In this document: piece by piece, positions 1-64,000 of the stretch | Position numbering within the stretch: the stretch's first letter is position 1 | Layout of the letters: each line of letters begins with the position of its first letter | NCBI RefSeq assembly: GCF_024502345.1 | Contig: NZ_JALDNN010000001.1 | From: Escherichia coli | GTDB taxonomy: Bacteria > Pseudomonadota > Gammaproteobacteria > Enterobacterales > Enterobacteriaceae | Length of the DNA: 64,000 bases | Reading direction: 5' to 3' (one strand) | The notes under the pieces: generated by a model | Databases searched by the model: none | What the model was told of the DNA's origin: nothing | Seen by the model: the letters and a program-made list of their open reading frames with translations, nothing else | Program-made: the position numbers and the translations under genes

Positions 1-316
1 GATCCATTTCATACTCTTCTTTATTTCTTCGTTTTTACCCTTCCTTTCTTGTTCTTGTTTTCATTTCCGTGAAGTGGATTCCACCGTCCAGGGCTAATGC
101 CAAAATCGGGCCTCATTGAACGCATTAATGTTGTGTTGTTGCACGGTGAGCCGCTATGGCGCGCTTTTTATACTGCTATTGCCAGATATAAACACGCGCC
201 GTATTCGGCGAACGACCTATAAAAACGGCAAAAAACACCCTACGTCACCTCTGATTTCCTGGCGATGTCGCAGTCCAGAGTGAGCGTGGCTAACGCGAAT
301 TTTCAGGAGTGCAACA

Positions 317-1669
317 ATGAGTTCTTTAAGTCAGGCTGCGAGCAGTGTGGAAAAACGCACGAATGCTCGTTACTGGATAGTGGTGATGTTGTTTATCGTC
401 ACATCCTTCAACTACGGCGACCGCGCTACGCTTTCTATTGCTGGTTCGGAAATGGCCAAAGATATCGGCCTTGATCCCGTGGGAATGGGCTATGTGTTCT
501 CTGCCTTCTCATGGGCTTATGTTATCGGGCAGATCCCTGGTGGTTGGTTGCTGGATCGTTTTGGTTCAAAACGCGTCTACTTCTGGTCGATCTTTATCTG
601 GTCGATGTTTACCTTGCTGCAAGGCTTCGTCGATATCTTTAGTGGATTCGGCATTATCGTTGCCCTGTTTACGCTGCGCTTCCTGGTCGGGCTTGCTGAA
701 GCGCCATCTTTCCCCGGCAACAGTCGCATTGTTGCGGCCTGGTTTCCGGCGCAGGAAAGGGGAACGGCGGTGTCGATTTTTAACTCCGCTCAATACTTCG
801 CAACGGTGATCTTCGCGCCGATTATGGGCTGGCTGACGCATGAAGTGGGCTGGTCACACGTCTTCTTCTTTATGGGCGGTCTGGGGATTGTCATCAGCTT
901 TATCTGGTTGAAAGTCATCCACGAGCCAAATCAACATCCGGGGGTAAATCAGAAAGAGCTGGAGTACATCGCCGCGGGTGGCGCGCTGATCAATATGGAT
1001 CAGCAAAACACCAAAGTTAAAGTGCCGTTCAGCGTGAAGTGGGGGCAGATCAAACAGCTGCTCGGGTCACGGATGATGATCGGCGTTTATATCGGTCAGT
1101 ACTGTATCAACGCCCTGACTTACTTTTTCATTACCTGGTTTCCGGTTTATCTGGTGCAGGCGCGTGGGATGTCGATTCTGAAAGCGGGCTTTGTGGCTTC
1201 CGTTCCGGCGGTTTGCGGTTTTATCGGCGGTGTGCTGGGTGGGATTATTTCCGACTGGCTGATGCGCCGCACGGGATCGCTGAACATTGCGCGTAAAACA
1301 CCGATCGTAATGGGCATGTTGCTGTCGATGGTGATGGTGTTCTGCAACTACGTCAACGTTGAGTGGATGATCATCGGCTTTATGGCGCTGGCCTTCTTCG
1401 GTAAGGGCATCGGGGCGCTGGGTTGGGCAGTAATGGCAGATACCGCGCCAAAAGAGATCAGCGGTCTTTCCGGTGGCCTGTTCAACATGTTCGGTAACAT
1501 TTCTGGCATCGTCACGCCAATCGCAATTGGTTATATCGTTGGCACGACTGGCTCCTTTAATGGGGCGCTGATTTATGTTGGTGTTCATGCCTTAATCGCG
1601 GTACTGAGCTACCTGGTGCTGGTGGGCGATATCAAGCGTATCGAGCTGAAACCTGTCGCGGGGCAATAA
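317..1669 (+). CDS. gudP: MFS transporter, glucarate/galactarate permease
   Basis: 450-aa ORF with multi-pass hydrophobic MFS profile, directly upstream of two enolase-superfamily dehydratase genes as in the gud operon. Confidence 0.85.
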
Positions 1670-1670
1670 G

Positions 1671-3011
1671 ATGACGACACAATCCAGTCCTGTTATTACT
1701 GATATGAAAGTCATTCCGGTCGCCGGGCACGATAGCATGTTGCTTAATATTGGTGGGGCACATAACGCATATTTCACCCGCAATATTGTGGTACTCACCG
1801 ATAACGCCGGGCATACCGGCATTGGTGAAGCGCCGGGCGGAGAGGTGATTTATCAAACACTGGTCGATGCTATTCCGATGGTTCTGGGCCAGGAAGTTGC
1901 GCGCCTGAATAAAGTGGTTCAGCAGGTGCATAAAGGTAATCAGGCAGCCGATTTTGATACCTTCGGCAAAGGTGCCTGGACTTTTGAATTGCGCGTTAAT
2001 ACCGTGGCGGCGCTGGAAGCCGCCTTGCTTGACCTGCTAGGTAAGGCGCTGAATGTTCCGGTCTGCGAACTGTTGGGGCCAGGCAAGCAACGCGAGACTA
2101 TTACCGTCCTCGGTTATCTGTTTTATATCGGTGATCGGACCAAAACCGATCTTCCTTATCTGGAAAATACGCCGGGCAACCATGAGTGGTATCAGTTGCG
2201 CCATCAGAAAGCGATGAACAGCGAAGCCGTTGTGCGTCTGGCGGAAGCCTCACAGGATCGCTATGGCTTTAAAGATTTCAAACTTAAGGGCGGGGTGTTA
2301 CCTGGCGAGCAAGAAATCGACACTGTTCGTGCATTGAAGAAACGCTTCCCTGATGCGCGGATTACCGTTGATCCCAACGGTGCCTGGCTGCTTGATGAAG
2401 CCATTTCTCTATGCAAAGGGCTGAATGATGTTCTTACCTATGCCGAAGATCCATGCGGCGCAGAACAGGGTTTCTCCGGTCGTGAAGTTATGGCGGAGTT
2501 TCGGCGGGCGACCGGCTTGCCCGTCGCGACTAACATGATCGCCACCAACTGGCGCGAAATGGGTCATGCGGTGATGCTCAATGCGGTAGATATTCCACTT
2601 GCCGATCCGCACTTCTGGACGCTTTCCGGTGCAGTCCGTGTGGCGCAGCTTTGCGACGACTGGGGGCTGACCTGGGGCTGCCATTCTAATAACCATTTCG
2701 ATATCTCTCTGGCGATGTTTACCCATGTGGGCGCGGCGGCACCGGGTAATCCTACCGCTATCGATACCCACTGGATTTGGCAGGAGGGCGATTGTCGCCT
2801 GACCAAAAATCCGCTGGAGATTAAAAACGGAAAAATTGCCGTTCCTGATGCGCCCGGTCTGGGCGTGGAACTGGACTGGGAACAGGTACAAAAGGCACAT
2901 GAGGCCTATAAACGTCTGCCTGTCGGTGCGCGTAACGACGCAGGTCCGATGCAGTACCTGATCCCCGGCTGGACCTTTGACCGTAAACGTCCCGTTTTCG
3001 GCCGTCATTGA
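1671..3011 (+). CDS. gudX: glucarate dehydratase-related protein (enolase superfamily)
   Basis: 446-aa ORF, paralogous to the next ORF (shared N-terminal [10 protein letters not shown] and C-terminal [11 protein letters not shown] blocks); gene order. Confidence 0.85.
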
Positions 3012-3031
3012 TTCTGAAAAAGGACATAAAT

Positions 3032-4372
3032 ATGAGTTCTCAATTTACGACGCCTGTTGTTACTGAAATGCAGGTCATCCCGGTGGCGGGTCATGACAGT
3101 ATGCTGATGAATCTGAGTGGTGCACACGCACCGTTCTTTACGCGTAATATTGTGATTATCAAAGATAATTCTGGTCACACTGGCGTAGGGGAAATTCCCG
3201 GCGGCGAGAAAATCCGTAAAACGCTGGAAGATGCGATTCCGCTGGTGGTAGGTAAAACGCTGGGTGAATACAAAAACGTTCTGACGCTGGTGCGTAATAC
3301 TTTTGCCGATCGTGATGCTGGTGGGCGCGGTTTGCAGACATTTGATTTGCGTACCACTATTCATGTAGTTACCGGGATAGAAGCGGCAATGCTGGATCTG
3401 CTGGGGCAGCATCTGGGGGTAAACGTGGCATCCCTGCTGGGCGATGGTCAACAGCGTAGCGAAGTCGAAATGCTCGGTTATCTGTTCTTCGTCGGTGATC
3501 GCAAAGCCACACCGCTGCCGTATCAAAGCCAGCCGGATGACTCATGCGACTGGTATCGCCTGCGTCATGAAGAAGCGATGACGCCGGATGCGGTGGTGCG
3601 CCTGGCGGAAGCGGCGTATGAAAAATATGGCTTCAACGATTTCAAACTGAAAGGCGGTGTACTGGCCGGGGAAGAAGAGGCCGAGTCTATTGTGGCACTG
3701 GCGCAACGCTTCCCGCAGGCGCGTATTACGCTCGATCCTAACGGTGCCTGGTCGCTGAACGAAGCGATTAAAATTGGTAAATACCTGAAAGGGTCGCTGG
3801 CTTATGCAGAAGATCCGTGTGGTGCGGAGCAAGGTTTCTCCGGGCGTGAAGTGATGGCAGAGTTCCGTCGCGCAACTGGCCTGCCGACCGCAACCAATAT
3901 GATCGCCACCGACTGGCGGCAGATGGGCCATACGCTCTCCCTGCAATCCGTTGATATCCCGCTGGCGGATCCGCATTTCTGGACGATGCAAGGTTCGGTA
4001 CGTGTGGCGCAAATGTGCCATGAATTTGGCCTGACCTGGGGTTCACACTCAAACAACCACTTCGATATTTCCCTGGCGATGTTTACCCATGTTGCCGCCG
4101 CTGCACCGGGTAAAATCACCGCGATTGATACGCACTGGATTTGGCAGGAAGGCAATCAGCGCTTGACCAAAGAACCGTTTGAGATCAAAGGCGGTCTGGT
4201 TCAGGTGCCGGAAAAACCGGGGCTGGGTGTAGAAATCGATATGGATCAAGTGATGAAAGCCCATGAGCTGTATCAGAAACACGGGCTTGGCGCGCGTGAC
4301 GATGCGATGGGAATGCAGTATCTGATTCCTGGCTGGACGTTTGATAACAAGCGCCCGTGCATGGTGCGTTAA
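3032..4372 (+). CDS. gudD: glucarate dehydratase
   Basis: Start taken at internal ATG ([10 protein letters not shown]), giving 446 aa; enolase-superfamily motifs; the track ORF begins 24 nt upstream. Confidence 0.85.
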
Positions 4373-4495
4373 GACAGAAAACCAAAACCGGCTCTATCTG
4401 GAGCCGGCTTGAGACTGATGCTAAACGCAAAATAGCCTGTTGTGCTATGTATCAGGTCTACATCATTTTTTAATTCATTGAATTTAATTGGTTTT

Positions 4496-4529
4496 GTAGG
4501 CCGGATAAGGCGTTAACGCCGCATCCGGC
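4496..4529. repeat. REP (repetitive extragenic palindrome) element
   Basis: gtaggccggataaggcgttaacgccgcatccggc, an imperfect palindrome of REP type in the convergent gudD/barA intergenic region. Confidence 0.6.
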
Positions 4530-4603
4530 ATAAACACAGGCACTTTGTCACCAATCTGAAACCAGCGTCATAAAAAGCCGATTGCTACTCGACAAGACGT
4601 CCG

Positions 4604-7360
4604 TTACCCGAGAATTTTGCTGGCTTCGCGCGCGACATTATCCATCTCGTCCAACAGTTCCAGCAGCTCCGGCTCCAAATCTTCTTCTTTAGTACCGCTA
4701 CGTAGCTGTTGTTCGATCAGTTGGCAGAGATTCTTCATACGCGGCACACCGCTATAGCCGCAACTGCCATGCAGTTTATGAATCAAATCAACCAGGCCTT
4801 CCGGGTTTTCTCCAACCAGCTGCTCCTCAACTTTGTTGCGAACTTCAGGCAGGAAATCGAGTAACATTTGCAGCATATCGCGCGCTAAATCGGTTTTTCC
4901 TGCTGCCTGGCGTAGTGCCAGTTGCCAGTCGAGGGTCGCATTCGGGTTCACCACAATTTCGTTGACTTCGGGCGTCACGACGCGAGACGAAATACCGCTG
5001 CCAGGCTTGTAGCGCAACAACAAATTATGCAATCGCTCTTCTTCAATCGGTTTCGCCAGATAATCGCTCATCCCTGCGCCAAGCAGCTTCTCTTTTTGCC
5101 CGGCCATTGCATGCGCCGTTACCGCGATAACCGGCGTTTGTTGCTGATGGGGGAGCTGGTGGATGAGCTCGCAGGCCCGAATGCCATCCATGTCAGGCAT
5201 TTGAATATCCATTAAGATCAAATCGAACGGCATCTGTTTCGCCCGTTCAACCGCCTGATGCCCGCTATCGCAAAGTTCCATATGTTGCACCATATCTTCC
5301 AGCAATGCGCCGATAAGTTTCAGGTTAGCGGGGTTGTCATCAACTGCCATGACTGTCATTGCCAGCTTGCTTTCATCGGTTACAGGCAAAAGCGTGTTTT
5401 GTTTGTGATGACAAAATTCCGTCAGGGCAGGCAACAGGCGCGTAGGTGTTAATGGTTTCAGCAGACACGCGCCGATACCATCTTGCTTGAGTTTTTCTGC
5501 ATTGACTTGTGCATGGCAAGGAAGTGCCAGCATCAGGAAATCGGTCATCGATACCGCTTTCGCTAATCGCTCATGTTGCATTGTTAGCGGCTCGCGGAAG
5601 GTCACCGCGATGCCTAACAACATCATGTCGTAATGCGCGGGAGGCAGCGCGGAGAACGTTGGGCTATAAACCACTTCCAGCGGCGTTTCACTTAAAATAT
5701 CCAGCGTGCATTGCGCTGCTGCGGAGTTTGGTTCGACATAGGCCAGGCGCTTACCGGCGAGGCACTGGGTGGATGGCCCTTCGATAATAATGTTCGGGTT
5801 CAGATCGAGATTAATGTGGAACCAGAAAGTTGAACCGCGATTCGGCTGGCTATGGAACGAAATATCGCCGCCCATTTCATTAACCAGTTTTTGTGTAATC
5901 ACCAGCCCCAGACCGGTGCCACCATGACGGCGGGAAATACTGGCATCAGCCTGTCGGAAGGCCTGGAATAAGCGCGATTGATCGCGTTCAGGAATACCAA
6001 TGCCGGTATCCCGAATCTGCACTTCAATCTGCACTTTGGTATTACTCAGCGCACGTTTTTCTACCAGAATATCAATGTTGCCATTCTCGGTGAATTTAAT
6101 TGCATTCCCCACCAGGTTAGTGATGATTTGCTGTAATCGCAGTGGGTCGCCGATCACGTTATCAGGCACGTCGCTTTTAATATTGAGCGTCAGTTCCAAC
6201 CCTTTATCGTGAGAAGAATGTGCCAGCAGAGTAACGACTTCATCCAGCGTGCTGCGTAGTGGGAATGGAATACTTTCCAGAATCAGCTTACCTGCTTCCA
6301 GTTTCGAGAAGTCGAGAACATCATTAATAATTGCCAGCAAATTATTTGCCGAACGTTCAATCGTATTCAGGTGATCGCGCTGCGTTGGTGTTAATTCTGT
6401 TTTCAGCGTCAGGCGGGTAAAGCCAATAACACCATTCAGTGGTGTACGCAGCTCGTGTGACATATTTGCCAGAAACTCGGATTTAATACGCGCCGCTTCC
6501 TGGGCGCGCTTTTTCGCCAGATCTAACTCAACGTTCTGAATTTCCATCTGCTCCAGCGTTTCACGCAGATCGGACGTCGCCTGGTCGATATTGTGCTGCA
6601 TCTCTTCGTGATAAGCAGCCAGCGACATTGCCATCGAGTTGATACCGTTTTTCAGCATATCCAGCTCGCCGAGCATAAATCCTTCCACCCGGCTGTCGAG
6701 TTGCCCGCGACGGATGCGGTCGACGGTATTCACCATGTTGCGAATCGGACCGGTTACATCGCGCATTAAGCGCCAGCCAAAAATAAGCGCAATACCGATA
6801 CAAAACAGCATCATCACGCTGGAAATAAAGATCTCTTTATATTGCTGCAAGCGAACCGATTTAAGATCCAGCTCCAGCGCAATATATCCCAACATATTTT
6901 GACTATTTTTGGCATCGCTACTGGGCGATTCGTCGGGGGAGTAACTCTCAGAAATAATCGGCGTGCGGAGGATCATAATATCGCCGTCACGAGTGACAGT
7001 GAGCTGGCGAGGAAACGGCACGTTGCTGCCGAGCTGCATTGATGAGGGATCAAGATGAAAATTGGAGGTGACAAAGAGTCGGTTATTTTCATCATAAACC
7101 GAAATCGCGCGAACAATATCGGAATGGCGACGATGCAGTACGCTTATTAACTGACCGATAGATTCGCGATTTTGCAGGCTCATGCCATATTCAGTAGAAA
7201 CTGCAAGCGGCTCAATAATGCTGGCACCGGCATCTTCCAGTTGACGCTGCAAGTCGTTATAGCGATGCACGACGAAAAAGATACTCAGCAATAAACCAAT
7301 AAGGACGGTCGGTGCCAGGATCAGAATCATCATGCGTGCGCGCAGGCTGTAGTTGGTCAT
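4604..7360 (-). CDS. barA: hybrid sensor histidine kinase BarA
   Basis: 918-aa ORF with N-terminal transmembrane segments, HAMP, HisKA (SHELRTPLN), HATPase, receiver and HPt regions. Confidence 0.93.
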
Positions 7361-7416
7361 GGAGTTCCGTTATGGGACAATTAAGGTCACACTGTTAAAT
7401 TGAGAAAGTCTCGCCA

Positions 7417-8718
7417 ATGGCGCAATTCTACTCTGCAAAACGACGCACGACGACGCGTCAGATCATAACCGTTTCAGTCAACGACCTCGACTCTTTTGGT
7501 CAGGGCGTGGCGCGACATAACGGCAAAACGTTATTTATCCCCGGATTATTGCCGCAGGAAAACGCGGAAGTTGCTGTTACTGAAGATAAAAAACAGTATG
7601 CCCGCGCTAAAGTCGTACGCCGGTTAAGCGATAGCCCGGAACGCGAAACGCCACGCTGTCCTCATTTTGGCGTATGCGGCGGCTGTCAGCAACAACACGC
7701 CAGCGTGGATTTACAGCAGCGAAGCAAAAGTGCGGCACTCGCCCGATTAATGAAACACGATGTCTCTGAAGTGATCGCCGATGTTCCCTGGGGCTATCGC
7801 CGCCGCGCGCGTTTAAGTCTGAACTACTTACCGAAAACACAGCAACTTCAGATGGGGTTTCGCAAAGCGGGCTCCAGTGACATTGTCGACGTTAAACAAT
7901 GCCCCATTTTAGTGCCCCAACTTGAAGCATTGCTGCCCAAAGTCAGGCCATGCCTGGGCAGCTTACAAGTTATGCGCCATCTTGGTCATGTTGAACTGGT
8001 ACAGGCAACCAGCGGCACGCTGATGATTTTGCGCCATACCGCACCGCTAAGTTCGGCAGATCGCGAAAAACTGGAACGCTTTTCGCATTCTGAAGGCCTG
8101 GATCTGTATCTCGCCCCCGATAGTGAGATACTCGAAACCGTCTCTGGTGAGATGCCCTGGTATGACTCAAACGGGTTGCGCTTAACTTTTAGCCCGCGCG
8201 ATTTTATTCAGGTCAATGCGGGTGTGAACCAAAAAATGGTAGCGCGTGCGTTGGAATGGCTGGATGTGCAACCTGAAGATCGCGTACTGGATCTGTTCTG
8301 CGGTATGGGCAACTTTACACTGCCATTGGCGAAACAAGCAGCCAGTGTGGTCGGTGTAGAAGGTGTTCCGGCGCTGGTGGAAAAAGGCCAGCAGAATGCG
8401 CGTCTTAATGGTTTACAGAATGTGACGTTTTATCACGAAAATCTTGAAGAAGATGTCACAAAGCAGCCGTGGGCGAAAAACGGCTTCGATAAAGTGTTGC
8501 TGGACCCGGCGCGAGCAGGTGCCGCAGGTGTTATGCAGCAAATTATAAAACTGGAACCTATTCGTATAGTTTATGTATCCTGTAACCCTGCAACGCTGGC
8601 TCGGGATAGCGAAGCGTTATTAAAAGCAGGATATACCATTGCGCGACTGGCGATGCTGGATATGTTCCCACACACGGGACATCTGGAATCGATGGTACTT
8701 TTCTCGCGCGTTAAATAG
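7417..8718 (+). CDS. rlmD: 23S rRNA (uracil1939-C5)-methyltransferase
   Basis: 433-aa ORF with N-terminal TRAM-like region, CxxC cluster and SAM-methyltransferase fold motif ([10 protein letters not shown]); divergent from barA. Confidence 0.9.
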
Positions 8719-8765
8719 TTACGATTTGCCGATTTCGGCAGGTCTGGTCCCTAAAGGAGAGGACA

Positions 8766-11000
8766 ATGGTTGCGGTAAGAAGTGCACATATCAATAAGGC
8801 TGGTGAATTTGATCCGGAAAAATGGATCGCAAGTCTGGGTATTACCAGCCAGAAGTCGTGTGAGTGCTTAGCCGAAACCTGGGCGTATTGTCTGCAACAG
8901 ACGCAGGGGCATCCGGATGCCAGTCTGTTATTGTGGCGTGGTGTTGAGATGGTGGAGATCCTCTCGACATTAAGTATGGACATTGACACGCTGCGGGCGG
9001 CGCTGCTGTTCCCTCTGGCCGATGCCAACGTAGTCAGCGAAGATGTGCTGCGTGAGAGCGTCGGTAAGTCTGTCGTTAACCTTATTCACGGCGTGCGTGA
9101 TATGGCGGCGATCCGCCAGCTGAAAGCGACGCACACTGATTCTGTTTCCTCCGAACAGGTCGATAACGTTCGCCGGATGTTATTGGCGATGGTCGATGAT
9201 TTTCGCTGCGTGGTCATCAAACTGGCGGAGCGTATTGCTCATCTGCGCGAAGTAAAAGATGCGCCGGAAGATGAACGCGTACTGGCGGCAAAAGAGTGCA
9301 CCAATATCTACGCGCCGTTGGCGAACCGTCTTGGGATTGGGCAACTGAAATGGGAGCTGGAAGATTACTGCTTCCGTTATCTGCACCCGACCGAATACAA
9401 ACGCATCGCAAAACTGCTGCATGAACGCCGTCTCGACCGCGAACACTATATCGAAGAGTTTGTCGGTCATCTGCGCGCTGAGATGAAAGCTGAAGGCGTT
9501 AAAGCTGAAGTGTATGGCCGTCCGAAACACATCTACAGCATCTGGCGCAAAATGCAGAAAAAGAACCTCGCCTTCGATGAGCTGTTTGATGTGCGTGCGG
9601 TACGTATTGTCGCCGAGCGTTTACAGGATTGTTATGCCGCACTGGGGATAGTGCACACTCACTATCGCCACCTGCCGGATGAGTTTGACGATTATGTCGC
9701 TAACCCGAAACCAAACGGTTATCAGTCTATTCATACCGTGGTTCTGGGGCCAGGTGGCAAAACCGTTGAGATCCAAATCCGCACCAAACAGATGCATGAA
9801 GATGCAGAGTTGGGTGTTGCTGCGCACTGGAAATATAAAGAGGGCGCGGCAGCTGGCGGCGCACGTTCGGGACATGAAGACCGGATTGCCTGGCTGCGTA
9901 AACTGATTGCGTGGCAGGAAGAGATGGCTGATTCCGGCGAAATGCTCGACGAAGTACGCAGCCAGGTCTTTGACGACCGGGTGTATGTCTTTACGCCGAA
10001 AGGTGATGTCGTTGATTTGCCTGCGGGATCAACGCCGCTGGACTTCGCTTACCACATCCACAGTGATGTCGGACACCGCTGCATCGGGGCAAAAATTGGC
10101 GGGCGCATTGTGCCGTTCACCTACCAGCTGCAGATGGGCGACCAGATTGAAATTATCACCCAGAAACAGCCGAACCCCAGCCGTGACTGGTTAAACCCAA
10201 ACCTCGGTTACGTCACAACCAGCCGTGGGCGTTCGAAAATTCACGCCTGGTTCCGTAAACAGGACCGTGACAAAAACATTCTGGCTGGGCGGCAAATCCT
10301 TGACGACGAGCTGGAACATCTGGGGATCAGCCTGAAAGAAGCAGAAAAACATCTGCTGCCGCGTTACAACTTTAATGATGTCGACGAGTTGCTGGCGGCG
10401 ATTGGTGGCGGGGATATCCGTCTCAATCAGATGGTGAACTTCCTGCAATCGCAATTTAATAAGCCGAGTGCCGAAGAGCAGGACGCCGCCGCGCTGAAGC
10501 AACTTCAGCAAAAAAGCTACACGCCGCAAAACCGCAGTAAAGATAACGGTCGCGTGGTAGTCGAAGGTGTTGGCAACCTGATGCACCACATCGCGCGCTG
10601 CTGCCAGCCGATTCCTGGAGATGAGATTGTCGGCTTCATTACCCAGGGGCGCGGTATTTCAGTACACCGCGCCGATTGCGAACAACTGGCGGAACTGCGC
10701 TCCCATGCGCCAGAACGCATTGTTGACGCGGTATGGGGTGAGAGCTACTCCGCCGGATATTCGCTGGTGGTCCGCGTGGTGGCTAATGATCGTAGTGGGT
10801 TGTTACGTGATATCACGACCATTCTCGCCAACGAGAAGGTGAACGTGCTTGGCGTTGCCAGCCGTAGCGACACCAAACAGCAACTGGCGACCATCGACAT
10901 GACCATTGAGATTTACAACCTGCAAGTGCTGGGGCGCGTGCTGGGTAAACTCAACCAGGTGCCGGATGTTATCGACGCGCGTCGGTTGCACGGGAGTTAG
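8766..11000 (+). CDS. relA: GTP pyrophosphokinase (ppGpp synthetase I)
   Basis: 744-aa ORF with RelA/SpoT synthetase domain and C-terminal TGS/ACT regions; position upstream of mazEF. Confidence 0.93.
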   Translation: MVAVRSAHINKAGEFDPEKWIASLGITSQKSCECLAETWAYCLQQTQGHPDASLLLWRGVEMVEILSTLSMDIDTLRAALLFPLADANVVSEDVLRESVGKSVVNLIHGVRDMAAIRQLKATHTDSVSSEQVDNVRRMLLAMVDDFRCVVIKLAERIAHLREVKDAPEDERVLAAKECTNIYAPLANRLGIGQLKWELEDYCFRYLHPTEYKRIAKLLHERRLDREHYIEEFVGHLRAEMKAEGVKAEVYGRPKHIYSIWRKMQKKNLAFDELFDVRAVRIVAERLQDCYAALGIVHTHYRHLPDEFDDYVANPKPNGYQSIHTVVLGPGGKTVEIQIRTKQMHEDAELGVAAHWKYKEGAAAGGARSGHEDRIAWLRKLIAWQEEMADSGEMLDEVRSQVFDDRVYVFTPKGDVVDLPAGSTPLDFAYHIHSDVGHRCIGAKIGGRIVPFTYQLQMGDQIEIITQKQPNPSRDWLNPNLGYVTTSRGRSKIHAWFRKQDRDKNILAGRQILDDELEHLGISLKEAEKHLLPRYNFNDVDELLAAIGGGDIRLNQMVNFLQSQFNKPSAEEQDAAALKQLQQKSYTPQNRSKDNGRVVVEGVGNLMHHIARCCQPIPGDEIVGFITQGRGISVHRADCEQLAELRSHAPERIVDAVWGESYSAGYSLVVRVVANDRSGLLRDITTILANEKVNVLGVASRSDTKQQLATIDMTIEIYNLQVLGRVLGKLNQVPDVIDARRLHGS

Positions 11001-11012
11001 GCCGAAATTTGC

Positions 11013-11060
11013 TCGTATCTACAATGTAGATTGATATATACTGTATCTACATATGATAGC
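11013..11060 (+). promoter_or_regulatory. mazEF promoter/operator region with alternating palindrome
   Basis: tctacaatgtaga ... tatctacatat inverted repeats immediately upstream of the mazE start. Confidence 0.45.
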
Positions 11061-11077
11061 GGTTTGAGGAAAGGGTT

Positions 11078-11326
11078 ATGATCCACAGTAGCGTAAAGCG
11101 TTGGGGAAATTCACCGGCGGTGCGGATCCCGGCTACGTTAATGCAGGCGCTCAATCTGAATATTGATGATGAAGTGAAGATTGACCTGGTGGATGGCAAA
11201 TTAATTATTGAGCCAGTGCGTAAAGAGCCCGTATTTACGCTTGCTGAACTGGTCAACGACATCACGCCGGAAAACCTCCACGAGAATATCGACTGGGGAG
11301 AGCCGAAAGATAAGGAAGTCTGGTAA
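11078..11326 (+). CDS. mazE: type II antitoxin MazE
   Basis: 82-aa ORF ([18 protein letters not shown]...), AbrB/SpoVT fold, overlapping the mazF start. Confidence 0.95.
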
Positions 11327-11661
11327 TGGTAAGCCGATACGTACCCGATATGGGCGATCTGATTTGGGTTGATTTTGACCCGACAAAAGGTAGCGAGCAA
11401 GCTGGACATCGTCCAGCTGTTGTCCTGAGTCCTTTCATGTACAACAACAAAACAGGTATGTGTCTGTGTGTTCCTTATACAACGCAATCAAAAGGATATC
11501 CGTTCGAAGTTGTTTTATCCGGTCAGGAACGTGATGGCGTAGCGTTAGCTGATCAGGTAAAAAGTATCGCCTGGCGGGCAAGAGGAGCAACGAAGAAAGG
11601 AACAGTTGCCCCAGAGGAATTACAACTCATTAAAGCCAAAATTAACGTACTGATTGGGTAG
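11326..11661 (+). CDS. mazF: type II toxin MazF, mRNA interferase
   Basis: 111-aa ORF ([19 protein letters not shown]...), PemK/MazF family, start overlaps the mazE stop. Confidence 0.95.
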   Translation: MVSRYVPDMGDLIWVDFDPTKGSEQAGHRPAVVLSPFMYNNKTGMCLCVPYTTQSKGYPFEVVLSGQERDGVALADQVKSIAWRARGATKKGTVAPEELQLIKAKINVLIG

Positions 11662-11731
11662 TGTTACTAACTCACTTCTATTCTGGTCACAGGTTTCCAC
11701 CTGATAGACCCGCAATTTTCAGGACAATTCA

Positions 11732-12523
11732 ATGAATCAAATCGACCGTTTGCTCACTATTATGCAGCGCCTGCGCGATCCGGAAAACGGCTGCCCGTGG
11801 GATAAAGAGCAGACATTTGCCACCATTGCGCCTTACACCCTTGAAGAAACCTACGAAGTGCTGGACGCCATCGCCCGTGAAGATTTTGACGATCTTCGCG
11901 GTGAACTGGGCGATCTGCTATTCCAGGTGGTGTTTTACGCGCAAATGGCTCAGGAAGAAGGGCGCTTTGACTTTAATGATATTTGCGCTGCTATTAGCGA
12001 TAAATTAGAGCGTCGCCATCCGCATGTTTTTGCTGATAGTTCTGCCGAAAACAGTAGTGAAGTGCTTGCCCGTTGGGAGCAAATCAAAACCGAAGAGCGC
12101 GCGCAGAAAGCGCAGCATTCGGCGCTGGACGATATTCCTCGTAGTTTACCGGCTTTAATGCGTGCGCAAAAAATCCAGAAACGTTGCGCCAACGTTGGCT
12201 TCGATTGGACGACGCTTGGTCCGGTAGTCGATAAAGTCTACGAAGAGATCGACGAGGTGATGTACGAAGCGCGGCAGGCTGTTGTCGACCAGGCTAAACT
12301 GGAGGAGGAAATGGGGGACCTGCTGTTTGCCACGGTCAATCTGGCTCGTCATTTAGGGACAAAAGCGGAAATCGCATTGCAAAAAGCGAACGAAAAATTT
12401 GAGCGTCGTTTTCGCGAAGTGGAGCGTATTGTTGCCGCGCGTGGACTGGAAATGACAGGTGTTGACCTCGAAACAATGGAAGAAGTCTGGCAACAGGTAA
12501 AACGGCAGGAAATTGATCTCTAA
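11732..12523 (+). CDS. mazG: nucleoside triphosphate pyrophosphohydrolase MazG
   Basis: 263-aa ORF with tandem MazG domains, downstream of mazEF. Confidence 0.9.
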   Translation: MNQIDRLLTIMQRLRDPENGCPWDKEQTFATIAPYTLEETYEVLDAIAREDFDDLRGELGDLLFQVVFYAQMAQEEGRFDFNDICAAISDKLERRHPHVFADSSAENSSEVLARWEQIKTEERAQKAQHSALDDIPRSLPALMRAQKIQKRCANVGFDWTTLGPVVDKVYEEIDEVMYEARQAVVDQAKLEEEMGDLLFATVNLARHLGTKAEIALQKANEKFERRFREVERIVAARGLEMTGVDLETMEEVWQQVKRQEIDL

Positions 12524-12735
12524 GGGAATTACGCGGTCAAGCGCCATTTGTGTCATTTTTTAAATGACAAGCGCTTGATTTGCGTCAAAAACATTTACCC
12601 CAAAGGGGCTATTTTCTCACTCCTGATTTCAATAGTGCGCTGGCGAAGAGGAGGGATAATGAAAGTTTGTGGCACAGGTCATGTTCGGGTATACTGCTTT
12701 CCCGTCCTGGTTATTCCATCGTCTTTTCAACCTAA

Positions 12736-14388
<1,653 letters not shown>

Positions 14389-14407
14389 GTAAAAAAGTTA
14401 GAACGGC

Positions 14408-14438
14408 AACGCGTACCCTGGGTACGCGTTGTTTGTCT
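14408..14438 (+). terminator. stem-loop between pyrG and eno (partial terminator or processing site)
   Basis: aacgcgtacc / ggtacgcgtt 10-bp stem followed by gtttgtctgg. Confidence 0.5.
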
Positions 14439-14460
14439 GGAGTTTCAGTTTAACTAGTGA

Positions 14461-15774
<1,314 letters not shown>

Positions 15775-15794
15775 GACTGACTTTATCTGATTTA

Positions 15795-15826
15795 AAAATG
15801 CCAGCCTCCGGGCTGGCATTTTTTAT
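15795..15826. terminator. bidirectional rho-independent terminator (eno and ygcG)
   Basis: aaaatgccagcc-tccg-ggctggcatttt hairpin flanked by A-run and T-run between convergent genes. Confidence 0.7.
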
Positions 15827-15833
15827 GGTTGAG

Positions 15834-16706
15834 TTACCAGCGGCCGGATGCGCCGCCACCTCCAGAAGAACCGCCACCGCCGCTAAATCCGCCGCCACTT
15901 GAGCCTCCACCGGAACCGCTGTTATCTGAATGATAACTTTTACCTGATGCTCTTTTCTGAAGTACACATAAACAGGTAAAGACCATAAATATGGTGAAAG
16001 TAAAAAAGAAGGAAAATACAGCAATGGAAAAAATTTTATCGGAGAACAGGAATAAATCTAAAAGATAGATTGCTGAAATATAGACTCCACTTTTACATGC
16101 GCGACAAAAATTACTGCCTTGATGAAAAAACCAGAAAGGGAAGAACATCACTGCAAATACCCAAAAAATAGCAAAGTAATAATGATCACTGGAAGACGCT
16201 GATTCACTTTCTGAAGGATTAGTCGGATATTGGTGTTGTGAAGTGAGTTGGTTATTCAAAGCGTTTATAGCTAGCTCTAATCCCTGAGCAAATTTTTGTT
16301 GTTTAAATGCGGGTATCATGTTGCTACGGATGATATCTCCAGCCAGAGCATCGGTTACCTTTTCTTCCAGCCCATAACCTACCTGGATGCGGACAGTACG
16401 ATCTGACCAGGCAACAATGATCAGTATCCCATCATTACGTTTGGCATCTCCTAAACGCCAATTGTCAAAAACTCTTGTAGCATATTGTTCAATTGTCTCG
16501 TCTTTGGTTGTGGGAACAATTAATACAGCAATTTGCACTTGGGTATTATTGAAAATAGATTCTAACTTGTGCGTCAGTTCTTTCTTTTCTTGTGAGTTTA
16601 AGCTACTCGTAAGATCCGTAACTTGTTGCTGTAATTGTGGGACAATAGTTGGTTGGGCTGCAACAAAGGAACATACGAAAGTGAACATTAGTATGAAATA
16701 GCGCAT
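15834..16706 (-). CDS. ygcG: TPM-domain membrane protein with glycine-rich C-terminal tail
   Basis: Start taken at internal ATG ([12 protein letters not shown]..., signal-peptide-like), giving 290 aa; hydrophobic segment and SGGG-rich tail. Confidence 0.75.
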
Positions 16707-16719
16707 TATAAATTTCTCA

Positions 16720-16860
16720 TTAAATCTGGATAAATAAATTGACGGCGGCATCGGTAATTTTAGATTCGTTATCATTAAAAACTAATACAGAAAAAATAAA
16801 TATAATTTTGGTGAATGTTTTGACATGATTAAATCCATTTTCTTTATTTTCTTCTGACAT
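16720..16860 (-). CDS. yqcG: small hydrophobic protein (46 aa)
   Basis: 46-codon [49 protein letters not shown], below the 60-aa track cut-off; I recall a K-12 small protein at this position. Confidence 0.5.
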
Positions 16861-16998
16861 AATACGTTACTCCCTTTAATTATTAACGATATGTTTCGCA
16901 TTTTTCTTTAAATCTGCCTGTAACAGAATGTTAATAAGACATGATTGTTGTGGCAGGATCTGCAATAATTAACAATTATCCACTTCACAGAGAATGCT

Positions 16999-17670
16999 AT
17001 GCAGTACCCGATTAACGAGATGTTCCAGACCCTGCAAGGTGAGGGTTACTTTACCGGCGTCCCCGCCATTTTTATTCGTTTACAGGGATGCCCGGTTGGC
17101 TGTGCCTGGTGCGACACCAAACACACCTGGGAAAAGCTTGAGGATCGGGAAGTCTCCCTTTTCAGCATTCTGGCGAAGACCAAAGAGAGTGATAAGTGGG
17201 GGGCGGCGAGCAGTGAAGACTTGTTGGCTGTCATTAGTCGCCAGGGATACACCGCGCGGCATGTGGTGATTACGGGTGGTGAGCCTTGCATTCATGATTT
17301 GCTACCACTGACTGATCTGCTCGAAAAGAACGGTTTTAGCTGCCAGATCGAAACCAGTGGTACTCATGAGGTACGCTGCACACCGAATACCTGGGTTACC
17401 GTATCACCAAAGCTGAACATGCGCGGCGGCTATGAAGTGTTGTCACAGGCACTGGAGCGAGCCAACGAAATCAAGCATCCAGTGGGGCGCGTACGTGATA
17501 TTGAAGCACTGGATGAACTACTGGCAACGCTGACCGATGATAAACCGCGAGTCATTGCACTGCAGCCGATTAGCCAAAAGGATGATGCCACACGTTTGTG
17601 CATTGAAACCTGCATTGCGCGTAATTGGCGTTTGTCGATGCAAACACATAAATATCTAAATATTGCCTGA
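16999..17670 (+). CDS. queE: 7-carboxy-7-deazaguanine synthase (radical SAM)
   Basis: 223-aa ORF with the unusual radical-SAM cysteine cluster CxxxxxxxxxxxxxCxxC (CPVGCAWCDTKH). Confidence 0.88.
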   Translation: MQYPINEMFQTLQGEGYFTGVPAIFIRLQGCPVGCAWCDTKHTWEKLEDREVSLFSILAKTKESDKWGAASSEDLLAVISRQGYTARHVVITGGEPCIHDLLPLTDLLEKNGFSCQIETSGTHEVRCTPNTWVTVSPKLNMRGGYEVLSQALERANEIKHPVGRVRDIEALDELLATLTDDKPRVIALQPISQKDDATRLCIETCIARNWRLSMQTHKYLNIA

Positions 17671-18009
17671 TTAAACATTTATAAGCGTTATAAATGGGTG
17701 GAACCTGTAAAGACTTCTACTCATTTATATTGTTTGTCGCCTCTGAAAACTCCTCCATTTTACCCATCCAGGGCTAATCATTAGCATTCTCTACAAATTC
17801 TGTGGCATTAATTTTTCGCTGGAGTGAAAATTATTGCGGTAAAGTTTGGTAGATTTTAGTTTGTATAGAGTTATTTTAAATATTTACCTTTTTAATCAAT
17901 GGATTAAGTGCTCTTTAACATAATGGATGTGTTGTTTGTGTGATACTATAAAGTTGGTAGATTGTGACTGGCTTAAAAAATCATTAATTAATAATAGGTT
18001 ATGTTTAGA

Positions 18010-18832
18010 GTGTTCCCCGCGCCAGCGGGGATAAACCGCGCGATTTGTTAGCGCCCGTTGCGCCTGGTGGGTGTTCCCCGCGCCAGCGGGGATAAACCGC
18101 GCGAGTTCGTGCGCATGGGGCGCATTTTTGGCGTGTTCCCCGCGCCAGCGGGGATAAACCGCGGCGTTCATGCCCTCCAGCACTGTTACGCGGGTGTTCC
18201 CCGCGCCAGCGGGGATAAACCGTAGTCAAGCGGTAATTCATCGCCTGCAGATCCGAGTTCCCCGCGCCAGCGGGGATAAACCGGCTAATTTACGTAATTT
18301 ACGTGCTATTGCACTGAGTTCCCCGCGCCAGCGGGGATAAACCGTGGGTCATGCCGGTGATCGCCTGCCCGTCGTGGAGTTCCCCGCGCCAGCGGGGATA
18401 AACCATCACCACCGCTTGTCATAAAATTAGCGTCATAGAGTTCCCCGCGCCAGCGGGGATAAACCGGGGAGTGGCACTTCTGGGGTAGCGGCGGCCCTGA
18501 GTTCCCCGCGCCAGCGGGGATAAACCGTCAACGCGCTCAGACGTTGCGTGAGTGAACCAGAGTTCCCCGCGCCAGCGGGGATAAACCGAAATATCCAGGG
18601 CTGGGCTGGAGGCAGACGGCGAGTTCCCCGCGCCAGCGGGGATAAACCGGCGTTGATGTTCTTGCGGGTGTTGCAAATATTGAGTTCCCCGCGCCAGCGG
18701 GGATAAACCGTTTCAGCAGTTCAGCGTAACACCGACGGTCACGAGTTCCCCGCGCCAGCGGGGATAAACCGCCCGGAATGCATTCTGAAGGTTTGCTGTA
18801 TATGAGTTCCCCGCGCCAGCGGGGATAAACCA
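18010..18832 (+). CRISPR. type I-E CRISPR array, 14 repeats and 13 spacers, leader on the low-coordinate side
   Basis: 29-bp repeat G(T/A)GTTCCCCGCGCCAGCGGGGATAAACCG at 18010, 18071, 18133, 18194, 18255, 18316, 18377, 18438, 18499, 18560, 18621, 18682, 18743, 18804; spacers 32 bp (one of 33). Confidence 0.97.
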
Positions 18833-19286
18833 CCATATAACCCGTTATCTCTTTCTCAAGTTTTTATATTAGCAGTACTTGTAATAAGCAACATATCCAC
18901 GTAACACCTCATGTTCAAAATAGTTCTCCATGCCAGAGAGGTTCACAATTATCGATACAAAAAATTAAATTTAATCAAAGTGTTATTTGTATGACTCTTA
19001 AATCGTTAAGAAATTTTAATCTATTATTTTTTTAATATTGAATTAATGCCTGTTAATTTTTTCTTTAGAATAACAGTATATTTTTTAAGCTTGTTATTCA
19101 TTGGTTAAGTAATAAATCTGGAAGTTTGTCTTTGTTTTGAGGCTAATGAGTGGTTTTACATAACCGCCTCTATACGCTGTTGATGAATAGTTCTTATGAA
19201 TAAAGATATCCAGTTCATACTTTAAGTGAAAATTGATAAAGTGCGATTCGTATTGTCTTTAATTCTAAAGACATCGAGTGTAGTTA

Positions 19287-19424
19287 ATATTCCTTGTAAA
19301 AACAGGGATAAACCGAACTAGTTAAAGTTTTTATTATGTTCCCTGCATCAGCGGGGATAAACCGGACTTGTTATCATTTTTTAAGTTGTCGAACTTATGT
19401 TCCCCGCGTCAGCGGGGATAACCA
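19287..19424 (+). CRISPR. degenerate CRISPR remnant (2-3 eroded repeats)
   Basis: cagggataaaccg (19303-19315), atgttccctgcatcagcggggataaaccg (19336-19364), atgttccccgcgtcagcggggataacca (19397-19424); one 20-bp and one 32-bp interval. Confidence 0.65.
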
Positions 19425-19437
19425 TTTAGGTATGTTC

Positions 19438-19463
19438 AGGCCGGGCAGTTTTCCGCCCGGCCT
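19438..19463 (-). terminator. GC-rich hairpin just downstream of ygcE
   Basis: aggccgggc-agttttcc-gcccggcct stem-loop; weak U-tract. Confidence 0.35.
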
Positions 19464-19470
19464 ACCTCAT

Positions 19471-20949
19471 TCACGCATTCGACCAGCTCTGGATCGAATC
19501 CACATTCCCCAATTCCCCATGCATCACTTCATACGATTTTTTCAGGATCACATCAGTATGTTTGGTTAGGTCTTTGAAAATGCCTTTATTCATCGCGTCG
19601 TAGCGTTTGGCATTGCTCTCAATCGGTATAAAGATATCTTTCACGCGAACCATCTTATCAACAGCCGTTGCGTAATCCGGGTATAGCCCCAGACCTACCG
19701 CTGTATTAATCGCTGCTCCCAGACTTGCACAACCGTTAATGGCGTTACGGCGTGCCGGAAGGTTGAACACGTCGGCAAAAATTTGCATAAACAGATCGCT
19801 GTTCGAACCGCCGCCAGTAATGATCACATGCTTCGCAAAGTGATTCATTTCATTACACATATTGTCGTAATTGTTCTTCAGCGTTAGCGCCACGCTTTCC
19901 AATATCGAACGATATATCCATGCGTAATCCATGCTGGAATCAAAGCCGATCATAATCCCGCGTTTGTACGGTTCCCACGGATTGGTCAGCCAGTCCAGCA
20001 CCGTCATCAGCCCATTACAGCCAGGTGGCACACTAGAGGCTTTCTTGTTGAGTAAATCTTCCGGTGAAAGATCCTGCGCCCTGGCATCCTGAATTAACGA
20101 CTCGCCTAACATGTCACGCAGCCAGCTCACCGTCCACATACCTTTGCGAATACCGTAACCTTCATACAGCAATGTTTGCGGAATAGAAGACATAATCGGC
20201 CAGTACGCCACCGGATCTTTCGGCAGTGCTTTGCCGTTCATCATCAATGCGATGTAAGTGCCAAGAGAAATTACCGCAGTTTCATCATCCAGTAATCCGG
20301 CCCCCAGAGCTTCTACCGGTTTATCACTGGTGGTACAAACAACCGGCAGTCCTGCCGGGAAATGTGTCGCCAGTGCGGCTTGTGGTGTGATATGTCCGAG
20401 GACGGTGCCAGGCATTTGCACATCAAACAGCATATGACGGGGGATATTAAACTTATCCATTACCGCAGCATCTTCGCTCCATGCCCAGCTCTTATAATCC
20501 ACCGGCCACTGACCAAAATAGTTGGCGATATTGTCTTTAAACTCGCCGGTTAAGCGATGCGTCAGATAACCCGAAAAAGAGGTGACATACGCCACGTCAG
20601 GATTCGTATGTTCGTAAGGGCGTGTAACGCGTGCATCCTGCCAGCTAATCAACGGCGCAGCTGGCGTGCCGTCGGCTTTCAATAACGCACGGCAGCAACG
20701 GATGGAGCCCAGGCCGATGCCAACAATATCTTCTTTATTCCCGGCAAACTGGCTCATCAAATCGTGACCTGCAAAACATAATGATGCCCATAAATCGTCG
20801 TCAGGATGTTCTGCAGTATCGGCATAAGGCGTGTGCATCGGCTGTAATAAGCCTTTACCTTCGCAAACCACATTACCTTCCAGATCGTACATCACCACTT
20901 TTGTGCTCTGACTTCCGCCATCAATCCCTATGATGTATTTTTTCGACAT
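19471..20949 (-). CDS. ygcE: FGGY-family carbohydrate kinase
   Basis: 492-aa ORF with FGGY kinase N- and C-terminal signatures (IGIDGGSQSTKVV, GGGSNSDLFMQIFADV). Confidence 0.85.
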   Translation of the reverse strand: MSKKYIIGIDGGSQSTKVVMYDLEGNVVCEGKGLLQPMHTPYADTAEHPDDDLWASLCFAGHDLMSQFAGNKEDIVGIGLGSIRCCRALLKADGTPAAPLISWQDARVTRPYEHTNPDVAYVTSFSGYLTHRLTGEFKDNIANYFGQWPVDYKSWAWSEDAAVMDKFNIPRHMLFDVQMPGTVLGHITPQAALATHFPAGLPVVCTTSDKPVEALGAGLLDDETAVISLGTYIALMMNGKALPKDPVAYWPIMSSIPQTLLYEGYGIRKGMWTVSWLRDMLGESLIQDARAQDLSPEDLLNKKASSVPPGCNGLMTVLDWLTNPWEPYKRGIMIGFDSSMDYAWIYRSILESVALTLKNNYDNMCNEMNHFAKHVIITGGGSNSDLFMQIFADVFNLPARRNAINGCASLGAAINTAVGLGLYPDYATAVDKMVRVKDIFIPIESNAKRYDAMNKGIFKDLTKHTDVILKKSYEVMHGELGNVDSIQSWSNA

Positions 20950-20975
20950 GATTTTTCTCCTGTAATTTTCCTGGC

Positions 20976-22253
20976 TTACTTGCTGCTAGCCATTGCGGGG
21001 GCGCTATCAGCAGTACGAATTTTTTGGAACAGCAAAAAGGTAAAGACAATCACCATGGCAAGCGCCGCCATTCCCATCAGCCACATATTGCGGTAGGCTT
21101 CTGCTGCGGGCAGGGTGTCTTGCCAGTGGCCGATAATCGGGTAAACGAAGACATCCGGCAGGAATCCAATCACCGAACAAATACCTACCGTGGTGCCCAT
21201 AATGTAAGACGGTGTTCTCGCTTCGCCAGGGCAGGCCCAGTACAGCCCGCGTGAGGCGTAACAGGTGAATCCCAGCAGTAAAATCAGGCCAATCCCCATC
21301 GCGACCGATTGCGGGTTAGAGTTCGTGACGAGCAGGGCAGTTAACGCCAGCAGGTCGAGTACGGAAAGGATTTGGATCACGCGGGTAGGGGATTTCACTT
21401 TACTGTAGGTGGTGATAATGCCGCCAAGTGGGCCGCACAGCGCGCGGAAGATTTTGTTGATCACAATCCCCATGTAGCTCGCTGCCACCAGCGACATGCC
21501 GTACATTTCGGTCAGATAGTTGGTGGAGTAACTCAGAATGGCGTAGATTGTGAAGACACCAAAAATCACCATGCTGCAATACCAGGTGGTGCTGATACGC
21601 AAAACGGCAAGGATGTCGCTAAGCTGGAATGACTGTTTTTCTTCGTTATTGGCACTGCGCAGGTTGTTGTTATCGCTAACAAAAAACCAGCACAGAATCC
21701 CCAACAAGATGTAAACCACACTGTAGATGATAATGACTGTTTTCAGGCTGGCGCTGTCATCCGGTGCAAAGCGAGAAAAGACCCACATGGTAAACACCGC
21801 CAGCGACATTACACCGACGCCGCGCAGCCCTTCCATCCAGCCCATAATTTTCCCTTGCTCACTATGATCGCCCAGCAACGAGGCGGCTTTAATCGACACC
21901 GACCACAGCATTAAAATCGTCGTTATCGCAAAGGCGACCTGAATACAGAGCATTACCCACAGCGGTGGATACGTTGCCATTAACAGACCCAGTAATCCGG
22001 TAATGATCATCGCGGAAGTAATCATTTTGCGGTGTGAAAATTTATCGGCAATAACGCCGCTGGGGGCATAAAGAATAATAGCCGCAATACCAAAGGTACT
22101 CATTATTAAACCTATCTCGGTATTGCTGAATCCCATAAATTTCGCCATGGGAATTTGATAAATATAACGTAAATAAGCCAGGTCAAAACTAACGCCGCCG
22201 CTAAAACTAATTATCGCGAGGGTTATCCAACGGCGATATGAGTTGTGTTGCAT
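20976..22253 (-). CDS. yqcE: MFS transporter
   Basis: 425-aa multi-pass hydrophobic ORF. Confidence 0.8.
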   Translation of the reverse strand: MQHNSYRRWITLAIISFSGGVSFDLAYLRYIYQIPMAKFMGFSNTEIGLIMSTFGIAAIILYAPSGVIADKFSHRKMITSAMIITGLLGLLMATYPPLWVMLCIQVAFAITTILMLWSVSIKAASLLGDHSEQGKIMGWMEGLRGVGVMSLAVFTMWVFSRFAPDDSASLKTVIIIYSVVYILLGILCWFFVSDNNNLRSANNEEKQSFQLSDILAVLRISTTWYCSMVIFGVFTIYAILSYSTNYLTEMYGMSLVAASYMGIVINKIFRALCGPLGGIITTYSKVKSPTRVIQILSVLDLLALTALLVTNSNPQSVAMGIGLILLLGFTCYASRGLYWACPGEARTPSYIMGTTVGICSVIGFLPDVFVYPIIGHWQDTLPAAEAYRNMWLMGMAALAMVIVFTFLLFQKIRTADSAPAMASSK

Positions 22254-22431
22254 ATCGTATTCCCATTTGTAATAGAAAAAAAAAAGAGAAAAGTAAGCCG
22301 CCCTTTCAGGTGGATTACTTTTCTCAGGTCTCTAGTAATTGCAATAAGAAATAACATGGAAAGCAGAGGTGTTGTGTGAGAGTAATCACGCTTCTGCTTT
22401 TTAAAACTATTTGACAATACGAATATCACAC

Positions 22432-22447
22432 TGTGATTACGATCACA
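22432..22447. promoter_or_regulatory. CRP-like binding site (TGTGA-N6-TCACA)
   Basis: tgtgattacgatcaca, perfect match to both CRP half-sites, in the yqcE/ygcW divergent intergenic region; a ttgaca hexamer lies at 22411-22416. Confidence 0.5.
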
Positions 22448-22500
22448 TTAGCAGTTATGCCGTTATGCTAAAAATTATCTCCAGTTACCAGAGATAATGA

Positions 22501-22547
22501 GAAAGGTAACTTCCCTCTCGCGGGGGAAGTTACCTTTCTTTTTTTTT
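22501..22547 (+). terminator. intrinsic terminator-like hairpin upstream of ygcW (candidate attenuator)
   Basis: Perfect 15-bp stem gaaaggtaacttccc / gggaagttacctttc, 8-nt loop, then nine T; 24 nt before the ygcW ATG. Confidence 0.6.
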
Positions 22548-22571
22548 GCCTTACGGAAATTGGAGCTAACT

Positions 22572-23357
22572 ATGTCAATCGAATCTCTCAATGCGTTCTC
22601 AATGGATTTTTTCTCACTGAAAGGTAAAACCGCAATTGTTACCGGTGGGAATAGCGGTTTAGGCCAGGCATTTGCCATGGCGTTGGCCAAAGCTGGCGCA
22701 AATATCTTTATTCCTAGTTTCGTCAAAGATAACGGCGAAACAAAGGAAATGATTGAAAAACAGGGTGTTGAGGTGGACTTCATGCAGGTGGATATCACCG
22801 CAGAAGGCGCGCCGCAGAAGATTATCGCTGCTTGCTGTGAGCGTTTCGGTACAGTTGATATTCTGGTAAACAATGCCGGTATTTGTAAGCTGAATAAGGT
22901 GCTGGACTTCGGTCGTGCCGACTGGGATCCGATGATTGATGTGAACCTGACCGCCGCATTCGAGTTAAGCTATGAAGCGGCAAAAATTATGATCCCGCAG
23001 AAAAGCGGCAAAATTATTAATATCTGTTCATTGTTCTCTTACTTAGGTGGACAATGGTCACCTGCATATTCTGCCACTAAACATGCTCTTGCCGGATTCA
23101 CCAAAGCTTATTGTGATGAACTAGGTCAATATAATATTCAGGTAAATGGTATTGCCCCTGGCTATTATGCAACAGATATTACGCTGGCGACACGCAGTAA
23201 TCCAGAAACCAATCAGCGCGTTCTTGATCATATTCCGGCAAACCGTTGGGGCGATACTCAGGATTTAATGGGCGCAGCTGTATTCCTCGCAAGTCCGGCT
23301 TCAAATTATGTCAATGGGCATTTATTAGTGGTCGATGGTGGTTATTTAGTGCGCTAA
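22572..23357 (+). CDS. ygcW: short-chain dehydrogenase/reductase (SDR)
   Basis: Start taken at MSIESLNAF (261 aa); Rossmann TGGNSGLG motif and catalytic YSATK; the track ORF starts upstream at 22497 and would read through the hairpin. Confidence 0.8.
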   Translation: MSIESLNAFSMDFFSLKGKTAIVTGGNSGLGQAFAMALAKAGANIFIPSFVKDNGETKEMIEKQGVEVDFMQVDITAEGAPQKIIAACCERFGTVDILVNNAGICKLNKVLDFGRADWDPMIDVNLTAAFELSYEAAKIMIPQKSGKIINICSLFSYLGGQWSPAYSATKHALAGFTKAYCDELGQYNIQVNGIAPGYYATDITLATRSNPETNQRVLDHIPANRWGDTQDLMGAAVFLASPASNYVNGHLLVVDGGYLVR

Positions 23358-23426
23358 TCCATAACGGTGGTTTCTGTTTTCTCTTATTAATGATTATTCC
23401 ATTTTTATTATCAGGAAGGAATTACT

Positions 23427-24881
23427 ATGTCTTTATCTCGCGCAGCGATTGTCGACCAACTAAAGGAAATTGTTGGTGCAGATCGCGTAATTACCGATGA
23501 AACAGTATTAAAGAAGAACAGTATTGACCGTTTTCGTAAATTTCCGGATATTCATGGCATTTATACTTTGCCGATTCCGGCAGCGGTCGTAAAACTCGGT
23601 TCCACAGAGCAAGTATCCCGTGTGCTGAATTTTATGAATGCGCACAAAATTAACGGTGTGCCGCGTACCGGTGCTTCCGCCACCGAAGGTGGGCTGGAAA
23701 CTGTTGTAGAAAACTCGGTGGTGCTCGACGGTTCCGCCATGAATCAAATCATTAATATTGATATTGAGAATATGCAGGCGACGGCGCAATGTGGCGTTCC
23801 CCTGGAAGTGCTGGAAAATGCGTTGCGTGAAAAAGGTTACACCACGGGGCATTCTCCGCAGTCAAAGCCGCTGGCGCAGATGGGCGGCCTGGTAGCAACC
23901 CGCAGTATCGGGCAGTTCTCCACACTCTACGGCGCAATCGAAGATATGGTCGTTGGTCTGGAGGCAGTGTTGGCAGATGGCACCGTCACACGCATTAAAA
24001 ACGTGCCACGCCGCGCGGCTGGCCCGGACATTCGTCACATCATCATCGGCAACGAAGGTGCATTGTGCTATATCACTGAAGTAACAGTGAAAATCTTTAA
24101 ATTCACCCCGGAAAACAACCTCTTCTACGGCTATATCCTGGAAGACATGAAAACCGGCTTCAACATCCTGCGTGAAATCATGGTGGAAGGGTATCGTCCG
24201 TCGATCGCTCGTTTGTATGACGCTGAAGATGGCACCCAACACTTCACCCATTTTGCCGACGGTAAATGTGTGCTGATCTTTATGGCTGAAGGCAATCCTC
24301 GCATTGCGAAGGCGACGGGCGAAGGGATTGCGGAAATCGTTGCCCGCTACCCGCAGTGCCAGCGCGTGGACAGCAAACTGATCGAAACCTGGTTTAACAA
24401 CCTGAACTGGGGACCGGATAAAGTGGCTGCCGAACGTGTGCAGATCCTCAAAACCGGCAACATGGGCTTTACCACTGAAGTGTCCGGCTGCTGGAGCTGC
24501 ATCCACGAAATCTACGAAAGCGTTATTAACCGTATTCGTACTGAGTTCCCGCACGCCGACGACATCACCATGCTGGGCGGTCACTCCTCTCATAGCTATC
24601 ATAACGGCACCAACATGTACTTCGTCTACGATTACAACGTCGTTGACTGTAAGCCGGAAGAGGAAATCGACAAGTACCACAATCCGCTCAACAAGATCAT
24701 CTGTGAAGAAACCATTCGCCTCGGCGGTTCGATGGTGCACCACCACGGTATCGGTAAACATCGCGTTCACTGGAGCAAACTGGAACACGGCAGCGCGTGG
24801 GCGTTGCTGGAAGGGCTGAAAAAGCAGTTCGATCCTAATGGCATTATGAATACGGGTACTATCTATCCGATTGAAAAATAA
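23427..24881 (+). CDS. ygcU: FAD-linked oxidase (FAD-binding PCMH type)
   Basis: 484-aa ORF with FAD-binding domain and C-terminal oxidase domain (HHHGIGKHR). Confidence 0.8.
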   Translation: MSLSRAAIVDQLKEIVGADRVITDETVLKKNSIDRFRKFPDIHGIYTLPIPAAVVKLGSTEQVSRVLNFMNAHKINGVPRTGASATEGGLETVVENSVVLDGSAMNQIINIDIENMQATAQCGVPLEVLENALREKGYTTGHSPQSKPLAQMGGLVATRSIGQFSTLYGAIEDMVVGLEAVLADGTVTRIKNVPRRAAGPDIRHIIIGNEGALCYITEVTVKIFKFTPENNLFYGYILEDMKTGFNILREIMVEGYRPSIARLYDAEDGTQHFTHFADGKCVLIFMAEGNPRIAKATGEGIAEIVARYPQCQRVDSKLIETWFNNLNWGPDKVAAERVQILKTGNMGFTTEVSGCWSCIHEIYESVINRIRTEFPHADDITMLGGHSSHSYHNGTNMYFVYDYNVVDCKPEEEIDKYHNPLNKIICEETIRLGGSMVHHHGIGKHRVHWSKLEHGSAWALLEGLKKQFDPNGIMNTGTIYPIEK

Positions 24882-24974
24882 TGTGTCAGGCAGCGTTCCG
24901 CGATGACGGGGCGTTGCCTTTTCGGCTTCTCAGGCGAGAAGCCGTTCTTATTACCGGACAATGAAGGGGTAAAG

Positions 24975-26312
24975 ATGAACACTTCACCGGTGCGAATGGA
25001 TGATTTACCGCTTAACCGTTTTCACTGCCGCATTGCTGCGCTCACTTTCGGCGCACACCTGACCGACGGTTATGTTCTCGGCGTCATTGGTTACGCCATT
25101 ATTCAGCTTACGCCCGCCATGCAACTGACGCCGTTTATGGCGGGAATGATCGGCGGCTCGGCGCTCCTTGGTTTGTTTCTTGGCAGCCTGGTTCTTGGGT
25201 GGATCTCCGACCATATTGGTCGGCAAAAAATCTTCACCTTCAGCTTTTTGCTGATTACGCTCGCTTCGTTCTTGCAATTTTTTGCCACCACGCCAGAGCA
25301 TCTTATTGGGCTGCGCATTTTGATCGGCATTGGGCTGGGAGGCGATTACTCAGTTGGTCACACCTTGCTGGCTGAATTTTCCCCGCGCCGCCATCGCGGT
25401 ATTTTGCTGGGCGCATTCAGCGTGGTGTGGACCGTAGGTTATGTGCTGGCAAGTATTGCCGGACATCACTTTATTTCCGAAAACCCGGAGGCCTGGCGCT
25501 GGCTGCTGGCATCGGCAGCTCTGCCCGCATTGTTGATTACGTTATTACGCTGGGGAACGCCAGAATCGCCACGCTGGCTACTGCGCCAGGGGCGTTTTGC
25601 AGAAGCTCACGCTATCGTGCATCGCTATTTTGGTCCCCATGTTTTACTGGGCGATGAAGTGGCAACGGCGACCCATAAACACATCAAAACCTTGTTCTCT
25701 TCGCGCTACTGGCGGCGTACGGCGTTTAACAGCGTCTTCTTTGTCTGCCTCGTAATTCCATGGTTTGTGATTTATACCTGGCTGCCAACTATCGCCCAGA
25801 CTATTGGACTGGAAGATGCGCTGACTGCCAGCCTGATGCTTAATGCGTTGTTAATTGTGGGCGCGCTGCTGGGATTAGTTCTGACGCACCTGCTGGCACA
25901 TCGCAAGTTTTTGCTGGGAAGTTTTTTGCTGCTGGCGGCAACGCTGGTAGTGATGGCCTGTTTGCCTTCCGGCAGTTCATTAACGCTACTGCTTTTTGTT
26001 CTCTTCAGCACCACCATTTCGGCAGTCAGTAATCTGGTGGGCATTTTGCCTGCGGAAAGTTTTCCTACTGACATTCGCTCGCTGGGCGTCGGTTTTGCCA
26101 CCGCCATGAGTCGGTTGGGGGCGGCGGTAAGTACTGGCCTGCTGCCGTGGGTGCTGGCGCAGTGGGGAATGCAAGTTACCTTATTGATCCTGGCGGCAGT
26201 GTTGTTAGTTGGTTTTGTCGTGACCTGGCTATGGGCACCAGAAACCAAAGCACTCCCGCTGGTGGCGGCGGGAAATGTAGGAGGTGCGAATGAACATTCT
26301 GTTAGCGTTTAA
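24975..26312 (+). CDS. ygcS: MFS transporter (sugar-porter-like)
   Basis: Start taken at MNTSPVRMDDL (445 aa); 12-TM-like profile. Confidence 0.8.
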   Translation: MNTSPVRMDDLPLNRFHCRIAALTFGAHLTDGYVLGVIGYAIIQLTPAMQLTPFMAGMIGGSALLGLFLGSLVLGWISDHIGRQKIFTFSFLLITLASFLQFFATTPEHLIGLRILIGIGLGGDYSVGHTLLAEFSPRRHRGILLGAFSVVWTVGYVLASIAGHHFISENPEAWRWLLASAALPALLITLLRWGTPESPRWLLRQGRFAEAHAIVHRYFGPHVLLGDEVATATHKHIKTLFSSRYWRRTAFNSVFFVCLVIPWFVIYTWLPTIAQTIGLEDALTASLMLNALLIVGALLGLVLTHLLAHRKFLLGSFLLLAATLVVMACLPSGSSLTLLLFVLFSTTISAVSNLVGILPAESFPTDIRSLGVGFATAMSRLGAAVSTGLLPWVLAQWGMQVTLLILAAVLLVGFVVTWLWAPETKALPLVAAGNVGGANEHSVSV

Positions 26313-27069
26313 AGCCGAACCGGATGCCGGAATGCTGGCGGAAAAAGAGTGGCAGGCGGCGGCTCAGGGTAATAGCGGACCGGATGTTTCGCTACTGCGA
26401 AGTTTACTCGGTGCTGATGAACAGGCTGCCGCCGCGCTGCTGTTGGCGCAGATAAAAAACGGTACGCCGATGTCTTTAACCGCGTTGAGCATGGGGGATG
26501 AACGGGCGTTACACTGGCTGCGCTATCTCATGGCTCTTGGGTTTGAGGAAGCTGTATTGCTGGAGACGGCGGCAGATCTGCGCTTTGCACCGGAATTTGT
26601 CGCTCGCCATATTGCCGAATGGCAGCGTCAGAATCCGCTGGATCTGATAATTACCGGCTGCCAAAGCAGCGAAGGGCAGAATTGGCAAACGCCATTTTTG
26701 CTGGCGGAAATGCTGGGCTGGCCCTGCTTCACCCAGGTGGAGCGTTTCACTCTCGACGCGCCGTTTATCACCCTCGAACAGCGTACTGAACATGGGTTGC
26801 GTTGTTGCCGGGTTCGCTTGCCTGCGGTGATTGCCGTGCGCCAGTGTGGTGAAGTGGCCTTGCCAGTACCGGGAATGCGCCAGCGAATGGCTGCGGGGAA
26901 AGCGGAAATTATCCGTAAAACTGTTGCTGCCGAATTGCCAGCGATGCAGTGTCTGCAACTGGCAAGAGCAGAGCAACGACGCGGAGCGACGCTGATTGAT
27001 GGGAAAACGGTAGCAGAAAAAGCGCAAAAGCTATGGCAGGACTATTTACGCCAAAGGATGCAGCCATGA
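26290..27069 (+). CDS. ygcR: electron-transfer flavoprotein beta-subunit-like (FixA-like)
   Basis: 259-aa ORF from the ATG after a GTG; SD aggagg upstream; paired with an alpha-like subunit gene. Confidence 0.75.
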   Translation: MNILLAFKAEPDAGMLAEKEWQAAAQGNSGPDVSLLRSLLGADEQAAAALLLAQIKNGTPMSLTALSMGDERALHWLRYLMALGFEEAVLLETAADLRFAPEFVARHIAEWQRQNPLDLIITGCQSSEGQNWQTPFLLAEMLGWPCFTQVERFTLDAPFITLEQRTEHGLRCCRVRLPAVIAVRQCGEVALPVPGMRQRMAAGKAEIIRKTVAAELPAMQCLQLARAEQRRGATLIDGKTVAEKAQKLWQDYLRQRMQP

Positions 27070-27926
27070 ATATCGCAATTGTGACAATAAATCAGGAGAA
27101 TGCCGCATTAGCGGGCTGGCTGGCGGCGCAGGATTTCAGCGGTTGTACCCTGGCGCACTGGCAAATAGAACCACAGCCCGTAGTGGTGGAACAGGTGCTG
27201 GATGCGCTGGTGGAACAGTGGAAGCGAACGCCTACGGACGTTGTTCTCTTTCCGCAGGGAACGTTTGGCGATGAACTGTCGACCCGGCTGGCCTGGCGTT
27301 TACATGGTGCAAGCATCTGCCAGGTGACTTCGTTAGATATTCCAACCGTAAGCGTGCGCAAATCCCACTGGGGAAATGCGCTAACGGCGACGCTGCAAAC
27401 AGAAAAACGCCCGCTATGCCTTTCCCTGGCGCGTCAGGCGGGAGCAGAGAAAAACGCCACGTTGCCCTCTGGTATGCAGCAACTGAACATTGTCCCAGGT
27501 GCGCTTCCCGACTGGCTGGTTAGCATAGAGAATCTGAAAAATGTTAGCCGCGACCCATTAGCTGAAGCCAGACGGGTGCTGGTGGTGGGGCAGGGCGGAG
27601 AGGCAGATAACCAGGAAATCGCTATGCTGGCAGAAAAGCTGGGAGCCGAAGTGGGCTACAGTCGGGCGCGAGTGATGAACGGTGGCGTTGATGCTGAAAA
27701 AGTGATTGGTATTTCCGGACATCTGCTGGCACCTGAGGTGTGTATTGTTGTTGGCGCTTCTGGCGCAGCAGCGTTAATGGCGGGCGTACGCAATAGCAAG
27801 TTTGTGGTGGCGATTAATCATGACGCCAGCGCAGCGGTATTTTCACAGGCAGATGTTGGCGTGGTTGATGACTGGAAAGTGGTGCTGGAGGCACTGGTGA
27901 CAAACATTGACGCAGAATGCCAATAA
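27066..27926 (+). CDS. ygcQ: electron-transfer flavoprotein alpha-subunit-like (FixB-like)
   Basis: 286-aa ORF (start at MNIAIVTINQ), overlapping the ygcR stop. Confidence 0.75.
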   Translation: MNIAIVTINQENAALAGWLAAQDFSGCTLAHWQIEPQPVVVEQVLDALVEQWKRTPTDVVLFPQGTFGDELSTRLAWRLHGASICQVTSLDIPTVSVRKSHWGNALTATLQTEKRPLCLSLARQAGAEKNATLPSGMQQLNIVPGALPDWLVSIENLKNVSRDPLAEARRVLVVGQGGEADNQEIAMLAEKLGAEVGYSRARVMNGGVDAEKVIGISGHLLAPEVCIVVGASGAAALMAGVRNSKFVVAINHDASAAVFSQADVGVVDDWKVVLEALVTNIDAECQ

Positions 27927-27970
27927 CGTGCTGCCGGATGATCCTGCCTACGGTTCTGGACTGGGGACCT

Positions 27971-28007
27971 GTAGGCCTGATAAGACGCGTTAAGCGTCGC
28001 ATCAGGC
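27971..28007. repeat. REP element
   Basis: gtaggcctgataagacgcgttaagcgtcgcatcaggc between convergent ygcQ and ygcP. Confidence 0.7.
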
Positions 28008-28072
28008 GCTGAAGGTCGGATGTGGCATGCAGCCTACAAATCACACAAATTCAATTCGTTACGATTATCCCG

Positions 28073-28648
28073 TCAAAGCAATTTTTTAGCTAACGTCCAG
28101 ACTCCGGTATTCGTGGTGGAAAGCGCCACGACACCCGCGTTAATCGCATTACGCGCATTTTCTTCATCGCATACCAGCCCGCCAGCAATCAGCGGTTGAC
28201 GGATTTTCTCCGTCACCCAGCCCAGCACTTTGGGCATACAGCCAGGCAGGATCTCAATACAATCCGGATTCGATTGCGCAACTTGCTTATCAATGTTGTG
28301 AAACGAAATTGAATCAACAATAAACAGGCGATGAATACAGAAAAAACCTTCCGCTCTTGCCGCTTTCAGCATTGAGGCTTTGGTACTGATAATTCCGTCC
28401 GCCTCGGTCACCAGTTTCAAAAACTGAATCACGACTTCTTTATTTGACGCGCCTTCCAGCAAATCAACATGAATAAAAGCATATTTCCCGGCGTTCTTAA
28501 TCTTTTTAACGATATTACTGATGGTGCAGATATTGCCGTACAACACGGAAATAAACTGGCATTCAGAGTCGATTGCCAGTTGCAGGCTGGCATTATCTTT
28601 AACGGCAGCAATCACCGGATTCTGGCGGAGCAGGTGTAAGAGGGGCAT
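28073..28648 (-). CDS. ygcP: GlpP-like glycerol-3-phosphate-responsive antiterminator family protein
   Basis: 191-aa ORF; family assignment from recalled similarity, not computed. Confidence 0.7.
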   Translation of the reverse strand: MPLLHLLRQNPVIAAVKDNASLQLAIDSECQFISVLYGNICTISNIVKKIKNAGKYAFIHVDLLEGASNKEVVIQFLKLVTEADGIISTKASMLKAARAEGFFCIHRLFIVDSISFHNIDKQVAQSNPDCIEILPGCMPKVLGWVTEKIRQPLIAGGLVCDEENARNAINAGVVALSTTNTGVWTLAKKLL

Positions 28649-28664
28649 AAATTATCCTTTTTAC

Positions 28665-28925
28665 TTATCCAAAGCGGTAGGTGATGCCGAATCCGGAAGG
28701 CGGATAGCGCCACTGTTGTAGTGTTTTTTCGTCGCACAGCAAACGGCAGGTGCCACACTCCAGGCAGCCGTGATAATCAACGCGTAAGTCACCTTCCGGT
28801 GTGAGCGAAAAAAGACCAGCCGGACAAGCGTTAATCAACCGTTGTACCGTCTGGCGCTCAACGGAGTCAGCCGGAACAATGTGCGGCGCATCGGCAACGC
28901 GCCAGAGATTACGGGCTACAGACAT
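28665..28925 (-). CDS. ygcO: ferredoxin-like protein (FixX-like)
   Basis: Start at MSVARNLWRV (86 aa); cysteine cluster CLECGTCRLLC. Confidence 0.75.
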   Translation of the reverse strand: MSVARNLWRVADAPHIVPADSVERQTVQRLINACPAGLFSLTPEGDLRVDYHGCLECGTCRLLCDEKTLQQWRYPPSGFGITYRFG

Positions 28926-30187
28926 CGAACACTCCTGATAACATCGCCCGCCAGATGCCACAGGCCATGACGACGTAAATGACGCCAGAGTAACTGGCGC
29001 AGCGGTGGAACAGGTTTATCACCCTGATCCCATAAATCGCGGGAAATATCCTGCATTAACGCAGGCCACGTACGGTACCATCCCGGGCGTTGCAAAAGCG
29101 CCGGAACATGCTGATAACGCTGTAGAACATCCCACAGCAGGCTGCGCTCGACGTTGTGATGATAAAGCGGAAACAGATTTTGCGGCTCGCGGTGCTGGCA
29201 GGCGCTTATCAGTGTTTGTGCCGCCGCCTGCGCGCCAGTTAGCGCCGTATCCATGCCGCGCACGGAAATTCCGGTATTGACGCAACTGCGCAACGCATCG
29301 CCTACCAGCAGCCAGCCGTTACCGGCGTATTGCACTGGCATACTGTGCAAGCCACCTTCTGGCACCAGATGCGCACCATACTCCAGTGATTCCGTGTTTT
29401 TGATAAGCGGGCGCACTGCCGGATGCGTTTTAAAGCGAGCCAGCAGCTCGCTTGCCGGAACACGACTTTGCGTAAGGGAAGAGAGCGGGCAAACAATCCC
29501 TAACGAGAGCGTTTGTTGATTAGTATAAAGAAATGCGCCGCCGGGAAAGTCATCACAGATTCCGCCGCTGAACAGCAACGCTGCGCCTTCGTTATTCTCC
29601 AGATGAAAACGTTCTTCAATAGCGGATGTTTCCAGCGACAGCACTTCTTTGATCCCCAACGCCATCGCTTCGCCAGCAGGACGAGTCACTAATCCGTGAC
29701 GTTCAGCCAGGACGCTGTTGGCACCTTCTGCCAGCACCACATAACGGGCGCGGAGAATATCGTCACCACAAATGACACCACACACCCTGCCGTTTTCTTC
29801 ATACAGTGCATTCACCGTCGCTCCGGGGATGCATTCGACACCTTCTTTTTCGGCTTCGGCAACCAGCCACGGATCGAACCGTGCACGTAATACACTCCAG
29901 GATTCACCGCCGGGCTGTAAGCTGGAAAATGTCGTTACGCCATCGGGCGTTAACAGGGAAAGGCTTTCGTGAGTGATGCGTCGTTCAAGAGGCGCGGTCA
30001 GATGAAATTGCGGGAGGAGTTCCGCGAGTGCATGGGTATATAACCGCCCGCCGGAAAGATTTTTGCTGCCGGGGATTTCAGCGCGTTCCAGTAACAAAAC
30101 GGATAAACCCGCTCGCGCGCAGCGTAACGCGCAAGCGGTGCCTGCAATACCGGCACCAATAATAATAATGTCGCAGTCGTCTTCCAT
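28916..30187 (-). CDS. ygcN: FAD-dependent oxidoreductase (FixC-like)
   Basis: Start at MEDDCDIIIIGAGIAG (423 aa); N-terminal FAD-binding GxGxxG. Confidence 0.78.
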   Translation of the reverse strand: MEDDCDIIIIGAGIAGTACALRCARAGLSVLLLERAEIPGSKNLSGGRLYTHALAELLPQFHLTAPLERRITHESLSLLTPDGVTTFSSLQPGGESWSVLRARFDPWLVAEAEKEGVECIPGATVNALYEENGRVCGVICGDDILRARYVVLAEGANSVLAERHGLVTRPAGEAMALGIKEVLSLETSAIEERFHLENNEGAALLFSGGICDDFPGGAFLYTNQQTLSLGIVCPLSSLTQSRVPASELLARFKTHPAVRPLIKNTESLEYGAHLVPEGGLHSMPVQYAGNGWLLVGDALRSCVNTGISVRGMDTALTGAQAAAQTLISACQHREPQNLFPLYHHNVERSLLWDVLQRYQHVPALLQRPGWYRTWPALMQDISRDLWDQGDKPVPPLRQLLWRHLRRHGLWHLAGDVIRSVRCL

Positions 30188-30264
30188 GTCATGCCCCAGA
30201 TATCCAGAACACAACACCCTAACATAGCGTTACTTAAGGGAAATTGACCGCCGACACACTCTTA

Positions 30265-30630
30265 TCATTCGCCGCGATAGATACAACCAGCGGTGCAGGT
30301 TTCTTTTACCATCACCGCACTTAACAGCGGCACAACGGGTTTAACCTGATCCCAAATCCATTTTGCTAAAACTTCGCTGGTCGGGTTTTCCAGGCCTGGA
30401 ATATCATTGAGATAATGGTGATCGAGGCGCTCATAAGTTGGCTTAAACGCTGCTTTCAGTTCAGCGAAATCGATAACCCAGCCCGTATGCGGATCGACTT
30501 CCCCGGTAATTTCCAGTCGCACCATAAAGGAATGCCCGTGCAGGCGACCACATTTATGCCCTTCCGGGACGTGTGGTAAGCGGTGAGCGGCTTCGAAGGT
30601 GAAATCTTTAAATAACGTGGTGGACATCAT
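30265..30630 (-). CDS. queD: 6-carboxy-5,6,7,8-tetrahydropterin synthase
   Basis: Start at [10 protein letters not shown] (121 aa); conserved His residues and CGRLHGHSF motif; the track ORF is extended upstream. Confidence 0.88.
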
Positions 30631-30945
30631 AATTTCTCTACAGGACGATAAAACCGCCGTAGAGTACCGGAAAGGCTGTTTTTTCGCATTATCTAAAACG
30701 ACTTTGTTGCGCAAAATCGCTGATTTATCTTAATGATTGGCTAAATTCATTTGTTTTTCATTAGGTTGGTTAATCTATTTTGTTGTTAAAGACTATTGCT
30801 AAAACAGGTTAGTCGATTTGGTTATTAGTTATCGCTATCCCGTCTTTAATCCACACCGTTCACCCCGTTAACCTTACCTTCTCTTCTGTTTTATGGGCGC
30901 TGACAGGGCGCAGAAACAGCTTTGCTTACTGGAACATAACGACGC

Positions 30946-32745
30946 ATGACGACACAGGTCCCACCTTCCGCGTTGCTTCCGTTGAACCCGGAGCAACTGG
31001 CACGCCTTCAGGCGGCCACGACCGATTTAACTCCCACCCAGCTTGCCTGGGTTTCTGGCTATTTCTGGGGCGTGCTCAATCAGCAGCCTGCTGCGCTTGC
31101 AGCAACGCCAGCGCCAGCCGCAGAAATGCCGGGTATAACTATTATCTCCGCCTCGCAAACCGGCAATGCGCGCCGGGTTGCTGAAGCATTACGTGATGAT
31201 TTATTAGCGGCAAAACTGAACGTTAAGCTGGTGAACGCGGGCGACTATAAATTCAAACAAATCGCCAGCGAAAAACTGCTTATCGTGGTGACGTCAACGC
31301 AAGGAGAAGGGGAACCGCCGGAAGAAGCCGTCGCGCTGCATAAGTTCCTGTTCTCCAAAAAAGCGCCGAAGCTGCAAAACACCGCATTTGCCGTGTTTAG
31401 CCTCGGCGATAGCTCTTATGAATTTTTCTGCCAGTCCGGGAAAGATTTTGACAGCAAGCTGGCGGAACTGGGCGGTGAACGCCTGCTCGACCGTGTCGAT
31501 GCCGACGTTGAATACCAGACCGCTGCCAGCGAGTGGCGCGCTCGCGTGGTTGATGCGCTTAAATCGCGTGCGCCTGTCGCGGCACCTTCGCAATCCGTCG
31601 CTACTGGCGCGGTAAATGAAATCCACACCAGCCCGTACAGCAAAGACTCGCCGCTGGTGGCGAGCCTCTCTGTTAACCAGAAAATTACCGGGCGTAACTC
31701 TGAAAAAGACGTTCGCCATATCGAAATTGACTTAGGTGACTCGGGCCTGCGTTACCAGCCGGGTGACGCGCTGGGCGTCTGGTATCAGAACGATCCGGCA
31801 CTGGTGAAAGAACTTGTCGAACTGCTGTGGCTGAAAGGCGATGAACCTGTCACCGTCGAGGGCAAAACGTTGCCTCTGAACGAAGCGCTACAGTGGCACT
31901 TCGAACTGACCGTCAACACCGCCAATATTGTTGAGAACTATGCCACGCTTACCCGCAGCGAAACGCTGTTGCCGCTGGTGGGCGATAAAGCGAAGTTACA
32001 GCATTACGCCGCGACTACGCCGATTGTCGATATGGTGCGCTTCTCTCCGGCGCAACTGGACGCCGAAGCGCTGATTAATCTGCTGCGCCCGCTGACGCCG
32101 CGTCTCTATTCCATCGCCTCCTCGCAGGCGGAAGTCGAGAACGAAGTACACGTCACCGTTGGTGTGGTGCGTTACGACGTGGAAGGCCGCGCCCGTGCCG
32201 GTGGTGCCTCCAGCTTCCTCGCGGACCGCGTGGAAGAAGAGGGCGAAGTTCGCGTATTTATCGAACATAACGATAACTTCCGCCTGCCCGCTAACCCGGA
32301 AACCCCGGTGATTATGATTGGCCCAGGCACCGGCATCGCGCCGTTCCGCGCCTTTATGCAGCAGCGCGCCGCTGACGAAGCGCCGGGTAAAAACTGGCTG
32401 TTCTTTGGCAACCCGCATTTTACGGAAGATTTCCTCTACCAGGTGGAGTGGCAGCGCTACGTCAAAGAGGGCGTGCTGACACGTATCGATCTCGCCTGGT
32501 CGCGCGATCAAAAAGAAAAAGTTTACGTACAAGACAAACTGCGCGAACAGGGCGCGGAGCTGTGGCGCTGGATCAATGACGGTGCCCACATTTATGTCTG
32601 CGGCGACGCTAATCGCATGGCGAAAGACGTTGAGCAGGCACTTCTGGAAGTGATTGCCGAATTTGGTGGCATGGACACCGAAGCGGCGGATGAATTTTTA
32701 AGTGAGCTGCGCGTAGAGCGCCGTTATCAGCGAGATGTCTACTAA
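30946..32745 (+). CDS. cysJ: sulfite reductase [NADPH] flavoprotein alpha component
   Basis: 599-aa ORF with flavodoxin-like and FAD/NADPH-binding domains; the cysI start overlaps its stop. Confidence 0.95.
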
Positions 32746-34457
32746 TGAGCGAAAAACATCCAGGGCCTTTAGTGGTCGAAGGAAAACTGACAGACGCCGA
32801 GCGCATGAAGCTTGAAAGCAACTACCTGCGCGGCACCATTGCGGAAGATTTAAACGACGGTCTGACCGGCGGCTTTAAGGGCGACAACTTCCTGCTGATC
32901 CGCTTCCACGGCATGTATCAGCAGGATGACCGCGACATCCGCGCCGAACGTGCTGAACAGAAGCTGGAGCCGCGCCACGCGATGCTGTTGCGCTGCCGTC
33001 TGCCGGGTGGGGTGATTACCACTAAACAGTGGCAGGCGATCGACAAATTTGCCGGTGAAAACACCATCTATGGCAGCATTCGCCTGACCAACCGCCAGAC
33101 GTTTCAGTTCCACGGCATTCTGAAAAAGAACGTCAAACCGGTGCACCAGATGCTGCACTCGGTCGGTCTTGATGCGCTGGCGACCGCTAACGACATGAAC
33201 CGTAACGTACTCTGCACCTCGAACCCTTACGAGTCGCAGCTACACGCGGAAGCGTATGAATGGGCGAAGAAAATCTCTGAACATCTGCTGCCGCGTACCC
33301 GCGCGTATGCGGAGATCTGGCTCGATCAGGAAAAAGTCGCCACCACCGATGAAGAACCGATCCTCGGCCAGACCTACCTGCCGCGTAAATTCAAAACCAC
33401 GGTAGTGATCCCGCCACAGAACGATATCGATCTGCACGCCAACGACATGAACTTCGTGGCAATCGCCGAAAACGGCAAGCTGGTGGGCTTTAACCTGCTG
33501 GTGGGCGGTGGGCTTTCCATCGAACACGGCAACAAGAAAACCTACGCCCGCACCGCGAGTGAGTTTGGCTATCTGCCGCTGGAGCATACGCTGGCAGTGG
33601 CGGAAGCCGTCGTGACAACTCAGCGTGACTGGGGTAACCGAACCGATCGTAAAAATGCCAAAACCAAATACACGCTGGAGCGCGTGGGGGTTGAGACGTT
33701 TAAAGCGGAAGTGGAGCGTCGCGCGGGGATCAAATTCGAGCCGATTCGCCCGTATGAGTTTACCGGACGCGGAGATCGTATTGGCTGGGTTAAGGGCATT
33801 GATGATAACTGGCACCTGACGCTGTTTATCGAAAATGGTCGCATCCTTGATTATCCGGGGCGTCCGCTGAAAACCGGCCTGCTGGAGATCGCGAAGATCC
33901 ACAAAGGCGATTTCCGCATTACGGCGAACCAGAATCTGATCATCGCCGGTGTGCCGGAAAGCGAGAAAGCGAAGATCGAGAAGATCGCTAAAGAGAGCGG
34001 GTTAATGAATGCCGTCACGCCGCAGCGTGAAAACTCAATGGCCTGCGTGTCATTCCCGACTTGCCCGCTGGCGATGGCGGAAGCGGAGCGTTTCCTGCCG
34101 TCTTTTATCGACAACATCGATAATTTAATGGCGAAACATGGTGTCAGCGATGAGCATATCGTGATGCGTGTAACAGGCTGCCCGAACGGTTGTGGTCGCG
34201 CGATGCTGGCGGAAGTGGGCCTGGTGGGTAAAGCGCCGGGTCGCTACAACCTGCATCTTGGCGGCAACCGTATTGGGACACGTATCCCACGGATGTATAA
34301 AGAAAACATCACCGAGCCGGAAATCCTGGCGTCGCTTGATGAACTGATAGGGCGCTGGGCGAAAGAGCGCGAAGCGGGTGAAGGCTTCGGCGACTTTACG
34401 GTGCGTGCGGGCATCATTCGCCCGGTGCTCGATCCGGCGCGCGATTTGTGGGATTAA
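32745..34457 (+). CDS. cysI: sulfite reductase [NADPH] hemoprotein beta component
   Basis: 570-aa ORF with siroheme/4Fe-4S cysteine motifs (CVSFPTC, TGCPNGC). Confidence 0.95.
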
Positions 34458-34472
34458 CCATCAGCCCGGTCT

Positions 34473-34509
34473 TGTAGGCCTGATAAGACGCGTGAGCGTC
34501 GCATCAGGC
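34473..34509. repeat. REP element
   Basis: gtaggcctgataagacgcgtgagcgtcgcatcaggc between cysI and cysH. Confidence 0.7.
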
Positions 34510-34530
34510 AAGGCAAACAGTGAGGAATCT

Positions 34531-35265
34531 ATGTCCAAACTCGATCTAAACGCCCTGAACGAACTGCCGAAGGTAGATCGCATTCTGGCGCTGGCGGAAA
34601 CTAACGCCCAACTGGAAAAACTGGACGCTGAAGGCCGCGTAGCTTGGGCGCTGGATAATCTGCCCGGTGAATATGTACTTTCTTCCAGCTTTGGCATTCA
34701 GGCGGCGGTGAGCCTGCATCTGGTGAATCAAATTCGCCCGGATATTCCGGTGATCCTCACCGATACCGGTTACTTGTTCCCGGAAACCTACCGCTTTATT
34801 GACGAGTTAACGGACAAACTCAAGCTCAACCTGAAAGTGTACCGTGCTACCGAAAGCGCAGCCTGGCAGGAAGCACGCTACGGAAAACTGTGGGAACAGG
34901 GCGTTGAAGGCATTGAAAAGTACAATGACATCAACAAAGTCGAACCGATGAACCGGGCGCTGAAAGAACTTAACGCGCAAACGTGGTTTGCTGGCCTGCG
35001 CCGTGAACAATCCGGCAGCCGCGCCAATTTACCGGTGCTGGCAATTCAGCGTGGCGTATTTAAAGTGCTGCCGATTATCGACTGGGATAACCGAACGATA
35101 TATCAGTATCTGCAAAAGCATGGCCTGAAATATCACCCATTATGGGACGAAGGATATTTATCGGTGGGCGATACCCATACAACCCGTAAATGGGAACCCG
35201 GCATGGCGGAAGAAGAAACGCGTTTCTTTGGCTTAAAAAGGGAATGTGGGTTACACGAAGGGTAA
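34531..35265 (+). CDS. cysH: phosphoadenosine phosphosulfate (PAPS) reductase
   Basis: Start at [14 protein letters not shown] (244 aa); C-terminal ECGLH motif. Confidence 0.93.
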
Positions 35266-35281
35266 ATATTGTCGGATAAAT

Positions 35282-35320
35282 TAAACGCCTCTGTCAGAAA
35301 TGATGGGGGCGTTTTTATTT
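35282..35320 (+). terminator. rho-independent terminator after cysH
   Basis: aaacgcc ... ggcgttt stem followed by ttttatttt. Confidence 0.55.
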
Positions 35321-35528
35321 TGCGAGCAGCATTCCTGATTTTAAACGTGAACGCCGCTGGAAGAATTATCAGGTATAGAATGGCGTCGGGTGCTTGAGGC
35401 TGTCTGGCGTTAAGCATTCGCGAGGTTCCAGATGGACAAAAGCCCCAGGCGATATTTCTATCAACCTGAGGCTCGCGTTCGAACGTAGCAATTCGAATGT
35501 TAGTCTCTTCTTTGCAGGGAGGCAAGAC

Positions 35529-35681
35529 ATGCTGACAAAATATGCCCTTGTGGCAATCATAGTGCTGTGTTTTACAGTACTGGGATTCACGCTGATGGTA
35601 GGCGACTCGTTGTGTGAGTTGAGTATCAGAGAACGTGGTATGGAGTTTAAGGCTGTTCTCGCTTACGAATCGAAGAAGTAG
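35529..35681 (+). CDS. hokX: Hok/Gef-family type I toxin (small membrane peptide)
   Basis: 50-aa [53 protein letters not shown]: single TM helix plus the family C-terminal pattern SLCEL-IR--G-E--A-LAYES; the symbol is my recollection for this position. Confidence 0.7.
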
Positions 35682-35687
35682 CCACCA

Positions 35688-35716
35688 CGCGGGGGTAAAA
35701 CCCCGCGTATTGAATT
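35688..35716 (+). terminator. hairpin terminator after the hok-like ORF
   Basis: cgcgggg-gtaaaa-ccccgcg stem-loop followed by tattgaatt. Confidence 0.5.
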
Positions 35717-35870
35717 GTGATGGTTTGGTCTCCTGCACCCTTTTTTAAATTTATATTTTTTATGTGAATATATTGTCTCTATTTATTATTATGAATTTCA
35801 AATGAAAATCATAAATTTATTCACAATATAAATGTTTTATTGGCTGATATATATCACAGATAATTTTTAA

Positions 35871-38135
<2,265 letters not shown>

Positions 38136-38231
38136 GTTAGACGTTCTTTAAAAATAAGGAAATGTTTTAATTTAGTTGGTAGATTGTTGATGCGGAATAA
38201 ATTTGTTTAAAAACAGTTATGTATGCTTAGT

Positions 38232-38443
38232 GTGTTCCCCGCGCCAGCGGGGATAAACCGGGGCCGACGGTCGCAGTATTGGACCATTTCAAGTGTTCCC
38301 CGCGCCAGCGGGGATAAACCGACTCTTACATGCTTAATCAGATTCTGGCGGATGTGTTCCCCGCGCCAGCGGGGATAAACCGGGCGCACTGGATGCGATG
38401 ATGGATATCACTTAGAATTCCCCGCCCCTGCGGTAGAACTCCC
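38232..38443 (+). CRISPR. short type I-E CRISPR array: 3 intact repeats, 3 spacers and a degenerate terminal repeat
   Basis: GTGTTCCCCGCGCCAGCGGGGATAAACCG at 38232, 38293, 38354; 32-bp spacers; degenerate repeat gaattccccgcccctgcggtagaactccc at 38415-38443; truncated leader 38136-38231. Confidence 0.92.
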
Positions 38444-38463
38444 AGCTCCCATTTTCAAACCCA

Positions 38464-39501
38464 TCAAGACGCCTTCGCCAGCTCCTTCACCAACGGTAGC
38501 ATTATCCGCATAACGTCACGGCAGCGACGTTCTATTCTTCCAGGAAGTGCCTTATCAATATGCTGTTGATTATCCAGTCTTACGTCATGCCAGCTATTTC
38601 CCGCAGGGAATGCGGCTGTTTTTGCGCGTTGCTGATAACCATCCTTATTCCCAAGATTCCAGTTAGTCGCTTCCACCGAAAGTACAGCAATGCCCGCTTT
38701 GTCGAATATTTCTGCGTCATTACAACACCCAGTGCCTTTCGGATAATTTTTATTCAGACTCGGATTGGTCGTTGCGGCTATTCCGTGACTGCGCGCAATT
38801 GCCAGCGCCCTGTCGCGCGTTAATTTCCTTACTGATTCAGGGGTTTTTACACCGCTGTTGAAATACAATTTATCGCCAACAATTAAGTTATCGAGATTAA
38901 TCACCAGCAGCGTATTTTTCTTTTCGGTGTCACTCATCCGCTTGAGTAAATTCTCAGCGCCTAATTTCCCTTCCTCTTCGCCGCTGGTCGCCACAAATCG
39001 AATACCATACTCGGTAGGCGTATTTTTCAGGCGTTCTGCCAGTTCCAGCATGACACCTAAACCTGCGGCGTTATCATCCATTCCTTGTAACGTCAGCCCG
39101 CCGAGATTGGCATCGGCGTCAGCATCGCTCAGCGGGGCGTAAGTATCCAGATGCGCCATAATGATGATCTGCTGCGGCGCTTTGCCTTCATGAGCGGCAA
39201 TCACCGTACTTCCCGTCACGTTATGCCAGCTCTTACGATTATCGCGGGCGGTATAAATATACCGACTATTAAATGTCCGAATATCACTGCGATAACCCAT
39301 TTGCTGAAACTGTTGGCGAATATAATCGGCAGATAACATTTCTGCAGGAGTTCCGGTCATGCGTCCCGGAAAGAAAGTAGCAATATGTCGTGCCTGAGTA
39401 TTAGCAAAATCGCCAGGTTTAGGTGACGAGGCGTGTACGGGGAGAATAAAGCATACGCCGAGCGCCAGGGCAGCGGTACGGTGGCGCAATGCGGAAAACA
39501 T
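38464..39501 (-). CDS. iap: alkaline phosphatase isozyme conversion aminopeptidase
   Basis: 345-aa ORF with signal peptide and M28-type metallopeptidase features; position next to the array and cysD. Confidence 0.88.
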   Translation of the reverse strand: MFSALRHRTAALALGVCFILPVHASSPKPGDFANTQARHIATFFPGRMTGTPAEMLSADYIRQQFQQMGYRSDIRTFNSRYIYTARDNRKSWHNVTGSTVIAAHEGKAPQQIIIMAHLDTYAPLSDADADANLGGLTLQGMDDNAAGLGVMLELAERLKNTPTEYGIRFVATSGEEEGKLGAENLLKRMSDTEKKNTLLVINLDNLIVGDKLYFNSGVKTPESVRKLTRDRALAIARSHGIAATTNPSLNKNYPKGTGCCNDAEIFDKAGIAVLSVEATNWNLGNKDGYQQRAKTAAFPAGNSWHDVRLDNQQHIDKALPGRIERRCRDVMRIMLPLVKELAKAS

Positions 39502-39752
39502 AGTGAGTCCTTAAATACCATGCAAATTTTTTTACCGCCATAGTATGAAACTGCCGCTGCGCTAAAACAATTTCAAATCTTCCTAAACGCCCGAAATCCG
39601 GTGCCTTAAGCACTTTTTGATATTAGCTTTGCCAAATCGTTATTCCGTTAAGGAACTACTCATTCTAATTGGTAATTTCATTCGTTCTCTTACGCTCCCT
39701 ATAGTCGAAACATCTGATGGCAAGAAAATAGCGGTATTGCAAAGGAACGGTT

Positions 39753-40661
39753 ATGGATCAAAAACGACTTACTCACCTGCGGCAACTGGAGGCGGAAAGC
39801 ATCCACATTATTCGCGAGGTGGCGGCAGAATTCTCAAATCCGGTGATGCTCTACTCTATCGGTAAAGATTCCAGCGTCATGCTGCATCTGGCGCGCAAGG
39901 CGTTTTATCCAGGTACGCTGCCTTTCCCGTTGCTGCATGTTGATACCGGCTGGAAATTCCGCGAGATGTATGAGTTCCGCGATCGTACGGCTAAAGCCTA
40001 CGGCTGCGAGTTGCTGGTGCATAAAAACCCGGAAGGCGTGGCGATGGGGATTAATCCATTCGTGCACGGCAGCGCGAAACATACCGATATTATGAAGACC
40101 GAAGGCCTGAAGCAGGCGCTGAATAAATACGGTTTTGATGCCGCCTTCGGTGGTGCGCGCCGCGACGAAGAGAAATCCCGTGCTAAAGAGCGTATCTACT
40201 CTTTCCGTGATCGCTTCCATCGCTGGGACCCGAAAAATCAGCGCCCGGAGCTGTGGCACAACTATAACGGGCAGATTAACAAAGGCGAAAGCATCCGCGT
40301 TTTCCCGCTCTCTAACTGGACCGAGCAGGATATCTGGCAATACATCTGGCTGGAAAATATCGACATTGTGCCGCTGTATCTCGCTGCGGAACGTCCGGTT
40401 CTGGAACGCGACGGTATGTTGATGATGATTGATGACAACCGTATCGACCTGCAACCGGGCGAAGTGATCAAAAAACGGATGGTGCGTTTCCGTACGCTGG
40501 GCTGCTGGCCGCTGACCGGTGCGGTGGAGTCAAATGCACAAACACTGCCGGAAATCATTGAAGAGATGCTGGTTTCCACCACCAGTGAACGTCAGGGCCG
40601 CGTGATTGACCGCGACCAGGCGGGATCCATGGAGCTGAAAAAACGTCAGGGGTATTTTTAA
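39753..40661 (+). CDS. cysD: sulfate adenylyltransferase subunit 2
   Basis: 302-aa ORF, PAPS-reductase-like fold ([12 protein letters not shown]). Confidence 0.95.
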
Positions 40662-40662
40662 G

Positions 40663-42090
40663 ATGAACACCGCACTTGCACAACAAATCGCCAATGAAGG
40701 CGGCGTCGAAGCCTGGATGATTGCGCAACAACATAAAAGCCTGCTGCGTTTTCTGACCTGTGGTAGCGTCGATGACGGCAAAAGTACCCTGATTGGTCGT
40801 CTGCTGCACGATACCCGCCAAATCTATGAAGATCAGCTCTCATCGCTGCATAACGACAGTAAGCGTCACGGCACCCAGGGCGAAAAGCTGGATCTGGCAC
40901 TGCTGGTGGACGGCCTGCAAGCTGAGCGCGAACAGGGCATCACCATTGACGTGGCTTACCGTTATTTCTCTACCGAGAAGCGTAAATTTATTATCGCCGA
41001 CACCCCAGGGCACGAGCAGTACACCCGCAATATGGCGACTGGCGCATCGACATGTGAACTGGCGATCTTACTGATCGATGCCCGTAAAGGCGTGCTCGAT
41101 CAAACCCGTCGTCACAGTTTTATCTCCACACTGTTGGGGATCAAACATCTGGTCGTGGCGATCAACAAAATGGATCTGGTGGATTACAGTGAAGAGACGT
41201 TCACCCGTATTCGTGAAGATTATCTGACCTTTGCCGGGCAGCTGCCGGGTCATCTGGATATCCGCTTTGTGCCGCTCTCCGCACTGGAAGGTGACAACGT
41301 GGCTTCGCAAAGTGAAAGTATGCCGTGGTACAGCGGTCCGACACTGCTCGAAGTGCTGGAAACCGTGGAGATCCAGCGAGTGGTGGATGCCCAGCCAATG
41401 CGCTTCCCGGTGCAGTACGTTAACCGCCCAAATCTCGATTTTCGTGGCTACGCCGGAACGCTGGCATCCGGTCGCGTGGAAGTCGGGCAACGTGTAAAAG
41501 TGCTGCCCTCTGGTGTGGAATCAAACGTCGCGCGGATCGTGACTTTTGATGGTGATCGCGAAGAAGCCTTTGCCGGAGAAGCGATCACCCTGGTGCTGAC
41601 GGATGAGATCGACATCAGCCGTGGCGATCTGCTGCTGGCGGCAGACGAAGCGTTACCAGCTGTGCAGAGCGCGTCGGTGGATGTGGTATGGATGGCGGAA
41701 CAGCCGCTTTCCCCGGGCCAGAGTTATGACATCAAAATTGCCGGTAAGAAGACGCGTGCGCGTGTTGATGGCATTCGTTATCAGGTTGATATTAATAACC
41801 TTACCCAACGCGAAGTTGAAAACCTGCCGCTGAACGGCATCGGCCTGGTGGATCTCACTTTTGACGAGCCGCTGGTGTTAGATCGTTATCAGCAAAACCC
41901 GGTTACCGGTGGGCTGATTTTTATCGATCGCCTGAGCAATGTGACCGTAGGTGCCGGTATGGTGCATGAGCCAGTTAGCCAGGCAACTGCTGCGCCATCT
42001 GAATTTAGTGCATTCGAACTGGAATTGAATGCCCTGGTTCGCCGCCACTTTCCACACTGGGGCGCGCGCGATTTGCTGGGGGATAAATAA
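40663..42090 (+). CDS. cysN: sulfate adenylyltransferase subunit 1 (GTPase)
   Basis: 475-aa ORF with GTPase motifs [18 protein letters not shown]. Confidence 0.95.
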
Positions 42091-42695
42091 TGGCGCTGCA
42101 TGACGAAAACGTCGTCTGGCATAGCCATTCGGTCACTGTGCAACAACGCGAGCTACACCACGGTCATCGTGGTGTAGTGCTGTGGTTTACCGGCCTCTCC
42201 GGGTCCGGTAAATCAACGGTCGCCGGGGCGCTGGAGGAGGCGTTACATAAACTCGGCGTCAGTACGTATCTGCTGGATGGCGACAATGTTCGCCACGGAT
42301 TATGCAGCGATCTCGGTTTTAGCGATGCCGATCGTAAAGAGAATATCCGTCGCGTCGGTGAAGTGGCGAATTTGATGGTTGAAGCCGGACTGGTGGTGCT
42401 GACCGCATTTATCTCGCCACACCGCGCCGAACGCCAGATGGTTCGCGAACGCGTAGGAGAAGGGCGCTTTATCGAAGTGTTTGTCGATACGCCGCTGGCG
42501 ATTTGCGAAGCCCGCGATCCCAAAGGCTTATATAAGAAAGCGCGTGCCGGTGAACTGCGCAACTTTACGGGAATAGATTCCGTTTACGAAGCGCCTGAAT
42601 CGGCAGAAATTCATCTCAATGGTGAACAATTAGTAACAAATTTGGTACAGCAATTATTAGATCTGTTGAGACAGAACGATATTATCAGATCCTGA
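42090..42695 (+). CDS. cysC: adenylylsulfate (APS) kinase
   Basis: 201-aa ORF with P-loop GLSGSGKST. Confidence 0.95.
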
Positions 42696-42744
42696 GACAC
42701 CACCGGGTTTCCATGCCCGGTTCGTCAAAGTAACAGGATCAAAT

Positions 42745-43068
42745 ATGCGTAATAGCCATAACATTACACTAACAAATAACGACAGCCTTACTGAGGATGA
42801 AGAAACCACATGGTCACTGTCTGGTGCCGTGGTCGGTTTTATCTCCTGGTTATTTGCGCTGGCGATGCCGATGTTGATTTATGGCTCTAACACGCTGTTC
42901 TTCTTTATCTACACCTGGCCTTTCTTTCTGGCACTGATGCCTGTCGCGGTAGTGGTGGGGATTGCGCTGCATTCATTGATGGACGGAAAGCTACGCTACA
43001 GTATTGTTTTCACCCTGATGACAGTAGGCATTATGTTTGGCGCACTGTTTATGTGGCTACTGGGCTAA
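42745..43068 (+). CDS. ygbE: inner membrane protein of unknown function
   Basis: 107-aa ORF with hydrophobic helices. Confidence 0.75.
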   Translation: MRNSHNITLTNNDSLTEDEETTWSLSGAVVGFISWLFALAMPMLIYGSNTLFFFIYTWPFFLALMPVAVVVGIALHSLMDGKLRYSIVFTLMTVGIMFGALFMWLLG

Positions 43069-43261
43069 TTTGTACTTTCCCGTCTCCTCTGTTCATAATT
43101 CAAACCGTAACTAATAATGAGATTATGTTCTGCACGCCCTGGGTATACGTAACAATGGACAAATGTGGTACATTTGCCCGCGTTGTCGCGGTATCCCCAA
43201 CAGAGGATGTAGAGTCGTCTTCGGATGCATGGGATGATGATGCCGTTTTTCAGGGGGCAGG

Positions 43262-43573
43262 ATGGGTAAACTAACGCTGCTGTTGCTGGCTATTCTGGTC
43301 TGGCTACAGTATTCGCTGTGGTTCGGTAAGAACGGTATACATGACTATACCCGCGTCAATGATGATGTGGCGGCACAGCAAGCTACAAACGCGAAACTTA
43401 AAGCGCGAAACGATCAACTTTTTGCCGAAATTGACGATCTCAATGGCGGCCAGGAGGCGCTCGAAGAGCGTGCGCGTAATGAACTCAGCATGACCAGGCC
43501 GGGCGAAACTTTTTATCGTCTGGTGCCTGACGCGTCGAAGCGCGCACAGTCTGCGGGGCAAAACAATCGATAA
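43262..43573 (+). CDS. ftsB: cell division protein FtsB
   Basis: 103-aa ORF with N-terminal TM segment and coiled coil. Confidence 0.88.
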
Positions 43574-43591
43574 ATCAGCCCGGGAATTAAC

Positions 43592-44302
43592 ATGGCAACC
43601 ACTCATTTGGATGTTTGCGCCGTGGTTCCGGCGGCCGGATTTGGCCGTCGAATGCAAACGGAATGTCCTAAGCAATATCTCTCAATCGGTAATCAAACCA
43701 TTCTTGAACACTCGGTGCATGCGCTGCTGGCGCATCCCCGGGTGAAACGTGTCGTCATTGCCATAAGTCCTGGCGATAGCCGTTTTGCACAACTTCCTCT
43801 GGCGAATCATCCGCAAATCACCGTTGTAGATGGCGGTGATGAGCGTGCCGATTCCGTGCTGGCAGGTTTGAAAGCCGCTGGCGACGCGCAGTGGGTATTG
43901 GTGCATGACGCCGCTCGTCCTTGTCTGCATCAGGATGACCTCGCGCGATTGTTGGCGTTGAGCGAAACCAGCCGCACGGGAGGGATCCTAGCCGCACCAG
44001 TGCGCGATACTATGAAACGTGCCGAACCGGGCAAAAATGCCATTGCTCATACCGTTGATCGCAACGGCTTATGGCACGCGCTGACGCCGCAATTTTTCCC
44101 TCGTGAGCTGTTACATGACTGTCTGACGCGCGCTCTAAATGAAGGCGCGACTATTACCGACGAAGCCTCGGCGCTGGAATATTGCGGATTCCATCCTCAG
44201 TTGGTCGAAGGCCGTGCGGATAACATTAAAGTCACGCGCCCGGAGGATTTGGCACTGGCCGAGTTTTACCTCACCCGAACCATCCATCAGGAGAATACAT
44301 AA
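43592..44302 (+). CDS. ispD: 2-C-methyl-D-erythritol 4-phosphate cytidylyltransferase
   Basis: 236-aa ORF; N-terminal [12 protein letters not shown] motif. Confidence 0.93.
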
Positions 44303-44781
44303 TGCGAATTGGACACGGTTTTGACGTACACGCCTTTGGCGGTGAAGGCCCAATTATCATTGGTGGCGTACGCATTCCTTACAAAAAAGGATTGCTGGCG
44401 CATTCTGATGGCGACGTGGCGCTCCATGCGTTGACCGATGCATTGCTTGGCGCGGCGGCGCTGGGGGATATCGGCAAGCTGTTCCCGGATACCGATCCGG
44501 CATTTAAAGGTGCCGACAGCCGCGAGCTGCTACGCGAAGCCTGGCGTCGTATTCAGGCGAAGGGTTATACCCTTGGCAACGTCGATGTCACTATCATCGC
44601 TCAGGCACCGAAGATGTTGCCGCACATTCCACAAATGCGCGTGTTTATTGCCGAAGATCTCGGCTGCCATATGGATGATGTTAACGTGAAAGCCACTACT
44701 ACGGAAAAACTTGGATTTACCGGACGTGGGGAAGGGATTGCCTGTGAAGCGGTGGCGCTACTCATTAAGGCAACAAAATGA
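44302..44781 (+). CDS. ispF: 2-C-methyl-D-erythritol 2,4-cyclodiphosphate synthase
   Basis: 159-aa [15 protein letters not shown] start. Confidence 0.95.
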
Positions 44782-45807
44782 TTGAGTTTGATAATCTCAC
44801 TTACCTCCACGGTGAACCGCAAGGCACCGGGCTGCTGAAAGCCAATCCGGAAGACTTTGTGGTGGTGGAAGATTTGGGCTTTGAGCCTGATGGTGAAGGT
44901 GAGCATATTCTGGTTAGAATCCTCAAAAACGGCTGCAATACCCGATTTGTGGCGGATGCACTGGCGAAATTCCTGAAAATTCATGCCCGTGAAGTCAGCT
45001 TCGCTGGGCAAAAAGACAAACATGCTGTTACGGAACAGTGGTTATGCGCTCGCGTGCCAGGCAAGGAAATGCCCGATCTGAGCGCCTTTCAACTGGAAGG
45101 CTGCCAGGTGCTGGAGTATGCGCGGCACAAGCGCAAGCTGCGTTTAGGCGCGCTGAAAGGTAACGCCTTTACCCTGGTTCTGCGCGAAGTGAGCAATCGC
45201 GATGACGTTGAACAACGTCTGATCGATATTTGCGTAAAAGGTGTACCGAACTACTTCGGTGCCCAACGTTTTGGGATTGGCGGTAGCAACTTGCAGGGGG
45301 CGCAGCGCTGGGCGCAAACCAATACTCCGGTGCGCGATCGCAATAAACGGAGTTTTTGGTTGTCGGCAGCCCGCAGTGCGTTGTTTAATCAGATTGTTGC
45401 TGAGCGCCTCAAAAAAGCAGACGTTAATCAAGTTGTTGACGGCGATGCGCTACAATTAGCCGGACGTGGTAGCTGGTTTGTCGCAACCACCGAAGAACTG
45501 GCGGAATTACAGCGTCGCGTTAACGATAAAGAGCTGATGATAACCGCCGCATTGCCGGGCAGTGGCGAATGGGGAACTCAGCGTGAAGCGCTGGCATTCG
45601 AACAAGCAGCTGTCGCCGCAGAAACTGAATTACAAGCTTTACTGGTGCGCGAAAAAGTTGAAGCCGCGCGCAGAGCGATGCTGCTGTATCCGCAACAATT
45701 AAGCTGGAATTGGTGGGATGACGTCACCGTAGAGATCCGTTTCTGGCTTCCGGCGGGTAGTTTTGCAACCAGCGTTGTCAGGGAACTTATCAACACAACA
45801 GGTGATT

Positions 45808-45827
<20 letters not shown>
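44778..45827 (+). CDS. truD: tRNA pseudouridine13 synthase
   Basis: 349-aa ORF overlapping the ispF stop. Confidence 0.9.
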
Positions 45828-47189
<1,362 letters not shown>

Positions 47190-47328
47190 AACGTGAGGAA
47201 ATACCTGGATTTTTCCTGGTTATTTTGCCGCAGGTCAGCGTATCGTGAACATCTTTTCCAGTGTTCAGTATGGTGCCTTGCACGGTAATTATGTCACTGG
47301 TTATTAACCAATTTTTCCTGGGGGATAA

Positions 47329-48468
47329 ATGAGCGCGGGAAGCCCAAAATTCACCGTTCGCCGCATTGCGGCTTTGTCACTGGTTTCGCTATGGCTGGCA
47401 GGCTGTTCTGACACTTCAAATCCACCGGCACCGGTCAGCTCCGTTAATGGCAATGCGCCTGCAAATACCAATTCTGGTATGTTGATTACGCCGCCGCCGA
47501 AAATGGGGACGACGTCTACAGCCCAGCAACCGCAAATTCAGCCGGTACAGCAGCCACAAATTCAGGCCACTCAACAACCGCAAATCCAGCCAGTGCAGCC
47601 AGTAGCTCAGCAGCCGGTACAGATGGAAAACGGACGCATCGTCTATAACCGTCAGTATGGGAACATTCCGAAAGGCAGTTATAGCGGCAGTACCTATACC
47701 GTGAAAAAAGGCGACACGCTTTTCTATATCGCCTGGATTACTGGCAACGATTTCCGTGACCTTGCTCAGCGCAACAATATTCAGGCACCATACGCGCTGA
47801 ACGTCGGTCAGACCTTACAGGTGGGTAATGCTTCCGGTACGCCAATCACTGGCGGAAATGCCATTACCCAGGCCGACGCAGCAGAGCAAGGAGTTGTGAT
47901 CAAGCCTGCACAAAATTCCACCGTTGCTGTTGCGTCGCAACCGACAATTACGTATTCTGAGTCTTCGGGTGAACAGAGTGCTAACAAAATGTTGCCGAAC
48001 AACAAGCCAACTGCGACCACGGTCACAGCGCCTGTAACGGTACCAACAGCAAGCACAACCGAGCCGACTGTCAGCAGTACATCAACCAGTACGCCTATCT
48101 CCACCTGGCGCTGGCCGACTGAGGGCAAAGTGATCGAAACCTTTGGTGCTTCTGAGGGGGGCAACAAGGGGATTGATATCGCAGGCAACAAAGGACAGGC
48201 AATTATCGCGACCGCAGATGGCCGCGTTGTTTATGCCGGTAACGCGCTGCGCGGCTACGGTAATCTGATTATCATCAAACATAATGATGATTACCTGAGT
48301 GCCTACGCCCATAACGACACAATGCTGGTCCGGGAACAACAAGAAGTGAAGGCGGGGCAAAAAATAGCAACCATGGGTAGCACCGGAACCAGTTCAACAC
48401 GCTTGCATTTTGAAATTCGTTACAAGGGGAAATCCGTAAACCCGCTGCGTTATTTGCCGCAGCGATAA
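47329..48468 (+). CDS. nlpD: murein hydrolase activator lipoprotein NlpD
   Basis: 379-aa ORF with lipobox LAGC, Q/P-rich repeat linker, LysM and C-terminal M23-like domain. Confidence 0.92.
47524..47622 (+). repeat. imperfect 24-bp tandem repeats inside nlpD (Q/P-rich linker)
   Basis: cagcaaccgcaaattcagccggta repeated about 3-4 times with substitutions, encoding QQPQIQPV-like units. Confidence 0.8.
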
Positions 48469-48530
48469 ATCGGCGGAACCAGGCTTTTGCTTGAATGTTC
48501 CGTCAAGGGATCACGGGTAGGAGCCACCTT

Positions 48531-49523
48531 ATGAGTCAGAATACGCTGAAAGTTCATGATTTAAATGAAGATGCGGAATTTGATGAGAACGGAGTTGAGG
48601 TTTTTGACGAAAAGGCCTTAGTAGAAGAGGAACCCAGTGATAACGATTTGGCCGAAGAGGAACTGTTATCGCAGGGAGCCACACAGCGTGTGTTGGACGC
48701 GACTCAGCTTTACCTTGGTGAGATTGGTTATTCACCACTGTTAACGGCCGAAGAAGAAGTTTATTTTGCGCGTCGCGCACTGCGTGGAGATGTCGCCTCT
48801 CGCCGCCGGATGATCGAGAGTAACTTGCGTCTGGTGGTAAAAATTGCCCGCCGTTATGGCAATCGTGGTCTGGCGTTGCTGGACCTTATCGAAGAGGGCA
48901 ACCTGGGGCTGATTCGCGCGGTAGAGAAGTTTGACCCGGAACGTGGTTTCCGCTTCTCAACATACGCAACCTGGTGGATTCGCCAGACGATTGAACGGGC
49001 GATTATGAACCAAACCCGTACTATTCGTTTGCCGATTCACATCGTAAAGGAGCTGAACGTTTACCTGCGAACCGCACGTGAGTTGTCCCATAAGCTGGAC
49101 CATGAACCAAGTGCGGAAGAGATCGCAGAGCAACTGGATAAGCCAGTTGATGACGTCAGCCGTATGCTTCGTCTTAACGAGCGCATTACCTCGGTAGACA
49201 CCCCGCTGGGTGGTGATTCCGAAAAAGCGTTGCTGGACATCCTGGCCGATGAAAAAGAGAACGGTCCGGAAGATACCACGCAAGATGACGATATGAAGCA
49301 GAGCATCGTCAAATGGCTGTTCGAGCTGAACGCCAAACAGCGTGAAGTACTGGCACGTCGATTCGGTTTGCTGGGGTACGAAGCGGCAACACTGGAAGAT
49401 GTAGGTCGTGAAATTGGCCTCACCCGTGAACGTGTTCGCCAGATTCAGGTTGAAGGCCTGCGCCGTTTGCGCGAAATCCTGCAAACGCAGGGGCTGAATA
49501 TCGAAGCGCTGTTCCGCGAATAA
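48531..49523 (+). CDS. rpoS: RNA polymerase sigma factor RpoS (sigma-38)
   Basis: Start at [11 protein letters not shown] (330 aa); sigma-70 family regions 2-4; no premature stop. Confidence 0.95.
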
Positions 49524-49538
49524 GTAAGCATCTGTCAG

Positions 49539-49575
49539 AAAGGCCAGTCTCAAGCGAGGCTGGCCTTTTTTCTTT
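49539..49575 (+). terminator. rho-independent terminator of rpoS
   Basis: aaaggccagtctc-aagc-gaggctggccttt hairpin followed by a T-run. Confidence 0.8.
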
Positions 49576-49643
49576 TGTTTGGGAAGCATGTGTTTTTGTC
49601 GCCTGGATAAGACACGTCAGCCTCCTACCCGGCAATCAGCATT

Positions 49644-50084
49644 CTATGTGCTCATCATCTTGCGCACCAACTGCATAAACAGCTCCTGCTCTTCTACACT
49701 CAAACGCCCCAAAAATTCCTCATCCACGCGGTCACCAATCGGTATCGCCGCAGCAAGTATCTTTTCTCCTTCGGCAGTCAGCCAGACAAAGCGTCGCCGC
49801 TTATCAGCGGCGTCATGTTCACGTCTGACTAAGCCACGATTTTCCATTCTTGCCAACATTTCTGCCAGCGTTGCTTTGGTGCTGACTGCTGCTTCTATCA
49901 GTGCCACCTGTTCGATACCAGGCTTATCAGCAATGGCACGCATCACCGCATACTGTGGTTTGGTCAGGTCAGGTAACTCGTGCTGCCAGCGAGCCGTGTG
50001 CTGCTGAAAAAGCTGTCGTAACTGATGGAACGCTTTATTTCGTAACGCCATGTAAACTCCGGGCAAACTATCTGCCGCTATCAT
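49644..50084 (-). CDS. MarR/SlyA-family transcriptional regulator
   Basis: 146-aa ORF with winged-helix region typical of MarR proteins; divergent from the UbiX-like gene. Confidence 0.75.
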   Translation of the reverse strand: MIAADSLPGVYMALRNKAFHQLRQLFQQHTARWQHELPDLTKPQYAVMRAIADKPGIEQVALIEAAVSTKATLAEMLARMENRGLVRREHDAADKRRRFVWLTAEGEKILAAAIPIGDRVDEEFLGRLSVEEQELFMQLVRKMMST

Positions 50085-50166
50085 AACGGTTTTTCAGTGA
50101 CGAAGGGGATGTTGTTACTTTTCAGTGCTTGCCGCAATGAGAACAGAGGCGTATTTTAATAATAAC

Positions 50167-50180
50167 GTTCGTATACGAAC
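50167..50180. promoter_or_regulatory. perfect 14-bp palindrome, candidate MarR-type operator
   Basis: gttcgtatacgaac, 18 bp upstream of the UbiX-like start codon. Confidence 0.45.
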
Positions 50181-50197
50181 AATTAAGAGAGTAAGCA

Positions 50198-50791
50198 ATG
50201 AAACTGATCGTCGGGATGACAGGGGCTACCGGTGCGCCTCTTGGTGTGGCATTACTGCAAGCGCTGCGGGAGATGCCGAATGTCGAGACTCATCTGGTGA
50301 TGTCGAAGTGGGCGAAAACCACCATTGAACTGGAAACGCCTTACAGCGCCCGCGATGTTGCTGCCCTCGCTGACTTCAGCCATAACCCGGCGGATCAGGC
50401 GGCGACCATCTCCTCAGGTTCCTTTCGTACCGACGGCATGATCGTTATTCCGTGCAGTATGAAAACGCTCGCCGGTATCCGCGCTGGTTACGCTGATGGC
50501 CTGGTAGGGCGCGCGGCGGACGTCGTGCTCAAAGAAGGCCGCAAACTGGTGCTGGTGCCGCGTGAAATGCCGCTTAGCACCATCCATCTCGAAAATATGC
50601 TCGCACTTTCACGCATGGGCGTGGCGATGGTGCCGCCGATGCCTGCCTTTTATAACCATCCCGAAACGGTAGATGACATTGTCCACCATGTAGTAGCCCG
50701 CGTGCTGGATCAATTTGGCCTCGAACATCCCCACGCCAGGCGCTGGCAAGGATTGCCGCAGGCCGGGAATTTTTCTCAGGAGAATGAATAA
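50198..50791 (+). CDS. UbiX-like flavin prenyltransferase (decarboxylase subunit B)
   Basis: 197-aa ORF, MKLIVGMTGATGAPLG start, flavoprotein fold. Confidence 0.85.
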   Translation: MKLIVGMTGATGAPLGVALLQALREMPNVETHLVMSKWAKTTIELETPYSARDVAALADFSHNPADQAATISSGSFRTDGMIVIPCSMKTLAGIRAGYADGLVGRAADVVLKEGRKLVLVPREMPLSTIHLENMLALSRMGVAMVPPMPAFYNHPETVDDIVHHVVARVLDQFGLEHPHARRWQGLPQAGNFSQENE

Positions 50792-52217
50792 TGGCATTTG
50801 ATGATTTACGCAGCTTTTTACAGGCGCTTGATGACCACGGCCAGTTACTGAAAATCAGCGAAGAGGTGAACGCGGAACCGGATCTGGCTGCCGCTGCCAA
50901 CGCCACCGGGCGTATCGGCGATGGTGCACCGGCGCTGTGGTTTGATAATATTCGCGGTTTTACCGATGCCCGCGTGGCGATGAATACCATCGGTTCCTGG
51001 CAGAACCACGCGATTTCCCTCGGCCTGCCGCCAAACACTCCGGTCAAAAAGCAGATTGATGAGTTTATCCGCCGCTGGGATAACTTCCCGATTGCCCCGG
51101 AGCGCCGCGCCAATCCTGCCTGGGCGCAGAACACCGTTGATAGCGACGAGATTAACCTGTTCGATATCCTGCCGCTGTTTCGTTTAAACGATGGCGATGG
51201 CGGTTTCTATCTCGACAAAGCGTGCGTGGTTTCCCGCGATCCGCTCGACCCAGATAACTTCGGCAAGCAGAACGTCGGCATCTACCGCATGGAAGTGAAG
51301 GGCAAGCGTAAGCTCGGCCTGCAACCGGTGCCGATGCACGATATCGCCCTGCATCTGCATAAAGCAGAAGAGCGCGGTGAAGATCTGCCGATTGCGATCA
51401 CGCTCGGTAACGATCCGATCATCACGCTGATGGGGGCCACGCCGCTGAAATACGATCAGTCTGAGTATGAAATGGCAGGCGCGCTGCGTGAAAGCCCGTA
51501 CCCGATCGCCACCGCCCCGCTGACCGGTTTTGATGTGCCGTGGGGTTCAGAAGTGATCCTCGAAGGGGTCATCAAAAGCCGTAAACGCGAAATCGAGGGG
51601 CCGTTCGGTGAGTTTACCGGGCACTACTCCGGCGGGCGTAACATGACCGTGGTGCGTATCGATAAAGTCTCTTACCGCACCAGGCCGATTTTCGAATCGC
51701 TGTACCTCGGCATGCCGTGGACCGAAATCGACTACCTGATGGGGCCAGCCACCTGCGTACCGCTGTATCAACAACTGAAAGCCGAGTTCCCGGAAGTGCA
51801 GGCGGTAAACGCCATGTACACCCACGGCCTGCTGGCGATTATCTCCACCAAAAAACGCTACGGCGGCTTTGCCCGCGGGTGGGCCTGCGTGCGATGACCA
51901 CGCCGCACGGTCTGGGCTACGTAAAGATGGTGATTATGGTCGATGAAGACGTTGACCCGTTCAACCTGCCGCAGGTGATGTGGGCGCTCTCCTCGAAAGT
52001 GAACCCGGCAGGGGATTTGGTGCAGTTGCCGAATATGTCCGTGCTGGAACTCGACCCAGGCTCAAGCCCGGCAGGGATCACCGACAAGCTGATTATCGAC
52101 GCCACCACGCCTGTTGCCCCGGACAACCGTGGTCACTACAGCCAGCCGGTGGTGGATTTGCCGGAAACCAAAGCCTGGGCTGAAAAACTGACCACTATGC
52201 TGGCTGCACGTAAATAA
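50791..52217 (+). pseudogene. UbiD-family decarboxylase (subunit C) interrupted by a frameshift near 51874-51879
   Basis: Two overlapping track ORFs (50791-51897 and 51717-52217) in different frames together span about 475 codons; the frame switches between GGFAR and VGLRAMTTPHGLGYVKM. Confidence 0.7.
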
Positions 52218-52227
52218 GGAGAACAAG

Positions 52228-52464
52228 ATGATTTGTCCACGTTGTGCCGATGAACAGATTGAAGTGATGGTGAAATCGCCGGTGAAAGATGTCTGGACGG
52301 TATATCAGTGCCAGCATTGCCTTTATACCTGGCGCGATACCGAACCGCTACGCCGCACCAGTCGCGAACATTACCCGGAAGCGTTCCGCATGACGCAGAA
52401 AGATATTGATGATGCGCCAATGGTGCCGAGCATCCCGCCGCTGCTGGCGGAAGGTAAGCGCTAA
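52228..52464 (+). CDS. small zinc-ribbon protein (decarboxylase subunit D-like)
   Basis: 78-aa ORF with CPRC ... CQHC pairs; third gene of the UbiX/UbiD-like operon. Confidence 0.7.
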   Translation: MICPRCADEQIEVMVKSPVKDVWTVYQCQHCLYTWRDTEPLRRTSREHYPEAFRMTQKDIDDAPMVPSIPPLLAEGKR

Positions 52465-52466
52465 AT

Positions 52467-52498
52467 AAAAAGGTCCGATGCCCATCGGACCTTTTTAT
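52467..52498. terminator. bidirectional rho-independent terminator
   Basis: aaaaaggtccgatg-ccc-atcggacctttttt between convergent genes. Confidence 0.75.
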
Positions 52499-52503
52499 TA
52501 AGG

Positions 52504-53868
52504 TCAAATTACCGCCCATACGCACCAGGTAATTAAGAATCCGGTAAAACCGAGAATGGTCGTTAACACTGTCCAGGTTTTCAGACCGTCTGCTACCGAC
52601 AACCCCAGATATTTGGTCACAATCCAGAACCCTGAGTCATTAATATGTGACGCGCCAAGCCCACCAAAGCAGGCTGCCAGCGTCACCAATACGCACTGAA
52701 TCGGATTCAATCCCATCACCGCTTCTGAGAGTAACCCGCCGGTTGTCAGGATTGCTACGGTTGCTGACCCCTGCGATGCACGCAGCGCCAGTGAAATAAT
52801 AAATGCGGCTGGTAACAGAGGCAGGTCAATCATTTGTAGCATGTTGGCAAGGGCTTTGCCGACGCCCGATTCCACCAGCACTTTGCCAAATACCCCTCCA
52901 GCACCAGTAACCAAAATCACTACCGCCGCAGTGGGAAGGGCTGAGCCCATAATGTCGCTGGTGTGTTGTAAGCTCCAGCCGCGACGTAAAGCCAATAACC
53001 AGAATGCCAGCACCAGCGCAATCATTAGAGCTACCATTGGTGAGCCGATCAGCTGTAGCGTACCAAGCAGGGGATGCGAAGGCGGCATCAGTGTTGCGGA
53101 AACCGTACCCGCCATGATAATCGCGATAGGAATAACAATTAGCGAGGTGACCAGCGCGACGCCCGGTGGATTTATTTTATCGCTTAATTTTGTCGCGCCT
53201 TCCTCACTGGCCGGAGCCAGTTGCATCTGTTCCAGTACTTCCACCGACATCGCATATTGGCGTTTATTGATTATTTTCGCTGCAAAGTAGCCAACAACCC
53301 CTACGGGAATAGAAATCGCAATACCGATGATGGTTAGCCAGCCGATGTCTGCGTGGAGTAACCCCGCTGCGGCGACAGGGCCTGGATGCGGCGGTACCGC
53401 CACGTGAACAGTGAGCATGATCCCAGCGACAGGCAGGCCAAATTTGAGTGGCGATATTTTGGCTACCTTGGCAAAACCGTAAATGATTGGCGCAAGAATA
53501 ATAAAGCCGACATCAAAGAAGACGGGAATACCGAGGAAGAACGCTGCCAGAGTCAGCGCAGCGATAGTTCGTTTGTCACCTAACTTGCGACTGAAATAAT
53601 TAGCCAGTGATTCTGCACCACCAGAGTGTTCGATCATACGCCCCAGCATAGCGCCCAGACCAATAATAATAGTGACGGAACCAAGCACACCGCCCATCCC
53701 GGCGATCATCACTTTACCCACTTCGCCCGCCGGTATACCCGCCGCAAGTGCGACTAACAGGCTGACGAGGAGCAGAGCAACGAATGGTTGTACCTTTGCC
53801 TTGATGACCAGCAGCAACAGCATGATTACGCCAGCTAACGCAATGCATAACAATGTAATTGTGGACAT
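52504..53868 (-). CDS. ygbN: GntP-family permease
   Basis: 454-aa multi-pass membrane ORF. Confidence 0.85.
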   Translation of the reverse strand: MSTITLLCIALAGVIMLLLLVIKAKVQPFVALLLVSLLVALAAGIPAGEVGKVMIAGMGGVLGSVTIIIGLGAMLGRMIEHSGGAESLANYFSRKLGDKRTIAALTLAAFFLGIPVFFDVGFIILAPIIYGFAKVAKISPLKFGLPVAGIMLTVHVAVPPHPGPVAAAGLLHADIGWLTIIGIAISIPVGVVGYFAAKIINKRQYAMSVEVLEQMQLAPASEEGATKLSDKINPPGVALVTSLIVIPIAIIMAGTVSATLMPPSHPLLGTLQLIGSPMVALMIALVLAFWLLALRRGWSLQHTSDIMGSALPTAAVVILVTGAGGVFGKVLVESGVGKALANMLQMIDLPLLPAAFIISLALRASQGSATVAILTTGGLLSEAVMGLNPIQCVLVTLAACFGGLGASHINDSGFWIVTKYLGLSVADGLKTWTVLTTILGFTGFLITWCVWAVI

Positions 53869-53956
53869 GGGAAACCCTGTCTGAAAGTTATAGTTAACCT
53901 ACCCCATCCGTAGATGGGGGGATGTATGGGTACGTTGTAATTAGGGATTTAACGAA

Positions 53957-54733
53957 TTAGCGCCAGGCGTCAAACCAGCCAAGCCCTTCTTCGGTGAGGC
54001 CACGAGGTTTATATTCACAACCGATCCAGCCCTGATATCCCACCTCATCGAACAGGCGGAACAGCCACGGATAGTTGATTTCTCCATCGTCCGGTTCATG
54101 TCGATCAGGTAGTCCGGCAATTTGTACGTGCGCATATTTCCCAGCGTAGTCGCGGATTAAATGCGTCAGGTTGCCATCTACTTTTTGCGCATGAAAAGTA
54201 TCTAGTTGAATAAACACGTTATCTCGCGCAACCTCTTCAACAATAGCCAGTGCCTGATACTGGCTGGAGAAGAGATAATGAGGCTTAACGTCGGGGCTGA
54301 GTGCTTCAACTAATATTCGCTTGCCGTGTAGCGCAAAGCGGTCGGCCGCGTAGCGGAGATTATCGATAAATACTGCCCGGTACCGTTCAGCGTCTTCGCC
54401 AGCGGGCACGACGCCTGCCATCACATGGACTTGTTCACAATTGAGCGCCAATGCATATTCCAGTGCCAGGTCGATGTCTGCGTGTGCTTCGTGCTCACGT
54501 CCGGGAAGGGCGGATAATCCCCATTCCCCCGCATTAATATCTCCGGGAGCGGTATTGAACAGCGCCAGTGTCAGATGGTTTTGCTCCAGTTGCTTTTGGA
54601 TTTGCAGGGTGGAGTAGTCATAGGGAAACAGAAATTCCACAGCATCGAACCCGGCTTTTCGCGCTGCGGCGAAGCGTTCAATAAAAGGCACTTCGGTGAA
54701 CATCATGGATAAATTAGCTGCAAAACGAGGCAT
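53957..54733 (-). CDS. ygbM: hydroxypyruvate isomerase-family protein (xylose-isomerase-like TIM barrel)
   Basis: 258-aa ORF; family and position. Confidence 0.85.
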
Positions 54734-54737
54734 TGCA

Positions 54738-55376
54738 TTAACTCCTTAATTCCGCAATTTCACCTGCGGTCAGATAACGGATCGGGCGGTCACCGAGAAT
54801 AAAAATCAGCTTTGCCGTTTCCTCCAGCTCTTCCATATTGTTGGCGGCTTCTTGCAGGCTTTCACCGCAAACCACTGGGCCATGATTTGCCAGTAAAAAA
54901 GCCTGATTGTCTGCTGCCAGTTCCGCCAGATCCTGTGCGATGCGTTTATCGCCCGGTCGGTAATAAGGCACCAGCGGGACATTTCCCATCCGCATCACCA
55001 CGTATGGTGTGAACGGACGAATAACGTTGCTGCTGTCCAGCCCTTGCAGGCAGGAAAGCGCCGTCGACCATGTGCTGTGCAAATGCACCACCGCTTTACA
55101 GCGCGGATTGTTGCGATACAGCGCCAGATGAAAGAGCACCTCTTTCGAGGGTTTGTCACCACTTAACCATTCGCCATCCGCGGCGACTTTGGAAAGCCGC
55201 TGCGGATCGAGATTGCCCAGGCATGAACCTGTCGGTGTCGCCAGTAAATTCCCGTCAGGTAAAAGCAGCGACAGATTGCCAGCCGAACCGGTTGCATAGC
55301 CGCGCTGAAAGAATGAACTGGCAATCCGCGTCATCTCCTCTCGCAAAGACTGCTCTACTTTTGCGAAATCGCTCAT
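54738..55376 (-). CDS. ygbL: class II aldolase/adducin-family protein
   Basis: 212-aa ORF. Confidence 0.85.
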
Positions 55377-56635
55377 GATAAAAACTCTCTTTGGGCTCGT
55401 GAAAAAAAGGCTTCATCACCGAAGTTGCCAGATTTAAGGGCGAGTGAGACAGGCTTATCCAGTGCGTTTACCCACGGCACGCCGGGGGAAATGGTTGGGC
55501 CAATATGAAACCCTTTTATGCCCAGGCTCTGTGTGACTACGCCGGAGGTCTCACCGCCTGCGACAATAAAGCGTGTCACGCCTTCCGCTGCTAACCGCGC
55601 CGCTAGTTGAGAAAACAGAGTTTCTACTGCCTGACTGGCTTTTTGTGCACCGTATTGCTGTTGAATTGCTGCCAATGCGTCAGTGCTGGCGGTGGCAAAA
55701 ACCAGTGGAGCAAGTACACTTTCCTGGCCCAGAACCCACTCTGCCAGTTCGTGTGCATAAGCGGCCAGAGTTTCGGTTGAGAGGCAGCGTGCCACATCAA
55801 CTTCACGGGCTGGTGCAATTTGACGGTAATGTGCCACCTGGCGGTTGGTCATTTGAGAGCATGAACCGGAGAGCACTACGCCGCGCCCAGCGAGCGGACG
55901 CCCTGCTTCGCGAGCCTGGTTACCGTTTTCTTGCGCCCACTGCCGGGCCAGGCCAATCGCCAGACCAGAACCGCCCGTTACCAGTGGGGCATCGCGCAAG
56001 GCTTCTCCCTGAATTTCCAGATGGTGTTCGGTCAGCGCATCAAGCACCGCGTAGCGGTAGCCTTCTTGCTGTAAGCGAGCCAGCTCTTGACGAACGGCAT
56101 CCACACCTTGTTCGAAAACATGTGCCGAAACGACGCCGCAGCGCCCTGTGGATTGCGCTTCAACCAGACGGGGAAGATAGCTGTCGGTCATGGGATTTAC
56201 CGGGTGATGGCGCATCCCGGATTCGGCCAGCAGTTGATTCATTACGAACAAATACCCCTGATAAACCGTACGTCCGTTGACCGGCAGGGCCGGAGAGAAG
56301 ACCGTAAACGGCGTGTCGAGAGCATCCATTAATGCATCGGTAACCGGGCCAATATTACCTTTCGCCGTACTGTCGAAAGTAGAGCAGTATTTGAAATAGA
56401 TCTGTTTGCAACCTTGCTGTTGCAACCAGCTCAGAGCCGCCAGCGATTGCTGTGTGGCTTCAACCACCGGACAGGAGCGCGTTTTCAGGCTGATCACCAG
56501 TGCGTCGATTGCTTCCGGCATTTTACCTGTTGGAACACCGTTAATTTGTACCGTTGGTAGACCGTTTTCCACCAGAAAACTGGCGATATCCGTCGCGCCG
56601 GTAAAATCATCGGCGATAACGCCAATCTTGATCAT
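55373..56635 (-). CDS. ygbK: four-carbon acid sugar kinase family protein
   Basis: 420-aa ORF with N-terminal IADDFTGATD motif. Confidence 0.8.
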   Translation of the reverse strand: MIKIGVIADDFTGATDIASFLVENGLPTVQINGVPTGKMPEAIDALVISLKTRSCPVVEATQQSLAALSWLQQQGCKQIYFKYCSTFDSTAKGNIGPVTDALMDALDTPFTVFSPALPVNGRTVYQGYLFVMNQLLAESGMRHHPVNPMTDSYLPRLVEAQSTGRCGVVSAHVFEQGVDAVRQELARLQQEGYRYAVLDALTEHHLEIQGEALRDAPLVTGGSGLAIGLARQWAQENGNQAREAGRPLAGRGVVLSGSCSQMTNRQVAHYRQIAPAREVDVARCLSTETLAAYAHELAEWVLGQESVLAPLVFATASTDALAAIQQQYGAQKASQAVETLFSQLAARLAAEGVTRFIVAGGETSGVVTQSLGIKGFHIGPTISPGVPWVNALDKPVSLALKSGNFGDEAFFSRAQREFLS

Positions 56636-57540
56636 GATTTCGCTCCCGGTAGAGTGATGCCAGAGAAAATCTTGATAACTGCGCTATCGTCTTCTTTCCC
56701 GTAACCCGCGTTACTGGCGCTGGTGAACATATTCAATGCTGTTGAGGCCAATGGCAGCGGGAAGTGCAGGGCTTTGGCTGTATCGGCAACCAGACCAAGA
56801 TCCTTAACAAAAATATCGACGGCTGAATGCGGGGTGTAATCGCCATCCACCACATGACGCATCCGGTTTTCGAACATCCAGGAATTTCCGGCGGCATTGG
56901 TCACGACGTCATACATCACATCCAGCGGGATCCCCGCACGGGCTGCAAGTGCCATCGCTTCGGCTCCGGCAGCAATATGTACGCCCGCTAACAACTGGTG
57001 AATAATTTTTACGGTCGAACCTAGTCCCGGTTCTGCACCTATGCGATAAACTTTTCCGGCAACGGCTTCCAGCACGGGTGCCAGTCGTTCAAAGGCAATA
57101 TCGCTACCGGAGGCCATGACAGTCATTTCACCGTTAGCGGCTTTTACTGCACCACCAGAAACTGGCGCATCCAGCATTTCCAGATCGAATCCAGCCAGAG
57201 CGGTAGCAATTTCTTGCGCATCAGCACTAGCGATAGTGGAAGAAACCATTACTGCCGTACCGGGTTTCAGATGTTGTGCAACGCCTGTTTCACCAAACAG
57301 CACCTGTTTAACCTGGGCCGCATTGACCACCAGCACCAGCAGAGCGTCCAGTTTTTCGGCAAACGTCGCGGCGTTATCAGAAACCCCGCAAGCACCTGCC
57401 TCTTTCAACGTAGCGCAGGCATTGCTGTTCAGGTCTGCGCCCCAGGTAGAAAGACCTGCGCGGACACATGACAGTGCTGCTCCCATTCCCATTGACCCTA
57501 AGCCAACGATACCGACATGAAACTCAGATCCCGTTTTCAT
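56632..57540 (-). CDS. ygbJ: NAD-dependent dehydrogenase (3-hydroxyisobutyrate dehydrogenase family)
   Basis: 302-aa ORF with Rossmann GLGSMG motif. Confidence 0.85.
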   Translation of the reverse strand: MKTGSEFHVGIVGLGSMGMGAALSCVRAGLSTWGADLNSNACATLKEAGACGVSDNAATFAEKLDALLVLVVNAAQVKQVLFGETGVAQHLKPGTAVMVSSTIASADAQEIATALAGFDLEMLDAPVSGGAVKAANGEMTVMASGSDIAFERLAPVLEAVAGKVYRIGAEPGLGSTVKIIHQLLAGVHIAAGAEAMALAARAGIPLDVMYDVVTNAAGNSWMFENRMRHVVDGDYTPHSAVDIFVKDLGLVADTAKALHFPLPLASTALNMFTSASNAGYGKEDDSAVIKIFSGITLPGAKS

Positions 57541-57705
57541 CTGCTCTCCTTGTTAATTTAAGTGATATTTTGTTTGATATTGTTAATATAAGCGCTGGAA
57601 GATAACGATATGGTGAGCTGATTCACATAAATTAACATTGTGTGTTATTTTATGTGAACTAAGCGTTAGTTGCGCCGCGCACGTTTCGCAGGCAAATAGC
57701 GTAGA

Positions 57706-58503
57706 ATGTCAGCAGGACAAAGGAAGGAGCAAAAGTTGATACCCGTAGAGCGTCGCCAAATCATCCTTGAGATGGTAGCTGAAAAAGGCATTGTCAGTAT
57801 TGCTGAACTAACGGACAGAATGAATGTGTCACATATGACCATTCGTCGGGATTTACAAAAACTGGAGCAGCAGGGAGCCGTTGTGCTGGTGTCCGGAGGC
57901 GTCCAGTCTCCGGGACGCGTGGCGCATGAACCTTCTCATCAGGTAAAAACTGCGCTGGCAATGACGCAAAAAGCGGCTATTGGCAAGCTGGCGGCAAGTC
58001 TTGTTCAGCCGGGAAGTTGTATCTATCTGGATGCGGGAACGACCACGTTAGCGATAGCACAGCATCTGATTCACATGGAGTCACTGACTGTGGTCACAAA
58101 CGATTTCGTTATTGCAGACTACTTGCTCGACAACAGTAATTGCACAATTATTCACACTGGCGGTGCAGTGTGTCGGGAAAACCGTTCCTGTGTCGGGGAA
58201 GCCGCTGCGACCATGCTGCGCAGCCTGATGATTGATCAGGCTTTTATTTCTGCATCGTCATGGAGTGTGCGGGGGATTTCTACGCCAGCGGAAGATAAAG
58301 TCACGGTGAAACGGGCGATTGCCAGTGCCAGCCGCCAGCGAGTTTTGGTCTGTGATGCGACGAAATATGGTCAGGTGGCGACATGGCTGGCGTTACCATT
58401 AAGCGAGTTTGATCAGATTATCACAGACGACGGTTTGCCGGAGAGTGCCAGTCGCGCGCTGGCGAAGCAGGATCTCTCTTTGCTGGTAGCGAAAAATGAA
58501 TAA
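57706..58503 (+). CDS. ygbI: DeoR-family transcriptional regulator
   Basis: HTH plus sugar-binding domain; true start may be the TTG at about 57736 (MIPVERRQ), preceded by aaggagc. Confidence 0.8.
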   Translation: MSAGQRKEQKLIPVERRQIILEMVAEKGIVSIAELTDRMNVSHMTIRRDLQKLEQQGAVVLVSGGVQSPGRVAHEPSHQVKTALAMTQKAAIGKLAASLVQPGSCIYLDAGTTTLAIAQHLIHMESLTVVTNDFVIADYLLDNSNCTIIHTGGAVCRENRSCVGEAAATMLRSLMIDQAFISASSWSVRGISTPAEDKVTVKRAIASASRQRVLVCDATKYGQVATWLALPLSEFDQIITDDGLPESASRALAKQDLSLLVAKNE

Positions 58504-58526
58504 TGGCCTGCAATAACATTTGGTTA

Positions 58527-58566
58527 CTCATGCTTCACAGAAGAAGCATGAGACTACTTTATTTTA
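58527..58566. terminator. hairpin between convergent ygbI and pphB
   Basis: ctcatgcttc-acagaa-gaagcatgag followed by a T-rich stretch. Confidence 0.45.
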
Positions 58567-59210
58567 TAAAATGACAGCCGCCCGCTTTTCGGCGTGCCGG
58601 TATCAATATAAATCTGGTTAGCGAACGTCTGAATGTTATCAAACATCATATGTCCAAATATAAAATAATCAGCGCCGTTTATTTGTTGTAACTCGCCATT
58701 AAGCGATTTCTGCACACGATCAACAGGCCAGAGTAATTCGCTCTCCGCTATTTCTTTACCAAAGAGATATTCACTCCCCGGATAATCTGCATGTGCGATG
58801 ACATATTTTATGTTGTCGTTAGTGATTTCAATAATATGTGGAAGGTGATGGAATTTCAGCAACAGATCTGTAGCTTCTTTTTGCTCTGAATCATTTAAAT
58901 CGAAAAACCAGTCACCACCGCTGGCAAGCCACATATTGCCATCGCCGGTCGCGAACGCATCCAGCGCCATTGCTTCGTGGTTGCCTTTAACGGAGATAAA
59001 CCAGGGCTGGTTTAGCAGGCGCAGGACGTCAAGACTCTCCGGCCCACGATCAATATTATCGCCGACAGAAATAAGTAAGTCGGTTTCAGGGCAAAAAGAG
59101 AGTTGATGTAAGCGGGATTGTAATAATTGATATTCACCATGAATATCACCAACGACCCATATATGGCGATAGTGATGGGCATTAATTTTTTGATAGCGTG
59201 TAGATGGCAT
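58554..59210 (-). CDS. pphB: serine/threonine protein phosphatase 2
   Basis: 218-aa ORF with metallophosphatase motifs GDIHG, GDNIDRG, GNHE. Confidence 0.9.
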   Translation of the reverse strand: MPSTRYQKINAHHYRHIWVVGDIHGEYQLLQSRLHQLSFCPETDLLISVGDNIDRGPESLDVLRLLNQPWFISVKGNHEAMALDAFATGDGNMWLASGGDWFFDLNDSEQKEATDLLLKFHHLPHIIEITNDNIKYVIAHADYPGSEYLFGKEIAESELLWPVDRVQKSLNGELQQINGADYFIFGHMMFDNIQTFANQIYIDTGTPKSGRLSFYKIK

Positions 59211-59315
59211 GGTTTTACCCTGTAAAATAAGCTTTCCTATTATACAGGGTGTTTTTATTTTATTCGTCAGTTGTCGTTAATATTCCCGATAGCAAAAGAC
59301 TATCGGGAATTGTTA

Positions 59316-61877
59316 TTACACCAGGCTCTTCAAGCGATAAATCCATTCCAGCGCCTGACGCGGAGTCAGTGAATCCGGGTCCAGGTTTTCCAGAGCTTCG
59401 ACCGCTGGCGAGGTTTCTTCCGGTACTGACAGCAAAGACATTTGCGTACCATCCACTTGCGTAGCGGCGGCGTTCGGCGAAATGCTTTCCAGCTCACGCA
59501 GTTTTTGCCGTGCGCGCTTAATCACCTCTTTTGGCACGCCTGCCAGAGCTGCAACCGCCAGGCCGTAGCTTTTGCTCGCCGCGCCATCCTGCACGCTATG
59601 CATAAAGGCAATGGTGTCTCCGTGCTCCAGCGCATCGAGATGCACGTTGGCGACGCCTTCCATTTTTTCCGGTAACTGGGTCAGCTCGAAATAGTGGGTA
59701 GCAAACAGCGTCAATGCCTTAATCTTATTCGCCAGATTTTCTGCGCACGCCCACGCCAGCGACAGACCATCGTAAGTGGACGTTCCACGCCCGATCTCAT
59801 CCATCAATACCAGACTGTACTCGGTGGCGTTATGTAAAATATTGGCGGTTTCGGTCATCTCCACCATAAAGGTTGAGCGCCCGGACGCCAGGTCATCTGC
59901 CGCGCCTACGCGGGTAAAGATGCGATCGATAGGTCCAATCTCGACTTTTTGTGCCGGTACATAGCTGCCGATGTAGGCCATCAGCGCAATCAGTGCGGTC
60001 TGGCGCATATAGGTACTTTTACCGCCCATGTTCGGACCGGTGATGATCAACATGCGGCGCTGCGGCGACAGATTCAGCGGGTTGGCGATAAATGGCTCAT
60101 TCAGTACTTGTTCAACTACCGGATGGCGACCTTCGGTAATGCGAATGCCCGGTTTATCAATGAAGGTCGGGCAGGTGTAGTTCAGGGTATAGGCCCGTTC
60201 CGCCAGGTTCACCAGCACGTCGAGTTCCGCCAGCGCGCTCGCGCTCTGTTGCAACGCTTCCAGATGCGGCAACAGCAGGTCGAACAACTCTTCATAAAGC
60301 TGTTTTTCCAGTGCCAGTGCTTTGCCTTTTGAGGTGAGAACTTTATCTTCGTACTCTTTTAGCTCTGGAATGATGTAGCGCTCGGCGTTTTTCAGCGTCT
60401 GGCGACGCATGTAGTTGATGGGTGCCAGATGGCTTTGCCCACGGCTGATTTGAATGTAGTAGCCGTGCACCGCATTAAAGCCAACTTTCAGCGTGTCCAG
60501 GCCGGTACGTTCACGCTCGCGGACTTCCAGACGCTCCAGATAATCGGTCGCGCCGTCAGCCAGCGCGCGCCACTCATCCAGCTCTTCGTTATAGCCCGAT
60601 GCGATAACACCACCGTCGCGTACCAGCACCGGCGGTGTGTCGATGATTGCTCGCTCCAGCAGATCGCGCAGCTCGGCAAACTCGCCCATCTTCTCACGTA
60701 GCGCCTGTACCGGTGCACTATCGACAGTTTCTAACTGCGCACGCAGCTCCGGCAGTTGCTGGAAAGCGTGGCTCATACGGGCCAGATCGCGTGGGCGAGC
60801 AGTTCGTAAAGCCAGACGTGCCAGAATACGTTCCAGGTCGCCGACCTGACGCAGTACCGGCTGTAGCCCGGCGGTGAAATCCTGCAATGCGCCAATAGTT
60901 TGCTGGCGCTCAAGCAACACGCGGGTATCGCGCACTGGCATATGCAGCCAGCGTTTCAGCATACGGCTGCCCATCGGCGTGACGGTGCAGTCGAGCACAG
61001 AAGCCAGCGTATTTTCCGCACCACTCGCCAGGTTCTGGGTGATTTCCAGATTACGACGCGTCGCGGCATCCATAATGATGCTGTCCTGCTCACGTTCCAT
61101 GGTGATGGAACGAATATGCGGCAGAGTCGTACGTTGGGTATCTTTCGCATACTGCAACAGACAACCGGCAGCACAAAGTCCGCGCGGCGCGTTCTCGACG
61201 CCAAAACCGACCAGATCGCGAGTGCCAAATTGTAGATTCAACTGCTGGCGCGCGGTGTCGATTTCAAACTCCCACAGCGGGCGACGGCGCAGGCCGCGAC
61301 GGCCTTCAATTAACGACATTTCAGCAAAATCTTCTGCATACAGCAGTTCCGCAGGATTAGTGCGTTGCAGTTCTGCCGCCATCGTTTCCCGGTCAGCCGG
61401 TTCGCTCAGGCGAAAACGACCGGAACTGATATCCAGCGTCGCGTAGCCGAAACCTTTGCTGTCCTGCCAGATAGCCGCCAGCAGGTTGTCCTGACGCTCC
61501 TGCAACAGGGCTTCATCGCTGATGGTGCCTGGCGTAACGATACGCACAACTTTGCGCTCAACCGGACCTTTGCTGGTCGCCGGATCGCCAATTTGTTCGC
61601 AGATGGCAACGGACTCGCCCTGATTCACCAGTTTGGCGAGGTAGTTTTCCACCGCATGGTAGGGAATCCCCGCCATCGGGATCGGCTCTCCCGCCGAAGC
61701 ACCGCGTTTGGTCAGTGAAATATCCAGCAGTTGCGACGCGCGTTTTGCGTCGTCATAAAACAGTTCATAAAAATCACCCATCCGGTAAAACAGCAGGATC
61801 TCGGGATGCTGGGCTTTCAGCTTGAGATACTGCTGCATCATGGGGGTGTGCGAGTCTAAATTTTCTATTATACTCAT
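59316..61877 (-). CDS. mutS: DNA mismatch repair protein MutS
   Basis: 853-aa ORF with Walker [10 protein letters not shown] and MutS domains. Confidence 0.97.
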
Positions 61878-62073
61878 CGGCTTGTGATGTCCATTCTCTT
61901 AATTTTTAATGAGTTAGTGGTTTTTATGGTTATCATTATGTTTCACGTTGTCTCATCGAATATCATGAAATCCTACATTTAAATGTAGGTTAAAGTGTAG
62001 CTTGCCAACCTATAGCTTGGTAAAATATGGGCACATACAGCACAACCTATATTTATGTTCATGACTGCATAAG

Positions 62074-63375
62074 GTGCATGATAACGGAGTCTTTATGGCA
62101 GGAAAACAAGAGGGAAAGCCACTTTCGTTTAAAGGGGTAGAAATGATGAAGCCAGGCGATAAAGATAAGGCTGATGTAGGCGAAAATCGTGGCTTACGTG
62201 TCTCCTGTGGTGCAACTGGTGTTAAGTCTTTTTTCTACCGTTACACAAGTCCTCTGACTGGCAAACTTGCTCAGGTTAAAATTGGTAACTTCCCGCAGAC
62301 TTCTCTCGCCGCTGCACGTCTTAAACTTCATGAATTAAAGCTCCTCCGGCAGGAAGGTCGGTGCCCTGCGTCAGAGCTTAAGCAAGATAAGCTCCAGCGT
62401 GCGATTGAAGCTGAACAGGCTAAGATCCCTGAATTGACCGTACAGGGATTAGTTGAACTGTATCTTACTGAACGTATTGAGGATCGTAAAACGAAGGACG
62501 GGAAGGTCATTCCCGGTGCCAGAAAACCGAAAGGACAGGCTGAGGTTCGTCGTACTCTCTATGGTGACGCTGTTAAAAGTTTAGGAACCCGGAATGCTGC
62601 TGAGATAACGCGCCAGGATGTTATTAATTTAATCAATGGCATTGTAGCTCGGGGCGCAACCGTACAGGCAGGGAATGTACTGAGAGAACTTTCACTCGCA
62701 TATGAATTTGCAATTGGACTTGGGCGCTTTGATGACAGTTTTGCGAATCCAGCGCTGTTAGCAAAATCTAGCTTACGACAGACCAGAATCAAGCTCACAA
62801 ATGGACGTGGAACACGAGTACTGAGTGAGGACGAGCTTGCAAAATTCCTTAAATGGCTACCGGGTTCGGCTTACACGCCAACGATCAAAAACGTGTTACG
62901 TCTGACTCTCTGGACCGGGTGTCGTACCGGTGAAGTCTGCAATATGGCATGGAAGGATGTTGATCTTGAAAAAGGCACCATTCATCTTAGAGAAACCAAG
63001 ACTGGAGTAGAGCGTTACGTTCAGTTATCGGATCAAGCGATCGACTTTCTCAAGGTTCTACGCCTTACCTCTGACAAATATCTATTCCCTTCACAAGCCA
63101 CTAAAAAGCCAATCCAGCAGAAGTATCTAACTGAAAACTCATGGCGTTTACGTGAAAGCGGTCAAATGCTTGATATACCTCATTGGACGCCGCATGATCT
63201 GCGTCGTACAGTACGAACGGGCTTATCTCGTTTGCAGTGTCCAAATGAGGTGGCTGAGGCCGTATTGGGGCATACACGAGGCGGTGTTGAAGGGATTTAT
63301 AATCTGTATAAGTATGATGCTGAGTGTAGGAAGTGGTTGCAGGTGTGGGCGGATTATTTAGATACTTTAACGTAA
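62074..63375 (+). CDS. int: tyrosine-type site-specific integrase (P4-like)
   Basis: N-terminal arm-binding pattern KPGDKDK...GLRV...RY; C-terminal catalytic HDLRRT and LGHTRGGVEGIYNLY; the true start may be a downstream Met. Confidence 0.85.
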   Translation: MHDNGVFMAGKQEGKPLSFKGVEMMKPGDKDKADVGENRGLRVSCGATGVKSFFYRYTSPLTGKLAQVKIGNFPQTSLAAARLKLHELKLLRQEGRCPASELKQDKLQRAIEAEQAKIPELTVQGLVELYLTERIEDRKTKDGKVIPGARKPKGQAEVRRTLYGDAVKSLGTRNAAEITRQDVINLINGIVARGATVQAGNVLRELSLAYEFAIGLGRFDDSFANPALLAKSSLRQTRIKLTNGRGTRVLSEDELAKFLKWLPGSAYTPTIKNVLRLTLWTGCRTGEVCNMAWKDVDLEKGTIHLRETKTGVERYVQLSDQAIDFLKVLRLTSDKYLFPSQATKKPIQQKYLTENSWRLRESGQMLDIPHWTPHDLRRTVRTGLSRLQCPNEVAEAVLGHTRGGVEGIYNLYKYDAECRKWLQVWADYLDTLT

Positions 63376-63445
63376 TTTGCCAATTAGATGTCCAATCATT
63401 TCGTTACATCAAAGTTGTGCTTAATTTTTATTTTATAAGGATAAT

Positions 63446-64000
63446 ATGGATATTTTTTCTGGAGAATCAATTCTTTCCCAAGTCCCTGATGTCAATCATT
63501 GGTTAGCTTCTTACGGCTTGAATTCAACTACATCAAGATATAGCAGATATATCTCTTATATTGATGCTTTTTTTGAGTCGAAAGATCCCACCTCATCTGA
63601 TGGAAGAGACAAATTTGATTTATTAACCAAGTCGTATGCAGAAATTATAGAAATAGTCAGCGTTAAAAAAGCGTTTGAACATGAAAGAAGCCCCGGATTT
63701 ATTGAGCGTTTAAGTAAGGTTGTTTCTGGAGTTGATCATGTTGGTATTAAAGAACCCAGTGAGCCAAGGAATTTTCTCTACGAATTACTTATGGCTGCCC
63801 GGCTAAAAAATGCTGGCTTTATTATTGATTTTGACCAAGGAACTGATGTTGTCGCATATGGATTTGGTCGTGCTATTTTCGTTGAATGTAAACGCACAAC
63901 ATCAATAAGAGGGTTCGAATCTAATTTCATTAAAGGTGGAAAGCAATTAGAGAGAAAGTTTAAGAGTACGAAACTTCCCCATTTTATGATTCGGGGATTT
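63446..64000 (+). CDS. hypothetical protein, 5' portion only (runs off the window)
   Basis: Open frame from ATG 63446 to the window end (185 codons, no stop), AT-rich; contains a D-x13-E-C-K stretch reminiscent of PD-(D/E)xK nucleases. Confidence 0.45.
   Translation, partial: MDIFSGESILSQVPDVNHWLASYGLNSTTSRYSRYISYIDAFFESKDPTSSDGRDKFDLLTKSYAEIIEIVSVKKAFEHERSPGFIERLSKVVSGVDHVGIKEPSEPRNFLYELLMAARLKNAGFIIDFDQGTDVVAYGFGRAIFVECKRTTSIRGFESNFIKGGKQLERKFKSTKLPHFMIRGF

Follow-up and report, generated by a model that had tools for sequence, protein, structure and literature searches.

A candidate antitermination-controlled regulon with an AGPS-like flavoenzyme in the ygc cluster of Escherichia coli

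Introduction

Alkyl-dihydroxyacetonephosphate synthase (AGPS), a peroxisomal flavoenzyme of ether-lipid synthesis represented by PDB entries 4bby and 2uuu, displaces a carboxylate, and its canonical chemistry involves no net redox change. In polyol catabolism by GlpK/GlpD (glycerol) or EryA/EryB (erythritol, Brucella), by comparison, a kinase acts first, and oxidation of the phosphorylated product then feeds a keto-phosphate into central metabolism. Regulation through the antiterminator GlpP depends in Bacillus subtilis on glycerol-3-phosphate, and the carnitine-linked FixABCX system of E. coli is tied to a quaternary amine imported by the BCCT carrier CaiT.

The ygc cluster of E. coli has likenesses to each of these systems. 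We analyzed it in a window of 64,000 nucleotides (contig NZ_JALDNN010000001.1), for which an original prediction had described ten genes combining an ETF/Fix-like electron-transfer module with a sugar-type catabolic set of unestablished substrate. The literature searched likewise contained no defined pathway for the cluster.

Gene content and conservation of the cluster

The cluster comprises the following features:
19471..20949, minus strand: ygcE, FGGY-family kinase (Pfam FGGY_N and FGGY_C), second gene of the yqcE-ygcE operon
20976..22253, minus strand: yqcE, MFS transporter (Pfam MFS_1)
22277..22344, minus strand: leader RNA copy 2, predicted terminator/antiterminator element in the 5' leader of yqcE-ygcE
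22411-22416: TTGACA hexamer near the CRP-like site, divergent promoter region
22432..22447, strand not given: CRP-like site TGTGATTACGATCACA, divergent promoter region, read from sequence
22479..22547, plus strand: leader RNA copy 1, predicted terminator/antiterminator element in the 5' leader of ygcW-ygcU-ygcS-ygcR-ygcQ
22572..23357, plus strand: ygcW, KduD-like SDR (Pfam adh_short)
23427..24881, plus strand: ygcU, AGPS-like FAD enzyme (Pfam FAD_binding_4 and FAD-oxidase_C)
24903..26312, plus strand: ygcS, MFS transporter of sugar-porter/organic-cation-like type (Pfam Sugar_tr)
26290..27069, plus strand: ygcR, divergent ETF beta-like subunit (Pfam ETF, 58 bits)
27066..27926, plus strand: ygcQ, divergent ETF alpha-like subunit (Pfam ETF_alpha and ETF)
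28073..28648, minus strand: ygcP, GlpP-family protein (Pfam PF04309, G3P_antiterm, full length, 209 bits)
28665..28925, minus strand: ygcO, FixX-like ferredoxin (NCBIfam FixX 82.7 bits, cutoff 166)
28916..30187, minus strand: ygcN, FixC/YdiS-like flavoprotein (Pfam ETFQO_UQ-bd), first gene of ygcN-ygcO-ygcP

All ten open reading frames are intact, and the predicted family assignments were reproduced with Pfam and NCBIfam, with none of the ten proteins meeting an NCBIfam equivalog cutoff. The predicted combination of catabolic and transport functions with an ETF/FixCX-like module is thereby supported. The predicted span of 22497-30217 contains eight of the genes, whereas ygcE and yqcE lie outside it at 19471-22253. 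Its two ends also do not coincide with gene starts, the ATG at 22497 falling within an intrinsic-terminator hairpin (the true ygcW start being 22572) and position 30217 being a GTG upstream of the annotated start of ygcN (30187). The end of ygcS is overlapped by the start of ygcR, whose stop codon is in turn overlapped by the ygcQ start (ATGA). The flanks are as had been described: a type I-E CRISPR array of 14 repeats at 18012-18832, with one degenerate repeat at 19338, on one side, and queD (30265-30627, minus strand) followed by cysJIH from 30946 on the other. This arrangement is not due to chance, since at least 80% of the region 22000-31000 is found in 5086 of 5426 complete E. coli genomes and the gene order recurs across Enterobacterales; both leaders were found in 5047 E. 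coli genomes.

What is retained from phylum to phylum is ygcW, ygcU, and ygcE, usually with ygcP. The three genes occur together in 65-69 of 71 loci from several phyla (ygcE accompanies ygcU in 65), and YgcW is 62-80% identical to its homologues from Firmicutes, Vibrionaceae, and other non-enteric loci. By comparison, ETF genes are present in 51 of the 71 loci and FixCX genes in 44, the latter only in Enterobacterales, as is ygcO. Selective constraint follows the same division, with dN/dS of 0.005-0.05 for the core genes (ygcW 0.005-0.02, ygcU about 0.01, ygcE about 0.03, ygcP 0.01-0.05) and 0.06-0.27 for the ETF/Fix genes (ygcR 0.09-0.27, ygcQ 0.14-0.24), which are thus 5-20 times less constrained. 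The ETF pair is accessory, many homologous clusters doing without it, and the view of the ETF/Fix module as the center of the cluster is not upheld.

YgcU and the other enzymes and transporters

Sequence and model comparisons indicate that YgcU is a bacterial protein related to AGPS, the ether-lipid enzyme of animals. In a sequence search of the PDB, AGPS was the best match (E = 4e-40 with the single protein, 7e-63 with a family profile), and the top 33 Foldseek matches were all AGPS, the query being an AlphaFold model of moderate confidence (mean pLDDT 74). R262, Y398, and H438-H440 of YgcU align with Arg419, Tyr578, and His615-617 of AGPS and are invariant among 20 YgcU family members, the three histidines forming the HHH loop. 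About 160 residues at the N-terminus of AGPS are missing from YgcU, and the cap region (AGPS residues 437-524) fails to align. YgcU is also similar to glycolate oxidase/D-LDH and to LctD of the Ldh-EtfAB complex (7qh2). A paralogous oxidase in the clusters of anaerobes, by contrast, carries a GlcD/LctD-type EHG motif and is without the Arg and Tyr.

For YgcE, the closest solved relative is the AI-2 kinase LsrK, followed by glycerol kinases. YgcW scores 350.6 bits against the NCBIfam KduD model, just under the cutoff of 369, so sugar-acid chemistry would fit this protein equally well. Both MFS carriers have non-specific family scores; the best NCBIfam subfamilies for YgcS, all below cutoff, are an aromatic-acid symporter, a sugar porter, and the TIGR00898 cation transporter. 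A yqcE orthologue with 58% identity precedes the FGGY gene behind a leader copy in a Photobacterium locus. In Erwinia, Pantoea, and Serratia, ygcS lies inside an operon with AKR and Fae-like genes, and in another locus (L073) a BCCT carrier occupies the ygcS position beside orthologous AKR (71% identity) and Fae-like (55%) genes.

NCBIfam scores are only 33 bits for YgcR against FixA (cutoff 219) and 64 bits for YgcQ against FixB (cutoff 549). The PDB matches of YgcR are weak and do not separate the ETF types, and YgcQ scores equally against human ETF alpha and bifurcating LctC. YgcN scores 374.9 bits against PRK10015 and 358.9 bits against FixC, each under cutoff, and YgcO carries the cysteine motif CPAG...CLECGTCRLLC. 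The FAD-linked oxidase had been named as the only obvious candidate for a redox partner of the module. In at least 10 non-enteric loci ygcU is directly followed by the genes for ETF beta and alpha, and YgcU is therefore still the obvious candidate. However, the pairing is not secure, because AGPS chemistry is redox-neutral and because in anaerobes a second oxidase, of the GlcD/LctD type, is encoded 3' of ETF alpha. Conversely, an AGPS-type reading of YgcU leaves the conserved adjacency unexplained, since that chemistry is redox-neutral.

Leader RNAs and regulation

Copy 1 of the leader contains a 19-bp hairpin with a U-run ending 31 nt 5' of the ygcW ATG (-34.2 kcal/mol, z = -6.1), and scores 71.9 bits with the covariance model R1. 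The hairpin of copy 2 is predicted at -22.3 kcal/mol (z = -4.1), the copy scores 68.8 bits (E = 1e-10), and its motif is kept in every Enterobacterales locus holding the full yqcE-ygcW intergenic region. Among the aligned leaders, pairing reaches 92.5% in the antiterminator helix, where 4 of 7 pairs show compensatory change, and 95.9% in the terminator helix, where 5 of 11 do; the terminator is also predicted independently by RNAalifold. A search of Rfam gave no match to the motif. Searching 1.4 Mb with R1 gave 117 matches, all at intergenic leader positions in ygc-type clusters, and no leader copy upstream of ygcN.

YgcP matches PDB 3kts (E = 1e-27) and is proposed as a candidate RNA-binding antiterminator acting on both leaders. 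The original prediction correctly listed ygcP as a GlpP-like antiterminator-family gene but did not include these two candidate targets. Homologous clusters encode either a GlpP-family YgcP or a SIS-domain regulator of the RpiR type, which, together with a GlpD-like neighbor in L072 and PlsC-like neighbors in L053, speaks for the sensing of a phosphorylated intermediate. Leaders accompany ygcP wherever it occurs (the copy in Enterococcus canis is weak, at 30 bits), and none was found in the 11 loci that have the full region without ygcP. L032 has two leaders and no ygcP within 10 kb. In L060 and L068, ygcP and RpiR are both present and no leader precedes ygcW, so that the regulatory logic is not uniform.

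CRP control is indicated by earlier work, in which PhyloScan ranked yqcE and ygcW with its best CRP-site predictions (PMC1794230) and activation by Crp was reported for the yqcE-ygcE unit (PMC8085971). The site at 22432..22447 would be the one through which CRP acts.

In other bacteria, the leader is found directly 5' of BCCT genes (L066, L069), 5' of OpuA-type ABC operons (L060, L068, L080, L081, L083), and 5' of MttB-family ORFs without an in-frame TAG (L075, L079, L084, L085, L086), although the ygc cluster of E. coli itself contains no BCCT, Opu, or MttB gene. This context suggests that the nutrient may be a glycerol-linked quaternary amine rather than a sugar. The label "sugar-type" for the catabolic set thus appears unlikely, because YgcU keeps the catalytic Arg, Tyr, and HHH loop of AGPS and because the leader links the module to betaine-type genes. 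In the literature searched, leader-linked MttB had not been tied before to a GlpP-type switch or an AGPS-like enzyme.

Proposed pathway and alternatives

Taken together, the original interpretation is partly supported, and we propose that the cluster is a regulon controlled by CRP and YgcP that may form DHAP, by way of the kinase, the SDR, and YgcU, from a 1-substituted glycerol whose head group is probably of the betaine type. We give this reading a probability of roughly 45%, and we infer the substrate from homology and gene context only. The regulatory half of the model, namely the predicted antitermination leaders and the shared CRP-like promoter region, is mostly shown at the level of sequence. 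The divergent operons yqcE-ygcE and ygcW-ygcU-ygcS-ygcR-ygcQ would be transcribed from a common promoter region with the CRP-like site, and both transcripts would open with the same leader, whose default fold is a predicted intrinsic terminator and in whose alternative fold the terminator's 5' arm would be paired to an upstream AGUUACY segment. YgcP, produced from the separate ygcN-ygcO-ygcP unit, would bind the leader together with a phosphorylated intermediate and allow read-through, as GlpP does. The MFS carriers would take up the 1-substituted glycerol (X-CH2-CHOH-CH2OH), YgcE would phosphorylate its free primary hydroxyl, YgcW would oxidize C2 with NAD+, and YgcU would expel the C1 substituent by AGPS-type covalent flavin chemistry, yielding DHAP and the free head group. 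Displacement of an alkoxide or an amine by YgcU would be an extrapolation from AGPS. X most likely contains a betaine-type quaternary amine, because the leader precedes BCCT, OpuA-type ABC, and non-pyrrolysine MttB genes elsewhere; a deacylated betaine lipid such as glyceryl-trimethylhomoserine would be an example. YgcRQ and YgcNO might serve as an accessory route for electrons linking the YgcU step with the quinone pool, in one direction or the other and perhaps not an essential one. This is the weakest step of the model. If the model holds, the regulon would be induced through transcription antitermination and its chemistry would center on an AGPS-like flavoenzyme instead of an ETF module, and this is directly testable in K-12.

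Alternatively, the cluster might encode a classical ETF-linked dehydrogenase route for a sugar, polyol, or sugar acid, as first envisaged, in which YgcE phosphorylates and/or YgcW oxidizes the substrate, YgcU oxidizes a hydroxy group in the manner of LctD or D-2-hydroxyglutarate dehydrogenase, and electrons pass from YgcU via YgcRQ and YgcNO to quinone. Such a route would account for the position of ygcU directly before the ETF genes in non-enteric loci, and the likeness of YgcU to glycolate oxidase/D-LDH and LctD, the ETF-QO ubiquinone-binding domain of YgcN, the near-cutoff KduD score of YgcW, and the sugar-porter type of YgcS all agree with it. We nevertheless consider it unlikely, if deserving of serious attention: the HHH loop, Tyr, and Arg of YgcU are AGPS-specific, the EHG motif being that of the second oxidase in anaerobes, many clusters are wholly without ETF genes, and the genes with which the leader connects the module encode betaine-type transporters and MttB methyltransferases, not sugar transporters. 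It is rather improbable that the substrate is simply glycerol or a glycerol phosphate, with YgcE as a glycerol-type kinase, YgcU as an ETF-dependent glycerol-3-phosphate or glycerol-1-phosphate dehydrogenase forming DHAP, YgcP sensing true glycerol-3-phosphate, and quaternary-amine genes co-regulated only because the source is a glycerophosphodiester, e.g., glycerophosphocholine. An AGPS-like site would suit the DHAP skeleton, YgcP belongs to the GlpP family of known glycerol-3-phosphate sensors, the solved proteins nearest to YgcE include glycerol kinases, and a GlpD-like gene adjoins the module in one locus (L072). However, this scheme leaves without a role the most conserved gene, the SDR ygcW (dN/dS about 0.01), and E. 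coli and its relatives already have GlpK/GlpD/GlpABC; further, no phosphodiesterase gene recurs in the clusters examined, and we know of no glycerophosphodiester transport by BCCT or OpuA systems.

The retained catalytic residues would also permit a biosynthetic role, with YgcU as a true alkyl-DHAP synthase for ether lipids and the cluster supplying or remodeling glycerol-phosphate lipid precursors, and in one locus (L053) PlsC-like acyltransferase genes adjoin the module. Yet the cluster holds no fatty-acyl reductase or other lipid-synthesis gene, it includes transporters for uptake and a CRP site, with induction of the substrate type, YgcU is without the AGPS N-terminal region and cannot be aligned in the cap that forms the alkyl tunnel, and to our knowledge E. 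coli does not make ether lipids, so that we regard this as the most improbable of the readings. Only slightly more credible is a cryptic or decaying cluster, i.e., leftover genes with no current function in E. coli. The literature searched holds no phenotype tying the cluster to growth on any substrate, and the ETF/Fix genes are far less constrained than the core; against this stand the ten intact ORFs, the low dN/dS of core and ETF/Fix genes alike, and the retention of the region and of both leaders in nearly all complete E. coli genomes.

Comparison with known systems

YgcU shares with AGPS the two-domain FAD_binding_4/FAD-oxidase_C fold and the catalytic residues, AGPS being its best match in both sequence and structure. 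It differs from AGPS in its shorter N-terminus and unaligned cap, and in the company of its gene, which lies among kinase, dehydrogenase, and transporter genes under CRP control and often has ETF genes beside it. The catabolic direction and small polar leaving group that we propose for it would be further differences. Like the GlpP/glpD-leader system of B. subtilis, the ygc system combines a PF04309 protein with leaders that contain an intrinsic terminator and precede catabolic or transport operons, and its inducer is presumably a phosphorylated intermediate; unlike it, the ygc system occurs in E. coli and other Proteobacteria, serves a non-glp regulon, and has a leader without an Rfam family.

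The module has the four components of FixABCX and YdiQRST, two ETF subunits (beta and alpha) alongside a flavoprotein of FixC type and a ferredoxin of FixX type, with YgcN a close paralogue of FixC and YdiS (359-375 bits), and the possible tie to a quaternary amine recalls that of FixABCX through CaiT. YgcR and YgcQ are nevertheless very divergent from FixA and FixB, the two halves of the module are split between operons with no acyl-CoA dehydrogenase or CoA-transferase partner, and many homologous clusters dispense with the module. The encoding of a VAO/GlcD-superfamily flavoenzyme beside ETF is shared with Ldh-EtfAB (LctBCD) of Acetobacterium woodii and with ETF-dependent D-2-hydroxyglutarate dehydrogenase, and the ygc-type clusters of anaerobes even have ETF beta, ETF alpha, and the GlcD-type oxidase in lctBCD order, whereas E. 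coli lacks the EHG-motif oxidase and the active site of YgcU is AGPS-type.

The proposed order of an FGGY kinase followed by oxidation of the phosphorylated polyol would be that of GlpK/GlpD and EryA/EryB, except that an NAD-type SDR would carry out the oxidation, that the flavoenzyme resembles AGPS and not GlpD, and that an additional step would break the bond at C1. Finally, the MttB ORFs of anaerobic Firmicutes, which have the ygc-type leader directly 5' and OpuA-type transporters adjoining, are without an amber codon, as are those of the non-pyrrolysine MttB systems (MtgB, MtpB, MtcB, MtyB), from which the E. coli cluster differs in having no MttB gene.

Gene Content and Flanks of the ygc Cluster

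With gene annotation transferred from NZ_CM168010 and ORFs re-derived, the ygc cluster was found to hold ten genes, as in the original prediction, and all of the family calls made there were reproduced by Pfam and NCBIfam. The genes and the two leader RNAs are arranged as follows:

19471–20949, minus strand, ygcE, FGGY kinase
20976–22253, minus strand, yqcE, MFS transporter
22277–22344, minus strand, leader RNA before yqcE
22479–22547, plus strand, leader RNA before ygcW
22572–23357, plus strand, ygcW, SDR
23427–24881, plus strand, ygcU, FAD enzyme
24903–26312, plus strand, ygcS, MFS transporter
26290–27069, plus strand, ygcR, ETF beta-like
27066–27926, plus strand, ygcQ, ETF alpha-like
28073–28648, minus strand, ygcP, GlpP-family protein
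28665–28925, minus strand, ygcO, FixX-like
28916–30187, minus strand, ygcN, FixC-like

The span originally assigned to the ten genes, 22497–30217, has to be revised, as it covers only eight of them and opens at an ATG within a terminator hairpin, the true ygcW start being 22572. The flanks were as claimed, with a type I-E CRISPR array (14 repeats, 18012–18832) on one side and queD and cysJIH on the other. Region 22000–31000 has matches in 5431 E. coli records, with a top full-length identity of 98.3%; of 5426 complete E. coli genomes, 5086 contain at least 80% of the region.

None of the ten proteins reached an NCBIfam equivalog cutoff. For example, YgcE contains both the N- and C-terminal FGGY domains, with XylB as its best equivalog (142 bits vs. 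a cutoff of 380) and LsrK, followed by glycerol kinases, as its closest structures, and YgcW fell below both KduD cutoffs (350.6 vs. 369 for NF005390; 276 vs. 339 for TIGR01832).

Several other features were observed in the surrounding sequence. A lone degenerate CRISPR repeat with three mismatches (19338–19364) lies ~500 bp past the 14-repeat array and ~100 bp from the ygcE stop, and a REP/BIME-like palindrome (27975–28010), with a weak, sub-threshold Rfam hit to naRNA4 (E = 0.11), separates the convergent ygcQ and ygcP. At 35874–38382, a single 753-aa ORF consists of Cas3, with its HD, helicase and C-terminal domains, fused in frame to the C-terminal portion of Cas2 (PF09707, residues 677–744). 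Just three CRISPR repeats (38234–38382) come next, ahead of an iap-like M28 peptidase gene; casABCDE-cas1 appear to have been lost through an internal deletion.

Conserved Core and Accessory Genes

A YgcU scan of one genome per species yielded 67 loci, to which look-ups added more, and the ten proteins were mapped onto 71 loci (individual loci, in other genomes or metagenome contigs, are denoted L0xx). Across these 71, ygcU was accompanied by ygcW in 69, ygcE in 65, ygcP in 58, ETF genes in 51, and ygcN/ygcO in 44, the last exclusively in Enterobacterales. The core occurs without any ETF or Fix gene in Erwinia, Pantoea, Izhakiella, Ewingella and several Serratia species, and in aerobic halophilic Bacillaceae an RpiR regulator, comprising HTH and SIS domains, comes after ygcW-ygcU-ygcE.

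Conservation of the core is striking: when E. coli is compared with Firmicutes, Vibrionaceae or Desulfobacterota, identity is 62–80% for YgcW and 54–73% for YgcU, and down to ~30% for the ETF proteins. Among the E. coli-labeled genomes of the species-representative collection, YgcW and YgcU are 99–100% identical and the ETF proteins differ by 3–13%. Within Escherichia and near relatives, dN/dS is 0.005–0.05 for ygcW, ygcU, ygcP and ygcE, 0.06–0.13 for ygcN, and 0.09–0.27 for ygcR, ygcQ and ygcO. The ETF/Fix genes are therefore much less constrained, functional but accessory; pseudogene decay of these genes is ruled out by ratios that still lie between 0.06 and 0.27.

Two loci, L003 (labeled as a Planctomycetota MAG) and L026 (Chryseobacterium sp.), carry enterobacterial ygc genes, with YgcU identities of 100% and 88%, respectively, and likely reflect contamination or mislabeling of public assemblies.

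YgcU Is a Putative AGPS-Like Flavoenzyme

YgcU has a two-domain build, with Pfam matches to FAD_binding_4 (123.9 bits) and FAD-oxidase_C (71.2 bits). Its closest solved relatives by sequence are alkyl-DHAP synthases (AGPS; E = 4e-40), followed by glycolate oxidase, D-lactate dehydrogenases and LctD, and with a 20-member YgcU family profile the AGPS match rises to E = 7e-63 with both domains aligned. In the profile alignment to 4bby and its two mutant structures (guinea-pig numbering), Tyr578 corresponds to Y398 of YgcU, anchored by the Y578F mutant structure 4bca, and Arg419 corresponds to R262, anchored by the R419H mutant structure 4bc7, while the HHH loop of AGPS, GGSLSHHHGVGK (His615–617), aligns with GGSMVHHHGIGK of YgcU (H438–440). 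Y398, R262 and H438–440 are invariant across the 20 family members. The first 33 structural matches (Foldseek) of the AlphaFold YgcU model, which has a mean pLDDT of 74 and low confidence near the flavin and HHH loops, were all AGPS, with TM-scores of 0.65–0.73. The N-terminal domain of AGPS is not present in YgcU, as the alignment opens at AGPS residue 164 and YgcU residue 8, leaving the first ~160 AGPS residues without a counterpart, and the cap region (AGPS 437–524) is unaligned. YgcU is best described as an AGPS-like enzyme, not an AGPS orthologue.

AGPS converts acyl-DHAP and a fatty alcohol to alkyl-DHAP via a flavin N5 adduct, with no net redox change, and it is known solely as an ether-lipid synthase of animals and protists. 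In published work, a D-serine test of a ygcU deletion was negative.

ETF/FixCX Module

YgcR (PF01012, 58.4 bits) and YgcQ (PF00766, 64.3 bits; PF01012, 29.7 bits) have the domain make-up of ETF beta and alpha but are highly divergent, at scores far under equivalog level (33.3 bits vs. a cutoff of 219 for YgcR against FixA, and 64.5 vs. 549 for YgcQ against FixB), and PDB searches with both proteins did not separate bifurcating from non-bifurcating ETF types. YgcN scored 374.9 bits against PRK10015 (cutoff 466) and 358.9 bits against FixC (cutoff 610), and contains the ubiquinone-binding domain PF21162; YgcO scored 82.7 bits against FixX (cutoff 166) and has the Cys motif. Judged from these matches, FixC and YdiS are close paralogues of YgcN, which forms with YgcO a FixCX/ETF-quinone oxidoreductase-like pair, an assignment that holds at family level only.

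The original prediction regarded the cluster as a sugar-type catabolic set tied to this electron-transfer module, with YgcU as the only obvious candidate redox partner. The conserved order ygcU-ETF beta-ETF alpha speaks for such a pairing. However, it is weakened because AGPS chemistry is redox-neutral, some clusters have no ETF, and anaerobes possess a GlcD-type oxidase. In the anaerobe clusters, this second, paralogous FAD_binding_4 oxidase lies directly 3′ of ETF alpha, in the lctBCD-like position, is 17–20% identical to YgcU, and carries the SEHGVGK motif of the GlcD/LctD type without the AGPS-type Tyr and Arg. YgcU has VHHHGIGK and no GlcD-type EHG[IV]G motif, and an EHG-motif second oxidase is absent from the window. 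The ETF/FixCX module most likely connects the YgcU step to the quinone pool in an accessory role, and it could serve an oxidative cleavage variant or the upkeep of the flavin redox state; this is the least certain part of our model. In this view, E. coli's third ETF/FixCX set is an add-on, not the core of the system.

Two literature items concern individual genes of the module. A 2009 study ascribed a MazF-related “death gene” phenotype to ygcR, its deletion being among those that protect E. coli against mazEF-dependent death following DNA damage (PMC2646832); no link of this phenotype to the metabolic role of the cluster is evident. A published passage on “ygcO” was set aside, as the name is swapped with “YcgO” in the text and is apparently a misprint of ycgO.

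A Covarying Leader RNA and Its Putative Antiterminator YgcP

A 19-bp hairpin followed by a U-run is present at 22499–22540, ending 31 nt 5′ of the ygcW start, and a second copy precedes yqcE. The leader motif, CAGUUACY-AGAGA-N3-5-GAGAAARGUAACUUCC-loop-GGAAG..UACYUUUCUC-U8, occurs twice per Enterobacterales locus, in all loci with a full intergenic region, and also in Photobacterium, Sporomusa, a Syntrophomonadaceae MAG and other Firmicutes. The non-enteric leaders and the yqcE copy, missed by a strict hairpin finder owing to bulges, were recovered with a motif regex and a covariance model.

Across 57 aligned leaders, the terminator stem showed 95.9% pairing, and 5 of its 11 base pairs carry compensatory changes; an upstream helix, AGUUACY/RGUAACU, mutually exclusive with this stem, showed 92.5% pairing and such changes in 4 of 7 base pairs. 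Both helices exceeded all 500 shuffles in covariation score, in the share of cells paired and in how many cells had changed on both sides, and they were superior to all slid registers; the terminator was independently predicted by RNAalifold. The leaders of the window fold with −34.2 kcal/mol (z −6.1) and −22.3 kcal/mol (z −4.1). All 117 hits of the covariance model in 1.4 Mb of loci are intergenic leaders of ygc-type clusters, and in the 64-kb window it returned exactly the two leader sites, the weak extras being opposite-strand reads of the same hairpins; no leader was found with it upstream of ygcN. A permissive Rfam 15 scan of 19000–31000 gave no match at the leaders, its sole match being the weak REP-like naRNA4, and RefSeq has no annotation at these sites. 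The leader region is kept in 5047 E. coli genomes, K-12 among them; the K-12 leaders are 98% identical.

YgcP matches PF04309 (G3P_antiterm) with 209.2 bits over the entire profile (1–173 of 173), and PDB 3kts with E = 1e-27. The leader occurs in ygcP-bearing loci, and 11 complete loci that lack ygcP also lack the leader, the exceptions to this pattern being L032, with leaders and no ygcP within 10 kb, and L067 (Enterococcus canis), with a weak, 30-bit hit. Since the leader tracks ygcP and the G3P_antiterm match is full-length, YgcP is likely an antiterminator acting on the leaders, and it would bind them when loaded with a phosphorylated intermediate. We also read from the sequence a consensus CRP-like site, TGTGATTACGATCACA, at 22432–22447, which agrees with the CRP sites predicted for the yqcE/ygcW region (PMC1794230) and the Crp activation of yqcE-ygcE (PMC8085971).

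In six Bacillaceae loci (L057, L058, L060–L062 and L068), paired GAAAATTTTC-like palindromes lie upstream of ygcW and are probably operators of the adjoining RpiR-family regulator. L060 and L068 have the palindrome plus a ygcP/leader pair, the leader there being located before an OpuA-type operon, not before ygcW.

Leader-Preceded Genes and a Proposed Link to Quaternary Amines

Outside the ygcW operon, the leader was found upstream of BCCT carriers (L066 and L069), OpuA-type ABC operons (L060 and L068), and a YqcE-type MFS and FGGY pair in Photobacterium. When metagenomes were scanned with the clostridial motif form, 12 contigs were recovered; on these, the leader stands before the ygcW operon in three cases, before OpuA-type ABC operons in three and before MttB-family genes in five. 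Behind one leader-linked MttB (PF06253, 352 bits) come a PanB-like gene and an OpuAC-type transporter. We rejected the reading of the leader-linked MttB as pyrrolysine-type TMA methyltransferases, since an in-frame TAG (amber) codon is lacking from the complete ORFs (L077, L079 and L084, 487–494 aa) and from the available part of the partial ones.

The neighborhoods of the module in other loci suggest the same. L071 has three MttB genes around it, and L072 has an MttB together with an aldehyde:ferredoxin oxidoreductase and a GlpD-like gene. In L073, a BCCT carrier takes the YgcS position of the Erwinia-type AKR/Fae-like/YgcS operon (AKR 71% and Fae-like 55% identical). In L074 (Alkalihalobacillus oceani), a same-strand string of OpuAC, Lyase_1, Aldedh, Zn-ADH, BCCT, SDR, FGGY and YgcU (612–11443) sits behind a sigma-54 activator; purely as speculation, it would fit oxidation of a released betaine alcohol to the acid followed by lyase-type elimination of trimethylamine.

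Non-pyrrolysine MttB, BCCT and OpuA are established handlers of betaine-type quaternary amines. Because the leader is linked to these handlers, we infer that the substrate of the YgcU-cluster family bears a betaine-type quaternary amine.

One-carbon enzymes also recur beside the module. Fae-like and AKR genes accompany ygcS in L033, L034, L039, L046, L048 and L050, further one-carbon neighbors, with a GFA-family protein among the types, lie in L073 (3888–7390) and L079 (7854–8705), and a PanB-like hydroxymethyltransferase is encoded inside a leader-controlled MttB/OpuA operon. These neighbors may hint at the release of formaldehyde or a hydroxymethyl group from the head group.

Proposed Pathway and Substrate

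Building on what was observed (gene content, the core, AGPS-type residues, leader covariation, leader-ygcP co-occurrence, betaine-gene linkage and the CRP-like site), we propose, with a probability of roughly 0.45, that the cluster converts a 1-substituted glycerol to DHAP. YgcE would phosphorylate the substrate, YgcW would oxidize it at C2, and YgcU would then displace the C1 substituent by covalent flavin chemistry, leaving DHAP. The constant core would work on the glycerol end, and the variable accessory genes on the released head group. Such a scheme would explain why a near-invariant core has differing neighbors, and likewise why E. coli has no head-group genes; E. coli could export the head group via one of its two MFS carriers.

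Deacylated betaine lipids would fit this picture as the specific substrate, an identification we regard as doubtful. It is similarly a long shot that the ygcW-ygcU-ygcE core with YgcP and its leader represents a widespread, undescribed pathway for glyceryl-linked betaines, for which the head groups of deacylated DGTS, DGTA and DGCC would be the leading candidates. If so, the C1 ether would be broken by AGPS chemistry running in the catabolic direction on a phosphorylated, C2-oxidized intermediate, giving DHAP and a free betaine alcohol. The head group would be handled, depending on lineage, by MttB, ADH, ALDH, Lyase_1-family and Fae-, GFA- or PanB-like one-carbon enzymes, with one new GlpP-dependent leader class over all, and E. 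coli would harvest the glycerol part alone.

Significance and Comparison With Known Systems

Our literature search, covering the gene names as well as AGPS, FGGY, BCCT and betaine-lipid topics, yielded no pathway assignment, in line with the original statement that the substrate is not established; nor did the literature searched describe the leader, the AGPS-type active site of YgcU or the betaine link. The ygc genes themselves are long-standing orphans, and what is new here is the regulatory element and the enzymatic hypothesis, which make ygc function directly testable in K-12. If the proposal is true, nine y-genes of K-12 and their Enterobacterales partners would gain a regulator, an RNA target, an order of enzymes and a product (DHAP), and YgcU would be the first case in which AGPS-type covalent flavin chemistry serves catabolism. 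Through the YgcP/leader pair, E. coli would gain a protein/RNA antitermination switch of the GlpP type, with a leader motif spanning Proteobacteria and Firmicutes. The regulon defined by this leader would join glycerol-type chemistry with the uptake and demethylation of betaines in anaerobes from gut, marine and soda-lake habitats, and may thus bear on quaternary-amine turnover and trimethylamine-related metabolism.

By membership tests, the ygc cluster does not belong to AGPS proper, FixAB, LctD or KduD. As a whole, the system resembles GlpP/glpD antitermination combined with a kinase-first polyol route, extended by a proposed AGPS-like step that breaks a bond and by a Fix-like add-on.

Follow-up and report, generated by a model that had tools for sequence, protein, structure and literature searches.

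A probable hokX/sokX type I toxin-antitoxin locus, structurally complete, between cysH and a reduced CRISPR-Cas locus on an Escherichia coli chromosome

A short open reading frame for a putative Hok/Gef membrane toxin lies between cysH and cas3 on an Escherichia coli chromosome, which raises the question whether it belongs to an intact, antisense-controlled type I toxin-antitoxin system and whether its position beside a reduced CRISPR-Cas locus has any meaning. The stretch of DNA analysed (64,000 nucleotides of contig NZ_JALDNN010000001.1, assembly GCF_024502345.1; hereafter the window) has the gene order cysH, hokX, cas3, iap (Table 1). The gene cysH ends at 35265, the hokX ORF begins 263 nt downstream and the cas3 ORF starts 192 nt beyond it, in line with the position between cysH and cas3 given in the original prediction. 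With a probability of roughly 85%, the locus is a structurally complete copy of the chromosomal hokX/sokX type I toxin-antitoxin system of E. coli, which by analogy would work like hok/sok. The core of the original prediction, namely that an undamaged Hok/Gef gene encodes a type I toxin, has a structured leader and is accompanied by an antisense Sok RNA, was borne out by Pfam, Rfam, the alignment with sokX and the RNA folds, all of which agree.

Table 1. Features of the hokX/sokX locus and its surroundings in the window.
Feature	Position	Strand	Evidence or remark
cysH terminator	35283-35314		promoter/terminator scan
putative hokX promoter, -10 TAGAAT	35376..35381	+	read from sequence; 7 nt before predicted 5' end
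predicted full-length hokX mRNA, ~359 nt, 5' end GGGUGC	35388..35746	+	MFE and consensus folds
tac-like 5' element GGGUGCUUGAGG	35388..35399	+	invariant in 12 orthologues; pairs with 35727-35740
conserved hok leader, Rfam RF01794 'sok' match	35388..35544	+	106.7 bits
sokX antisense RNA gene, ~59 nt: 5' single-stranded tail, long hairpin, U-rich 3' end	35432..35490	-	K-12 sokX alignment
leader hairpin complementary to SokX main stem-loop, predicted Sok target	35442..35472	+	helix 4, consensus fold
putative sokX promoter: -35 TTGCCT (35520-35525), 17-nt spacer, -10 TAACAT (35497-35502)	35497..35525	-	read from sequence
12-codon mok-like leader ORF (uORF)	35497..35535	+	sequence; out of frame with hok
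upstream box GUCUCUUCUUUG, ucb/dcb-type long-range helix	35503..35514	+	pairs with 35671-35682 (hok ORF end)
hokX Shine-Dalgarno GGGAGG, 6 nt before ATG	35517..35522	+	paired in predicted full-length fold, helix 7
hokX toxin ORF, 50 aa	35529..35681	+	Pfam PF01848, HokE similarity, WP_000956460.1 identity
stable 3' stem-loop after stop	35687..35708	+	helix 15: 8 pairs, 100% of cells paired
fbi-like 3' element GGUCUCCUGCACCC, complementary to 5' end	35727..35740	+	MFE and consensus folds
cas3 ORF, truncated, 753 aa	35874-38135		versus 899 aa in the full-length E1-type gene (L012)
three type I-E CRISPR repeats	38231-38384		directly after cas3
iap	38464-39501	-	

The hokX/sokX locus between cysH and CRISPR-Cas/iap is already described, named and automatically annotated, and is no new finding. 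The toxin gene was named hokX and placed in the cysH-iap region (PMC7232551); hok and sokX were reported beside cysH in 90% of 237 urinary isolates, the remainder carrying sokX alone like MG1655 (PMC12736100); and a 'hok sok system', stated to occur in every E. coli but those with the K-12-type cas-E2 variant, served as a landmark for the CRISPR-I locus (PMC3903273). The position beside the type I-E CRISPR-Cas of E. coli is thus published. At the same site, the K-12 annotation holds the antisense RNA gene sokX (b4701). The window interval 35270-35880 gave a megablast match in 5,425 of 5,426 complete E. coli genomes, and the best full-length match among them differs from the window allele by about 1.5% over 611 bp. 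In those matched genomes that have the ORF, it is annotated as 'Hok/Gef family protein' and located between cysH and cas3 or iap. The peptide is identical to WP_000956460.1, which bears the same annotation, and was found on at least 1000 contigs of the protein collection. Judged roughly from 30 evenly spaced megablast matches, about three quarters of the complete E. coli genomes carry the ORF; an intact hokX is the common state of the species and no exception. The order of cysH, hokX and the iap side is the same in eight comparison loci (L001, L009, L010, L012, L133, L041, L078 and L107). A PADLOC search for a defence-system annotation returned no match, and no experiment on HokX toxicity or its control by SokX was found in the searchable literature.

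The predicted 50-codon ORF is present with exactly the expected peptide, and its membership in the Hok/Gef family is well founded. HokX matched Pfam HOK_GEF (PF01848) with an E-value of 3.5e-11, residues 5-46 covering the entire model (1-42 of 42). The scores for the NCBIfam equivalog HokA (NF007290; 57.7 bits, cut-off 89) and the NCBIfam Hok subfamily NF007279 (41, cut-off 73) are both below the curated cut-offs, which places HokX outside these two groups. An assignment to HokA, the top NCBIfam match, was rejected because of this score and because HokE is much closer: among the K-12 proteins, HokE shares 39 of 50 residues (78%), HokA 25 of 50 (50%) and HokB, HokC and HokD only 16-19. Homologues encoded on plasmids are about 40-43% identical, and the one retrieved is an SrnB-type toxin of an IncF plasmid. 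On its sequence, HokX is therefore placed with HokE-type proteins in a branch of its own within the Hok/Gef family. The PROSITE-type signature of the family, a single N-terminal hydrophobic helix with a conserved L-[CY]-E region behind it, was matched as a regular expression by HokX residues 10-29 and by all five K-12 Hok proteins, and every residue of the Hok motif, including the cysteine of L-C-E, is present in HokX.

The leader upstream of the ORF was matched by the Rfam model RF01794 on the plus strand over its full length (model 1-157; gathering score 59, E-value 4.4e-25). This model is named 'sok antitoxin', yet it fits the sense strand, that is, the 157-nt leader of a hok mRNA, while Sok itself is about 59 nt long and lies on the opposite strand. 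Annotations based on RF01794 can therefore be wrong in strand and length, as in the case of a 152-nt 'sok_15/sokX' (PMC5331693). In O157 EDL933, the leader region was reported to be transcribed with low ribosome coverage (PMC5331693). The position of the hokX -10 box was deduced from the start of the Rfam match at 35388 and from the 5' end GGGTGC, which is found in 12 of 12 orthologues. The hokX promoter is probably weak, since it has no good -35 hexamer. Neither of the two promoters (hok and sok) appeared in the output of a consensus promoter/terminator scan, which also found no hokX terminator, so that both promoter assignments rest on homology, position and conservation. The 3' end of the mRNA was tentatively placed at the run of six U after the fbi-like element; this end is uncertain because no terminator hairpin follows fbi in the E. 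coli alleles. Between it and the cas3 start lies a very AT-rich spacer of about 130 nt (35741-35873), presumably the cas3 promoter region, containing an 8-bp inverted repeat (TGTGAATA and TATTCACA, at about 35763-35770 and 35818-35825).

In the minimum free energy fold of 35388-35752 (-131.7 kcal/mol, z -3.9), the 5' end is closed onto the 3' end by pairing of GGGUGC..GAGGCU with GGUCUC..GCACCC (35727-35740). Such a tac/fbi closure is a defining trait of hok mRNAs (PMC9841398). A consensus fold (RNAalifold) was calculated from 12 full-length sequences, namely the window, five other Escherichia, three Kluyvera, a Pluralibacter MAG, an Enterobacter MAG and 'Escherichia sp. ESNIH1'. It contains the closing helix, two leader hairpins, the long-range helix between 35503-35514 and 35671-35682, a paired Shine-Dalgarno sequence and the 3' hairpin. 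In this alignment of related sequences from five genera, six of which are nearly identical and from which the structure itself was derived, 97.2% of the cells are paired, compared to 35-46% when the 3' partners were slid by 1-3 columns, and 13 compensatory pairs were counted versus 0-4 in the slid controls. The tac/fbi helices 1 and 2 (10 pairs) are paired in 100% of the cells, with one compensatory change from G-C to A-U and four wobble changes; the long-range helix 6 (10 pairs) is paired in 97.5%. The GC-rich hairpin predicted behind the ORF was found as a stem of 7-8 bp (35687/35688-35694 with 35701-35707/35708) and a GUAAAA loop. It was not retained as a terminator, for there is no U-run behind it and the fbi element follows further downstream; by analogy with R1, it is probably the 3' end of the processed, active mRNA. 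The span of 35394-35716 originally assigned to the feature is too short: the transcript likely begins at 35388 and must reach fbi.

The antisense Sok RNA expected on the other strand is represented by sokX, with 51 of 53 positions identical between K-12 sokX (b4701) and the minus strand of the window from 35490 to 35432. In the fold of SokX (-23.7 kcal/mol, z -3.46), a long hairpin with interruptions is flanked by a 5' tail and a U-rich 3' end; the RNA has been detected in K-12 datasets (PMC7580957). The minus strand was searched for a Sok-like promoter, as had been suggested, and the putative hexamers TTGCCT and TAACAT at 17-nt spacing were found. Both are kept in 12 of 12 orthologues (with one TACCAT variant); with a score of 8/12 to the consensus, this promoter falls below the threshold of the scan, which accounts for its absence from the list. 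The -35 hexamer overlaps the hok Shine-Dalgarno sequence, and the predicted start near 35490 agrees with the mapped 5' end of K-12 sokX. Helix 4 of the consensus fold lies within the region antisense to sokX; it comprises 11 pairs, is paired in 99.2% of the cells and shows no compensatory change, ten of the 11 pairs never varying.

Upstream of the toxin ORF, a leader ORF of 12 codons reads through the hok Shine-Dalgarno sequence and ends with a TGA (35533-35535) overlapping the hok start (AUGCUGA). It is kept in all Escherichia and Kluyvera alleles examined, and in two alleles its stop is TAA owing to a change that is synonymous in hok. K-12 hokE, the Enterobacter MAG and ESNIH1 have this upstream ATG in the hok frame, while the uORF of Pluralibacter has five codons. 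No recognisable Shine-Dalgarno sequence precedes the uORF, and its ATG is read on the other strand as part of the sokX -10 hexamer; conservation of the uORF may therefore not reflect translation. In plasmid R1, mok needs to be translated only as far as the hok start (PMC9841398), which means that the short uORF of hokX could serve as a mok. A coupling role of the uORF in hok translation is an inference by analogy with R1. The original prediction had instead pointed to about 130 nt of in-frame leader. The hok frame of the window is indeed open upstream to TTG 35394, giving a mechanical ORF of 95 aa with no internal start codon; as a family feature, however, this did not hold up and is a chance opening, seen in two of 14 alleles. 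Besides the window, just the O157 allele has this frame open through the leader, which in both is shorter by one base. In-frame stops before the conserved upstream ATG are found in nine of the 12 other alleles (eight of ten hokX-type alleles and the IS-disrupted L009), the ones without them being K-12 hokE, Kluyvera genomosp. 1 and genomosp. 3. A 95-aa in-frame Mok starting at TTG 35394, in the manner of the mokC and mokA annotated in K-12, was rejected, as this codon lies 6 nt from the mRNA 5' end, no internal start exists and most of the other alleles examined carry in-frame stops.

The window copy keeps promoter, tac, leader, sokX, ORF, hairpin and fbi; it was rightly regarded as undamaged, having neither the ORF deletion of K-12 nor an IS421 or ISEc60 in the 3' hairpin. 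Lesions of these kinds are found in other strains. In K-12-type genomes (L002/L003), similarity ends exactly after the hok ATG (window 35529-35531). There, the hok ORF and the 3' elements are replaced by the upstream region of a cas-E2-type cas3, leaving sokX and its promoter as an orphan antitoxin. The post-stop hairpin contains IS421 in strain Z1323CEC0010 (L009, 3413-3606) and ISEc60, with no cas3, in FDAARGOS_943 (L133, 1236-1342), and IS186 sits at the equivalent point in K-12 hokE (L004, about 1500) and hokC (L005). The hokX of E. coli B is disrupted by an insertion element (PMC7232551), and one sampled genome has lost the whole hokX locus together with cas3. In the above 30 matches, taken as a rough sample, about 13% end in the hairpin and about 20% show the K-12 deletion. 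IS4-family elements have thus inserted repeatedly into the GC hairpin after the stop, in at least three hok loci, each time severing fbi; this helps explain the disruption of hok loci and of neighbouring cas genes. Because all regulatory elements lost in K-12 and several other strains are kept, the window copy would be a suitable natural template for an activity test of a chromosomal hok. The discovery value of the locus is small, with some modest value in its details.

Orthologues were sought with a 16-nt leader motif (GATATTTCTATCAACC) in genome contigs (298 Gb). At least 120 loci were obtained, mostly by chance, and since the pattern is too short for 298 Gb and the loci given are incomplete, the scan is no census. 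A tblastn screen of the motif loci yielded eight HokX-type loci from Escherichia, Kluyvera, Pluralibacter and an Enterobacter MAG; with hokB-type loci included, nine contigs were usable. In the same screen, E. coli E69 (L032, 1601-2225) was found to carry two tandem hokB-like ORFs about 500 bp apart, one with an R-to-P exchange. The order cysH-hok-iap is common to Escherichia sp. E1V33, Kluyvera genomosp. 1, K. intermedia and the Pluralibacter MAG. All 14 ORFs examined are intact and 50 codons long. Nei-Gojobori dN/dS values relative to the window were 0-0.22 for orthologues and 0.36 for the paralogue hokE, in short sequences in which constraint on RNA structure also lowers dS. The low dN/dS, the 14 of 14 intact ORFs and a synteny older than Escherichia argue against a decaying relic. 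With respect to the strain itself, cysJIH (window 30000-35300) is 99.9% identical to FDAARGOS_943 and FDAARGOS_944 (NZ_CP065615.1 / NZ_CP065613.1), followed by at most 98.8% for the next-best among the matches listed, with 5,421 of 5,425 genomes in the 95-99% band. The same two strains differ structurally downstream of hokX, where they carry ISEc60 and no cas3. The window thus stems from an E. coli lineage that is sparsely sampled among complete genomes, and it is mosaic at this point.

A functional model can build on what was observed: the sequence elements with their homology, and a fold that is conserved and shows covariation. By analogy with hok/sok of R1, a weak promoter would give rise to the hokX mRNA of about 359 nt, which would be closed by tac/fbi pairing with the ribosome-binding sites of leader ORF and hok buried, allowing neither translation nor antisense binding. 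Slow 3' trimming to the hairpin at 35687-35708 would remove fbi, the RNA would refold and its 5' end would be freed. The 12-codon leader ORF would then be translated across the hok ribosome site to the hok start, and the 50-aa membrane toxin could be made. From the opposite strand, a stronger promoter would supply the short, unstable SokX RNA, which would bind the mRNA leader immediately before the leader ORF, block translation and lead to cleavage by RNase III. Under this antisense control by SokX, which we infer, toxin would be made only once the supply of SokX stops. The steps of 3' processing, refolding, translational coupling and RNase III decay, as well as the toxicity, are transferred from R1 hok/sok.

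A different reading of the same elements is that hokX is structurally intact but functionally silent, harmful toxin levels never being reached on account of a weak promoter, a permanent excess of SokX or poor initiation at the leader ORF; the locus would then persist through inertia, or because cells that lost sokX before hok would die. The hok promoter without a -35 hexamer and the uORF without a Shine-Dalgarno sequence would fit such silence. So would the many lineages that have lost or disrupted hokX with no obvious cost (K-12 deletion, IS insertions, complete loss) and the over-expression of SokX, which gave no phenotype in a K-12 screen (PMC4606813). Moreover, the chromosomal hok loci of K-12 were reported to be non-functional (Pedersen and Gerdes 1999, as cited in PMC7232551). 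Permanent silence is nevertheless judged improbable, because a gene never expressed would not be expected to keep its ORF (intact in all 14 alleles, from five genera), its low dN/dS and the compensatory changes in its RNA; the synteny, which predates the genus Escherichia, speaks against it as well.

The other reading, put forward in the original prediction, concerns the neighbourhood: acting as an addiction element, hokX would stabilise the CRISPR-Cas DNA next to it. Plasmid hok/sok does stabilise its replicon by post-segregational killing (PMC9841398), and hokX is physically next to cas3. The description of this neighbour as gutted was accurate, as the window retains the shortened cas3 and a 3-repeat array, while casA-E, cas1 and most of cas2 are missing. 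A similar cas3-repeats-iap arrangement is covered to at least 80% by 45 of 5,426 complete E. coli genomes, with 93-95% identity among the closest matches listed. The comparative loci, however, show hokX in all cas states: L001 and L012 have complete cas operons next to it, L010 and L133 have iap but no cas genes, and the window has the truncated cas3 with its three repeats. Since hokX adjoins every one of these states, adjacent cas genes must have been deleted repeatedly while hokX stayed. In addition, hokX occupies the cysH-iap gap in Kluyvera and Pluralibacter loci in which no match to cas3 was found, and a chromosomal deletion that takes out hok with sok, or hok alone as in K-12, goes unpunished by the system. 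The idea that hokX is specially linked to a gutted cas locus was therefore rejected, and stabilisation of CRISPR-Cas DNA is hardly credible; the link is positional and as such already described (PMC3903273). For the preferred reading, a complete hokX/sokX system of the chromosome, a more specific form can be proposed only tentatively: hokX may use the 12 codons as a natural minimal 'mok', with termination and reinitiation at AUGCUGA in place of a long mok overlapping hok, and the locus may have been settled in the cysH-iap gap before Escherichia, Kluyvera and Pluralibacter diverged and have been kept under purifying selection. If so, a chromosomal role such as phage exclusion or stress-induced dormancy would be indicated, as opposed to the decay of a plasmid relic.

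Compared to the hokX/sokX loci described in E. coli, the window locus shows no difference of kind: position, protein (WP_000956460.1), sokX, leader and 3' elements are alike, and its allele is undamaged in contrast to that of K-12 with its deleted ORF and to those of E. coli B, L009 and FDAARGOS_943, which carry an IS in or near the 3' hairpin. The closest paralogue, K-12 hokE/sokE, shares the leader architecture, the position of Sok relative to the hok start and the 3' hairpin. It is located elsewhere (ybdK-entD) and has lost fbi to IS186. Furthermore, the upstream ATG of hokE is in frame and adds an N-terminal extension of 12 residues, whereas that of the window is out of frame and the reading stops on the hok start. 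With hok/mok/sok of plasmid R1, the window locus has in common a toxin of about 50 aa, the tac/fbi closure, a leader ORF, an antisense RNA to the leader and a hairpin after the stop (PMC9841398). In R1, mok has 70 codons and overlaps hok, while the leader ORF of the window has 12 codons; the window leader is also shorter (hok AUG at +142), and no separate terminator hairpin follows fbi. R1 is a plasmid, whereas the window locus is long resident on a chromosome, where post-segregational killing makes no obvious sense. The srnB/srnC systems of IncF plasmids likewise encode a Hok/Gef protein (about 43% identity over 49 residues) and are laid out in the same way overall, with the GGGTG 5' end and the GC hairpin after the stop; they differ in being plasmid-borne and, for srnB, in an upstream ATG that is in frame with the toxin ORF.

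Follow-up and report, generated by a model that had tools for sequence, protein, structure and literature searches.

Length variation of an imperfect 24-bp tandem repeat in the nlpD linker of Escherichia coli

Introduction

NlpD of E. coli is an outer-membrane lipoprotein that activates AmiC and promotes the separation of daughter cells (PMC5533458). Its LysM domain is both necessary and sufficient for septal localisation, its two linkers are predicted by DISOPRED to be disordered, and the N-terminal linker alone shows a weak enrichment at midcell (PMC5533458). An amino-acid repeat in the protein was described by Ichikawa, Li, Fu and Clarke (J Bacteriol 176:1630, 1994), as relayed in PMC2736372, which places the repeat in the NlpD proteins of E. 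coli and Salmonella and gives it as absent from Yersinia NlpD. As far as this account extends, the 1994 repeat is in the same gene and in the same N-terminal proline/glutamine-rich stretch as the one analysed here, with no difference in kind. The repeat itself is an already known and ordinary feature of a well-studied protein, and what we add is modest, namely a strain-level picture comprising a recurrent 48-nt deletion, rare alleles longer by 9 or 72 nt, and the mapped breakpoints of these changes. In the searchable literature we found no report of the nlpD 48-nt deletion or of other length alleles.

Three further systems are comparable. Domain II of tolA, like the nlpD linker, is encoded by imperfect repeat units that keep the reading frame. 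Both proteins span the periplasm and belong to the envelope machinery that serves cell division and the outer membrane, and in both genes natural isolates differ in copy number without function being destroyed (PMC3477136). The two differ in scale, however, since tolA has 13 units of 15-18 bp, copy numbers between 8 and 16 among 234 isolates, and phenotypic effects that were measured (PMC3477136), whereas the nlpD array has three diverged units, about 1% of variant genomes, and steps of two to three units. In nlpD itself, Salmonella Typhimurium UK-1 carries a small in-frame deletion (12 bp) that was judged to lie outside the rpoS promoter and to be unlikely to affect rpoS (PMC3391293). It is found in another species, has another size and sequence context, and is strain-specific, whereas the E. 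coli deletion described below is recurrent. Recurrent mutation in nlpD, as the gene that houses the rpoS promoter, is also known from Pseudomonas fluorescens SBW25, but there one C-to-T substitution recurs at the rpoS promoter proper, in a transcription-dependent manner that requires the promoter to be induced (PMC11838912). The E. coli repeat, in contrast, lies at least 340 nt upstream of the promoter and varies in length.

The repeat and its place in NlpD

The window analysed here, a stretch of 64,000 nt of E. coli DNA, contains the truD-surE-pcm-nlpD-rpoS cluster as judged from its open reading frames (ORFs), and the gene order pcm-nlpD-rpoS is found both in the ORFs of the window and in the annotation of matching RefSeq records. 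A 351-nt probe placed over the repeat matches E. coli O145 RM9872 at every position, and the DNA that it matches is annotated as 'murein hydrolase activator NlpD' in 5,420 of the 5,426 complete RefSeq E. coli genomes. The nlpD coding sequence runs from 47329 to 48468 (+ strand; 379 aa from ATG), an assignment based on the ORF list, the Pfam LysM and Peptidase_M23 matches, and the RefSeq annotation of matching DNA. It is followed by rpoS at 48531-49523 (+ strand; 330 aa from MSQNTLKV, inside the ORF 48495-49523), in keeping with the 993-nt rpoS annotated after nlpD in relatives. Inspection of the translation by eye gives the lipobox L-A-G-C of a lipoprotein signal peptide at residues 23-26 (47395-47406, + strand), whose Cys26 carries the lipid anchor and begins the mature protein. 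The LysM domain at residues 123-165 (47695-47823, + strand; Pfam PF01476, E = 2.7e-12) and, at the C-terminus, the degenerate LytM or Peptidase_M23 domain at residues 279-372 (48163-48444, + strand; Pfam PF01551, E = 4.1e-33) follow in the order expected of NlpD. The solved structures that are related to NlpD (DipM and EnvC) match the C-terminal LytM domain only, and AlphaFold2 run on 25 close homologues gave a mean pLDDT of 28.5, which is low even over the known domains. That the N-terminal linker is probably disordered is drawn from the DISOPRED prediction (PMC5533458), from its composition and from the lack of solved relatives for this part.

The start of the gene is called differently by RefSeq/PGAP, at TTG 47374 (364 aa) and in one strain at CTG 47380. 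The form beginning with ATG 47329 (379 aa) places the basic KFTVRR before the hydrophobic core and the lipobox, and is the more lipoprotein-signal-like.

The initial annotation of this DNA had placed imperfect 24-bp tandem repeats at 47524-47622, three to four units coding for octapeptides like QQPQIQPV, in the linker between the lipoprotein anchor and the LysM domain of NlpD, and this description is borne out at these coordinates by Tandem Repeats Finder, by reading in the nlpD frame and by codon shuffles. Tandem Repeats Finder reports a single array at 47527-47589 with a period of 24, 2.6 copies, 75% matches and a score of 70. All of the repeat elements lie on the + strand. Unit 1 (47524-47547; CAG CAA CCG CAA ATT CAG CCG GTA) starts at codon 66 and reads QQPQIQPV in the nlpD frame. 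Unit 2 (47548-47571) reads QQPQIQAT and unit 3 (47572-47595) again QQPQIQPV, both of them recovered by Tandem Repeats Finder, by frame reading and by a repeat search, and a degenerate tail (47596-47622; frame reading and repeat search) reads QPVAQQPVQ. The earlier count of three to four copies is a fair one, as three well-preserved units are followed by one degenerate remnant. The array spans residues 66-98 within the N-terminal linker, whose 96 residues (27-122) extend from Cys26 to LysM. When nlpD is compared with itself at a lag of 24 nt, the best self-match (33 of 48 positions) begins at 47518, and this value was equalled in none of 1000 shuffles of the codons of the whole gene and in 3 of 1000 shuffles of the linker codons; the three 24-nt units stand head to tail, in register, at a level above the shuffles. 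At the nucleotide level units 1 and 3 are the most alike (20/24, with all four differences synonymous), followed by units 1 and 2 (17/24) and units 2 and 3 (15/24), and the longest run of identical bases between adjacent units is at most about 9.

Length alleles in E. coli genomes

Among the 5,426 complete RefSeq E. coli genomes, the array has the same length in about 98.7% and differs in about 1.2%. An identical in-frame deletion of 48 nt that leaves a single unit is present in 61 genomes (1.1%), as counted with a 52-nt junction probe at an E-value limit that is beyond the reach of natural alleles. This deletion came to light in the weakest match of a 151-nt probe, where it was shown by alignment, and it is reflected in the annotated length of nlpD, which is 1047 nt in TW14359 and ECCWS199 versus 1095 nt in K-12. 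The carriers include the O157:H7 strains TW14359, EC4115, SS17 and SS52. In the protein collection, the 363-aa deletion protein of the O157:H7 type is found on at least 1000 contigs, a second 363-aa type is also found on at least 1000 contigs with source names that include Shigella flexneri, S. dysenteriae and S. boydii, and a third 363-aa type is found on 160 contigs. Counting the genomes with less than 80% coverage (23 genomes) was rejected as a measure of the deletion, the two pieces of a deletion allele jointly reaching 81.5% coverage, and the 103-nt deletion allele was unsuitable as a query in that pieces from three-unit genomes were joined and the alleles were inseparable.

Longer alleles are rarer. 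Four of the 5,426 genomes (13P460A, PS2Canimalfeces3, SW07096 and Rb-50) have an additional 9 nt that encode a third tandem QPV. Five units, arising from an exact 72-nt duplication, are present in one E. coli assembly (P0003/L009) that is outside the set of 5,426, and a probe for this duplication junction, used unmasked and able to recover L009 locally, matched none of the 5,426 genomes. Seven units, from an exact 72-nt duplication of three units, are present in a non-coli, Escherichia-like genome (P0004/L008), whose rpoS gene has no E. coli counterpart closer than 96.6% identity.

The alleles to be expected from the gain or loss of a single unit are missing from this series. The way in which BLAST reports indels of 24, 48 and 72 nt in the array was calibrated locally, such that an allele differing by 24 nt is expected as one gapped alignment with 93.2-93.6% identity to the 351-nt probe, and most such alleles are expected at 84-86% identity to the 151-nt probe. 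With the 351-nt probe, no record among the 5,426 genomes falls in the 90-95% identity band, and the sole match of the 151-nt probe between 80 and 90% agrees with what would be expected of RM9387, a divergent strain that has three units and a local identity of 83%. Junction probes for the 24-nt alleles were dropped, because the units resemble each other and the natural three-unit alleles cross-match such probes at 50-72 bits.

Copy number therefore does differ from strain to strain, with one, five and seven units seen besides three, and the invariance across relatives that would have told against the initial annotation is contradicted by the 61 genomes with one unit, although such variation is rare. 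The notion that copy number changes among relatives stands in this sense, but the changes are of 48, 72 and 9 nt and none is a single step of 24 nt. By these observations the nlpD array is a variable tandem repeat in a weak sense only.

Breakpoints and recurrence of the length changes

The breakpoints that could be mapped, those of the 48-nt deletion and of the E. coli 72-nt duplication, coincide with short exact direct repeats within the array. The longest exact match between units is an 11-mer, CAACCGCAAAT, with one copy in unit 1 (47527-47537, + strand) and the other in unit 3 (47575-47585, + strand), 48 nt apart, and these copies form the left and the right end of the recurrent 48-nt deletion. 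The single hybrid unit that remains after the deletion reads CAG CAA CCG CAA ATC, and the crossover therefore lies inside this 11-nt repeat. Similarly, the junction of the 72-nt duplication in L009 lies within a 12-mer, CAGCCGGTACAG, whose first copy (47539-47550, + strand) is followed 72 nt downstream by the second (47611-47622, + strand). Two tandem 9-nt QPV units, CAGCCAGTG CAGCCAGTA, at 47587-47604 (+ strand) are the site at which the four genomes carry a third copy. Each of the changes seen, whether of 9, 48 or 72 nt, preserves the reading frame.

Deletion and duplication between short direct repeats can occur by replication slippage, of which the hotspots in lacI are the classical type. 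The nlpD breakpoints resemble these in that they lie in exact direct repeats of 11-12 nt that are 48 or 72 nt apart and in that the change is recurrent, the difference being that in nlpD the breakpoints are the sole basis on which the mechanism is assigned. From their positions we infer that the mapped length changes arose by slippage between short direct repeats. That one-unit steps are not seen fits the short runs of identity, of about 9 bases or less, between adjacent units.

To place the deletion on its chromosomal backgrounds, eight deletion alleles and seven three-unit alleles were compared over about 1.9 kb containing 61 variable sites. The deleted allele of TW14359 has no difference from a three-unit O157:H7 genome, that of 2013C-3342 has one difference from a three-unit O111:H8 genome, those of ECCWS199 and P276M have two differences from BL21, and that of PEC145 has three differences from MG1655. 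Three further deletion alleles are on other haplotypes. In total about six haplotype backgrounds carry the deletion, each of them nearest to a three-unit allele, in a count that groups AMSHJX01 with 2013C-3342 (3 differences apart). Independent recurrence of the 48-nt deletion is the simplest reading of this pattern, and some of the backgrounds could have acquired the deletion with a short recombined patch and not by an event of their own.

The repeat in other species and genera

Alleles of the E. fergusonii type keep the three units. In Citrobacter, Salmonella, Enterobacter, Lelliottia, Kosakonia and others the corresponding region is a degenerate stretch rich in Q, P and V and of similar length, with the linker taking the form TPQIQPVQxPxTQPxQIQPV..QPVQ, and in C. 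freundii the stretch is shorter and holds a single unit. Every Enterobacteriaceae homologue inspected, the deletion alleles included, has at least one copy of PQIQPV. At 24 loci, units were extracted by selecting QQPQIQ-coding 24-mers, and the number obtained agrees at each locus with the units counted directly, so that each unit there codes for QQPQIQ. Across these loci all six third codon positions of QQPQIQ vary, as do the last two residues of the octapeptide. One database representative has QQSQIQPV.

The genome of RM9387 (L002, NZ_CP009104.1) is labelled E. coli, yet its nlpD linker is 81.5% identical to that of the window, and its set of repeat units is the same as in proteins named E. 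fergusonii.

Proposed explanation of the repeat

Based on the anatomy of the array, its breakpoints and its distribution among genomes, we put forward an explanation that we consider very likely as a whole, in which the array is a linker repeat whose length variants arise by slippage and are tolerated, and which has no part in the rpoS leader. In this explanation, the repeat is the proline/glutamine-rich, low-complexity part of the N-terminal linker, and the linker would serve as the tether by which the lipid anchor in the outer membrane holds the LysM and LytM domains. The array presumably represents an old triplication of a PQIQPV-type motif that is single or degenerate in other Enterobacteriaceae, the units of which would since have diverged at synonymous sites. 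As a consequence of this divergence, adjacent units should be poor substrates for slippage and the three-unit state should be stable, as it is in about 98.7% of the genomes. Misalignment of the 11-mers of units 1 and 3 would give the recurrent in-frame 48-nt deletion with its one remaining unit, misalignment of the 12-mers at their spacing of 72 nt would give the duplication seen in E. coli, and the two tandem QPV 9-mers would allow the gain of a third. The variants, all of them in frame, would be tolerated and close to neutral, with a shorter or longer tether as their main effect.

Two qualifications apply to this proposal. The linker may be more than a passive spacer, in view of the constant QQPQIQ and of the weak midcell enrichment of the linker alone (PMC5533458). 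In addition, the deletion could be mildly deleterious rather than neutral, because three units persist, both in 98.7% of the genomes and in the E. fergusonii-type alleles, even though the deletion cannot simply revert.

For biology at large these results have little import, as the feature was already described and its link to rpoS does not hold. Their use is more specific. The 48-nt deletion is a lineage marker in about 1% of complete E. coli genomes and, by the source names of the proteins, in Shigella, and it can confuse allele calling and length-based annotation. [quoted passage not shown]

A possible functional role for the QQPQIQ peptide

The explanation that survives best after a tolerated tether, and that we nevertheless hold to be improbable, is that QQPQIQ is a functional module. 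It might, for example, target NlpD weakly to the septum, bind a partner, or act as a rigid ruler of the polyproline kind, and its copy number would tune the distance or the strength with which NlpD reaches the cell wall for AmiC activation. The repeated loss of two units from O157:H7 and Shigella lineages would then be an adaptation. It draws on the conservation described above, in that a QQPQIQ core is present in each unit examined while the third positions of its six codons all vary, and in that PQIQPV is never lost from the Enterobacteriaceae homologues inspected. This synonymous variation around a constant peptide suggests some selection on the peptide, and it is the chief ground on which the reading keeps any weight. 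The partial midcell enrichment of the N-terminal linker by itself points in the same direction (PMC5533458), and tolA offers a precedent in which the copy number of an in-frame spacer in an envelope protein modulates stress tolerance (PMC3477136). The occurrence of the deletion on about six backgrounds, and its being common in an O157:H7 lineage and in Shigella, could likewise be taken as a sign of selection.

The last of these points is weakened by the breakpoints, however, since the deletion falls exactly at the best substrate for slippage that the array has to offer, and mutational bias alone explains its recurrence. Furthermore, only 1.2% of the genomes differ in length, Yersinia NlpD has nothing of the whole region and still functions (PMC2736372), and it is LysM, rather than the linker, that is necessary and sufficient for localisation (PMC5533458). 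The specific proposal that the copy number of QQPQIQ sets the reach of NlpD to the cell wall, and that the two-unit loss in O157:H7 and Shigella is a selected adjustment of envelope coupling, is in our estimation quite improbable.

Position of the repeat relative to the rpoS promoter

The initial annotation had further suggested that the rpoS promoter lies inside nlpD, which is the case, and that changes in the repeat could thereby shift the geometry of the rpoS leader, which the distances contradict. The main rpoS promoter is within nlpD and gives rise to a leader of 567 nt (PMC10948607). Relative to the rpoS ATG, the -35 element is at -601 to -596, the -10 element at -578 to -573 and the start at -568 to -566 (PMC1852560), and when these published positions are mapped onto the window the promoter occupies 47930-47965 (+ strand), with TTGCGT as the -35 element at 47930-47935, TATTCT as the -10 element at 47953-47958 and the start at 47963-47965. 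The repeat (47524-47622) is upstream of all of these elements, at -440 to -342 from the mapped start and at -1007 to -909 from the rpoS ATG at 48531. It is outside both the core promoter and the leader, and the geometry of the 567-nt leader is therefore unchanged by the length of the repeat.

A role of repeat length in rpoS expression at the level of DNA or RNA, through leader or promoter geometry, is for this reason very improbable. Apart from the location of the promoter in nlpD, what speaks for such a role is a low-level nlpD-rpoS read-through transcript (PMC10948607). This weak transcript is the only one that includes the repeat, and in it over 900 nt separate the repeat from the rpoS start codon. 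Rfam has no family over the repeat, and the predicted RNA fold of the repeat is no better than that of shuffled sequences (z = 0.37). The authors who described the 12-bp nlpD deletion of Salmonella UK-1 came to a like judgement on that deletion (PMC3391293). A scan of 47150-48600 with the sigma-70 consensus found no site, because the rpoS promoter itself, TTGCGT-17-TATTCT, is too far from the consensus.

Two remaining readings are scarcely credible. That the array is a contingency (phase-variable) locus, switching the state of NlpD at high frequency, is recommended by a tandem repeat in the gene of a surface-associated protein for which length variants exist, but its units are 63-86% identical in place of the near-identical units of highly mutable loci, their length is a multiple of three and so gives no on/off switch by frameshift, and the length is constant in about 98.7% of the 5,426 genomes, with single-unit steps not seen. 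That the length variants are artefacts of assembly or sequencing, as might be thought from the collapse of repeats in short-read assemblies and from the five-unit and seven-unit alleles each coming from one assembly, conflicts with the occurrence of the deletion in 61 closed genomes from many laboratories, with its following a lineage (TW14359, EC4115, SS17 and SS52) and being encoded on hundreds to thousands of independent contigs, and with the array, at 99 nt, being shorter than a sequencing read.

Other variation at the nlpD-rpoS locus

Several further observations concern the surroundings of the repeat. In the search with the nlpD-linker probe, one genome had two separate matches and six of the 5,426 had none. 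Downstream of rpoS, the window contains a MarR-family ORF (49644-50084, - strand) and a flavoprotein (UbiX-like) ORF (50198-50791, + strand), and in the related locus L008 a UbiD-family gene is located further along, past the corresponding region. In the protein collection, two proteins (P0045 and P0092) consist of NlpD up to about residue 305-320 fused to a UbiD-like C-terminus and a third (P0088) consists of the same part of NlpD fused to RpoS region 4. These fusions are deletions that take out all or most of rpoS. The rpoS gene of CFT073 (L020, NC_004431.1) is annotated as frameshifted in RefSeq. The linker between LysM and LytM, which is rich in Thr, Ser and Pro, lacks 39 residues (window about 47940-48056) in a 340-aa NlpD variant (P0030), and the second linker of NlpD therefore also varies in length.

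Follow-up and report, generated by a model that had tools for sequence, protein, structure and literature searches.

A hosA-hydroxyarylic acid decarboxylase locus beside rpoS in Escherichia coli with a one-base deletion in the subunit C gene

The segment at positions 49644-52498 of the E. coli window (the whole 64-kb stretch of DNA that was analysed) is very probably the already characterised hosA and hydroxyarylic acid decarboxylase (B-C-D) locus near rpoS, in a form in which the subunit C gene carries a lesion, and a long-standing neighbour of rpoS, lost from K-12-like strains. The literature already covers the regulator with its ligand and operator, the subunits of the enzyme and the variation of the region between strains, and apart from a one-base deletion in the main enzyme gene the locus is ordinary. 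As a discovery it matters little; for annotation, the strain is to be recorded with a pseudogene for subunit C, and phenol formation from 4-hydroxybenzoate by the hosA-BCD route should not be assumed in it.

Gene content of the locus

The family calls made by a sequence-only reading of this DNA (MarR, UbiX, UbiD and zinc-ribbon small subunit) turned out to be correct, as Pfam MarR, the NCBIfam profiles VdcB, VdcC and VdcD and PDB matches agree with them. The same three NCBIfam profiles uphold its assignment of the gene set to the three-subunit non-oxidative hydroxyarylic acid decarboxylases. RefSeq annotates homologous loci in the same way, as a MarR regulator with subunits B, C and D. The reading had also described a compact unit of four genes, and the MarR, UbiX and 78-aa zinc-ribbon genes are indeed where it placed them, but the UbiD-like gene is frameshifted, so the module in the window is not an intact enzyme unit.

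Subunit B, a UbiX-family flavin prenyltransferase with the historical name pad1, is encoded intact on the plus strand (50198-50791, 197 aa), as the reading had it. It scores 312.2 bits against NCBIfam NF041206 (VdcB; cut-off 290) and matches PDB 1SBZ, Pad1 of E. coli O157:H7, which has the same length of 197 aa (E = 1.6e-128). The gene proposed for a 78-aa zinc-ribbon protein (52228-52464, plus strand) is likewise intact and encodes subunit D, the activator of subunit C, with 120.5 bits against NCBIfam NF041205 (VdcD; cut-off 30). It aligns with ShdD of Sedimentibacter hydroxybenzoicus (PDB 7AE4 chain a), and the two have in common the four zinc cysteines Cys3, Cys6, Cys28 and Cys31, which form two CxxC knuckles, and a proline-rich tail. 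VdcD binds zinc through C3, C6, C28 and C31, and without VdcD, VdcC has little or no activity (PMC8379154).

The order B-C-D forms one operon, in which the stop of B and the start of C overlap at 50791 and D begins 10 nt past the end of the C frame. The HAD operon of E. coli UMN026 and E2348/69 has the same divergent arrangement of hosA and B-C-D; unlike that system, the operon in the window has a frameshifted C gene. HosA and this HAD operon were reportedly the subject of Roy and Ranjan (2016, Biochemistry 55:1120). Subunit set and gene order are also those of VdcCD (ShdCD) of S. hydroxybenzoicus (PDB 7AE4, 7AE5 and 7AE7) and its relatives BsdBCD, KpdBCD and VdcBCD. In comparison with VdcCD/ShdCD, however, the main ORF of C in the window contains only the first 362 of the 475 native residues and lacks most of the oligomerisation domain. 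The name “EcdB/EcdC/EcdD” was avoided for membership, because literature matches to it are mostly unrelated or Enterobacter cloacae genes.

Position between rpoS and ygbN

The module is flanked by rpoS to its left and by ygbN to its right, as first read. On the left, the intrinsic terminator of rpoS (49537-49570, plus strand; fold -24.5 kcal/mol), located by a terminator scan and by alignment with the K-12 rpoS-ygbN interval, is the edge of the DNA in common with K-12, and the extra 2.9-kb segment runs from about 49571. On the right, a hairpin at 52467-52496 (folds -21.3 and -20.8 kcal/mol), with an A-tract and a T-tract, is strong on either strand (about -21 kcal/mol) and serves as bidirectional terminator for the subunit D gene and ygbN, which converge on it; pairing between its A- and T-tracts kept it from being picked up by the terminator scan. 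The K-12 interval has the identical hairpin, which is therefore the boundary of the common DNA on this side. Thus the bidirectional terminator that was said to close the unit is present, but it is not the module's own: it is the ygbN terminator, found also in K-12, which lacks the module and in which just 11 bp separate the two terminators.

That the interval from rpoS to mutS is a known polymorphic region in E. coli is supported by published patterns (PMC4209514). The window corresponds to pattern IV (E2348/69 type; Ewers et al. 2014, PMC4209514), in which slyA(hosA)-kpdB-kpdC-kpdD lies between rpoS and o454 (ygbN), and judged by gene order the ygb genes are retained as this pattern requires. 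In-silico PCR for o454-nlpD gave 4547 bp in the window against 4546 bp published for pattern IV, while mutS-o388 gave 2881 bp, equal to the published value (PMC4209514); the sole difference of the window from pattern IV is the 1-bp deletion in kpdC. In O157:H7, by contrast, the module is followed by pphB-mutS and not by ygbN (published “pattern I”).

The sequence-only reading took the module as inserted between rpoS and ygbN, which is unlikely in view of its distribution and its edges. The module adjoins rpoS or lies within 2.7 kb of it in 36 other Enterobacteriaceae species (36 of 36 loci whose examined flank included RpoS), and 27 of the 36 are arranged as in the window. The synteny nlpD-rpoS-hosA-B-C-D extends over Citrobacter, Klebsiella, Kluyvera, Enterobacter, Kosakonia, Atlantibacter, Cedecea, Mangrovibacter and other Escherichia species, and in Salmonella arizonae, S. 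diarizonae and Phytobacter the module is inverted, still adjoining rpoS. At the module edges we found no repeats of at least 8 bp and no integrase, transposase or other mobility genes, and the GC content rises only mildly, from about 0.52 in the flanks to 0.57-0.58 in the C gene; on these grounds insertion by a mobile element was rejected.

A recent horizontal insertion of the 2.9-kb segment into an ancestral K-12-like rpoS-ygbN junction is nevertheless worth weighing. The module occurs in only 44% of complete E. coli genomes (2,380 of 5,426), the GC difference of the C gene points the same way, and a preprint on the HosA structure states that the module was acquired from Shigella. Besides, the identity of C to homologues in Actinobacteria is 69-81%, which means that the cluster has at some time crossed phyla. 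Against this stand the synteny across many genera, kept next to rpoS even where the module is inverted, the lack of integrase, transposase or flanking repeat, and the K-12 junction itself, which keeps both terminators with an 11-bp filler and looks like a deletion scar. We consider such a recent insertion unlikely. Given the rpoS synteny in 36 species, the edges free of repeats and mobility genes and the short K-12 junction, loss in K-12-like strains is the simpler reading: most likely the module is an old rpoS neighbour in Enterobacteriaceae, and K-12 lost it. Together with an operator conserved even in Actinobacteria (see below), this argues for loss in K-12 over gain in pathogens.

The frameshift in the subunit C gene

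Subunit C is the UbiD-family decarboxylase (historical names yclC and kpdC), and its gene (50791-52217, plus strand) is a pseudogene in the window: alignment with three E. coli references (L001-L003) reveals one C missing between 51877 and 51878. What had been read as a whole UbiD-like decarboxylase gene is therefore split by a 1-bp deletion into ORFs of 368 and 107 aa. The first (50791-51897, plus strand) encodes native residues 1-362 followed by GWACVR and a stop, while the second (51894-52217, plus strand) encodes the native C-terminus, residues 369-475, in another frame, its ATG overlapping the stop of the first (ATGA). Against NCBIfam NF041204 (VdcC) the two fragments score 606.1 and 165.9 bits, both under the cut-off of 650; the N-terminal part covers profile positions 2-362 and the C-terminal part positions 360-466, in different frames. 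A full-length UbiD-family subunit C of about 475 aa was not found in the window. Other E. coli have intact alleles annotated as subunit C; for the intact allele of 475 aa, the match to PDB 7AE4 chain A has E = 1e-160.

The lesion replaces V364, G365 and R367, residues without variation in 52 sequences from different phyla, and the break falls within the oligomerisation domain, in a predicted helix and not in a loop according to a low-confidence AlphaFold model of intact C (52-sequence alignment, mean pLDDT 64.6), which was used for the secondary structure at the break only. The deletion would most likely leave the decarboxylase itself dead, although HosA, the operator, the putative promoter and the B and D genes are all intact.

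It is conceivable that the enzyme works in two pieces, with translation stopping at TGA 51895-51897 and restarting at ATG 51894, so that fragments 1-362 and 369-475 would assemble with D into an active decarboxylase. The ATGA overlap, together with a weak Shine-Dalgarno-like GGGTGGG (-6.4 kcal/mol) 10 nt upstream, means that production of both fragments is possible, and the C-terminal ORF has no further lesions in any of the frameshift-bearing loci. However, the position of the break and the loss of the three invariant residues speak against reassembly, and the differences in the C-terminal ORF are standing polymorphisms common to intact alleles, so this ORF shows no sign of selection. A natural split enzyme of the UbiD family was not found in this work. 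On balance, assembly of the two fragments with D is very unlikely, and it is hardly to be believed that the frameshifted C still works as a split UbiD-type decarboxylase reassembled with D and prFMN from two polypeptides made through the overlap.

The deletion is real and lineage-specific, because independent assemblies carry it. That the C gene is intact, the enzyme working and the frameshift a sequencing or assembly error is barely conceivable: single-base indels are the commonest assembly error, and a 61-mer spanning the deletion occurs in none of the 1,712 matching RefSeq complete E. coli genomes, but the exact 368-aa product, with identical DNA, is found in an NCBI isolate assembly, three ENA metagenome assemblies and one Logan run (SRA), all from different samples, the exact 107-aa product occurs on 17 contigs, one of them an E. 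coli contig of 5.07 Mb, and is called as a gene in L004-L007, and the context CGCGCGG contains no long homopolymer. Programmed frameshifting was rejected, since C is read in one uninterrupted frame in the reference loci L001-L003 and the 61-mer with the deletion is absent from every matching RefSeq genome. Two of the frameshift-bearing contigs (L005 and L006) are mosaic relative to the window, which may reflect real recombination or metagenome mis-assembly.

HosA, its operator and the promoters

The regulator read as a divergent MarR-family gene is hosA (49644-50051, minus strand, 135 aa), a minus-strand ORF ending at 49644 whose product scores 45.5 bits against Pfam MarR (PF01047) and shares 131 of 135 residues (97%; E = 7e-83) with PDB 8AGA, “Transcriptional regulator HosA”. 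Its start had been put at 50084 (146 aa) and is corrected here to the ATG at 50051 (135 aa). This ATG is preceded by a GGAG Shine-Dalgarno sequence, and none precedes 50084; MALRNK is the N-terminus in both the crystallised HosA and the PGAP annotations (408-bp homologues), and the ATG at 50084 falls within the putative -10 box of hosA.

A perfect 14-bp palindrome, GTTCGTATACGAAC, lies at 50167-50180 between the divergent genes, just as the first reading stated, and its proposal that this is the operator of the MarR protein is borne out: the palindrome is identical to the 14-bp site for HosA published in PMC6261655 (main text and supplementary table), where it was part of the EMSA and BLI probes, and the flanks of these probes, CAGAGGCGTATTTTAATAATAAC...AATTAAGAG, are identical to those in the window too. 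In our literature search the operator string did not appear in main texts; the sequence occurs in a supplementary table (PMC6261655). Perfect 14-bp palindromes as such are not rare across the 64-kb window (5 seen against 5.0 expected), while the chance of one falling inside the 146-bp intergenic region is about 0.013. The HosA operator is kept with 0-2 mismatches in 67 species, Actinobacteria among them, with HosA homologues of 42-98% identity; its arms GTTCG/CGAAC hardly vary, and the site usually lies 15-21 nt before the next gene. In the window it lies 17 nt 5' of the ATG of B, and no second site with up to three mismatches was found in the whole 64 kb.

A consensus promoter scan found nothing in the hosA-B intergenic region; promoter positions were taken from conservation alone, in 47 aligned intergenic regions, and are putative. 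For hosA, a conserved block TAT(C/G)ATA suggests a -10 box TATGAT at 50080-50085 (minus strand). For the operon, conserved blocks CTTG and GTAnTTT suggest a promoter at 50129-50157 (plus strand), with a -35 element TTGCCG (50129-50134), a 17-nt spacer and a -10 element TATTTT (50152-50157), which the scan missed because it matches the consensus at 8 of 12 positions, under the threshold. The operator is 9 nt 3' of this conserved -10-like box and is thus predicted to sit just downstream of the transcription start of the operon. For comparison, the results of Roy and Ranjan (2016), in so far as bioRxiv 10.1101/2024.04.24.590444 summarises them, are that HosA represses both its own gene and the HAD operon, that 4-HBA acts as inducer and that the site lies downstream of the transcription start. 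In EMSA, 4-hydroxybenzoate frees HosA (the UMN026 protein) from operator DNA (PMC6261655).

By analogy, the operator in the window is expected to be bound by this strain's HosA and freed by 4-hydroxybenzoate. A HosA dimer would block RNA polymerase by binding to the palindrome, a few bases past the point where the divergent transcript of the operon is predicted to start, and would leave the DNA on binding 4-hydroxybenzoate. The operon could then yield B, which as a UbiX-type prenyltransferase would supply prFMN, the UbiD-type decarboxylase C, and the zinc-ribbon protein D needed for C activity; together they would convert 4-hydroxybenzoate to phenol and CO2 and act in the same way on related acids, for instance vanillate. 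In this strain the switch, B and D would remain, and the decarboxylase step is most likely lost through the frameshift in C. Within this scheme, the binding of HosA and its release by 4-hydroxybenzoate, the repression of the operon and the need of C for D come from the literature, while the gene identities, the frameshift with its independent assemblies, the match of the palindrome to the published site, its conservation and the synteny come from the present analysis.

HosA and the palindrome have already been used in 4-hydroxybenzoate biosensors. HosA of the window differs from the crystallised protein (8AGA) at four positions, V98I, S108R, A118V and N134S. The ligand-binding Asp110 is present, and the substitution at residue 108 sits two residues from it.

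Gene content and the frameshift in C

The module lies between rpoS, which ends at 49523 by the ORF list and the sequence, and the convergent ygbN (52504-53868). Pfam and NCBIfam profile searches were run on the window ORFs, and they gave a minus-strand gene ending at 49644 with a Pfam MarR match (hosA), a 197-aa UbiX-family ORF (B, 50198-50791; NF041206 VdcB, 312 bits, above the cut-off), a 368-aa ORF matching the N part of the UbiD family (50791-51897; NF041204 VdcC), a second UbiD-family ORF in a different frame running to 52217 (also NF041204), and a 78-aa VdcD ORF (D, 52228-52464; NF041205, 120.5 bits, cut-off 30). The sequence-only reading had named MarR, UbiX, UbiD and a small zinc-ribbon protein, which is correct because these matches agree with the RefSeq annotation of homologous stretches in other E. 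coli, where a MarR regulator is annotated together with decarboxylase subunits B, C and D. Both its observation and its interpretation were largely right, and all of the locus biology is already known; apart from a mis-set hosA start and a misattributed terminator, only an ordinary pseudogenising frameshift in C, which it missed, is specific to this window.

VdcC has little or no activity without VdcD, a zinc-ribbon protein (zinc ligands C3, C6, C28, C31) which keeps the catalytic loops of VdcC in position, and the assayed substrates are 4-hydroxybenzoate (4-HBA) and vanillate (PMC8379154). D of the window aligns with ShdD of PDB 7AE4 with the same four cysteines, and B matches PDB 1SBZ (197 aa; E = 1.6e-128). 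For C, it is an intact E. coli allele, not that of the window, which matches 7AE4 chain A (E = 1e-160).

The C gene had been taken as intact, but it consists of two ORFs in different frames, which cover VdcC profile positions 2-362 and 360-466 and both score under the family cut-off. When aligned with three E. coli loci, the window lacks one C between 51877 and 51878 (GCCCGCG[C]GGTGGGC). The product comprises native residues 1-362 and six wrong residues up to a TGA stop (51895-51897), which is overlapped by an ATG at 51894 that starts the native final 107 residues. The exact 368-aa product is found on contigs of one NCBI isolate assembly, three ENA metagenome assemblies and one Logan run, and the exact 107-aa product on 17 contigs, one of them a 5.07-Mb E. 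coli contig. A 61-mer spanning the deletion is absent from RefSeq complete E. coli genomes (0 of 1,712 matching genomes at >=99% identity). We therefore conclude that the 1-bp deletion is a real, lineage-specific lesion. Three loci with the exact 368-aa product are 100% identical to the window across the module. Two metagenome contigs (L005 and L006) carry the same deletion, yet they show 16-27 differences from the window, concentrated in hosA, in the spacer and at the beginning of B (cf. window 49914-50452 and 52001-52115), which may reflect recombination around a frameshift allele of older origin or else chimeric assembly.

The decarboxylase of this strain is most likely inactive, since V364, G365 and R367, invariant among 52 aligned sequences from Proteobacteria and Actinobacteria, are all replaced, and the break sits in the oligomerisation domain, which in ShVdcC begins after a hinge at about residue 325 (PMC8379154), and within a helix (358-369) predicted by a low-confidence structure model. 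It is highly improbable that re-initiation at the overlapping ATG yields a functional split enzyme.

HosA and its operator

Read from ATG 50051, the regulator is identical at 131 of 135 residues to PDB 8AGA, “Transcriptional regulator HosA”, and by this likeness it is HosA. A GGAG Shine-Dalgarno precedes this ATG, while ATG 50084, previously taken as the start, has none and falls within a conserved TATGAT box. According to Roy & Ranjan 2016, as relayed in bioRxiv 10.1101/2024.04.24.590444, HosA represses itself and the decarboxylase operon, relief comes from 4-HBA, and a roadblock is suggested by the position of the palindromic site, downstream of the transcription start.

The 146-bp hosA-B spacer contains a perfect palindrome, GTTCGTATACGAAC (50167-50180). 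Perfect 14-bp palindromes are as frequent in the window as expected (5 observed, 5.0 expected), and the chance of one in this spacer is about 0.013. The oligonucleotides of PMC6261655 contain GTTCGTATACGAAC, and the HosA probe has the flanks CAGAGGCGTATTTTAATAATAAC...AATTAAGAG of the window, which bears out the earlier proposal of a MarR operator; judged from this sequence match, the palindrome is the published HosA site.

To survey other species, a DNA pattern for the C-subunit peptide EGPFGEFTGHYSGGRNM was scanned in one genome per species, returning 120 loci, of which 67 carry a divergent HosA homologue (42-98% identity) upstream. Across these 67 spacers, the best-matching site differs from the palindrome by 0 (22 loci), 1 (40) or 2 mismatches (5); the arms GTTCG/CGAAC are almost invariant, variation is limited to the central TATA, and the operator usually ends 15-21 nt upstream of the next gene. 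Conserved blocks in 47 aligned enterobacterial hosA-B spacers gave a putative operon -35 (TTGCCG, 50129-50134, plus strand) and -10 (TATTTT, 50152-50157, plus strand), and a putative hosA TATGAT box (50080-50085, minus strand). The operator begins a few bases past the predicted operon transcription start, consistent with the literature.

In many genera (Enterobacter, Klebsiella, Kluyvera, Leclercia, Lelliottia, Pseudocitrobacter), a second operator-like site, GATCGTRTRCGAAC, lies directly against the conserved -35 and precedes the main operator by 56-57 bp (L014, L020, L021, L028, L029, L046, L049, L087 and others; cf. window 50100-50128). The two sites stand about 70 bp apart in Vibrio, Rouxiella, Pantoea and Martelella. 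Gaps of 19-28 bp remove the second site from Escherichia (the window, L075, L103, L114) and from several Citrobacter. In actinobacterial clusters (L041, Amycolatopsis bartoniae; L077, Saccharopolyspora rosea; L065, S. rectivirgula; L047), C is 76-79% identical to its E. coli counterpart, the HosA homologues show 42-51% identity, and a GTTCGTATACGAAC-type palindrome stands 15-18 nt upstream of the UbiX-like gene. It seems that regulator, operator and operon crossed phyla together. In Superficieibacter, Erwinia endophytica, Cedecea, Pluralibacter and Mangrovibacter phragmitis (L013, L026, L039, L058, L082), C comes immediately after the hosA homologue, without B between.

Linkage to rpoS and probable loss of the module in K-12-like strains

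In K-12, the rpoS terminator (shared up to about 49570) and the hairpin AAAAGGTCCGATGCCCATCGGACCTTTTT (shared from 52469) are only 11 bp apart, so the extra segment is about 2.9 kb. Since K-12, without the module, has this hairpin too, the bidirectional terminator said to close the module is that of ygbN. At least 80% of the segment is present in 2,380 of 5,426 complete E. coli genomes; in O157:H7, pphB-mutS rather than ygbN comes after the module. In-silico PCR with published primers gave an o454-nlpD amplicon of 4547 bp, matching “pattern IV” of PMC4209514 (4546 bp in E2348/69).

The module had been described as inserted. No repeats of at least 8 bp were found at its edges and no mobility genes in the window ORF list at the module, and GC is only mildly raised. 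In all 36 species loci with RpoS inside the examined flank, the module is at most 2.7 kb from rpoS: 27 have hosA 67-636 bp from rpoS, arranged as in the window, four are inverted (Salmonella enterica subsp. arizonae and diarizonae, two Phytobacter species), and in five about 2.6 kb separates the two. The simplest reading is that the module has been anciently linked to rpoS in Enterobacteriaceae and was lost in K-12-like strains, and the region has already been treated as one of conservation and loss (PMC4209514). E. coli CUWW06 shares the module-plus-ygbN arrangement; its ygbN (L003 5981-7345) bears a pseudogene annotation with an internal stop, unlike the intact gene of the window.

Other features of the window

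Among 5,426 RefSeq complete E. coli genomes, the best full-length matches to 1-49500 and 52504-64000 are just 98.2-99.2% identical over 11-25 kb stretches, and for the right-hand flank the closest come from frog and river isolates; the window seems to represent an E. coli lineage that has been sparsely sampled. A full-length match to sok antitoxin RNA (35388-35544, plus strand; Rfam RF01794, 106.7 bits) points to a chromosomal hok/sok-type locus. Besides, there is a short CRISPR array at 18196-18404 (period 61, about 3.4 copies, repeat GTTCCCCGCGCCAGCGGGGATAAACCG), and in the best E. coli matches to 25001-49500 the annotation shows type I-E cas genes, cas3 and casA among them. Within nlpD, a 24-bp tandem repeat (47527-47589, 2.6 copies) encodes the QQPQIQ repeats of NlpD.

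Follow-up and report, generated by a model that had tools for sequence, protein, structure and literature searches.

A single-base deletion in a rare Escherichia coli lineage splits the gene for subunit C of a hydroxyarylic acid decarboxylase

The stretch of DNA analyzed here (64,000 nt; "the window") is Escherichia coli chromosome, and the surroundings of the gene under study are those of the E. coli rpoS-mutS region, in the "pattern IV" arrangement: that is, rpoS, a MarR-family regulator, a decarboxylase operon with subunits B, C, and D, ygbN, and, farther on, pphB and mutS. The gene rpoS lies at positions 48495-49523. It is followed by an intact slyA/kpdR-like regulator gene on the minus strand (49644-50084; Pfam MarR, E = 7e-12), which is divergent from the decarboxylase operon and is annotated as MarR family in the closest intact allele, L001. 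The operon itself, on the plus strand, begins with an intact gene for subunit B (VdcB/KpdB/EcdB; 50198-50791), a 197-aa flavin prenyltransferase of the UbiX family (Pfam Flavoprotein, E = 2e-44; NCBIfam VdcB, 312 bits with a cut-off of 290). Subunit C (VdcC/KpdC/YclC/EcdC; UbiD family) follows in two pieces, an N-terminal fragment of 368 aa at 50791-51897 and a C-terminal remnant in the -1 frame, 107 aa from the ATG at 51894, at 51894-52217. The operon ends with an intact gene for subunit D (VdcD/KpdD/EcdD; 52228-52464), a 78-aa zinc-ribbon protein with two CxxC motifs (NCBIfam VdcD, 120 bits with a cut-off of 30) that has a strong Shine-Dalgarno sequence of its own (AAGGAG; duplex energy -9.3 kcal/mol). 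The VdcB and VdcD partners thus directly flank subunit C, upstream and downstream, respectively. On the minus strand, ygbN (52504-53868) comes next, and beyond it are further ygb genes, pphB, and mutS. The window's remaining long genes are full length, which indicates that the assembly is not riddled with indels. The locus has been described as pattern IV of the polymorphic o454(ygbN)-nlpD region, with kpdD, kpdC (yclC), kpdB, and slyA; patterns I-IV of the rpoS-mutS region are defined by presence or absence of whole operons and vary with phylogroup (PMC4209514). The subunit C gene is matched in 2415 of 5426 complete RefSeq E. coli genomes, and about 55% of these genomes are without it; together with the presence-absence patterns, this indicates that the operon is a dispensable accessory operon.

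Three other features of the window were recorded in passing. Between cysH and iap, the interval that holds the type I-E cas operon in K-12, lies a 753-aa open reading frame (35874-38135, plus strand) in which Cas3, with HD and helicase domains, is fused in frame to the C-terminal ~68 residues of Cas2e. The Cas3 part covers positions 4-665 of 878 of the NCBIfam Cas3 model, and the fusion looks like what is left after an internal deletion took out the 3' end of cas3, casABCDE, cas1, and the 5' end of cas2. Contiguous cas3/cas2e junctions of this kind are present in 19 of the 5426 complete E. coli genomes, at identities no higher than 93%. A short CRISPR-like array at 18196-18404 (61-bp period, 3.4 copies, type I-E-style repeat GTTCCCCGCGCCAGCGGGGATAAACCG) presumably persists as an orphan, given the deletion of the cas operon. 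Just past mutS, at the edge of the window, a gene for a 433-aa tyrosine recombinase with Phage_integrase and Arm DNA-binding domains (62074-63375, plus strand) suggests an integrated element on the mutS-fhlA side of the polymorphic region.

The subunit C locus carries the whole domain series of the family, UbiD_N, UbiD, and UbiD_C, but divides the last of the three between two reading frames. The frame that opens at 50791 encodes 368 aa with the terminal residues KKRYGGFARGWACVR and stops at the TGA at 51895-51897; the second frame is open from 51666/51717 up to 52217, contains RVGLRAMTTPHGLGYVKMVIMVDEDVDPFNL and VGLRAMTTPHGLGYVKMVIMVDEDVDPFNL, and overlaps the first by 232 nt (51666-51897). 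In Pfam searches the first product matches UbiD_N, UbiD, and positions 2-51 of UbiD_C, and the second matches positions 53-127 of the 127 positions of UbiD_C; a single UbiD_C domain is cut in two exactly at the site reported in the first-pass annotation. The intact allele L001 scores 790.8 bits against NCBIfam NF041204, VdcC ("non-oxidative hydroxyarylic acid decarboxylases subunit C"; cut-off 650), a cut-off that neither product of the window reaches (606.1 bits for the 368-aa product and 157.3 bits for the 107-aa product). We conclude that the locus is a subunit C member by descent and that neither open reading frame is a complete subunit C.

The lesion was defined by alignment with the two closest intact alleles, L001 (NZ_CP104613; 99.9% identical) and L002 (NZ_CP134358; 99.3% identical). 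The alignment contains one gap: a C is absent between positions 51877 and 51878, so that intact GCCCGCGCGGTGGGC reads GCCCGCGGGTGGGC in the window. The missing base is the C of codon 363 (GCG, Ala), and the allele is designated ΔC1088; the gene spans 1428 bases in the RefSeq records and 1427 in the window. When the C is put back, the result is a 1428-nt open reading frame of 475 aa with no internal stop; that is, as in a frameshift pseudogene, there is one indel relative to close intact orthologues, and its reversion restores the frame. The ancestral CGCGCGG becomes CGCGGG in the window, so the deletion struck a (CG)3 run, CGCGCG, in the ancestral sequence, and not a homopolymer, and the GGG of the window was created by the deletion. 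In the protein, E262K is the sole non-native residue among residues 1-362; residues 363-368 read GWACVR in place of AVGLRA, and a stop follows. Native residues 369-475 are unchanged in the other frame, the 107 aa being identical to those of L001, and the premature TGA overlaps the ATG of native Met369 (51894-51896) as ATGA. The E262K substitution (A for G at 51574, plus strand; identified by alignment of carriers, intact alleles, and other alleles) lies 303 bp upstream of the deletion. Residue 262 is variable among enterobacterial orthologues and is Pro in Sedimentibacter VdcC; since the position is not conserved among orthologues, E262K is probably neutral.

These results bear out most of what the first-pass annotation had read from the letters alone. 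It had described a UbiD-like decarboxylase gene split by a frameshift, with a stop of the 50791 frame at 51895-51897, an indel at about 51874-51879, and a joined protein of about 475 aa, and each of these statements agrees with the alignment; the comparison with intact orthologues that it proposed identified the indel as one missing C. Its statement that the conserved continuation runs to 52217 also stands, but the frame, which it labeled +1, is -1 (equivalently +2). Its statement that a single-base gain or loss would rejoin the frames is right for a gain of one base and wrong for a further loss of one base.

Carriers of the same allele were located via an index of exact proteins. The exact 368-aa product is indexed on contigs of independent public assemblies, the 107-aa product (P0016) is present exactly in public collections, and the identical deletion at the DNA level is found in eight public samples: GCA_050022275.1, ERZ27268145, ERZ19693311, ERZ27268317, ERZ10621112, ERZ28657917, SRR10692701, and ERZ19695678. 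The naming styles of the contigs suggest that the eight assemblies were made with different assemblers or pipelines. Every carrier of the deletion has E262K and one and the same subunit-D haplotype, and E262K is absent from the intact and other alleles compared. Between carriers there are 0-45 SNPs per 13 kb; these are mostly synonymous and form the tight clusters that recombination imports typically leave. Subunits B and D and the MarR-family regulator are intact in all carriers, and in subunits B, C, and D of the carriers there is no secondary decay, that is, no further stop or indel. Among complete RefSeq E. coli genomes, 1839 match the 81-bp junction, and 0 of them have the deletion. Nor did the mutant junction turn up when JGI metagenome contigs were scanned for the exact pattern, and the literature searched appears to contain no description of the allele. 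The 13-kb haplotype of the window is no more than 99.0% identical to any complete RefSeq genome, whereas the barA-eno segment of the window shares 99.9% identity with ordinary E. coli, O26 and O103 strains being among its top matches. The ΔC1088 allele is thus already in public assemblies, and its distribution indicates that the deletion is genuine and inherited, arose once, and has for some time been in circulation in a rare lineage, because a read error would neither co-segregate with linked SNPs nor be missing from 1839 genomes whose local sequence is the same.

The consequence for the protein can be read from the closest solved structure, the VdcCD enzyme of Sedimentibacter hydroxybenzoicus (7AE4, 7AE5, and 7AE7; E = 1e-160, 54% identity). 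[quoted passage not shown] We positioned the break by ungapped alignment to 7AE4 and the domain boundaries of PMC8379154. The hinge T325/S326 aligns without gaps to T321/C322 of the E. coli protein, and codon 363 therefore sits 41 residues into the oligomerization domain. (An AlphaFold2 model of the intact protein, made from a 7-sequence alignment, had a mean pLDDT of 34.4 and a pTM of 0.21, was unusable, and was discarded.) In this lineage, then, the gene for the prFMN-dependent, UbiD-family catalytic subunit of a non-oxidative decarboxylase of the 4-hydroxybenzoate/vanillate type has lost one C in codon 363; translation runs out of frame for six codons (GWACVR) and ends at the stop at 51895-51897; and the truncated product retains the whole prFMN-binding domain and only the first 41 residues of the oligomerization domain, the domain that supplies one half of the active-site cleft and builds the hexameric core. 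The 368-aa product is without about two-thirds of the oligomerization domain and the C-terminal helix, and its six terminal residues are wrong. With a break 41 residues inside the oligomerization domain, the protein is most likely inactive and probably unstable, a loss of activity that we infer from the position of the break. We consider it highly probable that the locus represents a genuine, single-origin deletion in a rare lineage and is a young pseudogene of an accessory operon that the species can do without. The intact state of B, D, and the regulator and the lack of secondary decay fit recent loss, and are compatible with residual function as well.

The subunit C gene is lost repeatedly. 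Tracing of lesions through the 107-aa fragment (P0016, P0026) revealed at least six other independent subunit C lesions in public data, at least seven with ΔC1088. One of these is a change of A6 to A5 at the equivalent of 51850-51855, on at least two haplotype backgrounds (L012 [NZ_AP024130.1], L013, L014, L016, L017, L019, L026, and L027), which is present in 1 of the 2310 complete genomes that match that junction, strain SI-NP020. Further disruptions lie at nt 969-1094 of subunit C in public assemblies (L010, L021, L024, L025, and L028), and the lesions recorded are an insertion of C at nt 1081, a 2-bp deletion at nt 971, an insertion of T at nt 996, an 11-bp deletion at nt 991, and a deletion of ~130 bp in a 5.09-Mb contig. 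Two others, a 26-bp deletion and a gap (L018 and L022), may be scaffold artefacts, Ns being present in these loci. In one further locus, L023, the 3' part of the gene is joined to a histidine-kinase open reading frame; this may be a rearrangement or a chimera.

The number of lesions raises the question of whether the loss is adaptive: that is, whether some gut E. coli are under positive selection to inactivate subunit C, for example because this spares them toxic phenol or guaiacol. At least seven independent lesions, and the common absence of the whole operon, speak for it; but relaxed selection accounts for the same data, and each allele is rare (ΔC1088 in no complete genome, A6 to A5 in one). 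The clustering of the lesions does not add to the case, since it comes from the search key: the 107-aa key, which begins at Met369, detects lesions only just upstream, at about nt 900-1100, and the concentration of lesions in that interval is therefore an artefact of ascertainment. A mutational hot spot, proposed on the strength of independent indels within 30 bp, was rejected as unproven on account of the same bias. We regard adaptive loss as unlikely.

According to a second alternative, the gene has become a functional enzyme in two chains: ribosomes stop at the TGA at 51895-51897 and restart at the overlapping ATG of Met369, and the two chains, of 368 and 107 aa, come together again with subunit D as an active decarboxylase. 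Several features of the junction are compatible with this. The stop and the start overlap as ATGA at a native Met; an SD-like sequence, GGGUGG, lies 11-17 nt upstream of the ATG with a duplex energy of -6.4 kcal/mol, which ranks second among 24 internal ATGs, the genuine start of subunit C having -7.4; only six residues (363-368) are altered and the C-terminal fragment is 100% native; and none of the carriers has decayed further. A separate 107-aa C-terminal piece could, on these grounds, be translated from Met369. Against an active two-chain enzyme, both the chain break and the six altered residues lie within the oligomerization domain, at positions 51-53 of 127 of UbiD_C, and not at a domain boundary; the arrangement occurs in a single rare lineage and in none of 1839 other genomes; and the breaks in other lineages lie at other sites and include larger deletions, which is a pattern of decay and not of a selected architecture. 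Variation in the C-terminal fragment, although synonymous only, is clustered in one carrier and import-like and gives no sign of continued purifying selection, a comparison that has no power here, inasmuch as the carriers were chosen by exact protein identity and the variation lies in recombination-like tracts. We therefore judge a split, active enzyme to be very improbable; if true, it would be a two-chain decarboxylase that amounts to a natural fragment-complementation experiment on the oligomerization domain.

A third alternative, and one of the two that the first-pass annotation had offered, is that the gene is intact in the organism and that a C was dropped in a GC-rich stretch during sequencing or assembly. 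GC-rich CGCGCGG contexts can give compressions or miscalls, and the deletion is in no complete RefSeq genome. The same deletion, though, is present in eight independent assemblies from several studies and co-segregates perfectly with E262K and a specific subunit-D haplotype; the C is read without trouble in 1839 genomes of the same local sequence; and the window's other genes are full length. Nor was the ancestral site a homopolymer, as the first-pass annotation had supposed. Of its two options, a genuine mutation is supported, and for this allele sequencing error is effectively excluded. Last, programmed -1 ribosomal frameshifting or transcriptional slippage that would yield a full-length protein has almost no chance of being correct and was rejected, since, although a -1 shift anywhere in the 232-nt overlap would give a long product and an A6 run is available at 51850-51855, there is no slippery heptamer, that is, no zero-frame X XXY YYZ, in 51666-51897 (TTTAAAC at 51183, well upstream of this zone, is the sole instance in the gene), a shift placed at the A6 run would leave ~9 codons mistranslated, and the two-frame layout is not conserved, orthologues having one continuous frame and 0 of 1839 complete genomes sharing the layout.

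We conclude that ΔC1088 is an ordinary lineage-specific frameshift pseudogene in a known accessory operon, of a type that annotation pipelines routinely flag. The proper annotation of the locus is a frameshifted pseudogene of decarboxylase subunit C, and neither two hypothetical genes nor a "corrected" sequencing error. Strains of the lineage are predicted to be without 4-hydroxybenzoate/vanillate decarboxylation through this system, and the deletion together with E262K provides a clean lineage marker that is recognizable in gut metagenomes. The many independent lesions of subunit C are further signs that, in E. coli, accessory genes are gained and lost in the rpoS-mutS region. Beyond annotation, the significance of the allele is small.

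Comparison with known systems places the lesion in context. The VdcCD/ShdCD system of Sedimentibacter hydroxybenzoicus and the BsdBCD/YclBCD system of B. subtilis have the same B-C-D trio as the E. coli locus. The Sedimentibacter subunit C aligns end to end with the intact E. coli allele, and the UbiX-type B and the zinc-ribbon D with two CxxC motifs are alike in the two; in contrast to Sedimentibacter VdcCD, the E. coli carrier has a subunit C that is broken at codon 363, and has no full-length catalytic subunit. The closest parallel to the lesion itself is the allele of SI-NP020 (NZ_AP024130.1, locus FFK26_RS05350), which PGAP annotates as a "frameshifted" pseudogene and which has the same outcome: a 368-aa N-terminal fragment that ends at the same TGA, and a 107-aa remnant. 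The SI-NP020 lesion is nevertheless independent, being the change of A6 to A5, 27 bp upstream of the ΔC site, on a haplotype that is ~97% identical. Within E. coli, the locus is the same as the kpdBCD/ecdBCD/yclBCD locus of pattern IV and pattern I strains (PMC4209514), and the window shares the gene order of the pattern IV reference (E2348/69-type): ygbN, kpdD, kpdC, kpdB, the slyA-like regulator, and rpoS. The reference alleles of patterns IV and I are intact, whereas the lineage of the window has ΔC1088 and E262K.

Follow-up and report, generated by a model that had tools for sequence, protein, structure and literature searches.

SXT/R391 elements, which are self-transmissible ICEs residing in prfC, and the elements with dusA-specific integrases each have their attachment site in the 5' coding region of the target gene, whose 5' end and promoter are restored by the incoming element and which remains functional as a result. 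For mutS, Chu et al. 2017 (mBio 8:e02045-16, PMC5296598) identified hundreds of Beta- and Gammaproteobacteria with mobile elements integrated within the MutS motif HTPMMQQ, among them Vibrio splendidus 12B01, E. coli 536, Pseudomonas putida F1 and Burkholderia multivorans CF2. In that work the element gives mutS a promoter and a translation start, the host's own start is left orphaned at the far end, and horizontal transfer of the elements was reported. Excision was detected by PCR in E. coli 536, where it is scar-free; in V. splendidus 12B01 it leaves a 2-bp scar that leads to hypermutators. Mageeney et al. 2020 list four integrase clades that target mutS and suggested that the gene is inactivated. 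A related case is provided by the SpyCI islands (PMC3430984), which sit at mutL of Streptococcus pyogenes and block its expression, giving a mutator. Finally, mutS|ygbA is defence hotspot #8 of E. coli in Hochhauser et al. 2023 (PLoS Genet 19:e1010694), where 27 of 1,322 genomes are occupied; the variable cargo includes Qat, a retron, AbiP2, a type I RM system and Her_DUF. That study defines its sites by flanking core genes, and its main text never names mutS, ygbA or fhlA.

Here we evaluated the end of a 64,000-nucleotide stretch of E. coli DNA (the window), where an integrase gene lies beside mutS. The integrase-led island in mutS is a further example of the mechanism published by Chu et al. 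2017, with which it has in common the insertion in HTPMMQQ, a divergent integrase less than 300 bp from mutS, the supplied promoter and start, the orphaned host start, signs of horizontal spread and a homologous integrase, which shares 63% identity with the full-length form of the E. coli 536 integrase. It is set apart from E. coli 536 by another integrase subclade and a different cargo; there was also no sign here of the 2-bp excision scar of V. splendidus 12B01. In contrast to SXT/R391 and the dusA elements, the target gene and the integrase family are others and no conjugation genes were recognised. Like SpyCI, the island stands at the start of a mismatch-repair gene, but the target ORF is intact here. 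It agrees with hotspot #8 in flanking genes, low occupancy and defence cargo, although Septu, which we found in a matching island, is not among the hotspot #8 rows in the available portion of Hochhauser et al. 2023. The integration site and mode are settled, and the answer was already in the literature. Three aspects possibly go beyond the published description, namely the replacement of the Hfq/ArcZ control region of mutS, a putative orphaned promoter that faces a fic gene, and a candidate orphan nuclease.

An attachment core inside mutS

The sequence-only reading of this DNA had pointed to a 433-codon ORF directly beside mutS, interpreted as a P4-like tyrosine integrase, and had placed the edge of an insertion just beyond the mutS promoter region. 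The ORF is present and the insertion is real, but its edge falls inside mutS. The features of the locus are as follows.

59316-61877, minus strand: mutS, an intact ORF of 853 aa (ORF list)
59316-61833, minus strand: portion of mutS that is of host origin, starting within codon 15 and running through the stop codon (differences from strain ET490 extend to 61822)
61834-61844, unstranded: attL crossover core TGCATCATGGG, 11 bp (junction alignments and double occurrence in the ET490 locus)
61845-61877, minus strand: island-supplied surrogate mutS codons 1-11 (different from K-12; native copy at attR)
61878-62094, unstranded: divergent control region, island DNA, G+C 35%, with the putative surrogate mutS leader/promoter (minus) and integrase promoter/RBS (plus)
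61984-61994, plus strand: candidate arm-type integrase site TGTAGGTTAAA, an 11-mer repeated in both island arms
62074-63375, plus strand: ORF of 433 codons from GTG, divergent from mutS and directly after it
62095-63375, plus strand: tyrosine integrase, 426 aa from ATG, member of the clade that targets mutS (Pfam domains; PHROGs integrase)
63447-64000, plus strand: first cargo gene, the 5' part of a 294-aa ORF cut by the window end and full length in identical islands

The boundary was located by a three-way alignment of the left junction of ET490, its right junction and the empty site of K-12, in which TGCATCATGGG is common to attL, attR and the empty site. This core is the reverse complement of CCC ATG ATG CA, which are MutS codons P12-M13-M14-Q15. 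The insertion point falls in the HTPMMQQ-coding motif, with the core CCCATGATGCA covering P12-M13-M14-Q15, and the island edge lies 33-43 nt into the mutS coding sequence. At attL, normal mutS is found to the left of the core, and the sequence to its right is only ~80% similar to the K-12 mutS start. At attR in ET490 the core is followed by mutS sequence identical to that of K-12, comprising the first 11 codons, the leader and the promoter/upstream region, beside ygbA. This orphaned native start reads ATGAGTGCAATAGAAAATTTCGACGCCCATACGCCCATGATGCA. Native MutS codons 1-11 encode MSAIENFDAHT, and codons 1-11 of the window differ from them. Given that a surrogate start stands at attL and the native start at attR, mutS codons 1-11 belong to the island, as does all the DNA upstream, including the "mutS promoter region" beside the ORF that had been read as backbone. 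Within the 42-kb ET490 locus TGCATCATGGG occurs twice and no more, at a spacing of 19,694 bp (chance expectation 0.04); the second copy, beside ygbA, supplies the other boundary and the direct repeat for which the earlier reading had proposed a search.

Comparison of the window with ET490 leads to the same border. There are 61 differences in 58743-61822 and none in 61823-64000, in two backbones that diverge by ~1% and differ in addition by a 2.9-kb indel. Since the differences end near the core and the backbones are diverged, the two genomes carry the same island in different backbones, and this island begins at the core. It takes up 61834-64000 of the window (2.2 kb), and its far end is deduced from genomes that match over those 2.2 kb. 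In K-12 a 286-bp spacer separates mutS from ygbA; in ET490 the island, with the integrase as its first gene, reaches almost to ygbA.

Two further observations concern the backbone. The sole difference from ET490 close to the junction, at 61822, is 12 nt outside the core and changes MutS codon 19, which is K in the window and R in both ET490 and K-12; OW1E2, E. coli 536 and several other carrier genera likewise have K. It could be an ordinary polymorphism or the trace of an exchange extending past the core. The 2.9-kb segment lies between rpoS and ygbN, at ~49569-52464 of the window, and both ET490 and MB06233 lack it. Genomes that match it are annotated there with a MarR regulator and hydroxyarylic acid decarboxylase subunits B, C and D, and the segment belongs to the known polymorphic mutS-rpoS region.

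The picture implicit in the sequence-only reading was an island in the mutS-ygbA intergenic region that leaves mutS and its promoter untouched. The position of the integrase, 196-217 bp past the mutS start codon, would suit such an insertion, as would a BLAST genome comparison that seems to run ~50 bp beyond that codon. This extension, however, falls on the mutS start imitated by the island, which has ~80% identity to the native start; moreover, the native start is duplicated at attR and the ET490 differences stop inside mutS. The attL/attR/empty-site alignment refutes an intergenic insertion, to which we assign practically no probability. The window from 61834 to 64000 is instead very probably the left end of an integrative island that enters the 5' end of mutS and supplies a replacement start.

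These data allow us to propose a mechanism for integration. Site-specific recombination would take place at a short core, the ATG-ATG-CA of the conserved HTPMMQQ motif in mutS, and the recombining enzyme would be the adjacent 426-aa tyrosine integrase with its arm-binding domain. The attachment site of the island carries an imitation of the mutS start that comprises a putative promoter, a leader and 11 codons, and the host promoter, leader and first 11 codons are displaced to the far end, next to ygbA. As the island brings its own mutS start, mutS is read from island DNA after integration, at full length. The use of the HTPMMQQ-coding stretch of mutS as target also explains the lack of a tRNA target. 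In agreement with the earlier reading, which saw neither a tRNA nor a tmRNA gene, ARAGORN detected none in the window, and an Rfam scan of 58-64 kb returned nothing relevant.

Integration might alternatively inactivate mutS and excision restore it, so that the element would work as a reversible mutator switch. The attB site does fall within coding DNA, ahead of the part that encodes the MutS Pfam domains, and the V. splendidus element controls mutation rate, though by way of the 2-bp excision scar. Against this, the 853-aa mutS ORF is intact with an in-frame, island-supplied start, complete in-frame MutS N-termini are present in 20 of 20 related loci, RefSeq flags no mutS pseudogene in any E. 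coli carrier examined, and Chu et al. 2017 concluded for E. coli 536 that mutS keeps its frame in either state. A switch of this kind is therefore very improbable, and the intact mutS ORFs argue against inactivation as suggested by Mageeney et al. 2020 for this clade. The criterion of regulated gene integrity is disruption of the target gene in the integrated state, in which mutS is full length here. A replacement start that keeps mutS in frame remains the reading we favour. Outside E. coli, mutS of Lonsdalea britannica (locus 3230-5783), beside a 98%-identical integrase, aligns in three pieces that imply two frame changes; it is either a pseudogene or the product of draft-assembly errors.

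For annotation, the consequence is that the boundary of islands at mutS|ygbA should be drawn at the ATGATGCA core within mutS. Carriers have a mutS whose promoter, leader and N-terminus are of foreign origin, which matters for work on mutS regulation, allele phylogeny and mutation rates.

The integrase clade and its distribution

The ORF beside mutS has three Pfam matches, Arm-DNA-bind_3 (6e-11), Phage_int_M (7e-6) and Phage_integrase (1.4e-24), and it contains both HDLRRT and LGHTRGGVEGIYNLY, the motifs quoted in the sequence-only reading, which had also seen an arm-type N-terminus. It is full length, with every catalytic motif present. Of the two possible starts, the ATG at 62095 (426 aa) is more likely than the GTG at 62074: it is preceded by GGAG, identical copies in RefSeq start there too, and alignments with relatives from other genera begin at residue 1 or 2 of the 426-aa version. 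Depending on the start, the divergent gene lies 196 bp (GTG) or 217 bp (ATG) from mutS, and the 196-bp spacer is as AT-rich as first described, with a G+C content of 34% against 51% for the whole window.

The island is rare. An integrase of this clade stands next to mutS in 13 of 5,426 complete E. coli genomes, and 5,417 of the 5,426 match the query only over the mutS end, which bears out the expectation that the insertion is absent from K-12-type genomes. The whole 2.3 kb is found at 99.9-100% identity in four complete E. coli genomes; nine further genomes have an integrase 81-96% identical adjoining mutS, followed by different DNA. E. coli MB06233, OW1E2 and KL53 have the same attR with a K-12-identical mutS start, and their attL shares 8 bp, TGCATCAT, the portion of the core common to all relatives.

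The geometry of the locus is conserved well beyond E. coli. When one genome per species was scanned, integrases 62-98% identical were found in some 25 genomes, mostly Enterobacterales, with near-identical forms (97-98%) in Klebsiella, Lonsdalea and another Enterobacterales genome. Twenty other loci had enough flank to be compared, mostly from Enterobacterales of many genera together with one unclassified Proteobacteria genome. In all 20, mutS is divergent from the integrase at a distance of ~217 bp and the ACTGCTGCATCAT core is invariant; the surrogate N-termini vary, and all run in frame into HTP|MMQQY. Two Met codons and the CA of a Gln codon stay fixed as long as M-M-Q is kept, and this offers a plausible reason for the broad host range.

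A second integrase clade occupies the same site in ~30 listed genomes, E. coli 536, F11 and K-15KW01 among them, with a surrogate leader 75% identical; these ~30 genomes are without the window's integrase despite the leader match. In E. coli 536, attL and attR surround the same core 14.8 kb apart and the integrase is truncated. The full-length form of this clade is found in STEC434, where it is 63% identical to the integrase of the window and 99% identical to the 536 fragment. In 536 itself the integrase of the mutS element (locus 18319-19068) is annotated as a 249-aa fragment that lacks the catalytic domain. Excision was nevertheless detected by PCR (Chu et al. 2017), which suggests that a recombinase acts in trans or that strain stocks differ.

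The 249-aa truncation in 536, an IS3-associated deletion in OW1E2, and in ET490 a cbtA pseudogene in an island with no recognised transfer genes all raise the question of whether the element is a fixed, decayed and immobile remnant whose integrase is a fossil. We consider this unlikely. In the window the integrase retains its full length and all catalytic motifs, and the 2.2 kb are identical to the ET490 island despite the ~1% divergence of the backbones. In addition, the ET490 island carries an AlpA-type excisionase-like gene, and integrases 97-98% identical recur in the Klebsiella, Lonsdalea and other Enterobacterales genomes mentioned above. These data support an integrative island whose integrase is probably active and which may still be mobile.

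Possible effects on the control of mutS and of the fic gene

The island-borne control region between mutS and the integrase is ~70% similar to the native mutS leader over ~75 nt and unrelated further out. No consensus sigma-70 promoter above threshold was detected in it, a relaxed scan giving only weak 8-of-12 matches, nor was there a consensus promoter above threshold in the attR region; the promoter positions considered here are thus putative. The same region holds the 11-mer TGTAGGTTAAA, of which the ET490 locus has two exact copies, one ~150 bp in from attL and the other ~70 bp in from attR. With one mismatch allowed it is present at the same attL offset in 22 of 24 related loci. All four E. 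coli islands examined at their right end have a copy ~70 bp in from attR. From their position and recurrence, we suggest these copies as candidate arm-type sites, to which the arm-binding domain of the integrase would bind in both arms.

Chen & Gottesman 2017 mapped all control of MutS by Hfq and ArcZ to the 74-nt leader and the first 10 codons, where they placed ARN1 (-50 to -42), the ArcZ site (-26 to -15) and ARN3 (+9 to +17). In their study the Hfq (AAN)3 and ArcZ sites lower stationary-phase MutS and permit stress-induced mutagenesis. It is exactly this control segment that the island replaces. At ARN1 the surrogate leader of the window reads CATAAAAAC in place of AATAAAAAC and contains no perfect (AAN)3, and ARN3 is kept. 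The predicted ArcZ duplex amounts to -17.9 kcal/mol for the native leader versus -9.2 kcal/mol for the surrogate; both were computed locally, over -40 to +6, a long-sequence calculation having given unrealistic looped structures. With both ARN1 and the ArcZ duplex weakened, carriers may keep MutS high under stress. The ARN1, ARN3 and ArcZ-duplex features differ among other islands.

At the opposite end, the last gene of the island encodes a Fic/DOC protein (ET490 locus 39043-39660, minus strand; attR core 39829-39839). In all four E. coli islands of the clade this gene begins 168-169 bp away from the core, in the orientation of the putative orphaned mutS promoter, and no terminator-like site was found on that strand between the orphaned mutS leader and the Fic/DOC gene in the four islands. 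Because the orphaned promoter would aim at fic with no terminator in between, expression of fic could depend on integration and follow mutS-type control. Integration might rewire two controls in this way, relieving the stress repression of mutS and making fic expression integration-dependent, a possibility that we put forward only tentatively.

Cargo of the island

The cargo was read in ET490, whose island matches the 2.2 kb of the window; in such strains the island is ~19.7 kb long. The sequence-only reading had supposed that an integrase-led island of this kind might bring defence genes, and PADLOC on the ET490 island identified Septu (PtuA 715 bits, PtuB 331 bits) and matched the Fic protein to the candidate PDC-S04. 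A type I methylase and a specificity subunit, directly followed by PtuA/PtuB, occupy 33028-38704 of the ET490 locus, the restriction subunit being absent. KL53 has hsdM, hsdS, the gene for a DUF5655 protein and hsdR in this slot. What directly follows the integrase varies from island to island. The island thus serves to carry defence genes, among them an uncharacterised family of candidate nucleases considered below.

The backbone of the ET490 island comprises an HTH repressor, RadC, DUF2787, the cbtA pseudogene, DUF905, a second Xer-like recombinase, AlpA and several proteins that were placed in no functional family. Two of these, of 364 aa and 494 aa, follow AlpA, and Pfam, NCBIfam and PHROGs gave them no functional assignment. 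The second recombinase, a tyrosine recombinase of 315 aa (ET490 locus 27681-28628), is conserved mid-island in three further loci and is followed by a divergent small gene and then AlpA. It could mark a nested or tandem element or have another role; two tandem elements were considered, and no third copy of the core was found in the 42-kb ET490 locus.

This gene content also bears on the description of the integrase as P4-like. The domain architecture fits: Arm-DNA-bind_3 (DUF4102) is paired with a catalytic tyrosine-recombinase domain, and an arm-binding domain is typical of P4-like integrases. The rest of the label did not hold, as identity to phage and plasmid integrases reaches ~30% at most, no P4 satellite genes were recognised and its target is neither a tRNA nor a tmRNA gene. 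The genes for AlpA, RadC, a YeeU/CbtA-like protein and DUF905 resemble those of CP4-type cryptic elements and, with the arm-binding domain, could suggest that the whole island is a P4-type phage satellite or a prophage. Searches of phage and plasmid collections, however, returned no integrase above ~30% identity (best phage 30.5%) and gave no clue to a helper or vector. PHROGs, NCBIfam and Pfam recognised no capsid and no P4 hallmark (alpha primase-helicase, sid, psu, delta, cos) among the ET490 island proteins, a search that remote homologues could escape. The S2 rows for hotspot #8 in the available portion of Hochhauser et al. 2023 likewise list IME, GInt or none, and neither satellites nor prophages. 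We give a satellite or prophage origin very little credence and retain that of an integrative island in mutS.

The first cargo gene encodes the 294-aa protein that is cut by the window end and found at full length at 21747-22631 of the ET490 locus. It had no match in four profile libraries (Pfam, PADLOC, NCBIfam and PHROGs) and only 22 matching clusters in a database of 5.8 billion proteins. Among its homologues E113, D134 and E147-x-K149 are invariant, which forms an E...D...ExK signature, and its structural model (pLDDT 88.5) has a restriction-endonuclease-like fold. Together the signature and the predicted fold make the protein a candidate orphan nuclease of the PD-(D/E)xK type. V. cholerae has homologues, and those in Firmicutes stand upstream of vanG-like operons or, in C. 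difficile, beside ArdA within a conjugative element.
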